From Trichoplax adhaerens (lineage: Eukaryota; Animalia; Placozoa): a stretch of 64,000 nucleotides of DNA. The notes beneath the pieces were generated by a model. It ran no database searches, had not been told where the DNA came from, and was given only the letters and a program-made list of their open reading frames with translations. The translations under genes were made by a program, and so were the position numbers. Below, piece by piece: positions 1 through 64,000 of this stretch. Each line of letters starts with the position of its first letter. Position 1 is the stretch's first letter. The DNA lies in contig NW_002060951.1 in NCBI RefSeq assembly GCF_000150275.1, forward strand, positions 1,188,297 to 1,252,296. Reading direction: 5' to 3'.

Positions 1-830
1 GTCTAACTGCTAGAAATCATTTCAAACCAGGTTATCGTAGTCATATTCACTACTGTAAAACTCAATAAATTAGAACTGAGCTCATCCAGTCGCTGACCAA
101 CAACGAATTTTCATTGAAGTAGAAGATAATAGTAATAATTTCTTGAGCTTGCATTCTAATCATAAACATCGACGTTGTTGAACGAAATCAGTCGTGATTC
201 GTTGTCATCATATCCACGTTCTTTATCCTAATGCTTATACTGTACTGCAACCTAATCATTGCAGTATCATGAATGATAATGATAAACAGTACTGCATACA
301 TATTCGTAATGCAGTATAAAGTTAATCGGCATGGATAAATCCGATGCATGGGTGTAGGGTTACATTTTACATGGCGATTAATCCAATCTGATCGAATACG
401 AAGGCCGATCAACAGCAAAGGACTTCATTTTCGTTCAAATCGCCAACAAGAGTACAAGGAATGATAAAAATTGATTTTTAATTGGCTTAATTCTGATTGA
501 TGACTGACGTAAAGGATGCCATGACGATGTGCAATAGTCTACCGGAAATCTTTTAGGCATCTTTTCGAGACAATTGCAGATTGAATGGCTAAAAATAAGT
601 ATACAGCGGTGTAAAAATGAATAAAATGAAAGTTGCAAATGGCAATTAATCCAAGATGGACAAATATTACTAAAAACTTGCATACGACTCTATTAGTCAT
701 GATAGTAATGCTGCAGCGCGGCTTAGCCATTTTTGCATAAATTACTTTAAAGGCTACGGCAGATAGTAATAAGTCATATAAAAGCTCAACACTATCAACT
801 ACTAGTCAATACGCGGATACGTATAGAACG
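1..830 (-). pseudogene. Probable decayed rhodopsin-like (class A) GPCR fragment with several stops and frameshifts
   Basis: Stitching minus-strand frames gives TM-like segments in GPCR order: YDLLLSAVAF (TM2-like DLL), VVCKFLVIFVHLGLIAI (TM3-like CK), WHPLR (ICL2-like), FLSFLVLLLAI (TM4-like), a Cys, then YAVLFIIII...LQYSISIRI (TM5-like). They are spread over ORFs 539..730, 435..683 and 188..418 in different frames. Motif-level resemblance only. Confidence 0.4.
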
Positions 831-2429
831 AGGCAATATCAATAAAAGAGCGTCAAAAGATAGCAAAAAAAATGACCTATTTTGACAAGTGGACTAATTA
901 TCACTGAACAAACAGATTTGACTTTACACACTTGATATGGCAATCTACTATACAATCCACTCAATGAATGATTAACTACAAGCCTATTTGAGTCCACATT
1001 TTACTGCTCTTAATATACGAATATTCTTATATCAGGTCAACTGGATTGATGATCATTACATTATCTTTATGACGCGTTATGCGGAATGGCTGTTAAAATA
1101 TTAATTATATTATTATTATTTATTTTTATTGGTAAAAGATATTTCTAGCCCTTCAGGCTTGTTGGAAATAATACACTGAATAATAATACATTTATCGATC
1201 GTTTTAATTCCATAAGAAATAATCGATATACTCACTAACACAATACAAATATCTAATTTTATTTTATATACATGGAATACGTATAAAATTTCAAATAAGT
1301 CGAGGTATGCGAAAAAATGTTGTCATGCGATATCCATGACTACAAGCATCCCTACATTATATTATTGCAATTTGGATATTCTCAAGTTTTAAAATAGAAT
1401 TAAGGATTAGAATAAAAGTAACGACCATTAATGTAATCCCTATCATACTGTCTTTTTTATAGTCAATAACATTATGAACTGTAGCATTTCTTATTGATAT
1501 AAGGATTAATCTTGTTATTCACGGTCAAGGAAATATCGTGGATGGGTATAGCAGAAATCACCGAATTACCTCATTTGTGATGCAATTATAAAGACGGAGG
1601 TCCTATCATTCCATCTACATGACATCAAAATCAGTCCATTGCTTGTTAATAAAAACGTTGCAATACTCCACGTAAATGAGCAATACTAGACATCAGCCAT
1701 AGTAATCAGACTAATTCGGGGAAAAACACGAAATTAATAGTAAAGGGGTTATAGGAGATTTTTTCAATGATTATGTTGCATTTCTTCCTTTCATTATATT
1801 ATTTTTTTTGCATATATTATATTATATTATATTGATGCTGTATTTCTTTGTTCTCTACACCTGTATTCAGGCCTTATTGTTTGATTTAGAATTCAAAAAT
1901 GATATTATACTCGTTCTATATTAAACTATAGAGGAAATTAAAATAGTCATCAGATGCTTTATGTTGGCTTTACTGACTGGATATTAAAAACACTTTTCAG
2001 CCATCAGCAACGCCATACCACCACATAGAACAACATTTCAATCGATCTTATAGCTGTATCGAATCTTGCTGTCATTAACTTAACATGTCTTATGACAAGT
2101 TATATCAAATTTAGATATTAAACTCATCTTTCCTGCTCAACTTGGATATTAATGGCTGACGAGAGAAAGTGTTATAACACTGGAATGAATTCAAGCTAAA
2201 AAAATCTTGTTTCCTAACGTATGCTTGCTGTAGCAACCTCGTGTTTTGCTAGTCAAAAAGAAAAAGGAGGAGTAAAGAAAAATTTTCCTTTGCCAGTCAG
2301 GTTATTTATACAACTGAACATCAAATGTTAAGTAAAAACTTCTGTACTTAAACTCTACGGTTGAGTATCAAAGTTTTAGAGGTAAAATTACCAGGTAGAT
2401 TAAGCAAACAAAACTGAGCATTAAAATTG

Positions 2430-5400
2430 ATGATGGCAGAAAGAAAGGAAAGCCAAGGAGGACTACCATTAAGCAAACGTATCAAAAAGCATAATCCGAT
2501 CAAATTACAAACTTTTGGAGAGCTAACAAAGGGATTGTTAAATTTTCAAGAATTGACAGCAACAACTACTCCTGTTAGTACTGCAAGAACTGCTGTTAGT
2601 GAAGCAGATAGTGGCCCTATTGAGGATGTCAAGCCATCCCCAGCCAGTATAAAATTAAGAGAACAAGAAAGGAATATTTCCAATAAATTGACACAAATTA
2701 AGAGAAGACTAAGCCTACAGAAAAGCCTTGAAACCGCTCAGGTACAATCAATTTCTAACTTTTTACTCTATGTTATACTACTTATTGTGTCCTACCAAAC
2801 ATAGAAATGGATTTCAACGTTATAAAATAAGACTACTGCGTTAAAAATCAAATCAAGATACGCACAAGGCAATAATTACAATATCTTACAATTCTAAGTA
2901 GTAATCATTATCAATTACATTAAATCAAAGCCAGTTCAAAGTAGCGTTAGTATTTTCCAATAGTTAATGTGATATGCTGTATATTTTTCGTCAAAGTTGT
3001 ACCTTGATTTATGCGTTAAGTGATCAATTAATGACTACTTCTCACTGATATTCTCAATCAATCGTTGATAAAATCACTAGCTATGAACGTTCAATCTATC
3101 GTATTAATTCAACCATTTCTAATTCGAAAGGCCCAAGGGGAAAATAAAAATTATTATTAAAATAAGGCAAATCAATTTCATCTGAACGTCATGATATTAT
3201 TATACTAGAGACTAATAGCGAATATCTATCAGCAACCCAATTAGTAACTTAATTAGATAGAGTAGCCATACAAAAATTTATATTAATTAATAAAATATAA
3301 TCCTAATACTATTCTATTGCAGTTCTGACAGAATATAAAAGTAAAAGCGAGGACACTATACATGATTATGCTATTTCTTGAACTAATTTTATCACTACTA
3401 GTCACTAGATTGCAAAAACATTGAACTTGGTTTAACAACTTCAAATAAAGTTGATGCAATCATTACTTAAACAGTCAAAAGTATTCCTATTTTCGATGTA
3501 TTATTATCTCTTTTATCATCAACGAGAAGATGCCTTAAAGGATCAATAATTTCTGTAGTAGATTTTTTTCTATTTCATTTGTAATTCTGATTTATTGTCG
3601 GCAACAGTGTCATTCTTCTATTTTTAATCCCTTGCCAATCCAAAAACTATCTAAATATTTTTCATCACTTCCATTTATATCATCATTGTTGAAATTAATT
3701 TAAAAACTACTTTGGAGATAGAATAGTTTGTAGCCAATTTTCTAAAATTCATTTTGGTATTCTTGTTCTCTATTGGATTCCTGCTCTTATTTTAACGTAC
3801 AGTAAAGATATTTAAAACGGCCTTAAAGCTTTTTATTATTCAATTTATCAAACTCCTTTCATGATACAGCATGAGTAAATATTCACTAAGTTACTTTATA
3901 ATTAACGAAAGTAACCAAGAACACCTATAGTCTAAACGAAACCACGCTGTCTTTTATTTCCATATAACAAAGTTTGCCTTGTTTACTTGTCGTAGTCATG
4001 CAAAGCGCTAATTAGAATCAAATCAAATCATCAGTTTATAGAAATTATTGATGCATAAAATAATACACTGGTTACTGCCATCTAACATAATAAGAGAATG
4101 GCAGAAATTATAGGGAAAATTTTTTAAATTATCTTCACCATATTTCTACTATAGCCTTAATCTTAATTTACATTCTAAAGACACTAGCCACCAAAGAGTA
4201 GCAGATTTTTATTACAGGCAACTGATAAAAATAGACCATGACCTTAGTTCCTCTTTAATCAAAAGAAGCTTTCCATATTTTGTTAGATAGAGTACAATTT
4301 GGTGATAGCAGCCTCAAAACTAGATATTACGCCTACGCTATCCTTATAGAAAAAATAATTTAGTTGTTATAGACTAGTATATTAGTTAGGATTAGTAGAA
4401 ATCGATATCCTATAAAAAATTTTAAAACTGAATTTATTTCATTTGCATTAGGATAGATTTAAGTGCAATACACCATCCTATTTGTTTAAATAATATTGAT
4501 TTATTCTCGTATATCCAAATCATGATATTAATATGGATATATATAATCCTATGCTGAATTCTTTATTTTCATAACTTGGCTAATAGCACAGCCATGTAGA
4601 TATTATTGTAGTAAATTCATATATTATTTTATCCTTCATGAGAATCTATTTCATAGTTTAATTCACATAATTATGTAGGATAAAAAAATTTTGATGTAGA
4701 AGAGCTAAACTTGAATGCATTCCACGATACAATTATATTCGCTCTATAAATATCTATTTTAAATACTTTCTTATGTTAGAGAGTAAAATTATTTCTTTAC
4801 ACGGACATAGCAATAATCGCTAAGTAACCTGTTCAAGGAGCTAAAATATTAAAAATATAATAGTATTGACATTGGAAAAGAAGATTAAGAGAATAATTTT
4901 ACCTGGATAGATATAGCACTTAAAATTTAAGTACAAATAGATAATATCATTTTGATAGTTATGACATTGAAACCGATTTAAGGTATAAAATTTGTGCCTA
5001 TAGATACGAATAAAATATAAAAGCAAGCTCTACATGAAGGATGTGATTAATTATAGCATCCGAAGATGAATATTTTTATAGACCACAATATTATAATCTA
5101 GATACATGGCAGTAAATATTGATCAGTGAATAAATTAATTAATTTCGCAATCCACTGTTTTGATACTATTCTTTAAAAGCTGATGTAATTTATAGTAATT
5201 ATCGTATTGCTTAGATTGATTCTGTTGAATCTAATGGGAACAATCAAATTAAAGTCGAAAATACGCCTAGTGAAACAAATTTAAGAACACCTACAAGTAC
5301 TACTGTGGCAACAGTCAATACAGATGATGAAACAACTACGTCTAACGTCGCTACCGAATTCAAAAATTGGCATCGAGAGGAATTATATCGAATGTTAACG

Positions 5401-8400
5401 TTAACTCGGCAAAAATTAATGAACTGTATGAACGAATTACGAGAAATTGAAAATTTATTAATTCCAACGATAATGGCTCCAAACGAATATAATCAAATGA
5501 TTAACGATAAAACAGAACTATTAATACACTTTGCAAAGGCTATCATCGATTTGATGAATCAACTAACAGTTAATTCTGAGACATCTTGCCCTAATAATTA
5601 TGAAAGCAATGATGTGATTATCAAAAAAATTCAGCAAGGGGAGTACAATGTTACTGAAAAAGACGATATCAATGACCAAAGTGGCCTATTAATAAAGTTA
5701 ATAACTGATATTAACCACAGTGTTCATTACCAAAATGGTCATGCTAATATTAATCCTTCATTCCAAGCAAATCAAACTGAGTATAAGGACTCACAACATC
5801 TAAATCATAATGGATCTATTCCTTCTCCGATGGCTACTAATGGTAGACGAGGTAATCCTACATTAAGTTCATTGGGTACAGTAATACACTTGGAATCGCT
5901 ATTAAAATTTAACTCGATTCTTCGATAATAATCTTAGTTAAAATAGCCAACCAGCCTTATCATTTTAACAAGTCCATCGTAGGAGTGTAATTACACAAAA
6001 CGTAGTATATAATTGCCGGTGGATATTTCGTTACTATATTTTATAAGCTTGTAATTATATATATTTCATGCTTTCAAATATTTTCAATTATTATAGACTC
6101 TAATGGCAATTGTTCTGATCGAGACATCGAGCAGCAAAGTAACAACAGCAATAAAGTAAGCTATGCTTAACTATACAAGCGAAACTATAGTATCTTTTTG
6201 AAAAAGTTTGGTTTTAAGCTAATCATAACCTTCTAATGCAACTAATTACAGTCCTAATGCTAGTCTCAATGCATTTTTTGCTTTAAAGATTAATCAAGAT
6301 GAAGTATTAAATGAAAGAACTCATCGTCACAGTCTTAGTAAGGAACCCTCAATAGATATTCCCAATGCAGATGAACATATAATGAGAAATGGCCATGCCG
6401 ATAATGCAGCTAAGACTATATCGATAGCGGATATTCAGGAAGAAAATTTAAATACAGATGGCGAAAAGGATTCTCAAAATAAATATTACGACATAGCGAC
6501 ATCTTCCGGCCTTGAAAAAGAAATGTGTAATGACTCTGTAACGATAGCAAACCTTAGCGACCATAAAGATAATGTTCAAGCACCAATGGATCTCCCTCAA
6601 GATCAAATTATTATAAATGGAAACTCCGATAGCTTAGAAATCAGGTAAATTTTTATCTACTAATTCTTGCAGGCATTCAATTAATTTCAGTTATGAATAA
6701 TTTACAATTAAATCTTAATTTAGATATCATAAATATTAGTTAGCTAGTTTTCGTAGTTTAAATCAACTATCTCGCGACTATTTATGAATTCTTACACATA
6801 CAACAAGACTTACTAACTTATCGAAAGGATTTATTTTCCGCTTTCATTCTTCTAACTTCGTGTTATTTAATTTAATTCTATAGAGATTTCATTAATCAGG
6901 ATTTTAAAGAAAATTTCCAAAAACTTGATGACCATTTAAATGAAATAAACATATTATCATCTTCTAAATTGGTAAATAAGAGTAATTTTTTAATAAGCAA
7001 TAGAAAATGGTATCGCTTATGTTAATAATCTTTAAAATAGTACCAGGAATGTTTTAATTGACAAAATTTTATTATCTAATAAATTAAATATAGGACGAAA
7101 TATTAAATCAACTAAGGAAGCAATGGTTCGAAGTAGTGCTAGCTGATAATTTGCAAATTGCTATGTTAAAACAATGGATAGAAGAGACCAAAATCAGTTC
7201 AAGTAAAGCCTTGAGTGTCATCATTGATATGCAAGACCTAAATGTAATTTTTCATTTCATATTTGAATATATATCACTATTCTAATCAAACTAACACATA
7301 ATATCGTTTCAATACATATATTTCACATCACTTAAATCTTACTAGAACCTATCCTTCTTTGCTAATATCTTAATCATTCTTATTAGGGAAATACACTTTT
7401 ACATCATTGTGTCCACAATAAGGAATTTGCCTTAGCTGAATATCTTCTCAATACTGAATTATGCCAAGCAGGCTTATACAATCAAGTGAGTTATACGTTA
7501 GCAGCTTCAAAATGTCATAAGCAATATAATAAAATCTAGAAACTATACTTTATTAGCTTCTAAAGATGGTAATTATAACGCCATCTGTCGTAAACATATA
7601 GTTTATTGTATAATACTATAAGATTCTGTAGGAACGTTGAAAAACTTATTAATTAAAAACAGTATTGAATTTCATTTGTCAATAATTAATATACGTTAAT
7701 TTTATTAATTGATTAAATGTAGTACGATAGAATCGATAAATGAACAATCGAATTTCCACAATAACATCTAAACTTTAAAATAAATTTATGTAGTCATATT
7801 AAAATTTAATTTCTAGTGAAATTACTGCTTGATACGATTTATAACTGTTATAACTAGATACCGAAATTTTTTAAATAAGTATGATGTTTAATGAGTCATT
7901 TATTTAGTATGATTAATGCCATGACCAAAAATCAATCATTTCCATTTGCAGCTCGGGTATACTCCAATTATGGTAGCTGCCTTATTCGATATTAAAAATG
8001 ACGACGAACGACGTATTATTATGAAAATGCTATCTCACAGCGATGTAGACGCTAAAGCAACAAAAGTTAGCAAATAATAAAATGAACTAGCTATTGAAAC
8101 TTGGTCGTAATAGTTTTAATCATCTTCTATTTCATATTATGTTATAGACTGGCCAAACAGCTCTAATGTTGGCAGCAGCACATAATAAAGTAATTTTTTC
8201 ACACCTACTAATCCAAGCCGGTGCCGATATCAATTTACAAGATAAGGTTAATTCTCTATCAAACTAATCGATGATCGTTATACTAATTGTCAAAATTATG
8301 AAGGAATTAATGTAGTTTAATAAAATTTTTATCTCAAAATTATGGTAATCCTAAGAGTATTTTAAATATATCACTAACATCTTTGACTTATGCTTGCAAT

Positions 8401-8844
8401 TTCTTAAAAACTGGCGAATTTAATAATTTTGAATATGCTATTTTTATCTCGTAATTAAAAAAGGATGGATCAACAGCTTTGATGACAGCATGCGAACATG
8501 GTCTAAAAGACATCGTTAAATTATTATTAGCTCAACCCAATATTAATGTTACTACTCTCGATTATGTAAGTGATTTTAAGTTGCCATTTGTCTGCATTCT
8601 ACGACCATAACAATAAGCTAACCAACGCTAAATTTTGAGTGCATTACAGCATATAAGATCGTAATTTGTAAAGTTTACTCATAGATAAAGCTAATTTTAT
8701 ACTCCTTCTTTCTAACATATTTATACATATCTTCTATATCAGGACAATTATGATGCTTTATCAATAGCCATGGGTAACAATTTCAAGGACTGTGGTATTC
8801 TTATTTACAGCTACATATCTAAAACTTCTAAAGCTCATTCTTAA
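2430..8844 (+). CDS. KANK: KANK-family (KN motif and ankyrin repeat) protein, 11 predicted exons
   Basis: Phase-compatible GT-AG exons: 2430-2741, 5215-5851, 6097-6155, 6289-6644, 6884-6971, 7094-7243, 7387-7485, 7952-8065, 8148-8246, 8464-8565, 8743-8844. The C-terminus matches the KANK ankyrin module: RKQWFEV...[16 protein letters not shown]...[11 protein letters not shown]...[20 protein letters not shown]...[22 protein letters not shown]...KLLLAQP...ALSIAM. Coiled-coil-like segments occur in exons 1-2. Confidence 0.88.
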
Positions 8845-11800
8845 TAATAAGCCATATCAAAAAATAATAAATTATTATAACAGAAAATAGTACCATTAGG
8901 TGAAAAATATAGGACTCCCTTCAATCATCCTTCCTCTATTACCTAGATAATATATGATTTATTTAAAAGCCACCGATGTAATCATTTTAAATACAGACAT
9001 ATTGATGACTTTTATAATTCCTACAAATTTAAAAACTAAGATAAATATTGTTGTCTAGTTTTATACTTTACTTTCTCCGCAAGACGATGATTTAGATTTT
9101 GAGCAGTATCATTTCTGGATATAATATTTAGACAGTAGTTTATATCACAACGAAGTTGTTATAACTTATATCGTGTAGCATCACGGTAACTGTTTCAACC
9201 GTAAATACAGATGAACTTTAAAATTAATTAGTGAATGTCTTTCCTTAATGAAATTAATTAAAAATAATTCAGTCTTTCACGATATCTTTTAATTAATTAT
9301 AGGAAATCTGCATATGTATATAGTCGTGTATTTACGGTACCTGCATTGCGTACATACAGTAATTATTGTCAGTTAAGTCAATAGCTGCTAAAATTGCTGC
9401 TGAACTTACAGAAAATGAACTACCTCAACACATTGCAGTAATTTAAAAATTACAATTACCATGGAAAGAAATATACGTAATTCAAGTCTAAGCCTCTATA
9501 TGTTCTAATAATAAGACATAACAAGTATATTTTATGATTGAAGGGCTATTTATTAATAATCTAGAAAGAAAAGTGACGATATCATTGAATTAAATTTGTA
9601 TGTGACTGACAAAATTAATATAAGAATAATAACTACTAAATTATTTAACACGATATCGAACATTTCCTCTTAGCCTCTACTACATATTGCTTTCATTTTT
9701 TAAAGAATTTGACTGATTGAGAAAAAATTATATTTAACTTACGAGAGGTCATTTGGTCTGCATTGAATTTCGCATTAATAAATTTATGTTTCATTCCTTA
9801 ATAGCCTTCCAAACATTATTTGAATTAAACTATGTTATCTAAGATCACGTTAATCAGCGTTTGGCTTACCAATCCAGTTAAGAAATCTAGTCACTTTGTA
9901 TTTTTAGTGGCAGTATAACCGATACCTATATCTTACAATGAAGCAAAGATTCAATTACTATTTCAGCAGCTTCGTTTCAGTTCTGATCTCATATATAGTA
10001 TCTACAGAACATCAAGATTTTTCATTGTCGGTAACAATAGCTACTACAATGGTATGCATTATAATTGACATTAAAAAAAAGTTAATCCTACACCTTACGA
10101 TATCATAATAATAATTCTGCTACTATATGCGAAAAAAGGTAAACTAGGCCAGAATTACTTTAGATTAACACTAATTTATTACTTCAGATTATCATTGAAT
10201 AAAATTGATTTCTTAACTAACGTGTACAGTATTAATAAAATAATGTAAAATAGGGATGGAATTAGTGCAAGAGTTAGTTAGATTAATCTTGTTTAATCAC
10301 GAAGGAGATGTAAGTTTCCACGTGCAAACGAGTAATTAAATCAACATATTTGTTGTATGTGGTAATCAATCTTTGAAAAAGATCTTACGTAGTTCGAGAT
10401 ATCAATCTAAATCAAATGACTACAGTATGTTATGTGAATACATAGGCTGCATGATTCAGTATATTCTTCATAAATGCCCCACGAAACATCACCTCTAATA
10501 CGAACATTGCATGAAACGATAGCGATAAAAAATATACTATGCAGAATAGCAGAAAGATTTATATATCATCTGCCGCTAGTGATTAGAATATTTCATGATC
10601 ACGATAATATATCAGCTTAGAGCATTTAGCGTGTAAGTAAACTGAGTTCCGGTTCCCGTTACAAGTTTGCACGAAGTATTAATTATTATTTGCAGGCGGG
10701 GAAAGTTTAATATTCATCACTTTAACTCTTAAATTTGCTCTCGGCATAGACTTACAGAATATATATTAGTATGTTATATTCAATCATGATTTTAAACAGG
10801 GAAAAAAGACGATGTCTTCCATTTTTTCTCGGAACACATATATCTACAGTAACTAATACCTTCGGCACTATCAAACAAAGGCTAGACTTTAATAATTTAT
10901 TATCCGTTAAGCCTATTACGGTAACAATAGCCGAGACATTTAGCTGCTTAAGTTCTTCATATAAGTCAGATTAATACTAATCATATCGACAATGTGGACA
11001 AATTCATATCGAAATAGTGAAATTACATTGCGAGCATCAACATTGAAGCGATTACCAGCTTAAATACGTCATTAAAACTGTGATCAGCATTTTAGTTAGA
11101 GCCATGTAGAAATAGAATCAATTTTATTTGCTTTTAAAAAAATCCGCCGCTAATGATAGCGATCCTTACTCATACGTGATAAATTATAATGTATAATGGT
11201 AATTTCACAACGTAATAGAGTAAATACATTAAACGGATGATTCGTATTCAGCATTGCGAACAAAGAGGTGATTTCTTTTCACAAATATTGATAAATTAGT
11301 ATTATATGTCTTTAAACTAACCCATCAATCAGTAACGCATTACTTAGAATCATGCTCCTTGCGTGATATCTTCACGTGTTTCTGTGACAACAATTTTCCG
11401 TTTAATGCTTAGCTCATTTTTTCGCTGATTTAACAATTCCTAATATGAAATATATCTCGGTGTTGTAAAGCTTATTCTGTAATAAGACCGTCTCTGATAA
11501 TTCATTTTGATTACATAACTTATCCTGCAAGTAGACTATAAATGCTAATTGTTAATAGGTAGATTTGCACCGTTAGACCGCAATAAGAGTCTATAGGGGA
11601 GGGCGAACAACTGTTCAGAGAGTTCCTTTCTTGGATAATTTACTAGGCGGTAAACTACCTCAAGACTAATAAAAATAGTTCTAAAATCAATACGCAAATA
11701 TCAATCGTAACTGTAAAGTTCATTCGCAGGAGTAAGTTGGTAACACTCGGCTACATCTTGATACAATTTCTTCAATTAACTTATACTTAAAGGTGTGTTT

Positions 11801-12673
11801 AAGACTGTCATAATCACTAGGATTGAAATTATTTAGTTTCTTTACCCATATGAGTAGCTAGAACCATAATTATTAGAATCAAATTACCATTTTTAATATA
11901 ACGTTAAGTGAATAATGTAAAGGTCATAAGCAGTAACCGCATAGATAGCAATGGTTATTTCAAGTTGCCCGTAGTTAAAATTCAATCATTCTAGCCTAAA
12001 GGAACTTCTTTGATACCACTACTGTAATAAAATCTTGATAGATGTATACTATCAGTTAGTTATTTGAAGTAAAATATAACTGGTAGGGAAACAAAGCAAG
12101 TTTATTTGCAATTATCATTGCGTTATATCAATTATTCTATTAAGCTACAGATGCATGAAAAAATTTTCTCCTATAGCAATATAAAGATTACTTAGCTTAC
12201 TTCGATGCTTCTAATAATTACTATAGCACTTTCTTTCCTACTTTCAGATAGATTAATTTACATTTTTGCCACTCCTTCAATTTTGGGGGTTTGCCGATCT
12301 ATTAATGAATCATCATCATCCATGGTTAAAACCAATCTATTTTTTCGTTGACAATTCTATTAAGACTTAATATTTACGAAAGGTTTAAATTTAATAGAGC
12401 AATCATAATCCAATCTACTCCAATGAAGCATAAAATAAAGATTCGACAAGTGGTATTTTCTATTTAAAACTTTATCGATTGGTGGTATGAGTTTACCGTT
12501 TACGCATGTCTTTAATTTAAAGCAAATATTTTTTACCTTTTCCCTTCAAGAATAAACATGCTCTTTTTGTGGTGGAAAAATAGCCCAGAATGGGTGGCAA
12601 CTTAAAAAATTGAACACTGCACTAATTCACTTGGCCATAAAATGAATCAATCAATCATACTCCCTCAGTCATT

Positions 12674-12680
12674 TATAAAA
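12674..12680 (+). promoter_or_regulatory. TATA box of the alpha-amylase gene
   Basis: TATAAAA starting 68 bp upstream of the ATG at 12742. Confidence 0.55.
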
Positions 12681-12741
12681 AGGCGATCACGTCCATTAGG
12701 GTTATCAGTCTTGCATCGAGTGATTTACCAATTTAGGAATC

Positions 12742-15700
12742 ATGAAGGCGATCTCAGTAGCTATCTTATTGCTTGCACTATCTTACTCTGCTAATGCAGG
12801 TCACAATGCCAACGCATGGCGAAACAAAGTCATCTATCAGGTAAATCCTCTAAAATTTACAACAATATTAATGTCGTCACTTCAATTAGGGAATAATCCC
12901 AATCTGCCTTCACTCATCTTGAGTTTTTCTTTACTTTACATATTTACTAAATTGCTGTATACTGTAGAAATTTAGAATTGCAATTGCCATAGATAATAAT
13001 ATTGCGTTTATACTGTCCTGGACAACATAGGCATCTATACAATAACTTCATTATAATTGCGTCCTCACGCTTTCCTAGTAACACTGGAATGAATAATTTC
13101 TAGCATTAAATTCATTTCAGATGTTAAAATTTTTAAAACCTTTGAGTTATTTGGCCATTTATTGGCCATTCATATTTCTTGCTCGGTTTATTACCGGTAC
13201 TATTTTTATTTGTAGTACATTATTTTATTCTTTTCAATAAAACCGAAATCTTCTGTCCCTGATTGATGGTCGAATTCCAGCAGATATGAATTCAGTAGTC
13301 TACCGATTCCTTTAATTTGAATTTGTAATACAATAAATTATCTACTCTATAATATATATCAATTTGATATCACCTATATTGGATTGCAAATAGAATAAAT
13401 TGGCCATGTAATAAGTTACCGTCGTCTAAAGTCGTATGTTCCTATACTTCTGACAATTAAATCATTTATATAAGCTACTTTGATACATTTTTATGATTTT
13501 TATCCAATGTACAGGTTTTAGTCGACCGTTTTGCCGGCTACAATTCTAATTCATGGAGCTCTTGTAAAGATTTAAAGGGTTACTGTGGTGGCAGCTTCAA
13601 AGGTTTAAAGCAGAAATTAGGATATATCAAAAATATGGGATTTGATGCCGTTTGGATTTCACCTGTTGTAGAAAACACCGATTTAGGTTACCATGGTTAT
13701 TGGGCTAAAGATATTTATAAGATTAATTCTCACTATGGTACATCTCAAGAACTAAAAGACTTGGTAAATGAGGCTCACAAGCAGGGAGTTTGGATTATGT
13801 TGGATGTGTAAGAAAAATATATTTATTCCAACTCTAGAATCAAGATAGCAATTGATAATACAAATAATTCAATCATTGTTTTGAATATATTAAAATTATA
13901 AACCGATAATTAAAGCTATTACTATAATTTGCCTTTATTTACTTTTTTAATCATGATATCAATACTCCTGTAGTGTTGCCAATCATATGGGCTATGGAGA
14001 CATTAGCACCTTCTACCCATTCGATCGTAATGAACATTATCACCCTGCCTGTGAAATTAACAACTGGGGTAACCAATGGGAGGTAATAATTTTTAGCATA
14101 TTGAATCCCTTTAGCCATATCCTCCATTCATGGAATCCTTTATACCTGATTTGTAAGCAGAGGTATATATCACCTTAACTAATTAACTGATTGAAATAGG
14201 TTGAAAACTGCCGTCTTGCTGGTTTACCTGATCTTAAACAAGAAAATAACTTTGTCAAAAATGAATTGAAATACTGGGTCAGCTGGATCGTCAAGGAATA
14301 TAACTTTGATGGTATTCGCATTGATACTATCCCAGAGGTTCGTTTAAAGACACATCCATTTTTATAGAATGTAATTAACAAATCTGAGTTAAAAAATTTA
14401 TCATCATATCAACCGATAGCAACTCTAAGCCTGTTTCAATATAGTACTTAGTACTCTTCCTACAGCCATAATTTATAAATCTTAGATGGTCATGCAATTA
14501 AATTATATCGATATTGAAGTAGACAAACCCAAATAGCTTAAAAATTTTTACTTCGTAATTTAAAACACAGTCTCATGTGTAGAATTACTAACCTGTAGAT
14601 TCCAGTTTGGTTCTGGTCTGAATTCCATACTTCTGCTAACGTTTTCACAATTGGAGAAGCTTTTAATGGTTTCGTAGACTATTTGAAGAAATATGTACCT
14701 CCTTTGGATTCAGTTTTGAACTACCCCATGTACTACGCTTTCAAAGACGTATACATGTACAAACAATCCATGACTAGAATCCGTGATGTCTTAAACGAAG
14801 AAGTAAGTTACTATATACGTGACTTTAACATAACAGATGTTTTAAATCGTATAAGTTGTAAATAGATATTTCGGTAAACTACAAATTCTATCATTTAACT
14901 CAATAAACTGAATAAGATTTAAGATATGGAGAGCATAGTACAGCACTTAATTGTGTAATCGGCGTATATATTTATGTAATGCTTAAAAGAGCATAATTTG
15001 ATTAAGCTAGGATAATATAAAACATAAATCATTATGACGAACGAAGTTAGAAGTATTTTTATTCATAGTTTCTCAAGCGGACAAATTAGCATTTCCAGCA
15101 AGAAAGCTTGGTGCAAGCATAACCACTCTTGACTTCAACTGATTGGGAGTATTTTTTTACTTTTCATTAAATTATAGTATAGCAAATTCTCCGATGTTCA
15201 ATTACTCGGTCTCTTCTTGGACAACCATGATGTTCCGCGTTTCTTGTACTTCAATAACGATTGGACTTTGTTGAAGAACAACTTGGCTTGGATCTTGCTT
15301 GGTGAGGTAAGACCAATAATCGACAATTTACATAGAACAGCTACAATACTTGCTCTCCAGTAAGCATGAAAAATATCTTGAACCAATTTCTATAAGACGA
15401 TTAGCGTTTTCCTCGTGTAAGGGTTTGCATATCTATTTCAGGGTATCCCAATTGTATACTATGGTACCGAACAAGCTTATGCTGGTGGTAATGATCCAAA
15501 TAATCGTGAATCTTTGTTTCCAAATTTCAACCAGAATCACTGGATGTATGATGTAAGTCATCTTCGTCAGATTCTATTCGTTCGGTGTAAATAGTTTATG
15601 TCAATCATACATCTTATAAAAATATTTTTAAGAATTACTAAAATGTCTTCTAATCACATAGATATAGTTATCAGACGTTACTTATAGTATATGCTTGAAC

Positions 15701-16532
15701 TACTCTACCGTGCTATAGTATAGTAGATTAATTTTTGAATCAATGTCCAATCTCACCATATTGTACTTATTGCATCTTTTAAGAATCGCCAGGATATTTT
15801 TAAATTGTCAAACTTACTTTATATAAAATTGTATACGTAAAAAACCTTTGCTGTTCTATAATATAGAAAAGGAAATTTCTAATCAATACCAAATATGATT
15901 TCCATAGTAGCTATAAATAAGATAGCATTATGGGATAGGTATCTTTATACATCTATACTATAGAGTAACTTTAAAGCTCTAGTAAAATGAGCAATTTATA
16001 GACTCGATATATGTTGTAGTTTCCATAGTATTAGTTATACGTAGATTCATCAAGATTACTTTTTACCCAACATTGTATGTCAAGTAAAAATTAGATTCAT
16101 AATAGACTATAATTATCACGCTGGTAAAATGCATAACTCATTTCTTTTACTATAGTGTAATTATTACACTAGCAAAATACACAACCCATTTTTTTTAATA
16201 TCGTTAGCGAATTTAATACTTTTATTATCCGCCAACAGTACATCAAAACAATCAATGACTACCGTAAAACTGTAATCAACTACAACGGCCAGGCTTATGT
16301 TGAAAGATATGTTAGCAACGACTTCTTCGCATGGTCTAAGGGAAATACCTTGGTCGTTACCAGCAATGTTGGTTCTGGTGGTAGCACAAGTAAAACTATC
16401 AGCTATCTACCATATAGTGTTGGTACTTCTATCGTTAACGTTCTTGACTCTAGCGAAAAACATACCGTCCAAAGCTGGGGTATTTATGTTACTATTAGCA
16501 ATGGTCAACCCAAGATCTTCAAACGATTATAA
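12742..16532 (+). CDS. Secreted alpha-amylase, GH13, Taka-amylase/Dictyostelium-type (GH13_1-like), 8 exons
   Basis: Exons 12742-12840, 13515-13807, 13974-14082, 14200-14337, 14599-14802, 15178-15306, 15442-15552, 16239-16532. Signal peptide MKAISVAILLLALSYSANA. Motifs: IYQVLVDRF, YCGGSFKG, MGFDAVWISPVVEN, GYHGYW, MLDVVANHMG, CRLAGLPDL, DGIRIDT (nucleophile Asp), IGEAF (acid/base Glu), FLDNHDVPRF (second Asp), GIPIVYYGTEQ, GGNDPNNRE. Confidence 0.95.
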
Positions 16533-19500
16533 GTAAGAATTTTCTCTTACAATTTAAAAATGAAAATTTTCGTCTTATTCCTCTACCATTAGCTCAATTT
16601 ACTTCATAATTTATACTGCTACAGATCTATTCAATTAATCATTAGATGATAAGTAATCATTTACCGGTATCCTTCAATGTTAAAATTTGATAGATCTATG
16701 GCTATAACCTACATATCCATAACAAATATTGTAGACCACCCTCAGTTAGCTTGCTAATCTACCATGTGATACGCCACGTTAACTATTTCATTTCTTTTTG
16801 TGTTCGCCTGATCTAGGTCATAAAATTACTGCTGTCCCTTGCTTCTGTAATATCAGGACGTTGGCATAAAGTTTTATCATAGAAATTGATACTTTAGCTT
16901 GTAGCTTGCTCGCTAGACTAGTTATTTGTCCGTCATATAACAGAAAGTATGATAGAAATAACATAACTAACTAGAGTTAAATGTAAGCATCCTTCACATT
17001 TATCATCATTAAAATCTCAGCAGTTATTGGGGATTTCACTGGTAAATCCTCTTACTGCAGTCACAAAGAAAATTAAGGATGCTACATATTCTTATGTAGG
17101 AAATTAGTACTAATAAAGATGATATTGCATTAAATTGCCAATTTGTCACTATTGTAAAGGGTATACGTTTATAACAGTGAATTTTGCTATCCGAATGCTT
17201 ATCAACATGTCTTATCGTATCATTTCTATATCAACAATTAGTACTATAGACAATATTGCAGGATTTAAAATCGCGGTTAACTGTCAAACCGCCATGCTCC
17301 CAATAAGATTGTAATAAAATTCAAATCCAAAGAAACGTCAGTGGAAAGTAATAGCTTCATTACAATTTATTGGGAGTCTAAAAAACATTAACGGAGGATA
17401 ATAACTAACCATTAACATAAAGATCTCTCTATATATACAACTGGCAAACATCATCTGCCATGCTACAAGTTACTATAGCTTCCTAATTAATACAGTAGGA
17501 GCTTCTACTCACATCATAGTTCCTTATATTATCGTCTATCTTTCCAAATACGACATAGATAACAACTGATTACGTTGTTCATATACTGTACTTTTAGTCG
17601 ACAAGACTATTATAATCATCATAATAGATACGATATCTCTACTAATATAGGCTCTCCTATATTAACGTCAACAGCTATTTAAGTTAGTTAATGTCGCTAA
17701 TTTTGCAAAGATTCTTCTGGTTTATACATGAATATGAGAATTTATTGAAAATTGTAATGTCGATATTAGGTAAAGAGCTAGAATTGTTGATTGGAGGTAG
17801 AGGAAGTTAGTAGAACATACTGCAATTGCGAAAAACTAACTAAAATTATTCAATTCGCGATGATGGATAGTACTGCGATCTTAAAATACAATCATTTCAT
17901 AAGCTCAGGACATTTACAACTATTGAAACTTTAGAAATATAAATCAACAACCGGATACATTGTATAGTAAATACTGTATTACGAGTTAACATGAGAAATG
18001 ATATACAAGTTTTAGTATTATTCCCATTTTATCTCTTGTTCTCTTTTTTTTTAACGAAATATTTGAGTTTTTTCGGATAGATGATCGCGCTATAAAATTT
18101 CTGTATCAAAATTAATATTACCTTGCATCATAAAATCTAGCCAAATAGAAAGTTTTTCTTACACAGCTAACTCTTGTGAAAGATAATTCAGATTCGAAAT
18201 CGCCATGTTGTACTATATATGGCACTAACAATCATGAAACGTGAATTATCCAACTTGATCCCAATGTTTAAGGTTAATAACCAACTAAAATGATCATCGT
18301 GGTATACATAGACATATCCAGCTTGTACAATTGAATAACATAACGTTCCATTTATTTTTAGGTTAATAAATGTGAAACTTACTTAATTTTTGAAATGTTT
18401 CCTTTAATGAAGCCTATCTCACTGTAATCCTTTCCTTGTGGACAAAGTATTTTAATGAATCCTTGATAAACCAATGATAGTGTAAAAGTCAAACTAGTAC
18501 CTGTAGCATTTTAGCTAAACTGATATATAAAGATAGGATTAAATTTCTCTTACATGGCAGCTAGGTAAAACTTTTATAAAGTTAAGTTATTAGCTTAATA
18601 AACAATTTTTATATCACTATTTTTAGTGAGTATGTCTTCATCACTCTTCTTACACTAACTGTAACTATTGTAATTATTCTACGACTGTAAAAAATCTATC
18701 CCATGGTAATCATTAGCATTTCAACTCATAATGGTGGACCAAACAATCGTTTAGTATCGATAAATTAGTAAATACTTATTTAATAGCAAGAATAATGTTT
18801 GATACTCCATAACTAGTAGACAAATTTAAATTCGAATGAAATGAAATTGGAGCTATAAGAAAGATCTAAGCAGATATCTGTATAAAGTTATCGAAATTCT
18901 TTAATCATATTTTGCTAAATATATTTTGTATTTACTCAATTGTACTTATTAAGGGGATTAAATGGAATTCCGATAGATAGACCAGCTTCATTTTACTTTC
19001 TCTTTCGAGTAATAGCCTAGTTTTTTAAATCTGAATTTGTTTAGAGTAAAACAAGGATAGTGTAAATCTTTATCGTATGGGCTATAGTACTGACAATAAT
19101 CACGTACAGATTACTTTACTCGAAATATTTTGGAGTATTAAGCGGTTAAATATTCCCTTGTAGTGCCGCCTCAAATATGGCTTGGATTGTGATTTGTAAG
19201 ACTGTACGAGAGCAGTAGTACTCGTATGTTAGATTGTATGATTTTGAAGATATCTATTTGCAGAAGAGGCTTACATATGTATTGTCTTGATACTATTGAG
19301 ATCTTCATATTAAAATTTCATGATAATAATAGATAGCGCTAATTATGTTAGTACTGAGAGAGTTGCATTGTGGCGCTTTAATTAGACGCGTGAATAATGA
19401 ATAGTTCGCGCGATGATAAACTGTTACCTTGCGATTTAATTGGCAAGATATGATTGTAAAGTGTAAAATTCATTCTGTAACAAAGGGTATATAAACCACG

Positions 19501-22147
19501 AGCTTTCGCTGTAAAACATAATCCAGAGATAGTCCTATTGAAGCTAGATAGTTCTTGGTAGTTGTACGACGAACCTAATCTTTGTAATAAAATGAAGTTT
19601 ACAAGAAACTGTAGTTTTTTTCTATTTTTGAGAAGACACTTTATAACATCATTATTTACATTTACCGGTAACTAATAAAATATTTTAATTATTTAAAGGT
19701 GATTACGATTAACCGAATAAGAGACAAAGGTAGAATCAAAATAGATCATATTTAAAAGGAATGTTTACTCATGAGATATATTATACATTACGGTTGCAGT
19801 AATTTACTAGAATCACTCTCTTGTATTTAATGAATAGTAAAAATATCAAGTATCAAAATTTGAATATTAAAATCGCTCGTAATTGTATGCGGCTAAAGTC
19901 GAATTATTAATAATAAATATCCTTCAGAGAAATGAAAAGACGTAAGTTCTAATTTACTAAAGTACCTCTATAATCGCGATATTATCTTGAATAAATTGTA
20001 ATAACCGGCCTCGATATATAATTTGTAGCTTATAAACTGTCTTGTGTCATTCTAAAGTGAAAGGAAGCTATAAGACGTGCTTAGATATCCCTTATCAGTA
20101 AATAAAATTTGATCAATTTTATCCAATAGAATTGCACTGCCTTCTAATTGATATAAAGCAACAAGATTAGACGAATCAAGATCTAGTTTCCTCAAATTTT
20201 CAAACCAATTCTTAATAAAGTAATTGTTGTACATATAGTAAGCTGCAGAGATACGCGTATTAGATTGCCTTGACTTATTACCAATAAGGCATCAAGCGTA
20301 ACATCTCCATTGTAAATCACAAATTTGCGATTTATTCTAATCCATAACAATTATAGAGCTTTCTTTAGTTTACCTGTTTGTTTCTTCCAGGACTCTGATC
20401 AGTATAACTGGTAGGAGCACTATCTTCAGGGTTAGAGGAAGTAATACAATACTGAAGACTGTTGAATATTAACTAAAATCTCAAATTGGCTATGGAACAT
20501 TTCTCGTATTTCTTAAAGGCTTACAAGTTGTAAATTTTTATAATTTATTTTAATGGCTCATATTCTCTTATAGCTGGTACATCAGGTGGGCTTTTCAGCT
20601 GAATAAACAAAAATATTGAACAAAATACCTAAATATAGCTTATCGTTTTTTGTCTGCCATATCAATAATTTACATTTTTTAATGACTTTGTAGACACATT
20701 AGCTACTTTATTATGTTTCTTACTAGTTATTAATAAAAAAATTCAGGTACTTAAATTTTAGGGCACCTTAATAATCGAAAATCAGAGCATGAATAGTAAC
20801 CATACAACTAGAATAAATTCAGACTTGAACGAGAAATTTGAAGTGTTGTTCATTTTATAAGCAGTACAGATCGCTACTTAATTTACATGCAATCAAGAAG
20901 TGTCTTTATACATCACCCCAACGGTAAAAAATGAGTAACGAAAAATACACAAAATTGTTATTCATAGAATATTTTTTAATACCTATAGTAGTCTTATCCT
21001 GACAAATAAACTATCAATGCATGTGTACCATACGCAAATATTACGTATGTTTATATTCTTTGCTAAGGCTTGCTACGACAAATATCATTAAATTGATTAA
21101 AAATATAAATGAGCATTCACCATTGAAATTTATAGTAGAAACAGTTTTAAGATGTATATATATATATATAATACATGATAAAACATGATAAAGATAATAG
21201 CACTTATTGTAACTTATTTTTCCAGCTTCGATTATTGAAAACTTTATTATGTGTGTCTTGACATTCTGTCTTCCAATTATTCTATTTATATAGATCCTAT
21301 ATAGCTGTAATGAAATTTTCAAAAATTATTATTGTATGTTTAATATTATTAACTGACTAGGTTGAGCTCTTAACATTTCAAAAGCAATCGATTTTTGAAT
21401 AATTTAATTTAAGAGGCTGGCTAAAGCAGTATTATTAGATTCTAGAAATTAACGATCGTGATACAATAAATGGAATGACATGTTGGCGATGATTGCTTCG
21501 TATTGCCATTAATAAATGCTGTTGTTAATATACGTGGGCTATAAAAAAGTATCAATGTTTCCGGCAGATGAAATTAGCTAAAGCAGAAATTAAGAGTCGA
21601 AACGGAATTCTGCTACTTTCTTAACTAGCAGATTTCCGATAATTTAAAAATTTATAAACTGATTACGAAACTAAAACTGAATAGTGAGTGGATTAGTATT
21701 TTAGATTTTATTTCATATTTAACCACTTCTAGTTTACTAGCTGACTTTTAGAGTATTTAGTTCATAGAATTTCATCTCTATAATAATTCAATTACAATTA
21801 TAGAGAATATTCTGCTGGTACTACTGTAGTCGGTCACGATAAATTCTTTTTATTACCCCTAACAATTGAATTAAAATAGTATATGTATGTTTTTGTCAGA
21901 TAAGATGTTATTTGAATCTTTAATGACAATGCTTTATCATTACATTAATAACTTTATTAAAGTTGTTTTTAGTTCTATGCCGAAATAGCATAATAATCAT
22001 AATTGCCATCTGGTATTGTTTTTATTTCCTGTATCGGAAGCAATTAGCAGGGCATATAATAATTATTATTGCCGACATTATAGCAAATAGGTCAAATGTG
22101 TTATGACTATGGAGTAAATAATTTAACGCGTTTGCCCCAAAGATATC

Positions 22148-22454
22148 TATATAAAGGGTTGTTAAAGTTATCAACATTAAAGTATCGTCACCTTAAATTT
22201 GATAGCATTTGTTCATCGCTAGAAAACCGACCATCAGGTATGAAATATGCACTTGAAGACATTTTTTAAACTAGTTCTTAAGGAAATATCTTAGCTTTAG
22301 TTTCATCCCAGTATTAATTAAAAGGAAGATTATAATCTACAGATATCTTCGATCGGTTAAACACTAAGTAAAAATAAGAAGTAGTTTGCAACTTGTAAGT
22401 AAATATCAATTAGACTAATTAGAATATTTTTCCATTTCCGTTGCATAAGTCTAG
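22148..22454 (+). promoter_or_regulatory. TATA box, non-coding first exon and 5'UTR intron of the 22456 gene
   Basis: TATATAAAG at 22148-22156; donor CAG|GTATGA at 22237/22238; pyrimidine tract and acceptor TAG ending at 22454, one base before the ATG. Confidence 0.55.
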
Positions 22455-22455
22455 T

Positions 22456-22800
22456 ATGTCCAGCTTTATTTGTATGCTTGCCATCTTGGTTGCTACTTTG
22501 ACCATTTGTCACGCTATCGAAGATCGCAACGATCATAAATTCTGTATAGCATTAATGGAGAAACTTGAACACGACAAAGATATCCAGCGAAAATGTGAGG
22601 CCATAAAGCTGTTAGATATCTTAGTCAAAGACAAGGATAGTTTAGGAGTTCTTATTCGCAAAACTGAAGCGAATAATAAGAGAGAAAAGACAAATCTTAA
22701 TAGAAATAAGACAATCTTCGACAAATTACAAAAGATTGGGCAGAGACTATACCACCAAGTTAAAGAACGAGACGACGAGCCAGAGCTTATTTTTGGCTAA
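22456..22800 (+). CDS. Orphan secreted peptide precursor (114 aa) ending in Gly-stop, a candidate amidated peptide
   Basis: Real start is the ATG at 22456 (the track ORF starts at an upstream TTG). Signal peptide MSSFICMLAILVATLTICHA, two Cys in the pro-region, RK/RK/KR sites, C-terminus ERDDEPELIFG*. Confidence 0.75.
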   Translation: MSSFICMLAILVATLTICHAIEDRNDHKFCIALMEKLEHDKDIQRKCEAIKLLDILVKDKDSLGVLIRKTEANNKREKTNLNRNKTIFDKLQKIGQRLYHQVKERDDEPELIFG

Positions 22801-25800
22801 TTATTTCTAATTGTAACTTTGTTACAATCCAAATTCCATATCAAAACGAAAATGACATAATGATGTGTGTCAGAAAATAGAAAATGTGTAGAATAATCAA
22901 TGGATAATATAATCTATGTGAAAGGATTGAAAGTATTTAGAATTATTAATTTTCTTCTCTTGGCATACTCTGTAAGTGCTCATATGAATTTTTAGTATTA
23001 GCTGAAATTATAATATAGATTATCTATTAGTATACATTAATATGCTTAGTCTAAGTCAGGAAGCGATATTTTAGTACCGAAACTATCTAAATTGATTAGT
23101 TTCATATAGACCTCTATATATTAAAATATGCGATATGGATTCTAATAAATGCATCATTAATAACGACTGATAAAGCTGGCTCAATATGATTTATTATGTC
23201 TACGTATGGTTTTCTTCACATACTGAAAGTTTAACCGATAGATTTACTCAATGGTAGTGGATCAACTAAATCTTCTAGAAGAATATAATCAATTACAAAT
23301 TAGCATTTGACGTATTAAGTAACTATTAAAGAAACACAGCATTCGACATCAAGCATGATAATTGTTTACAACATGTGAAGATCATAAAATGCTGTTATCA
23401 TCTAGTTTTATGGGCAAAAGTGGGAAAATGATCAAATGGAACAGGAAGAATCTTATTAACTCCTTTATTTTTTCACATCAATTCTATCGCATAAAACATC
23501 AATACAATAGCTAGTAGTATTTTGAAACTATTATAATTTCCTCACTTTCCGGACTATAAATATTTTTTGGAAAAAATGCGATGTAGAACTATTCATTAAA
23601 AGAATGCTTAAATAGTGGCCATGATTGAAGCTAGTCAATCGTCATTTATAAAGCTCCTCTCAACCACCATCAATCTGAAAATTGTATGATTACGTAAATG
23701 CTATATTCAATTTACCAACGCATATTGGTACGTATTATTATTACGTCGAGATAAAAGATATACAGTACAACACTCTAGCAAACACTATCCGGTAAAATGA
23801 TTATCAAATAAATTACTGCACATATACTAATAGTTTTTTCAAGTAAATGATCTTAAAACAGCTTCAAATCCATATTCAGGGTAGTAGAATAAGTTTATAT
23901 TTTAGAAAGGGTTTACTGTCACAATTTCAATTTTGTGACAAGGAAACGTACAGTAAAAGTCATAAGAATTACTGACTTAAACACCCTTTTACTAAACGTT
24001 AAACACACACTTCGAAGTACTGTAAAGATAGAACTTTTACTAGTACAGTTTAGACACATCTACAACTTTTCACCATACTACTCAACTCAAACGTTCCCGT
24101 TTATATAGAAACCGCCTAATCTGTCAACAACAACAGTAATATTATTATACCCTACTTGGAGAGGCATCTCGAACTGAGATGTTCCTTACTTAGCTTTTCT
24201 ATCAGTAAATACTTTAATCTCTTACTCACATTCAATCTTAATCTAAGCATGTATGTTGTCTAATTCAACTATTAATAGCTAGAATTTGAATCATCTTACT
24301 ACTATTTACACATAATAACAATCAACATCAAATATGTAATAAACTATCACAAATATTATCCACGTTAAGGCCTCATTTATCTTTCCTAGCACTACAAACA
24401 TGGATATTCTCTATTTTAGCTACTACTGTATTTATTAAACTATAATAACAGTAAGGTAATACCGTAACGGAAGGGTTAGTAAACTTATCAGTAAAGATAT
24501 TTACAAATAATTGTAGTATTATCGCTTTGAAACAGTATAAAATAATTAGAAATCATGATAAAGTGAAGCAGTTTAAGCCTACTTTACAACAGATATTGAT
24601 TTAAAATTAGATTTTTCTTAATTCTTCTTCCCGCACATCATATATATGATTATAGTTGTTACTTCAGCTATATCATACAAATGCTATCCTCAATTGATGT
24701 GGCGCAATAGTTAGCAAAATACAGAAGGTGTGTAGTGTAGTCAATATTCGATAAGTTAGTGCGTCAAATATTTAATACCAATTATCGTAATTAAAAATGT
24801 GAATGCTGCTAGCTCACCTTGTACTTGGCATGTAGCATCATTATTTATAGCAAAACATGCATGTACATACACACAGACAAGATTATTATATATCTTAGGA
24901 TGGGATTACAGTACATGAAGAAAAACCAATCAGAGAGGCAAAGGTGACGAAGCACAAACACTATTACCATGCACCTTATTTTTAACAATTCAATTTTTGC
25001 TGCCTTAAAAAAGGTACGAGCTAAAGATGTGCCGTACATCACGACAATATTATCGTAAATTTGCAATAAATCCATTCTAAGGTTAAATATTTATATATGG
25101 GCTAGATTGGATATCAAATCACTTTAATTCTAGTTTTAGCACGTCTCTTTGAATAATTAAAGATTTTTTATAAAAAATAGCCTCCTTCACCTTTCATTCT
25201 TGTTAAGCCTACCCAATGTATGATGTTGAATAAAGCTTGACTAAGTTACAGTTTAGAATTATGTATTAATACAGATAAAGTCTACGTATGAGTTGATTAT
25301 AAGATGATAGTAAGTCATTCCTAATGAATGATTTATTGATTAACCTTCTAACTATACTTAATTTGCTGGTACAATTAAGCCAATGATATACTCATGGCCC
25401 ATAGTAAGCTATATTTTCGTATATCACAATAACACAATCATTAGTTTTTGTACTCTTACTTAAATCATTTATTAGAATTTTATGATTACTTAGGCATACA
25501 TTTATTTAATTCTATTTTAAAAGTTATATTAGACTCTATTTTTATCTATACCAAATATTTAAGACTAATGGAAAGAATGATCTTGGGTTAGTAAACTAAA
25601 ACTGCTTCATATATGCTTAAAAGGATTACTCTGCATACCTAAATCGGAGTTTAGAATCAATCTTAGTTAGCTTTGTCTTGAATATGAATTTCTTCTCATA
25701 ATATAATAGGCAGACAGACAAGAAAATAATGATCCTTTTAATAGATATATTCTCCTTAATTTTTTGTCCATTATAAAATTTTATATACAGTACAATTAAT

Positions 25801-27094
25801 TCAGCTGTGTCAATATTTTTGCATGTATGAGGTGTTTCTGATTTACTAGCGGTAAAAGATTAATATACTTCAATAATGATTAGTTTAGTTTAATTTAATG
25901 ATCAAAGTTATTGCCGTGACCTTGTAATCTTATAGAAGGAATTAATCCAGACTTTTAACTTGCATGGCTATGAATACAAAAAGAAATCTAATTTTTCCAG
26001 TGCTATATCTACCATGTGTACTTTACTGCTTGATTTTAAAAGTAACTGAACTAGTCTAGCTGCTTAAATTTAAAAAATTTAACTTCCTTTGATACCAAAT
26101 TATTCAGTAACAATCATGAAGTGAATTAGTTTAAATATTTCTAGCTCAGCTGCAATTTACAAAGCGAAACCAATGCAAATTTTAAATTTTAATACAGTGA
26201 TATCTCAAAATCGATACTTTTTTTAAGTACTGTATTCTGCTAAGGGAGCTGACGGAATTTGAATCAACTGCCGTACCTTGCTGAAAATAATGTATTCTAA
26301 GCCAGTTTCAGGCCAATTACTAAATTTAAGATTTTGTAGATCCAACCTACATTGTAATCTGACATCTTAACCGAGTATGGAATGGGTCTTCCTTTAATAA
26401 TTTTTAATAATATCGCCAGCGCATATATCAAATGAATTGCAACATATCCTTTATGTATTTCCTATCCTATGCGAATATGATTTGCGCCATAGAATTAGCT
26501 GATAATTAAATCACTCATTTTATAATATACTTATTAGTATTCGTTTTTGTCATAATTCTAGAATATAAACGATATTGCTATCGTTAATTTAGATTTAGAG
26601 TAGTATAACTTTATTTTCTACTTTAAAATATGTTAGAGCACGCACATAGAGCGAGATAGTCATGATCCAGAACACGATCTGACCTTATGAGCCCCCTTAT
26701 GAATTAGATATCTAAGTAATTCACTAGCTGTTGCTGGAAAATAATTAGTTTCATAATCGAAAACCCTAACGAGAAGCTATCAATTGTATAACGATCGATA
26801 CAACGTATTTGTGTAGAACAGTAATCTTTAACACCGTGACAATAAATAATTCAATATTTGTGCAAGTCAGTACGTGAAATATTGTACGAAAATTATATTG
26901 TGATGATCAGTGACTATAGCTTGCGTAACATGAATTTCAATAAAGTATCACATTGAAGTTACAGTGATTATCGCTGTAAAATTATAATTGAATAAGAAAA
27001 GTCGATACCAATATGCAAATAATAATTATAAAATTATCTTCAAAGCATATTAATCCATAGAGCAAAATCAACACATTAGAATCTACTGGAATGG

Positions 27095-27580
27095 ATACTA
27101 TAGTAAAATAAATGTGATTAGATACGAGATTACAGACTACTATAAAATTGATTATTGACAGGATTTTGAAATTAAATCCTTGCAATCATGAAAGAAAGAT
27201 TTTGGTAGAGATTTTATCGAGCTATTTTCACGTAATCATTATGAAAATCGGTTTATTTATCAAGCAGAAGTATTATACAACAGCGTTATGAAAAGTTGAC
27301 GATATTCATGATCTATGATAAAGTAATATTTAATACCGTTAAATCTAATAGATAGTAAAATAGATATGATTGGATACGAGACTGCAGATTGCAATAAAAT
27401 TGATTATCGGCATGATTTCTATACAGGATTTTAAAGTTATATCCTTGCCTCTATGAAGCAATATCGGTATTATTGTAGAAATAATGTCCAGTTATTTTTG
27501 CATAATCATTCCGAATATCAGCTCGGTTACTAAGTCAAAGCATGAAGCGACAGCATTATAAAAAGTTGATGTTTCACGAT
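27095..27580. repeat. Old diverged tandem duplication, period about 250 bp
   Basis: GATACGAGA...TAAAATTGATTAT...ACAGGATTTT...ATCCTTGC...TAATCATT...ACAGC...AAAAGTTGA occurs in the same order at about 27120-27300 and 27373-27570. Confidence 0.6.
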
Positions 27581-28248
27581 AGTTTCCTTATTAGTATTTG
27601 ATTTGAAAGCAGAGCTCTTAACAAAAAATGTGAAATTGAACTACATATTGTTAACAGTATATCACCACCGCTAAAATTTAAGACGTAAACATATGAATCT
27701 ATTTCTTACTACGAATAATATTTAACATTATTAAAGCTTTCAATAAGTTTATAGTGACACTAATACAATTTTATCCACTACTTCCGAACCATTTGTATGT
27801 CTATAGGATTATCAGATCATAAGCTGTTTTACTTATTGAAAAAGTGTAAAAATCAACGGAATAGAAGTTCTTGGAAGTCTTTAAATTATTAAAAGGGATT
27901 CGATTAAAAAATATAAATAATTGACCTATTTTTACTTCGTAAACATCTTTTATTTTAAAATGGAAACTTACCGTATCTTTTCTTGAATAACATTATAAAT
28001 CTTTAAACATTAGTGGCAAAGTACGTCAATAATACAGCACTTATTTTTAGTCATTCGATAAGTGTTCTTCGTTTTTTTAAATCGAATTACCAGTACTGAA
28101 TAAGTACCGTTATTTCAGGTAACTGGAATTAGCCTTCACTTCTTCGACAACTTTTACATCAGAGGAAATGAAATTTGAGATTTCCTGAGTAAAATTGGAT
28201 AAGTTTACCTAGGGACAGTAAAATCCTGTCTTAGTTGATCACGGAGTT

Positions 28249-28930
28249 CATTTTCGATCAGAAATCCGAAAATTTGAACTCCGTAGAGGCCATAATAGAT
28301 AAGTAATTCACGATCCAAAGGAAGTTATTCGAAACCTAGATGATAGTACAGATCAATTAAGATCAGAAATTCGAAAAGATGAAGGTAGTAGGAATCACTT
28401 AAGGGCGAAAGCTCGAAACGACGGCCTTAGCAGAGGTCGCTCTCCATCAGAAATTCAAAAAGAAGGACTTAGTAGGTCATTTTCGATCAGAAATTCGAGA
28501 AGTTGGAAATTGTAAAGGTCGCTTTCGATCAGAAATTCGAAAAGATGGAAATAGTAGGGTCCATTTTCGATCGGAATCCGAAAATGTTAATCGTAGAAGC
28601 TGCGATAGATCAACAATTCGTTACGCAGAAGAAACTGTTCGAAACCTAAATAACCTTATTAGTCGCTTTAAATTACAACTCCGAAAAGATGGACTTAAGA
28701 GAGCCCACAGTAGATCAGCAATTCATAGTACAGAAGAAGTTAATCAAGGTAGAGGTTGTAACATATTTGTTGAGACATGGCGTTAGCAGAGCTCGAGATA
28801 GATCAGATATGCAAGATGTTAGAAATGAGGGTTGTAGTAGAGCAGCACTTGTCGTAATAAATGTGGCTAATCAAGAAATAGCCGAAGATATTCGGCTATT
28901 TGTTGAGAGACGAGAAGCTCAGTAGAGGTA
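28249..28930 (+). pseudogene. Decayed coding-like tandem repeat (42-bp / 14-aa unit, about HFRSEIRKDGxSRG), probable dead repeat-precursor gene
   Basis: Core TTTCGATCAGAAATTCGA-like motif at 28252, 28357, 28399, 28441, 28481, 28523, 28565. Spacing is 42 bp from 28357 on, with one 40-bp step that shifts the frame. There is an in-frame TAA near 28300, and no intact start or signal peptide was found. Confidence 0.55.
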
Positions 28931-31900
28931 GAAGTAAAGTTAGTTCGAAAATTTAAATATTGAGTAAACATCGTTTTAAGTTATAACCTTAATAAGGCAG
29001 TCTTAAAAAAATGGTGATAGATTTACCGTACTTCATGGTCGAAAAGAAGTCAATAGGAGAAATTACTGAATATATTTAAATTCGGAAAAGCATTGTAGTG
29101 TAATAATCTTTTAAGATATTCAAGATGAGATTCCACAGAGAAAGTAATTGTGTAATCATGAAGCAATCGTTCTGGCAGTAATTCTATCTCGGTTATCTTA
29201 CGATAGGTTATAATAAATACAAAACTGATGCGATATCAAAATTATCATCTTGAGAGCGGAAATCCTTACTTCACTAAATTGTAACTGGGGTAAGCCACTG
29301 ATATAATTACTATATATTATATATCGTAGGGTTAAGTTCTAATTGGAGCATACGAACTCGTATAGATGTTGTAGATTTTCTGTTGGAATAATTTTATTCT
29401 CGTACCGTGATTTGCTTTACCATCTACTAAATTTCCCTTAATAGAGAGGTAAATTTTGGACTCTATTTCTTCTAGCTGTCACTTTGAGATGTGTAGCTAT
29501 TCGGAAATGATAAAAGTATTAAAATGGTAGCAGATTGTCTACGCTACAATAGTACAGTTCCATCATGTAATCGTTTTTTATCAAGATGATCTTGTGTTTA
29601 CAAGTCTTTAATCATCTTTTTTTATTGCTAGTCTAATTCTAAATCGGTACATTCTATCGCGATTGGGCTCATTGGCTTAGTTAGATTTTGTACTCTTGGG
29701 TTTAATGAATAAACATCACATATCCAATTTCAGTTTCATTCAACTATCTATTTGTTATGTTATGGATATCATGACCTTAATCTATCCAAATAGTCAATAA
29801 AAGAATTAATTTCCTTTGTTTGATATTTCAATTTAATCAATTGAATAAGTAGAGCTAAAGTTAAAGACATAATGCGTAATTACTTTTTAAGTAGATACTA
29901 GAAACTGGAGTGACGGATACAAATTTTACATAGTTACTTCAGTAGTAAGTAACTAGGATCTAACAGAGTTGAGCAAAATTTACAATTCTAGCCTTAGAAA
30001 TTGAGACCAATACTGCAACGTATTAGTCCATCGCCACATCATGCTGGAATTAAAAATAAAGACCACTAATTTATATATCGGATTGAAACAACAAGAATAA
30101 ATTGATATTACTAATAAACTTCAGAGGTATGTACGTGTACCGTATGTTTCAATTCCACTTTTCTACTTGATATCTGAGAATAGTTTAAATAAAAAAACGA
30201 TAAATGATCGTTCTGGTCTTTAATTTCACAAATTTTATAATGCTGCCAGCCGGTCATTTATTACCGTCGTTTATTCCTTTTTACATTTTAGAGATTACTT
30301 TAGTAACAATTCATTCACCTAAGATAGACAAGAGGTTTTATCTATCTTGCCTAAAGCATCAGTAAATAATGCGATCAAAATAATTTATTGCAGAGTATCT
30401 TTCGACAATAATTGTTCTACATCGTACTGATAAATTATCTTTCGTCAAGTTGTCATTAGTCATAAACCATTTATGTTTTGTTGCAAGAAAAACTATAATT
30501 CAGGTAGTAGAATCGATATATTCCGTTATATTTAGTCAAATACAGGGGCATAGTCAGTATTATTTATCCGATATCATAGTTGAAGTAATTCGATTAAAGA
30601 GTGAAGGTAGTTAATATTTATTTTTCTCGAGTTTATTTTTTAGATTAATCAATATGGATAGTTAAGTAAATTAATAAATTGTTGCAAGTCGTGATACTAT
30701 GATCCGGGAATTTAAAAGTAAAACTGTTACTGCAGAATCAATTGTAAAAGCTTAAGTCAATGTGAATATACCGTACAGATTCCTGCCTAATAATAAATTA
30801 TAATTAAACTTCATTGAAATTAGCTGTCTTTAGTACCTCATTAATCTACAATACAACTTACCAGCATAGCAAAAGCTATAAACTTATTCTAGAGTTTCAA
30901 AGGATGAAAATGACGGAGATATTAGAATGAGAGATAGATCCGTAGATCACAAAGAAAATAGAGAGCGTAATCATAAAAGTATTAATACAGTACTAAAAGT
31001 GATCATGATAATCTCCGTGGACATAATAAATCTAATCTCTATCGTTATTCCAGAAATTATGAAAGTTGGAGTAAATGGCAACCATTCCTAGATATCCAAA
31101 ATTCTTAAAGGCTGCGACAGATCCGATCTAGGAGTGTACTTGCTATTACATTTGAACTGAAATACCATTGTACTACAGATGGCACTGCCAGTCTAGGGTA
31201 ACAAAGTTAATTATGGCAATTTTTAAACCGGTAATTTCACACATTATTGATGATGTTTAGCGCTACACAAGTAAATATGATACTTAAAATATAAACTTAT
31301 TGTGCCATTATTACAAAATAAACGAAATTATGCACTATGCAAAAGAAACTATGAACGATTATGTCTCCGTAATAATTCGAAATAGAAGAATACAGTATAT
31401 AATGGGAATATTTAAATAACAGCACCTGTCTATTATGTAGCACATACCGTACTATACTCTCATACAGGTAAATCATGAAATACAAATCAATTATTTATTA
31501 TAATCGTAAATATTGATTACCATCGCTCTATGTTGTGAAAAATTCCCTTCATCTAATTATATATTATCATTATAAGTTATTTGATCAAAGGGTGTTCGTA
31601 TCATTATATTGCTAAAGTCTCTTCGTGTAATAAACAAAAAAATGGGTATCCTCATACGTTTATTGCTTATATTATTAATGTGGTTTATTGCTGTTGCTAA
31701 ACATTTTAATCTTGTTGATAGGCTCGTATATACATATCAATTTTACTACGAAATACGTTTAATAATAGGTGTTATATGATTAGTTAGAAACACTATATAT
31801 TTACCTACAGTATATGATAATTGTATGGTAGTACTTGTAATACTGTAGGTGATAACGTTGTAAAAGGCGGACTGATAATTTACTAATTATAGTGCGAAGT

Positions 31901-33825
31901 ATAAATTGTAATCGTATTGAGGCACAACCTCATATAGCTATAAATACCGATCGTTAATAATAAATTGCAGTTACAAATCTTATTTACGGAGTGAACTCAT
32001 TGCTATAATATAACAATAGGGGTGATATTTGCAGAATATAAGCAATATACAATCCAATAAGTGACCCACTGTGTAATATAATGAGCTTTCGCAATAGTTG
32101 AAGATATTCTAATTTAACAGACCACACGACAGTAATCCATACCACTCAATATTTGCAGCCATAATCAGGCATTATGATCTCGTAAAGCTGAACTATAGTG
32201 TTTTTATATTTTAACATTATATATACGTTTAATGTATTAAGCATCATACTACCGCAATGTAATATGCACATAATTATTTAAAACTGCTTTATATATAACG
32301 ATCTTGTGCAAGATAATCCTCACATGAAGTTATCTGTAATAATACACTCGCGTAAATTAGCACGGATAAAACTCATGGAGGACTCCTTAAGTGTAAAATG
32401 AGGTAAAGTTGGCACCAAATTGAGATAGTATTATATAATAGCAAGGTTTAAAATATCGAATAAGACAATATTAATGTAGCGCAGTGGTATAGTAAATCTA
32501 CCCAAAGTATTAAAAATGAGATTTCGCTTGATTTTTCTATGTATTAGGAATACAAGTTATTTACAGGAAATGAAAGTCTTTAGAGAAGTTAATTCACTAT
32601 TTATACATTGATTTCTGTACTGCAAAACAATATAATAAAGCATTAAATCATTTATTTGAATGCAGATTATATCTGATATTAAAATTTAAAAAATTTTGAT
32701 GAGTTCTAAATGACGGTGAATTTACGTATAAACCGTCAATGGAGCAACTTTCATGTTGTCATTGTCATTTGCTATATTAGCATACTGTAATTTGAGTAAT
32801 GAAACGGATCACAACGGTGCAATCTTGTACGAAATTATTTAAAATCTTTGTAATAGCACGGCCAATAAATTATTAGACCGTAAATGCTATTGCAATCTTT
32901 CATTTTTAAATCAGGCAACGACCAATCTTTATTATAACATCACTGCAATTTTCGTGTAAAAAGTTTTTCATGTACTGACCTTGAGCTATAATTTCTTATT
33001 TCTAAAAGTAAAGCCATCTCGCTAAAGTAATCAGTACAACAATTATTTAAGGTATCGGGATCGATTGTAATAAATATTCCATCTTTTTTTCAGGAGGTTA
33101 TATCGTTCGTTTACAATGATCAGCTAACGTGATAAATAATCAACACGAGCAGGAAATTAACAGATATAAATAGTTCCTAACAATTCTAAATAGATACTTT
33201 AATTTCATGGTATTTAGTTAAATACCGCTAACTATCGATAAAGTTATTTACTACGTCATAGTGTTCTAGCAACGATGAAGCAAGCTTGATTGATTCTACA
33301 CCATAGCACGATAGAATGTGATAGATGAACATAACAAATTAAATTTTATCTAAATTTAGCTACTATACAGGTTAAGATTGAGATGAGATTTATATCAATA
33401 ATCATACGAGTAAGTACACATTGTCTTAACCGGATCAATATGCAAGCTTCAATAGATATTTATTATTTCTTATTCGTATTTAATCCTTTTAATGCAGAAT
33501 TCGTAAAAAGTTAACGGAGACTATCAGATTAAGTACAGGCTTGGATAAGCATTTGAGTCTATAACATATTAATAATTGATCAATCAATACAGTATTTATA
33601 GATGTACCTAAGGTATATATTCTGTTGGATCTAACTATATGCAGATAATTCCTCTGGCATTAACATCTATTGCGATTGTAATAAGTATAGATATAAGGTA
33701 TATTATCTCGTAAGTAGGCTTACACTAAATTTACTATTTATTTCAGTTTAATTGATAATATGCAATTTTAACGTGCTGTTGATAAACATCATTTTGGTAA
33801 TTTTTTATATTTTTGATATTGCAGG

Positions 33826-34233
33826 ATGTCTAATTTTACTTGCTTGGTGGTTATTTTAGCTGCAATGTTGGCTATTTGCTATGGTCGGCCAAGTTTTCTG
33901 GATAACGATCAAGATTTTAATTTACTAAAAAAAATTAGTCAAGAAAGAACTATTCTGTCACTTCGTAATCGTCAACGGAAGATATTGCTGGCATTTAATG
34001 CTTTAAAAAGCTTATATCCGAAGAAAGCTATGCATCTTTTTAGTAAATATAGAAAACATAGAGCTCTTAGCCGATCTGAACGTCGCCATAATACAGAAAT
34101 TAGTAGGTTGAATGATCGTCAAAACGATTATGGACAACATGACGGTCGTGCAGAGGAACTTCGTTATGAAGATCTCAGAAGATTAAGTGATCTTAAAAGA
34201 CGCTGGGTTAAATTCTATCGTCGAAATCACTAA
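33826..34233 (+). CDS. Orphan secreted, highly basic peptide precursor (135 aa)
   Basis: Acceptor TTGCAG|G directly before the ATG. Signal peptide MSNFTCLVVILAAMLAICYG, many KK/RK/RR/KRR sites, C-terminus KRRWVKFYRRNH*. Candidate TATAAATA at 33165. Confidence 0.75.
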   Translation: MSNFTCLVVILAAMLAICYGRPSFLDNDQDFNLLKKISQERTILSLRNRQRKILLAFNALKSLYPKKAMHLFSKYRKHRALSRSERRHNTEISRLNDRQNDYGQHDGRAEELRYEDLRRLSDLKRRWVKFYRRNH

Positions 34234-37200
34234 AAAATAGGAGGATAATTTATGATAGATCGGTTTAATACAGATTGAATTTTACAAATTGGGCAAGAAT
34301 GTCATACTTAGCACTATGGGCATTAGTGGTAGTAATAGGTCGTTAACTCGTGCTAGGTAATATTGCCCATCTGTAGTATTTCCCCCTTTGATCTGCAGGA
34401 TGTAGCTATCTTTGAATTAGTTTTGAAATAGATTTTAAATCTATTTTCAGTAGTTTCTGTAAATTAAGGTTGTAACCGAGTAAATCTAGATTCTAAGAGA
34501 AGTTGTTCTTCATATCAATTCTAGACTGTGATTTAGCCGATTTGGTGATTCTTTTTGTTGGTATTTAGTAGCATTACACAACGTTCTGTTTTCTAGCCAT
34601 TACTCTCAATGTAATGAGTAATATGATGTAATTCTTAGCATCATTAATGATACTATGAAGGAAGACACTAATTCTATCGTCTTTATGTATTAAATATATA
34701 TCGTGATCTTATTCTATGTGTGCATCGTAAAAGGAAACTAGCAGAAAAATTTTACATAGTATGTGTCTGTTCTTAATCTCTGACGTAAAAAGGATACCAA
34801 ATGTATTAATCATTCTCTAACTAAGTTCTGTAATAAAATAAAATAGATCGATACTTAATGGTAGATTGTTACTAATAATGTATCTACTGGTCAATCTTAA
34901 ATAAATTAAGACATTACGACCTTTTTTAGTATCCAGCCTTTCTTAATGCTATTTCTACTTGATCGATGAGTAGAGTTATTTCTGATATGAAAATCCACCC
35001 AACACTGGCAATAGTCGGATAAGTCATGAGAAAGATTAGAAAATTGTGCTAAATGGACAAGATCAATAGAGTTGGAAAGCAATCTATAGGACGCTTGGAA
35101 CTATAACTATTAGAACGCAAAGTACTATTAAGATACTATTTGGTTTAAGTTATTTAGTTGCTGTTTATTACTGCAACTTCAATTATATAATTGTTTTTCA
35201 ATAATGTCCAATACCGTACACCTATCGCTACAATAGAAGATGATTTTATACCTGTATATTGATTTTATTCATGAGTTCAATATACACTTTAACTTAATGA
35301 TGCATAACGATTAAACTTGAAAAAAGAGTCCTCTCACTATTTAGATGCTAAAATGCTCTCTACCATTCTTGATATATTGATACGCTACCTGTAGTTCTAT
35401 TCTTTAGTATTTCATTATTAAGTAATACGATTTATCGTTCACGTTTATTGAATTAGGAAATTGTGGAAATAATTCACTTATATGCGTAATAATTGCTGGC
35501 GAAGAGACTCAATAACGTTAAATACTATAATACTATTACAGTATTTCAAATGAGGAGTTCCTAATATAAGTGGCTATTACCATTTAACGAGCTAGTCGCC
35601 TAAGAAATAAACTAAACTACAAAGATTATGAACTATTCTTGATAATATATATGCAATTGGCTCCATATTTGTGCTATAATTCGATACCGTAATGAAGAAT
35701 TTGCGATCTTACGGACAGCATAGAATCAATTTTATTCACCTCATTTACTTACAGTATATCAAAAATGATGTTTCTAATCTGCTAGCTCTATTATTTTAGG
35801 GCAATTGTTCACTTAAATCTCATTAAAATTTACACCTGCCTATCTTAATATTGAATAAGCTTTATTGTGACTACAAAAATTTAATTAGTATTGGATTTAA
35901 TTTGCTAAAGTAGAGATAGCTAAAGTTTTTCGTGAAGGAAATATAATAAAATTCAATATTTACTTGAGTTAACTCCAGTAACATTAATATGACTGTATCA
36001 ATATACTAGACCCTACTTTAATATAATTCTTAGTTTGAGAAATTATATTCTTTCACACCATGGTGAAAATTTATACAGAATGACGTCGGATACAGGAAAT
36101 ATTTTATTTTTGAGCTAGGAAAGCTAATAAACTATCCCTACATATTTTGGTGGTAGTACGATCTAAAGTACTTGCATGATGAATAATATTTCATTTAAAA
36201 ACGAAAATTTGGTCTAGGAAATCTAAGAATGTTGCGGTATATTGTAGTGTCTCGCTATTTTTCCGCTTTAATATTGCAAAATTATTATTTTATTTATATA
36301 TTGTTTTCATTTGTTACCTTAAAATGTTTTTTGGTATTGATTATAAAGCTTATATTTTGCTCCTTAATAATTTAGCGGTTGCGGTCTAGGGTATTGCCTT
36401 GGCTGATTGCTATTATTAAATTTAATTAAATGAAATTTAAGCATACAATAGTGTCGCGGTTATTATTTTACACTATTGTTGCCAAATTATCGTTCTATTG
36501 ATGCAATATTTCTTGTGATTTCTTCGTTATAAAAAGAGATTTTGGCTTTGGGCTATCAAGGGCGTAAAAGCTACTTTGAGCTCTTTTGATGGCGGTATAG
36601 TTTTCGATGTTGCCATGTAGGATAGATATTATTATTTATTAGGTAAGGAGAATATTTTAATGAAAATTAAAGCATGTCATAGCATAACTGTCTTCATTTT
36701 AAGCCTTAACATTATTGTAAAATTATCATCAACTTCTACGCTATACTTTTAGTTGCGTAGTCTTAAAAGCTATTACAATAAACTTGTCGCGATATTGTTT
36801 TAGTTAGGAAAAGAGTATACGTTTATCAGTACGTAATTTTATTGTAGCTTAGTTGATGGTAATGTTTAATATTTCTTTGGAAGGGTAAAGATAAACAAAG
36901 TAAGAGACGGCTCTAATTTTTAAAGCCTAGCTAAATAATTATATAACAATTTAATAATACTTTTGTATAGAGGTAAAATTGAACAATGCTAAAATTACAC
37001 ATGGTATATAAGGCATCAAGAAGCTCTCTCAGGCTATTGAGAAATTAATGATCTTTAACAAATAATGGTTCAATTTTGAGGTGATCACATAATAAATCTT
37101 TCACTCGATCGATATCTATAAGAGAATATCGAGAATAAATCATTAAAACAATTTGTTATTTATTGTTAAATTATTACCAAATCAATCATTTATGAAAAAT

Positions 37201-37816
37201 CTGTATTAATGAATATTAATATGTCCACGAATACTTCTCATATGTATTATCTTCTCCATTCTATACTGGTTAAGAATTACAAAAGGTAACGATATGAGTC
37301 TTGGAAAATATTCTCATTAATGACATTATAGAACTAGAATGGATACTTTTATTGCTATCCCAAATTTTGATCAAGGGATTGATCATGAGGAAAGCCAATG
37401 AATTTTTTACACATAAAATGCCTCAAAATAATTTACTCGATAGTAGATTTAGTAATGAATTTAATTTTTCAATGGTATTTATAACTGCTTCTAGACTTAC
37501 CGATTGTTAAATGACAAATAAATCATGCAAAATAAATTAACTCTGATGTACAGAATAAGATGCTTTCAATCATTCTACATGTTGATGATTTATGTTCAGA
37601 AATTTCTTTGGCAACTTTGTTCAATATTTTTTGACCTTATTCTTACCTGCCCTAATACTTGCTTAATAGAATGAGCTACTAGTATTGCTGTACTGTATGT
37701 ATTAAAGTTCAAGCAATCTGATCCTATTGATGCTATTTAATTGCTGATTGATGATTGTTTGCAATTTTTTTCTCACGTTCCTTTAATACTCAGATGGCAA
37801 ATTCCCATTTAAAGTT

Positions 37817-38030
37817 TATAAATACCAGAACAAACTATCTTGAAGTTGACATTCTTCTTAGAAATTATTCCCCTCTATCGGATATAATCTCATACCAGTT
37901 AATATAGGAGGTAACTTTTAGAAATGGTGATAAAATTTCTGAATTCCTTAATTGATATTATTTAATTAACATACTGTACAAAATTATGAAAAGATAGTTA
38001 ATAGTAATTCTCGTTTCATATTCATGTTAG
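37817..38030 (+). promoter_or_regulatory. TATA box, non-coding first exon and 120-bp 5'UTR intron of the 38032 gene
   Basis: TATAAATA at 37817-37824; donor GAG|GTAACT at 37910/37911; acceptor TTAG ending at 38030, then G-ATG. Confidence 0.6.
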
Positions 38031-38031
38031 G

Positions 38032-38943
38032 ATGACAAATACCGGACAAATTTCACTTCTATCGATCATATTATTATGTGTCGCTTGCAAAGTAGGATCC
38101 AATATGCTTGATACAGTTGAGCAGGATATAGACGACATGACGGAGAATATAATATCACAGCTTCGTCTTCTTTCCAAGCTTCAAGAAGGCATTGCTGTTA
38201 ATAGGAATAGCAATAGACAAAGAGCCGTAAAATCTGATCAAATATCTACAGACCAGGATATCAATATGATAGATGAATTACTCGATCTTCAATATTACAT
38301 GAACAAACGTAAATCGGACCAAAAGGAGCTACCTATGTCAAGATTGCACATACTACAAGAGCTTATAAGTAAACTTGAGCTTGGTGCGCGGGTTCGTCAT
38401 GATTCTAAACGAAGATCATCCGTCCCATGCGAGTATGTTCAAAATAATAAAGGGCGCGAAGGAGTTCGGAGAGCTAATTCCAAACGAAAACCAATCGTTC
38501 CACGCAAATTTGTTCAGCACGATAAAGAATACGAAATATTTCGTAGTTTTAAACAGAAGTCACCCATTCCAGTTAAATCTAAATTGCTTGATGACCCTAA
38601 AGAACCCAAAGGAGTTAATAAAGAAGGTGGACCATCGAAGCCACTTCCGATTTCTAAAAAACTGATTCAAAATAAATTTACTGCTGATAGTGAAGAATAT
38701 AAAAGAGTTCGTAAAGAAGGTGGAAGTAAGCAAACTCCCCTGACTTTAAATAAATTAATTGAAGACCAGGAAGAACCCGAAAGAATTCGTAAAGAAAGTA
38801 GATCTGCGAAACTACTACCTGTATCAAATAAATTAATGGAGGACCCCGAAGAACCCAAAAGAATTCGTAAAGATAGTAGAACTACTCTACGAATTTCGAG
38901 TAAATTGATTGAAGATGATGGGAGTGTATGGAAGAGCAAGTAG
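38032..38943 (+). CDS. Orphan secreted protein/precursor (303 aa) with C-terminal basic tandem repeats of about 27-33 aa
   Basis: Signal peptide MTNTGQISLLSIILLCVACKVGS, acidic pro-region, KRK/KRR/RR/KR sites. Repeats such as EPKGVNKEGGPSKPLPISKKL, EPERIRKESRSAKLLPVSNKL and EPKRIRKDSRTTLRISSKL. Confidence 0.75.
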   Translation: MTNTGQISLLSIILLCVACKVGSNMLDTVEQDIDDMTENIISQLRLLSKLQEGIAVNRNSNRQRAVKSDQISTDQDINMIDELLDLQYYMNKRKSDQKELPMSRLHILQELISKLELGARVRHDSKRRSSVPCEYVQNNKGREGVRRANSKRKPIVPRKFVQHDKEYEIFRSFKQKSPIPVKSKLLDDPKEPKGVNKEGGPSKPLPISKKLIQNKFTADSEEYKRVRKEGGSKQTPLTLNKLIEDQEEPERIRKESRSAKLLPVSNKLMEDPEEPKRIRKDSRTTLRISSKLIEDDGSVWKSK

Positions 38944-39335
38944 ATCTACCGGGGGTAAGAAAGAGCCTCCGACCTCGAATAGATTGGCTTTAGATAGTAA
39001 ATATGGGAGAGCTCGTAGAGAAACTGGAGGTAAGTAAACGCTCCCGGTTTCAAATAAATTAACGGAGGACTCTAAAGAACCCTAAAGAGTTCGTAAACAA
39101 AGTAGATCTGCGAAACTACTACACCCTATTTTAAATAAATTGGGTCAAGATAACAAGGTGTATGGAAGAGCACTTCGATCTGCTGGGAGTAAGCAAATGC
39201 CACGATCGCCCAGAAATCAATATACTCTTGATAATAAGGAATATAAAAGATTTCGTAGAGAATATGATAGTTAGCTACCACCGCCGGTTTCTTATTAATT
39301 AAAGACCCCAAAGAGCGCAAAAAAGTTGGTAAATG
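38924..39335 (+). pseudogene. Fossil continuation of the 38032 repeat array in the +1 frame
   Basis: After the GGG run at 38920-38922 the +1 frame reads VYGRASRSTGGKKEPPTSNRLALDSKYGRARRETGGK*TLPVSNKLTEDSKEP*RVRKQSRSAKLLHPILNKLGQDNKVYGRALRSAGSKQ...DNKEYKRFRREYDS*, with stops at 39035, 39083 and 39272. Confidence 0.75.
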
Positions 39336-41535
39336 TAGTGAATAATGTTATTAAAAGCGATAGATGTAATTCATGCGTACTAGTTGTGGTAGAACTCATT
39401 GCGATACTGTGTATTCGTTATATTTACTTGTATTTATGTATAATTAAAACGTAGTGCTACTGTCCTCTTTAGATATAGCATTGCAGCCTAACATGACATT
39501 ATATAGATTAACATGTGCTTGCATATAGCGTCTATATTTAAGGCATGTACTTAACATATGGCCATGATTTGCATAACACTTTCAGCTTAACTAGTTTAAT
39601 AAAGTTGTGCCCGTACATAAAAGCAAACAAAGTGGATCTAGGAAATCTTTATTATAGTATCTTAAGCTCGCTACAGTATTTGCTGGAATACTTTCCATTC
39701 TCTTACTCGTATGTACAGCGGATATTAGAAATCAGTTATCCCTCTAGTTCTATTCTGAATATACTCTTCTTCCCTGATAATTTGTGTGATCATTTGTTTG
39801 CTACACCATCGATGGCCACTTAACTACCACCTCCATGCACGGAGGTACCTACTGAAGTAGATAGCGATACGTCAGGGCTAGTAACCCTGACGGCGACTAC
39901 ATCACAACGATAGCTTTCCGAATAAATTGATTCAAAGCGTTAAAGAATATGAAAAAAAGTTCAAAGAAGTGATGAAAGCCAAGGCGAAGCCTTTTATTAA
40001 TTACAGTATCATTTTATTCGTAAATTGATAATATAGGCTATTCCATTGCAGCAGCGTGACGATTTATCTTTTGCTTGTTGGCTTCACTTTCTTAATTATT
40101 ACCGCATGTGGATGCAAAAATATTTATTAGTATTGGTGCTGTAGTTCTAGTAGTTGTAGAAGATCAATTACAGGCGTTTTATTACATGCCGATATCTCTT
40201 CCTTGAGATCGATTACCAGAGTTACCTCAATTAAATTAAAGTATTTATTAACGATTAATTCATTGAAAGATAATAGCAATAAGGTTATAAAGATTCCATG
40301 CTTATTATAATGCCACGAGAATTTTAAATTTGCGCTGTGCTTGAGCATTAACCTGTACTCTACTATAAATCAGATTGAATACAAATTTATAGTAATAAAT
40401 CCACCCGTCTTGTATCCATCGTCCATCCATTGGAGTTATTTTAATTTTGTTGATCAAGCATTGGGATAATATTTCTCAATTTCATCAATATCTATTGAAT
40501 CTACCGTCATTAAACTACAGTATCTGATCGTTATGACGACAATGAATCTGAAGAATTCGCTTGCCACATGAAACTCACTGTCTACCAAGACTACTGCAGT
40601 ATCATTCGAATAACTGTGTGATCTACTGAGAGTTATTACGTGCCAGAATATGACTTTAATATGTAACATATATAGTTATGAGTTAAGCCATAACAGGTTT
40701 CCGTTATCAACTACATCGCATCATGACGTCGAGGTGGTACCGTGTTATAGTCCATTGCAAATTCGGATGAATGGATTCAATGGTGAAATTCTCTGCTCAG
40801 CGTTCATTACTATGCGATGACTTGCAACAGAATATGATTAGTTTCATTTTTAAATAAGTAAATGAGATATTTTACTTCAATTGTACTATCCAACGGGGGG
40901 GGGGTGATTGAAATATTAAGCCAAAAAAATAAGAAGGATAATCAAGAAGAAAGTGTTGCAATTTTTCTATCTAGAATCCATTTCGCTCTTCTCTATGCAG
41001 TGAAGCGTTTAAAGTAAGAAGTGAATGGCCATAGGTAACATATTTTCAGGAAGGAAGCATAAAGATCAAGATTGTACTGATTGCGGTATCTAACTCTCTA
41101 TACCAAAAGGTTACACAGTACAAAATGTCGAGCTGATGCAGAGTTAAGCGACTATTTATTCTGAAGAGAAATTGTTTTCTGTTCAGAATCAATTTTTAGG
41201 ATTTGCTATCTACAGTATTATGATATCTATAGTACAGTTCTGGACGGACAGACACCTGGCCTACTTTGGTCAATCAATTGTGTTCAACACTTATTATGAC
41301 AGTACTTTAGTATGCAGACAGTCGATTGTGAATGGACTAATTTTTTCTCGATTTTAAGTAATATTCCATTGCATTCCATTGCCTGTTACTCAATTCTGCT
41401 TAGAAGCAGTCAATTTAGATCATGAATGTTATCCAAATGAATACGAGTGATTTTCGAAAATAGATACGCTAAGTCACTATTTTTCCCCATTTTCTGCCTT
41501 ATCTGGTATGGAAAGTCCGTCCACCCGAGGGGAGT

Positions 41536-42326
41536 TACAGTACTGTACTGTACACCACAGTATTTACAGTACAGTACCTTACATCTACAGTACAGTACAG
41601 AACAGTACAGTACCTTACATCTACAGTACAGTACAGTACAGTACAAATTGTAGGGTGACATTATTTTTGCAACAGACTCTATAGTATAAAGTATTTTTTG
41701 CATTTGTATTAACGTCCAGTACAGTACAGTATTTACACTACCTTACATCTACAGTACAGTACAAACTGCACGGTGACATTATTTTTACAACAGACTCTAC
41801 AGTATAAAGTATTTTTTTGCATTTGTATTGACGTGCAATAAGTACAGTACAGTACAGTACAAATTGCAGGGTGACATTATTTTTGCAATAAACTCGACAG
41901 TATAAAGTATTTTTTGCATTTGTATTGATGTGCAGTACAGTACTGTACATCTAGAGTACAGTACAAATTCTAGGGTGACATTATTTTTGCAATAAACTCG
42001 ACAGTATAAAGTATTTTTTGCATTTGTATTGATGTGCAGTACAGTACTGTACATCTAGAGTACAGTACAAATTGTAGGGTGACATTATTTTTGCAATAAA
42101 CTCTACAGTATAAAGTATTTTTTGCATTTGTATTAACGTGCAGTACAGTACCGTACTGGAGTCTGAGACTCAGTACGGTACAGTACAGTATTTACAGTAC
42201 CTTACATCGACAGTACAGTACAAACTGAAGGGTGACATTATTTTTGCAATAGACTCTACAGTATAAAGTAGTTTTTGCATTTGTATTAACGTCGAGTACA
42301 GTACTGGACGTGACAGTGTACAGTAC
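41536..42326. repeat. Complex minisatellite: six 98-153-bp units interleaved with (CAGTA)n
   Basis: Core GGTGACATTATTTTT...CTCTACAGTATAAAGTATTTTTTGCATTTGTATT at 41654, 41772, 41870, 41974, 42078 and 42231, separated by CAGTA runs. Confidence 0.95.
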
Positions 42327-42392
42327 AATGCACTGCATGTTGAATAATAGTCACTTGGTCAATTGGCAAGTTGCAGATGCAGAAAACTACCT

Positions 42393-47610
<5,218 letters not shown>

Positions 47611-48427
47611 TATTGTTTGTATTGCCAATGCTATCAACAACAGCATTTGTTGTTAATTACTTTATTATCAGAAGATTCGAAATTGTCATGTACTATATAA
47701 TCTATAATTTCTTCACTATCTATCTATAACACCGGAGGATGGTTCCTATTATAATTATACTCTTAGAGAATTTTCACAGTTTTTGCTTCGCTTTTTATGG
47801 AAGTATACTATTTTAAGTATTAATTTAAAATTTGTTGTAGGGTAAACTGTTGCATTTATTTGCATTTCGGTGAATTTATTGCCGTGTATTAATACAATAT
47901 TCTACAAAACGAGAAAGCGAAATTTAACTGTAAATAATAGTGAGACTGGATAATGCTTTAACATTACGCAGTAAGATATTGTATAAATACAATATAATCA
48001 AATATTTTAGAAACGAATTGTAAAAGTTAATATTAATGTTCTCATCATGTATATGGCACTATAATTAATTACAATATTGCCATGTGAGAATAATATTGTA
48101 AAGAATGTATCAGCAATCAGAGATGCTATATGGGGATGTACAGTAACATCACAGAAAAATGGTGAATATTTTATAACACTGTACAGTAAAACTGTATGTT
48201 TAATCATCACGTACGGTAATTCATAGATGCTAAAACAGCTACTCTCACACTTAATATAAGTGAATAAAGTAAACATCTTTGCTACAAAGTTTGATCTTGA
48301 TTGGTGTTGGAGAATGCATTACGAAATCAATTTTCGGGTAATAATAAAAATTATATAGTACATCAGCAGTATTATGATATATACTGTCATAATCTTAGAT
48401 TGAAATACAAAGTACGGTTTTAAGAGG

Positions 48428-51108
48428 TTATGAATCGCTGGAGCTATCAGTAGACATCATGCCAATATTATTATTAATTCCTTGGTCATTTTCAAGGTTT
48501 TCTACTTCGTTATCACTTTCGCTCGGTTGATCGCTTAAATTTTCCTATACCATTTGAGTTGTAGATATTGATCCGGTTAGATTTACCGGTAAAAAAATTG
48601 TAATCTACATTATTTATCGACTAATTTTGAGAATTAATTATCTCCTGGGAATATAATAAAATTAAAGAGTATTGCACGAATAACAATTAAGATACTGACA
48701 GTGATGTATAGTATGCTATATAGGAAAGCAAATGTACGTTGCTTACATTTTGCTTATTGCTATCGTCTACGGCTTCACTATTTTTATTACTGTTTGAAAT
48801 GCCTAAAAATAAGTAAATAAAAGGTTGTATACTTAATAGTCAAAAGACAGCATCATACCCAGAAATATAATTTGATAAATCAAGGAAATATTCAAAGTTT
48901 TGTCAATATACCGTAATCTACATCAATAGCATTATCGCCATTAACATTGTATTCAGTAAGCTTTCCCAAAATTCCTGCTCTCATCTCGATATCAATTGGG
49001 TACGGACGTCTTGAATCTCCTGGTAGATTTTATTTTAGGTATGAAAAATTATTTAAACAATAGGTAATTTCAAAACTTGGTATCACAATTCTGCTTCGTA
49101 TTACCTTGTTGCCAATTTGTTGGGGCGCAAACGGCGTGATTACTACTAATTTCATATGCATACTTGATTAAATCTTCGGAATTTACGGAGCCTGTAATGT
49201 TGTATTAGTAATTAATATCACTTGTGTTACAAGAAAGTACAAATTTTTACGAAGAATTAGTTTTTAACGTACGACTCTCTTCACAAGGTAAGACTTCTTT
49301 TGCGTTTTCTATAGCGGACATCTGATATAATAGAATGTTATAGGAATCTCCACGTTAAATTTAAAAAAATCAACATTATCGCTCTAAAATAATGTGTAAC
49401 GGTTAATGAGCTACTACGTTTCTTTCATAATAACAAGATTACAAATTCGTACCAGACTACTTTCTGCTTGCTTTAATTTGTCCATAAGTTGAACAATAAC
49501 GCGATCTTGTTGAACTACGGCTTCGTTGCATTTTCTAATTTTATTATACACTTCAATTTTACCTTGAGCTAAAGGATTATTGAATAATTAATATCTTAGC
49601 AATTACTGATATAGATGGTTAACAATTTGTGTTCTCTTACTAATTTAGCATACGAGTTAGTTCTTGTAATATAACCTATACCATATAATAATGTAAAATA
49701 AACTACAGTGGGTAATTATTCGTAGCATATGCAGTCACTGAATTACGAGATATAGATACATGGCTTTAGTTCTGATATAAATAGAAATTGACATCCCAAA
49801 TGCTCCTTCCTTTCTATAAGTATATGATTATTAAATATTTGTCAGCCGCTTCTACAGTACTGTAGACTATATCAAGTCGATGCCAGATAATGGAAAAGTA
49901 AATAAAGATTTTTCAACTATTCTAAGCTTAGATATAGGTTGAGAAGCTCTTTGTAGCAATGTACACTATGATTAAGTTAAGTTAACTCATTGATTGCTTT
50001 TATGTTTGAGTAGTGATCTGCTGCAATACGATCTACTAGACATTCAATAATTCTACATTATTCTACAGTATATATATTATATACATTCTAATCTGTGTAG
50101 ATAAACTAGAATAAGCGTAAATTGCAGAACGACTGGCAGTATCGTCTGTTTGTACTTGCCACGGCCTTTGGTGTTTCTAAGAGAGCAATCCAATCAGCTT
50201 ATACTATTACTATCTAACAATACCAATAGTAGATTGCAATCTCGACAGTTCTACCGTAGTACTTGCAGACTGGAATACGCATCAAGTGCAAAACGAATCT
50301 ATGAAATCACTTTAAGATTTCTGATGCGTTGTATCGTAGTTAGCAAGGTGTTTAAAGCACATACATGCATATTAACTCGTCCTATATACAATTTAGATAG
50401 TGGTTCCTGTAAACAGTGTAATAATAAAATTGTGGAATTCTATATCCATGAAATCCATTGAAAAGAGACTGGAAAACTCACCATCAACGAGCGCTTTCCT
50501 GAATTCCTCATCTTTGTTGGCAATTAAGTCAATTTCCTTCAATTTAATGCAACGGAATTGACGGTTAACATAGTACATATATATATAAAGAGAGAATATT
50601 TCATGAATTCAGCTAGTAATAATCTATCGTGCAAGCTTGTAGTCGATTAGTATCGATGAAATGAATCATAACAGCGTACTATAGAGTTATTGCTTATTAC
50701 GGATGATATCGCCAATTTCTTTTACTAAAGAAATCTTTATCGAATGATTGATTCAAATTGACACCATTGTTAACAATTACATACCTTGCTAGCATTACTG
50801 GTATCTCTGATATTGACATTGACCTTTCTTAAGGTTTCCCTATAGATCGGAGCATTATCAATAAGTTTGTGATTGGAAATTGCAATTTCAGCCTACTGTA
50901 TTTTATTTTTCCACCGTAGTAAACTAATTATAATTGCGCTGACTGTAGCAAACTTGACTGTGGAATACTGTGTCTTGTTCAATGCTATTCTACGATGAAA
51001 AGGTTTACAGGAGTAAAGATGGATGAAGACATTAGAAAAATTATCATCGAAAAACCTGGTTAAATTTTCAATTTGATCCAATATCGATAGGAGTGGATTG
51101 TCGGCCAT
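48428..51108 (-). CDS. MED4: Mediator of RNA polymerase II transcription subunit 4, multi-exon
   Basis: Minus-strand exons give MADNPLLSILDQIENLT, DLIANKDEEFRKAL, VVQQDRVIVQLMDKLKQAESSL, SVNSEDLIKYAYEISSNHAVCAPTNWQQ, GDSRRPYPIDIEMRAGILG and C-terminal MSTDSSSDS*. These match the MED4 motifs IKYAHRIS...VCAP..W..GDPRRPYPTDLEMRSG and MSTDSSS. Confidence 0.92.
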
Positions 51109-51229
51109 TCTTCAAGCAGTTTTGACCAATTTTGGCTCGACTACTCGTTGCCTTGGAATCTAGCCGCAGTTCTCGTTCGGCTTTCGTTTCCTTTTAACGG
51201 ATTGGAGGTGAAAGCTTATGAGAATGGTA

Positions 51230-51300
51230 GAGCAGTACGGGACGGTACAGTACAGTACAGTGTACTGTACACTGTACACTGTACACTCAGTGTACAGCAG
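51230..51300. repeat. Short CAGTA/TACTG/TACACTG cluster in the MED4-FBXW9 divergent intergenic region
   Basis: GGTACAGTACAGTACAGTGTACTGTACACTGTACACTGTACACTCAGTGTACAG, about 130-190 bp upstream of the MED4 ATG. Confidence 0.8.
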
Positions 51301-52779
51301 CTTTAGTCTTGTAAGGGAAAAGGTCTTATTCGTAGGTGGCGTATGCTAGTGACATCATTTCTGCTAACGATTCATTGAGAAGGCTAGTTAGTCTGCAGCA
51401 TGCAATCAGATCTAGAGAACTATTTTTCTTCTTTTTCCTATTGGAGGTCGTTATGATTGAAAAATTTTGTATGAACAGTGAGAAAGAATACTTGACTGTG
51501 CTAATAATAATATACTGTACAGTATATAGGCGATTATATCTATACCCTTATATCGATAATTATGTACTGTACTGTTAATGCGAGAGACTTGTGCAAAGGA
51601 TGGTAAGCGCAGCCAAGAAGTTTAGGTCTTAAGATGTGTCCAGCGGATTTATTTCCAGCACTAGCTGATTCATCATAAAGGCACGTAATGGCCAGCCCTG
51701 CGCCGTGTCTGTATTATTTTTAGATGGATCACTTTCTAACAATATCTTTTTATCATAAAAGTGGCGTTCTTATTACTTTATACTTGCATACTGCTGTATT
51801 TTGGAAGAGACTGATCCTTTTTGTACTGCAGAACAATTTCATTTTTTTGTTAAAAGTCACAAAACACTACCATGTGGATTGAAAAAAAAAACAAGATTTA
51901 TTATATAATTATAATCGTTGTCTAAAATAGCTGGTCGCCCAATCTTGTGAATAAACATGCATAATATACTGTACAGTATATAAGATATATCATAGATATT
52001 ACTGAAACATACGCAGTAAAGAAGGACGCAAAGTATCACGGGCCCAAATTTCGACTAATAATTATATTTATTTCTTTTTTAAGTATTACATAATGTATGA
52101 TTGGCTTTATAAATAAATATCTATGTACGTAAATATAAATTCTAGAATTGGTTGGACAATCGATAACCTTGGGGATGGCGACCATTTCTAATATACCAGT
52201 AGACAAATCACTAGCAAAAATAATGTCACTATAGCATGACAGAAGTACTGCTTACGATCTACTGTCCATACTGTCTTTGCTCTATTACTGTATACAACCA
52301 TACGCGTATATGGTACTGTACTACGCGAATCCACACTACAGTATAGTGTCTCTAGTGAAAGCGACAACTGCAGTAAAATGCACTCACTGTCAGGCATCCA
52401 TAGCTCGTCGTATCGGCTGCTCCGACTCCGTTTCGCCACTCTGACAACATCCATCCCATCGGACAATTTAATTAATTATTTATAATTTGCAGGCCCCAAC
52501 TTTTAAATAAGACAACGGGCGGGAAACAACTTTAATACCCTTTCCATCCATAGCGTTATTCAGATACAGTCTTATCATTAACATTAATATAAAAATATTG
52601 GCATTAAGTGAACGCAAAAGACCGGTAGATCCTTCTACTGACACCTTGCCACGGAAGAAGTTGAATGGTATTAGGACTATTGGTCTTCCTGCCTTCTTCC
52701 GACGCCCATGTTACAAGGAAGGTAGTATTCATCCATCGATTTGATATACCATACAAGCAATTCAGTATATAGAGCAACG

Positions 52780-55222
52780 ATGGATTTACTACCTGAAGAA
52801 ATACTCTTACATATTTTCTCCTATGTTGAGTGTAAAACATTAATTTCAACGGTTAAAATACTTTGTAAGCGATTTTATGAACTATTATCAGTGGAAAACA
52901 ATTGGAAATTTCTCTTTCCTGAAATCGGATCCAATCATGAATATTACGATATCGACGATTATGGAAGAGATAAAGTGATCTACTACAAGTGTACAGATAG
53001 AAAATTTTGGAGAGGTATAGATCAACCTATTTCAATTGATTACTTGCGTGGCTCTATTGGTGCAGTCGATGTCGTTCGAATTTTCGATCATGGTCAATAT
53101 TGTCTTTCTGGCTCTCGAGATAAGTCAGTCAATATCTGGTCATTAGATCAACAGTTACGTGGAGATCCTTCTAAATATCATATAGGCTCGCTTGATGGTC
53201 ATAATGTAAGTAGAATTGATACAAAACTCTAATCTTTTTCTTCTTTAAAGCATCAATTCAAATCTCGTTCATCTTGCGTTAATGTCCTTTACTATTCCAT
53301 TACTCAAACAGGGGTGGGTATGGACACTTGAAGAATGCAACAACACTGTTTATTCCGGCTCTTGGGATCATAATGTTATGATTTGGGATTTAAATGCTAA
53401 TGGAAAATTACTCGATACTATTAGGTATTACTTGTCTTGATCAACGTCGAAATAATAAATAAATATCTTTTTACACCTGTCAACAAGCTAAGGATGTTAT
53501 AATTTACTATTTTACTGTATGTATTCGTATATCACATCAGATCATGAGTTGACATGATCAACACTCTAATTTTCTCTTTCTAATCAATTTAACGATATCC
53601 CTTCATAGAGATGTTCATCCAGCAGCTGTCTTGCGCTTACAAGTTAAGGATAATGTCTTATACACTGGCTGTCATGATTCAGCTGTTCGAATGTTTGACT
53701 TGCGAGGTCATTTTGATTTGATTTTGTTTAACATTGATTATATTAAATTCATTTTAAGTAATGCTTTATTTTTAACAAATTGGAATTGCCTACATAAACA
53801 GTTGATTATCGAAATACCAGTCATGAATTGTATCGACATAGAAGAGCAGCCTTATGTATGACCTTTTGTGATGACTACCTTATAACTGGTAGTGAAGATA
53901 AAACTGTGATCGTTTACGATACCAGAGCTAATGCTATCCTAAAGACACTAAAGGTAAATTTTTCTTTGTTTCTTCTAGGTTTGTTTTCACCTTGATATCA
54001 GCGTGCTTATCACATTCTACTGCACAACTTATCACGGAAGCTTCAATCTTTTTAGAAATAACGCACACGTTGCTTATTGAATGATTCCCCCGTATATCAC
54101 ATTTATATCTATTGTATTTTAATTATATAGTTGTACAGTATATCTAGTTCACTATTTACGTTGACCAGAAATATGCTGTGACGACGTCCTTACGTATTTG
54201 CATAATAAGTGTATTGGTATTAATATGTATATTTAGAAATCTTTAATTCTACTGTGATATCTTGTCATTAATAGACAACGTCTTCTGTCACTGCTCTTAA
54301 CTGTGGCTACGATCAACTAAGAGTAGGAATACGAAATGATGTTCAAATCTATAGCACAAAAGACGGATTGTTTACGGAAATGGATGTAAAGATTATCTTT
54401 AATAATTAGGATTTTTTCTGTATTCAGATATCAATTACTAACAATCATTTTTGTTTCAGATTATACCTGAAGTTCATAGTAAAGGCATAATGGGAATACA
54501 TCATGATCTTTCTTGCATGATTACATGCTCCATTGATGGTACTATAAAGGTAGGAACATTCACTAATGTATTCATTAGTTCTAAGTTTAAATAAGTAATC
54601 TAATTAATTATCAATTTATTGTACGTAATCTACGGTCTATATTACTGCAGGCATCGTTATGTGTTGTTTAGTTGCGTAGTTTTACAGCTGAGATTATTAT
54701 GCATTGTCTTTTGACGAGTATCTTTATTCCGTATCGTAGGTCAGCGAAGCTTCAAAGTCACCAAAAGTAATTAAAGTTCTCGATCATCACAAGTCAGCAG
54801 TAGCAAGGGTAGGTAACTGTGATTAATGGAATTGTCTGACGTCATATACACGTATATAGTAGAGTACAGTTGCTATATATGGAGTGAAATTTTGCTAGCT
54901 TTATGCTGTTTCTAGTACTTTCATGCCATAATTACGAAGCGCACTCAATCTATAAGTAGTTTATAGTTATTTAGGTGATGTTACCTTTCGCATACTTTAA
55001 TGTAAGTCATAGTTTTGGCATGCAGTTAGTTATTTAGGTCTTGATGTACGGTTGCACATTGTGGGCTTATGAAATTAATTGGTCATTCCTTGCTATTCTT
55101 TCTGTAGTCATTTATCGTTTTAACGTTATTACCTATAGATCGACTATCGTGATGGTATATTAGCTTCCGCTTCCAGCGACGCTACTGGTACAATCGGAAT
55201 TATTCGAAGATACGGACCATAG
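52780..55222 (+). CDS. FBXW9: F-box/WD40-repeat protein, FBXW9-like, multi-exon
   Basis: F-box MDLLPEEILLHIFSYV...LCKRFYELL. WD repeats: GAVDVV...LSGSRDKSVNIWSL, GWVWTL...YSGSWDHNVMIWD, AVLRL...LYTGCHDSAVRMFDLR, ITGSEDKTVIVYDTRAN, ILASASSD. Motif order matches FBXW9. The 3' end is less certain. Confidence 0.85.
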
Positions 55223-55885
55223 AAAATACGAACACGAACAACCACTAAAACGCGCATTTTCTAAACTCAAATGAAGATTCAATTTCTAAAATATTACATT
55301 ATCAGATATATCAAGTGTTAAGGCTGTAAATTTAGCGTGTTGACTGATGTGGAATTAAAATACATTTTTCTATACTCTACCAGCTTAGTAAAATGCTGTA
55401 TAATATTCTTACTATTTGAGGTTATAGACTTTTCGATTTCTCACAATATCATGTCGGTATTCATAAAGATACATTTAAGCTATATTGAACACGTACAATA
55501 TAATACCCAAAAAAGTAATTTAACGTCATTATAAAAGTTGATCAAAATAAAAGTTATGCAGATTTGTACTAATTAATATTACTAAGTACAAAGTCATATT
55601 TGATAAGGTATATGACTCAAATTTCGGCAGTATACAATGTAACAGTGAACAAGTTTCACCAAATATAACAATATAGACGAACGGATTAAAATTAGTAAAA
55701 AAGAAGCGTTAGCAATACTTAATCTTCAAAGGAAGTAAATAAATTCTTATATACCATAGTAAGTACAATAAATGGAATTCCATTGAGGCAATAGTTTATC
55801 AAAATTGTATTTACAAATTGAAATCATGCAAACACAATATTATAAAAAAGGATTGTATTGGCATCGGCACGGCAACCAAGAGTCG

Positions 55886-58800
55886 TTAAATGATCCTCTG
55901 TGCAGCAACCCGTTCTTTCAGCTCGGCAACGTACTTTTGTAATTGATTGGAATCAGTCAAAAATAAAACAAATATTCGTCGCTCAAAAGCAACATATTGA
56001 TCAGCTTGTAAAACCTATTAACAGAGATGAAAAATATTAACTCTATAGAAAAATGGAAGATGATACTCTCTGATATTTTGTCAATACTACAAATTTTAAT
56101 CCCTTACAATACATTATATACAGTACTATAGGACCCTAAGATCGAAATTTAATGATTTAGTTTAAAAGCCGGGTAATATCAATTTACCAACGTTGAATGA
56201 AAGATACGATATCACGTTAACAAGCTCTTCCAAAATCATTGATATTCTGAATTGTCGTATTTTTATATTTGACTATTCACTTTTCGATCAGTCGTGATAG
56301 CCTTTAGTGTGATTGCTAGATATAGCTTTATCTAACCTTTTTCTTTTTGTCAAAATCGGATATAATTTCTTTGAGAGTTTTTTCGAGAGACAATAATAAT
56401 TCTTCAATTTCCGTTAAATTATCTAAGATTTGCTAGAATATCGTGACAATGTATTACATTTGTGAAGGGCTCTCTCGCATAGTACCCAATTCTTAGCATT
56501 GAAAGCAACTTTAGCAAGAGGCGGTCGATAATACATACCTTTGGTGATAGCTGCAAATTTTTAGTTGTGCGATTTCCAGAGAAAATCTTATCTTCCAGGC
56601 TAGTACAACTAAGTAGGCTAGTTAATATTATATAAAATAGTCTGAGTATTATTCCTTGCGAGAGCTACCGTTACAAATTCTTTACAATCTCGCATTTAAC
56701 TGATAATAAGATTTCCAAAATAATTACGATAAAGTGAATAACTGTAAATTCATGCCTACCATCGTCGCAATTTTTCTTCGTTGTGAGATTCGAATGAAGT
56801 TAATGCAACACTAAAGGAAGAAACGAGGCGATTTAAATTGCCTACAGCATCAACAAGCGAAGCGTATGTGATGAAGGCGTTGGGCTCTTCCTGCTTGGTA
56901 TTGGACGGATCTATATCACAAGATGACAAATTTAATTGGCTATACGAATGTAGAATTCGTTTACTTGCACTTGTAATTAGTTTTATTAATTTGGGATTGC
57001 TCATACTTAAGACATTATAGATTCTTGTAAAAAAGAGGTCCCTGTTATCGATGGTATTACGAGGGGATTTGATTGTGATTCCAGCTATGTTAGCTAAAAA
57101 TTCCTGAATGTTAATGAGTTAAGCTTAATACTTGTATCATCGGTTACAAGGAATACATTTCATATTAAAGGTAGAAAGTGGATACAATTCTATCATTGGT
57201 GACTTTTGTATCTTCGTCAATCAATGTATGAACAGAAAGTAAGAGTCGATGGCAGTCACGGAGTTTTTTTGCTTCTATTTCCAATGCCATTGAAAGAAAT
57301 TGCTCACATGAACGTAAAAACATTAATTTGTTTATCACCTGCAAATGGTTAATATTTAAGTTATAGATTACCATATACTCTTAAATACCAAAACCGTTAA
57401 TAAAATCAAGCTATTGTGTAAACTAAACTACCTCATCTTGTTTGGAAGTGAAGTAGTTCTGACGCGCAATTTTGAGATCATAATCTCCTCGTAATATTGG
57501 AGTGTCGATTAAGCGAGCTTCCCGTTTTAGGGCATTGCTCAGGGATGTACTTTGTATGGTATTAATATCGTCACGAATCTGATGGAGGATCTCACTCTTT
57601 TCCTTTTCCAACTGCCTGTTATGTGCCAAATTAAATGAAACGATCGTGAATGAGTGAATTTTGTAACTGTTGGTTTTTATTGTTATCAATTTAGAATGCT
57701 AAGTCTTAGGAGCCTTACATTACCTTAGAAAGACTACATTTCGCTGAAGGAGGAACTCATGTGATCCAAGTTGTACTTTCGCAAAGTTGATAGCGCTTTG
57801 AATACCACTTAAGCGTGCCTTTGCCTTAATTTGTTGTAATTTGCTCAATGGATATCTGAAGTAGGTAACATCCATAATTTGAAGCGATGCATTTATTACA
57901 GGTTCCACGGTTCAAGAGATATAGAAAAGTTATTACCACATTGTTATTTAAAGATGTAAATACTGAAATGAATAGAATCTGGACAATATAGGCTTGACAG
58001 CATTTGATTCGAGTCATACTACGCAAAAGCGATTATAATAAGCGATCAATAAGAAACGTTTAATTGTATTGCATTGATGATTCTGGACACACATTTAAAT
58101 TGCAATCAATGACTTACATTTGTTGTAATCTAGATAGCTCTTGACGCTCCTGGGAATACCGTTCTTCAGACTTTCCTAGATTTTGCCAATAAATAGTAAT
58201 TTAAGATTATACCGTACTTTTAATTTAATATGTAAATTCTAGTGAGATTCATTTATTTCTTTTTTATTTTAATGTGCTAACCTCTTAATAATTCCTCCAA
58301 TGGATTATTGATATCAAGTAACTGGTAATAGGATTCATTTTCAGGGCCAACAATCTCTGAAATACCCTAAAAATATACGCGAATTAGACAGATTTTTTAT
58401 TATATGTTGAGCAAACAGAAAAGTTTAAGATTAGCTACGGATCACTAGAAGAAATTTGTAGTGATCCATGAGCTAATTAGCCCGTATAGAATCGTTCAAA
58501 ATATATTCTATGCAATAACGGTTAAGAGTACTATAAAGGACACAATGTTTGATGTTGATGATAACCCACTTATACCTCGAAAAATTGCTTTTTGATAAAA
58601 TTAGTTAGAGTCCTTAAAAATTTTTCAGTACTTGCATGATAATCAGATAAAGATTGCTGATAAAGGAATGGCGGATTATCTAGAAAAAGAGCCAAATTAA
58701 TATTTATAATAACGAGTTACAAAGATATTCATGCCATGGTATTGATAAATACGCGTAGAAGCCTTCACGGCAGTATACAATCTACTTCTTATTTACTGGT

Positions 58801-60512
58801 TACTGCAAGCTTTAGTCTTACCTGCATCATATAACTGCGCTAGCGAACGAACGTTCTGCGTAATCATCTGTAGACTCTTATTTACCTACAAAAAATACAC
58901 ATACGCGTATAATGTAGATGCAAGGCTATTCATTTTTTACTGCTGATGAAATTAGTTTATGATAGCGGTATGTACTCGCTATTGTTAGATTGTAATCAAG
59001 AATTGAAGATCCATGGTAGTTGGTTTGACTTTGGATAGTAAGAAAATTATTTACTTTTTTATTTGCTTCCTCATTTTCTTGTGCTATGTTGTTATTTTCT
59101 TGCCTTTTCAAATTATTCAAGTCTACCAGGGGATCCAATTTATGGGAGAGTGAAATTTGGTGAATACTAGAATTGAAAACGAGATAACAGTAATGCAACC
59201 AACGGATATTATAAGATCTCTAAAGCTATAGTCAATGATTGCCAGCATAGTAAGATCGTTCTATAGAACTGTATTGTAGAATCCAAGAAATGCCATGTAA
59301 AGCAAAGCATTCTCGTATTTGCATTCTACGAAGGCTACGATCGTTTTTATTTTGTTTATGACATGGCCGGTAATTCCATTTCTAGTCTTACTTCAAAGCA
59401 TTCCTGTGATTGATAATTTTAGCCTTGTATGCCTTCGCTGTAGCAATTTCCTTACGTAATGCATGTAAATCGGCCCTAGAATAGCATCCATGGAGAGAGA
59501 GAGAGATAGTATCGTAAGACGCAATATACTGAGTGAACTATAGTAATGGATTGATATATCACTGTTCACTGGATTGGACTATTATGAAGTACGGTCGAAA
59601 CGAAGGTTCGCATACGTACAAAGTCACAAATTATTCTTGGACATAGAATGTTATTTCCATTAATTATAATGATCGAAACATTTCTACATAAGATACGGTT
59701 AACCAACCTTAGAAGATCTTCGCTTTCGTCTATTTGGGTTTCTTGGTCGGTTTGGTCAATAGTTTGTAATGCAGCTTCTAAATCTCTTCCCTACGGGTAT
59801 ATATACGCTCGTCGATTGATAGAGTATTGCAAACAGTGGATTTTACGCTTACGTTCCATTCAAAATAAAATCATCATCTCGAATCGATGTAACCGCAACT
59901 GTATGCATTGAACTGTGTGAACCTACCCTTAAGACTTTCTCTCCCTTTTCTGTCACAAGTTTCTCAAATCTATAGTATAAATCAACAGATGTATATTGGT
60001 TTAGCTAATATGATTTAATGCCGCCATTCTTCCTTATTGCATAATCCAACATGGACTACTCTACGTTAGTAGTCGATGTATCGAAACAATGTCGTATCTA
60101 AACTAAAATTGGGGGGAAAAAAATAGAGGACATCCAAGAAGTTACAAATTGAAACGAGTAGCACTAGATAGTGAGCTACTGATTTGTTTCAATGATTGAT
60201 GATTGGGTAATCTGTTATCGACAGCATCAATTAATAAATGATAATAATCCATCAGAATATTGAAACATACAACGTATTACTGATGAAAGGGTTCCTTTCC
60301 CGTTGTATCAAATGAACTAACCTATCTTTTTCTTCAGAACTTAGTACATTGTTATTATCGACACTATCGGCTAGCCAAGCAAGGAAAGATAGCATGGAAT
60401 CTTCTTCAAACAGCCATTCTAGACTGGCAGGTTGTAATTTTTGCCCAATGGGACAGCCTAGTTTGGTCAAATTCGTCAATAATTTGTCAATAACTTGATG
60501 TGCCGCCATCAT
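55886..60512 (-). CDS. HAUS3: HAUS augmin-like complex subunit 3, multi-exon
   Basis: N-terminus LTKLGCPIGQKLQPASLEWLFEEDSMLSFLAWLADSVDNNNVLSSEE matches the HAUS3 pattern L.K.G.P....L....F.WLFE...FL.W....V...NVLS. Internal PILRGDYDLKIARQNYFTSKQD and LEIEAKKLR; C-terminal FERRIFVLFLTDSNQL. Confidence 0.9.
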
Positions 60513-61185
60513 GGCGAAGAAAATAATGGATAGTCCTGAATAGAATGCAGAATGCACTGACAGCAATCATGTAGTCTTCAAACTTTCTGCTTATTAAGCT
60601 TACTGTACAGCGTTCATCAACGACTAATATAGCAAATGCTTCTCTTGTGATTCGTTGGCAATGATCACTTTGCCAACCGTGTACAGTACTACTGTTGATG
60701 ATTGCATCGACTTAGAAGCTTTAGTATAGCAAGCAGGCAACGTCGACTATACACTTTGCAACAGTGTACACCGTCTGTCCAGTATGGGCGAAAGACAATT
60801 TTTTATTAATAATTCATGAATTGATTGCATTTACCAAGATGTACTTCTATACCTGCGTATTCGTTTTATACACGCACTAGATTGGCAATTCCATCGGTTA
60901 TTTTCAAGGGTTAATTTTAAAGTAACGCTAAGACAGTTCAGCGTAGGAAGCTGCGTTTCTATGGACTACCAGTGCTAGAAGAAGCCCTTCTAGAAGGAGT
61001 CTATGGCAGTGAAAAGGATTTTGACAACATGATCATGCCAGCCACTTCATCCAACTCTAGTGGATACAGATTGAAGGGGTATATTTTTTTTGAATAGTAC
61101 TCTACTCTAATGATTGCTCTTCATGATGATATTGCAATTTTGAGTTTGAATTGCAAAGAATACCTCATGAATATCCAATCATGGC

Positions 61186-61426
61186 AGTTTTCTGGCTGTT
61201 AGCCATATCGTTGACTGTTATACAGTGGACCTATGCACACATATTGCACAGTCCACTTGTTGATGGTAAGCAAAACCTCTTTTCAAGGCATTTAATATCG
61301 AATCATCGTAGTTTTCTGGCTGTTAGCTCTATCGTTGACTGTTAACCAGTGGACCTATGGCGGCCTATGCACACACATTGCACAGTCCACTTGTTGATGG
61401 TTAGCAAAACCTCTTTTCAAGGCATT
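61186..61426. repeat. Tandem duplication, two copies of about 107-117 bp, period 124 bp
   Basis: AGTTTTCTGGCTGTTAGC...CACAGTCCACTTGTTGATGG...AGCAAAACCTCTTTTCAAGGCATT at 61186-61292 and 61310-61426. Confidence 0.9.
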
Positions 61427-61729
61427 CAAAGGCAGTCAGGCAAAGTAGAGCAATATCATTTTGCTATAAGATATTTTAATACAAGTATCCATGCAATGTA
61501 TATCAACCATTTCTAAACATGCAGTGAACTCCAAGATTCCATGTCGGTCAAAACTATTGCATTAGCCCGTTTTGGTTGTATTTTTGCTAGTTCAAGGATG
61601 CAAAAGGAAACTCAAATCGCTGTAGACTACAGTAGTGAGTTTGCGACATTTTTCAATTTACCGCCACTTTTGTGGGCATGCGTAGACTGTACGCCGTGCG
61701 GTACCGTAGTTGTCCAGATCTGACTCCAG

Positions 61730-62610
61730 CTTGTACTGTACAGTACAGTTACTACAGTACAAGCTTATAGAATTTCCTACAGTACAGTACTGTACAGTAG
61801 AGTAGAGTACTGTACACTGTACTGTACAGTACAGTACTCTAATTTTTGATTGGCGGTCATTGCAGACTTGTACAGTACTATACTTACCGTACTAGAGCAC
61901 GGTACGATACGGTACAGTACAGTACAGGACATCATCACAAGTTTTCCATTGGTGATACGGTACGGTGGCCCAGAAGGCTGAGGATGGAACGACACGTTTG
62001 CTGTACAGTACATTTTGAGTGGTACAGTACAAATGTACAGTACACTGAGTACAGTACAGTACTGTAAGCTAGCCCGAATTTTTGACACCCGATCTGGTAC
62101 TGTACCAGTACCAGATCGGGTTTCGAAATGAGATTTACAGTACTGGACTGAACTGTACACTGTAGAACCATCACAACTTCAATACTGTACAGTGTACAGT
62201 ACTTGACAGTACAGTATGCAGTGGTTGTGGTGATTGATGTACTGTACAGTACAGTACATTGTACAGTACTGTACTGTACTGTACGCTAGCCCGAATTTTG
62301 GACACCCGACCTGGTAACTGTACCAGTTACCAGATCGGGTTTAGAAATGAGATTTACAGTACTGGACTGTACTGTACACTGTAGAACCTTCAGGACCTCA
62401 ATACTGGACAGTGTACAGTACAGTACACTGTGGTTCTGGTGATGGATGGATGTACGGTACAGTATTGTACTGTAGACCGGACCGGCGTTCATTACAGTCA
62501 TGCCATGGAAATTCCAGTACAATGTACTGTACAGGACTACCATTGTACTGTACTGTACAGTACTGTACTGTACTGTCAAAAGGCCGTCCACAGTACAATA
62601 CACTGTAGCT
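61730..62610. repeat. Large ACAGT/TACTG satellite-like array containing a duplicated 217-bp unit with a GC-rich hairpin
   Basis: Dense CAGTA runs in both orientations. The unit CTAGCCCGAATTTT-GACACCCGA-CTGGTA...CCAGATCGGGTTT-GAAATGAGATTTACAGTACTGGACTG occurs at 62069 and 62286. Confidence 0.92.
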
Positions 62611-64000
62611 CACGGAACAGCGTGTACGGATTTGTATCCCTTCAACACTGACTTTGCAAAGTCAAAATCCTCTCGGCTCCATGCACATCTTGGTGTATGT
62701 GTATTGTACAACTGCAAAATTGCATTTTGGATTCTTCAACTGTATGAATTCTTGCCTGTGTTGCTTGTAATTGGTATCGCCATTGCGTATTTACCTTTGA
62801 CGTAATACAAATTGGGAAATTTCATCCATCTATCCAGGTTTGAAATGGTTGTCAAATAGCAAATCATAGTCGACTTGCTTTGCAAACTTGTTGTTCTTCT
62901 TGCTGTTATACTCTAGTCGGTTGCTTTTACAATTGCAACTGCATGCGACAGTACAGTACAGTAGTGTGTATCGGCATAACTCTTTGTCGTACTGTACTGA
63001 CGAGGACACCGCGACTAGTTTCATTTTCTACCCTTGCAAATAAGTCTCCATTCAATTCGATCATTTCATATTGGTTATTTCCTTCTTTCTTTTCATACTT
63101 GAAAGGATATTCAATTGACTCAAGGATTCCTCTATCCAATCATACAAAGAAGTAAAGGAAAAAAAAAAAAGCGACAAAAATGGCGGAAGGTCCGCGCCAA
63201 TTTCACATTGGGCCTGATGGTTTACCTTCCATTCAAAGGGTACAAACAACGTTCTCCAATTTTTATTCATCATCATCAGATACTCAACTAACTTAATATA
63301 CAGATTGAAATCAATTTACAAATCAAGGTCTACTGGCTTTTTACCATCAATCGATCCTAATAGTACAGTACAGTCATTTTATCATCAAGCACCACTAGAC
63401 TACCGTACTCTACTAGAAGTGCAGTAGTAATAATAAGAAGAACGATCGCCTTGACAGTTTTGGTCAAAAACATCATTGCAATCAAACGCTTTTACATTAC
63501 TTCAATATTATCTTTAGGCCATACTCGCTGACTAACTATACTATCAATCAAAAAGCAAGTCCATTCCCTTTCAGTTATTTTACTTACAATCAACCATGCT
63601 ATCATATCCTAAAGTTTACCTGTATAGAGATACACTAACAAGGAACAAGGTTGAAACTTTGCTTTTGTTCTTACCCTTGGTCATAGCTTAATAACAAATT
63701 CAACATGGTAAAACTCTATGTTAAAATATCTTTCAGTAATATTGAAGCCATAATGTCTCTCTCTATACCATATTTTACAGTCTTTCTCACTACAAAGACG
63801 TAGTAAACACGTTTTAGTAAAGCCATCGTCTTTTACTGCCCCACTTGATACCAGAGATCATGGATGCAATTTTCTTCTAAAAACTGTAGTTGATAAGTTA
63901 ATCAATCCTTTTTTCCTATCGACGTACTAAACTTGATTGTTGACCGACAGTAATACGTATATTACGGAATAAGTTTCTTACTAGGATGACAACTTACAGT

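Follow-up and report, generated by a model that had tools for sequence, protein, structure and literature searches.

A syntenic trio of candidate secretory genes in Trichoplax, comprising a pair related by its signal peptide and a separate repeat-containing gene

Three genes with a similar layout

The DNA analysed is a stretch of 64,000 nucleotides from Trichoplax adhaerens (H1), hereafter referred to as the window. Its + strand carries three open reading frames, labeled G1 (22456–22800), G2 (33826–34233) and G3 (38032–38943), encoding 114, 135 and 303 amino acids respectively. These had been proposed as genes in an earlier note, and they are indeed present in the sequence, with intact syntenic orthologues in Trichoplax sp. 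H2. The orthologues (TrispH2_003670, TrispH2_003671 and TrispH2_003672, for G1, G2 and G3) are numbered consecutively on one 566-kb H2 contig. Where they align, their identity to the H1 proteins is 97–99%, with 97% for both G1 and G3, and a single differing residue out of 135 in G2.

In all three genes, positions −3/−2 of the ATG are AG (TAG|T-ATG in G1, CAG|G-ATG in G2, TAG|G-ATG in G3), and the tract preceding this AG has at least 13 pyrimidines in 20 positions. The suggestion that each start codon lies 1 nt past an acceptor-like AG is thus confirmed in the sequence. The two features are found together at only 0.88% of the 2399 ATGs of the whole window. The upstream TATA box and donor site, also suggested for each gene, were found as well, with 90, 96 and 94 nt separating the TATA-like box from the GT donor in G1, G2 and G3. 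For G1, the TATA-like box (TATATAAAG, 22148–22156) is a direct reading of the sequence; it would be followed by a putative non-coding first exon (22178–22237, its start placed at TATA+30 and its end at the donor CAG|GTATGA) and a putative 5′UTR intron of 217 nt (22238–22454, GTATGA...TCTAG) that includes a pyrimidine tract. For G2, the corresponding features are a TATA-like box (TATATATTC, 33614–33622), a putative first exon (33644–33709) and a putative 115-nt intron (33710–33824, GTAAGT...TTGCAG). In this gene, the TATA at 33614 is better than the one adjoining the donor. For G3, they are a TATA-like box (TATAAATAC, 37817–37825), a putative first exon (37847–37910) and a putative 120-nt intron (37911–38030, GTAACT...TGTTAG). 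The predicted leader exons, of 60–66 nt, are free of ATGs in all three genes; two, one and three ATGs lie inside the predicted introns of G1, G2 and G3.

The N-termini of the three proteins are strongly hydrophobic and contain Cys (KD 2.9–3.3 over 11 residues), and all conform to a heuristic test for small residues at −3/−1, in agreement with the Cys-containing signal peptides described previously. Six other signal-peptide-like ORFs are present within the window.

Two further features had been claimed as common to the three proteins. The D-[QK]-D-[IF] motif is at chance level, as 22 degenerate 4-mers of this type are common to G1, G2 and G3, against 22.7 ± 13 in shuffles, and its copies are not at alignable positions. 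The multiple dibasic sites are not enriched either, with 3, 9 and 14 observed for G1, G2 and G3 and 4.4, 7.6 and 12.6 expected from composition, and a search for peptide units flanked by basic sites found no repeated units in G1 or G2. Decayed repeats, reported between and behind the genes, do exist at 28.2–28.9 kb and behind G3, but no relationship between the intergenic ones and the genes could be detected. They consist of a degenerate 42-bp tandem repeat (28200–28930, + strand), SEIRKDGNSR-like in shifting frames and unique in the genome; it resembles the G3 repeats no more than shuffles or other window regions do, and no gene link was found.

G1 and G2 have a common signal peptide

The G1 signal peptide (22456–22515, MSSFICMLAILVATLTICHA) precedes a mature part of ∼94 residues, which has two Cys and ends in ...KERDDEPELIFG. 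Its predicted structure is all-helical, with four helices, in a low-confidence model (pLDDT 59); on this model, a folded protein of ∼94 residues is a better description of G1 than a polypeptide precursor. By language model, G1 lies nearest to small hormone precursors, but only at scores of 0.77–0.82, which are often attained by shuffled proteins. In G2, the signal peptide (33826–33885, MSNFTCLVVILAAMLAICYG) is followed by a mature part of 115 residues with a net charge of +16 and no Cys.

Alignment of the two signal peptides gives a score of 57, compared to 20 ± 4 in shuffles (z about 9), and none of 3000 shuffles reached this value. At the DNA level, G1 and G2 are 66% identical, in register, over 56 nt spanning the acceptor and the ATG, and tblastn within the window matches them with an E-value of about 6e-4. 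The alignment score of the mature parts, in contrast, is below the shuffle mean. Sequence comparison thus identifies G1 and G2 as paralogues with a common signal peptide and otherwise unalignable. G3 showed no such relationship to G1 or G2, the signal peptide giving a z of about 0 and the mature parts P-values of 0.08–0.2 against shuffles. The single family of three proposed in the earlier note is therefore reduced to G1 and G2, related via the signal peptide only, while G3 is without detectable similarity to either. A third candidate with a similar signal peptide and a knottin-like second exon, located on another scaffold, is not statistically secure.

G3 resembles a multi-unit propeptide

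G3 begins with a signal-peptide-like segment (38032–38100; core LLSIILLCVAC, KD 3.1), followed by a non-repeat region up to about residue 125. From about position 38407, degenerate units of 24–26 amino acids end in R-x-[KR]-[KR], with R-x-R-K sites at 38704–38715, 38782–38793 and 38860–38871. In the H2 protein (424 residues), R.[KR][KR] occurs seven times, compared to 2.1 expected (P = 0.005), with a spacing of 24–26 residues. The net charge of G3 is +15, and the mean pLDDT of 0.40 in the Atlas model of its H2 orthologue is consistent with disorder.

The public G3 models, from two independent annotations, start at Met36 in H1 (MTENII) and Met25 in H2 (MLDTV), so that the signal peptide is left out of both. 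Upstream of Met25, the frame stays open for 24 codons, and the gene was probably mis-started in both annotations; as predicted from the upstream start, G3 would be secreted.

Although the H1 and H2 proteins are 97% identical over 273 residues, the H1 gene carries a +1 frameshift relative to its orthologue (38920–38923, + strand; GGG A GTG in H1, ...DDG VYGRASRS... in H2). The former C-terminal units (38924–39274, + strand) match the tail of the H2 protein out of frame, and retain Y-G-R and K-R-F-R-R motifs. In-frame TAA stops are found at 39035–39037 and 39083–39085, and the ancestral stop at 39272–39274. From its repeats, G3 has the appearance of a propeptide made of several units, with its tail in decay. 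No homologue was found beyond Trichoplax among 1.84 billion representatives.

Orthologues and published expression

Table S5A of Najle et al. (2023) places TrispH2_003670 in OG_3934, with members in Tadh, TrH2, Hhon and HoiH23, and TrispH2_003671 in OG_3935, with members in Tadh and TrH2. With a member of its orthogroup in each of the four placozoan species, G1 cannot be called an orphan, and the orphan or undescribed status given to the locus does not hold, since all three genes are annotated in H2 and two are in a published candidate list. These are real secretory-cell genes (G3 a candidate one), already catalogued in part, and the locus refines known biology.

Single-cell expression, SignalP and peptidomics had been proposed as checks in the earlier note, and published data bear on each. 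The expression of TrispH2_003670 (flagged wSP_nTM) is maximal in peptidergic_mu_like (FC 21.8) and that of TrispH2_003671 (flagged wSP) in peptidergic_mu (FC 53.6; Najle et al., 2023, Table S5A), so that both G1 and G2 orthologues peak in peptidergic cells; in Hoilungia, too, expression of the OG_3934 member is highest in mu_like. Both orthogroups are SignalP 5-positive, OG_3935 being additionally flagged wTM, and peptidergic cells as a class express the PC, CPE, PAM and QC module (Najle et al., 2023). Published H2 mass-spectrometry peptidomics yielded no peptide from either orthologue, although absence from this one data set is weak evidence, and both are flagged ‘nosignature’, that is, lacking the neuropeptide signature of that study (Najle et al., 2023). 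The G3 orthologue, TrispH2_003672, is not among the genes in the portion of Table S5 covered.

Using the metacell numbers of Table S2 together with Mayorova (2025), ‘mu-like’ was matched to ventral gland cells positive for LF and the astacin Ta26557, and ‘mu’ to rim-zone cells positive for TaELP and the astacins Ta54934/54935. Literature data for the H2 orthologues therefore support G1 and G2 as genuine secreted-protein genes of peptidergic cells. Of the secreted peptide precursors originally claimed, secretion and peptidergic-cell enrichment stand for this pair, but published peptidomics found no processed peptide from its orthologues, which also lack the neuropeptide signature.

Interpretation and alternative explanations

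The reading I favour, and consider reasonably probable, is that of a syntenic trio of secretory cargo, with G1 and G2 as signal-peptide paralogues and G3 as a separate repeat propeptide. The co-oriented genes, with a single coding exon each, would encode cargo of the regulated secretory pathway of Trichoplax peptidergic or gland cells. In G1 and G2, divergence would have left the signal-peptide module and the acceptor-ATG junction in common but made the mature parts unalignable, and their products would be made in two sister cell types, mu-like and mu. G3 would be a separate gene, in which the signal peptide is followed by a pro-region without repeats and then by 24–26-residue units in tandem. 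Furin/PC-type cleavage at the R-x-[KR]-[KR] unit ends may release acidic peptides of about 22 residues, and in the H2 lineage the gene would also have units ending in Y-G-R; in H1, the last units have been lost by the +1 frameshift, followed by two nonsense changes. The products may undergo proteolytic processing, and may have a signalling role.

A less likely reading, though one of some weight, is that the proteins are secreted but are not signalling-peptide precursors, acting instead as granule-matrix or helper proteins, or as effectors co-released with the astacin proteases of gland-like cells; a role in defence or as a digestive adjunct, as a cationic protein, could apply to G2 (net +16) and G3 (net +15). 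The strongly cationic mature parts fit such a role, as do dibasic counts no higher than composition predicts, the helical bundle with two Cys predicted for G1, and the secreted astacins co-expressed in mu and mu-like cells, at gland-cell positions. The processed peptides and neuropeptide signature missing for the G1 and G2 orthologues in the published data point in the same direction. However, these data also place both orthologues in peptidergic-class cells carrying the processing-enzyme module, whereas the arminin-like AMP candidates of placozoans are expressed elsewhere, in lower epithelial cells. The periodic R-x-[KR]-[KR] of G3 is typical of convertase sites, and G1 is close to small hormone precursors by language model, though only at scores (0.77–0.82) often reached by shuffled proteins.

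For G3 itself, it is improbable that the protein is unsecreted, with translation beginning at Met25 or Met36 to give a disordered repeat protein, rich in Lys, Arg and Glu, that stays inside the cell, or that the H1 copy is a decaying pseudogene. RIRK and KRK motifs also resemble nuclear localisation signals, and the public models begin with MLDTV (H2) and MTENII (H1); the frameshift and two stops in the former H1 tail, the confinement of detected homologues to Trichoplax and the lack of an expression record in the literature covered count on the same side. But the 24 open codons upstream of Met25 encode a canonical hydrophobic core with small −3/−1 residues, and the upstream ATG lies 1 nt past an acceptor-like AG, in the same TATA/donor/intron layout as in G1 and G2. 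A 303-residue ORF also far exceeds the chance length in DNA of 30% GC, and its H2 identity extends over 273 residues. That all three ORFs are chance open frames with a coincidental layout is very improbable indeed. A composition estimate does predict about one stop-to-stop frame of G1 length in this AT-rich window, and random AT-rich ORFs are often hydrophobic, as the six other signal-peptide-like ORFs illustrate; yet the orthologues are intact and syntenic, the G1 orthogroup spans four species, and the cell-type-specific expression published for two orthologues refutes chance for G1 and G2.

Implications

Placozoan behaviour is coordinated without neurons, via secreted peptides, and the known repertoire is still incomplete. 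A bolder version of the favoured reading, which I regard as unlikely, is that G3 is an unrecognised multi-copy propeptide and that G1 and G2 belong to a secreted superfamily defined by its signal peptide, possibly with a knottin-type precursor on another scaffold. If so, acidic peptides of the form ...SNKL[IM]ED.EEP, each about 22 residues long, would be released from G3 by convertase cleavage, and H2 G3 would additionally give Tyr-Gly-Arg-ended, potentially Tyr-amide peptides; with the latter lost in H1 by frameshift, the two lineages would amount to a natural knock-out pair.

The locus leaves the current picture of placozoan peptides unchanged, and the gain is in corrected targets for peptidomics and in situ work. 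The exact H1 protein of G1, a pan-placozoan, peptidergic-cell-specific gene, has no entry in the public protein collection searched. Two catalogued markers of sister cell types are neighbouring paralogues with only the signal peptide in common. G3, truncated by a frameshift in H1 relative to H2, would have been hidden from signal-peptide-based screens as a result of its probable mis-start in both annotations.

Comparison with known systems

The closest precedent is the candidate list of Najle et al. (2023, Table S5), in which the H2 orthologues of G1 and G2 appear as TrispH2_003670 (OG_3934) and TrispH2_003671 (OG_3935). These entries are SignalP-positive and have no curated name or neuropeptide homology, and the paper offers no sequence analysis, G1–G2 link, genomic context or peptide for them.

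The placozoan arminin-like AMP1–4 (Mayorova et al., 2025) are, like the products of these genes, small, domain-less, secreted and lineage-restricted, with cationic regions. Lower epithelial cells have AMP1–3 among their top markers, and a rim gland type has AMP4 (Mayorova et al., 2025), whereas the G1 and G2 orthologues mark mu-like and mu peptidergic cells in the atlas data. An anionic propiece followed by a cationic C-terminal peptide is not visible in the G1 or G2 sequence, and I therefore rejected these two as arminin-like AMP precursors, given this lack of a bipartite layout and a peak of expression outside the lower epithelium.

Conotoxin gene superfamilies and amphibian skin peptide precursors combine a conserved signal peptide with unalignable mature regions, as do G1 and G2, but the G1–G2 group has only two secure members.

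For G3, the most similar systems are the placozoan multi-copy prepropeptides (SIFGamide, PWN, MFPF/WPPF-type, LF and TaELP). The known units are short and K/R-flanked, while those of G3, a gene truncated in H1, are long (24–26 residues), acidic, and end in R-x-[KR]-[KR]. As in these precursors, however, tandem units delimited by basic cleavage motifs come after a signal peptide, some H2 units have a Gly preceding the basic site, and the gene is restricted to placozoans.

Gene layout and N-terminal sequences

The three small genes considered here lie on a 3.2-Mb scaffold of the Trichoplax adhaerens (H1) assembly (105.6 Mb, 1414 contigs), in a window with a GC content of 28–39%. An earlier note had placed three + strand ORFs there, and all three are found: G1 at 22456–22800 (114 amino acids), G2 at 33826–34233 (135 amino acids) and G3 at 38032–38943 (303 amino acids). 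Each encodes, as had been proposed, a Cys-containing, strongly hydrophobic N-terminus (best 11-residue Kyte-Doolittle means of 2.9, 3.3 and 3.1, respectively), with a plausible cleavage site with small residues at −3/−1, and no second hydrophobic segment follows it in any of the three.

The sequence also agrees with the proposed 5′ architecture. In all three genes an AG is located 1 base before the ATG, after a tract of at least 13 pyrimidines in 20 positions, an arrangement found at 21 of the 2399 ATGs of the window (0.88%). A TATA-like box is followed by a GT donor at a distance of 90 nt (G1), 96 nt (G2) and 94 nt (G3). The predicted leader exons are 60–66 nt long and devoid of ATG, and the predicted 5′UTR introns span 217 nt with two ATGs in G1, 115 nt with one in G2, and 120 nt with three in G3. 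This predicted layout of TATA-like box, donor and leader intron is coherent, and is unlikely to have arisen by chance.

Relationships among the three genes

G1, G2 and G3 had been proposed to form a single family. This holds for the N-termini of G1 and G2, but not for G3. The signal peptides of G1 and G2 align with a score of 57, against 20 ± 4 for shuffled sequences (none of 3000 shuffles as high, z of about 9), with 11 identities among the first 30 aligned positions; the tblastn match spans residues 1–43 of both. The DNA is 66% identical over 56 nt in register, from 3 nt 5′ of the ATG to 53 nt inside the coding sequence. Past the signal peptide, the score falls below the shuffle mean. G3 shows no similarity to G1 or G2, whether signal peptides or mature parts are compared, and what groups it with them is therefore only its position, orientation and gene layout. 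No further paralogues came up in the H1 genome when it was searched with G1, G2 and the G3 orthologue of Trichoplax sp. H2 (hereafter H2).

Two other features put forward in support of a family do not withstand comparison with chance expectation. The D-[QK]-D-[IF] motif occupies positions that cannot be aligned between the three proteins, which have 22 degenerate 4-mers of this type in common, where shuffles give 22.7 ± 13. For dibasic sites, counts of 3, 9 and 14 in G1, G2 and G3 compare with 4.4, 7.6 and 12.6 expected from composition. As for the decayed coding-like repeats described between the genes, a degenerate 42-bp tandem repeat at 28200–28930 is real, but no link between it and the genes was detected: considered as decayed G3-type units, these repeats are no more similar to the G3 repeats than are shuffled sequences or other regions of the window. 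This + strand repeat, which consists of SEIRKDGNSR-like units with shifting frames in a locally GC-richer, G-skewed stretch, occurs nowhere else in the genome and is unexplained.

Orthologues, annotation and published expression

A search of 5.8 billion clustered proteins yielded a single relative for each gene, namely TrispH2_003670 (G1), TrispH2_003671 (G2) and TrispH2_003672 (G3). Since these are consecutive genes on a single 566-kb H2 contig, gene order and synteny are conserved between H1 and H2. The proteins differ at 3 of 114 residues in G1, 1 of 135 in G2, and 7 of 273 alignable residues in G3. No relatives beyond Trichoplax were returned by Pfam (sub-threshold noise only), by a PDB sequence search (no match), by a JGI metagenome scan with G1 as query (no match), or by a profile search with the H1 and H2 G3 sequences against 1.84 billion representatives, of which G3's own cluster was the sole return.

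G1 appears to lack annotation in the H1 genome, since its exact protein is absent from the protein collection and no 63–200 amino acid model from that genome matched it. The public models for G3 begin at Met36 (H1) and Met25 (H2), and both thus miss the hydrophobic N-terminus.

These genes were described as orphan and undescribed, which needs to be revised: G1 and G2 correspond in H1 to candidates that have been catalogued, unnamed and undiscussed, in the supplements of a single-cell study (Najle et al., 2023; PMC10580291). There, in Table S5A, TrH2_TrispH2_003670 belongs to orthogroup OG_3934, with members in four placozoans (T. adhaerens, Trichoplax sp. H2, Hoilungia hongkongensis and H23), and is listed with a signal peptide, without a TM segment and without a “neuropeptide signature”; its maximum fold change is 21.8, in “peptidergic_mu_like” cells. 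The Hoilungia member, Hhon_g02346.t1, likewise peaks in mu_like cells. TrH2_TrispH2_003671 belongs to OG_3935, limited to the two Trichoplax; its entry records a signal peptide, and its fold change is highest, at 53.6, in “peptidergic_mu” cells. Both rows give the source as “NA” and no peptide, so nothing from either protein was found by mass spectrometry. TrispH2_003672 is absent among the listed rows of these supplements, and neither the peptide strings nor the H2 locus tags turned up in main texts in a full-text literature search.

I mapped the two cell types by crossing the metacell numbers of Table S2 (Najle et al., 2023) with Mayorova et al. (2025). The mu and mu_like types correspond, respectively, to metacells 183 and 184–187 in H1, 214 and 215 in H2, and 248–249 and 250–252 in H13. 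On this mapping, mu_like cells are the LF-positive ventral gland cells with the astacin Ta26557, and mu cells are the rim-zone cells with TaELP and the astacins Ta54934/54935. Together with the expression peaks of the H2 orthologues, this cross-mapping of two papers would therefore place the expression of the neighbours G2 (mu) and G1 (mu_like) in two sister types of secretory cell. Peptidergic cells have in common a prohormone convertase, carboxypeptidases, PAM and glutaminyl cyclase (Najle et al., 2023).

Repeat organization and truncation of G3

G3 consists of a signal-peptide-like start, a non-repeat region of ∼100 residues with a single H1/H2 difference, and degenerate units. In the H2 orthologue (424 amino acids), the last 220 residues divide cleanly into nine units (13–27 residues), all of which terminate in R-x-[KR]-[KR] or R-A-[SL]-R. 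The R-x-[KR]-[KR] motif occurs seven times, where 2.1 occurrences are expected (P = 0.005). The units alternate between two types, ...SNKL[IM]ED.EEP.RIRK and ...[DSN].(V)YGR..R. ESM Atlas gave no usable match for G3, and its model of the H2 orthologue, with a mean pLDDT of 0.40, is consistent with a disordered protein.

The H1 gene is truncated within this region. An extra base in the G run at 38920–38923 causes a frameshift, and the ORF stops at 38943. In the shifted frame, the former tail can be followed to the ancestral stop at 39272–39274, through TAA codons at 39035–39037 and 39083–39085, and is shorter than in H2 by about two units. The lesions, three and independent, make an assembly error unlikely and suggest that the Y-G-R-type units ceased to be coding some time ago in the H1 lineage.

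Additional candidate loci

A profile of the G1 and G2 N-termini retrieved a single further ORF, which lies on a different scaffold (G000:C1414:1633726–1634073; L013:27–374) and has the signal peptide MSHKICLHLSILAALAIICQA followed by RLIQRNDDFD (E = 1.7). Its similarity to the G1 and G2 signal peptides (z = 4) is insignificant after allowing for genome-wide selection, and an exact look-up in the public protein collection was negative. The ORF ends at a GTAAGT donor, and about 680 nt 3′ of this, after CATAG, a candidate exon (L013:1033–1152) encodes a six-Cys C-C-CC-C-C (knottin-like) peptide and a stop. About 9 kb upstream on the same scaffold, a 96 amino acid ORF (L012:600–887) has the signal-peptide-like start MKNQVVFLWAVVFLACCMISIQA and an AG 2 nt 5′ of its ATG; neither Pfam nor an exact look-up in the protein collection gave a match.

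In the window itself, a 77 amino acid open frame at 12742–12972 (+) with the clear signal-peptide-like start MKAISVAILLLALSYSANA is probably the first exon of a further secreted-protein gene; by itself it has no Pfam match. An acceptor-like AG is present 1–8 nt 5′ of the ATG in all the small secreted-protein ORFs examined (G1, G2, G3, 12742 and those at L012 and L013), and leader introns ending just 5′ of the ATG may be common in such Trichoplax genes. Long open frames with VLYC/TVQYS-type low-complexity repeats, at 41410–41703 and 61777–62805 on both strands, look like simple-sequence DNA and not genes. An exon at 52741–53232 (+), encoding an F-box (Pfam F-box-like, E = 4.5e−9) and the beginning of a WD40 repeat, belongs to an ordinary neighbouring gene.

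Interpretation and comparison with known systems

The best reading of these genes is that their products would be cargo of the regulated secretory pathway in peptidergic or gland cells. For G3, the most likely mechanism is predicted proteolytic processing of the precursor into acidic peptides of ∼22 residues, favoured because the convertase-type sites are periodic. A precursor reading is weaker for G1 and G2, which have no repeats, cleavage-site enrichment or detected peptides. G1 could instead act as an intact small protein: modeled alone with AlphaFold, its mature part is all-helical, with four helices and two Cys, at a pLDDT of 59, too weak for a fold search. Its nearest ESM Atlas neighbours are small hormone-precursor clusters, at scores of 0.77–0.82 that shuffled proteins often reach. 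The G1 C-terminus (...KERDDEPELIFG) could give a putative amidated peptide; nothing supports cleavage there, and K-E-R is a non-canonical convertase context. The significance of these observations is modest, the useful corrections being the missing G1 model, the start of G3, and the difference in truncation between H1 and H2.

G1 and G2 combine a conserved signal peptide with a divergent mature part, as is seen in signal-defined peptide superfamilies, but with just two secure members here. G3, a candidate precursor, has a different unit length and cleavage motif from the established placozoan multi-copy prepropeptides, but its overall plan is similar to theirs.
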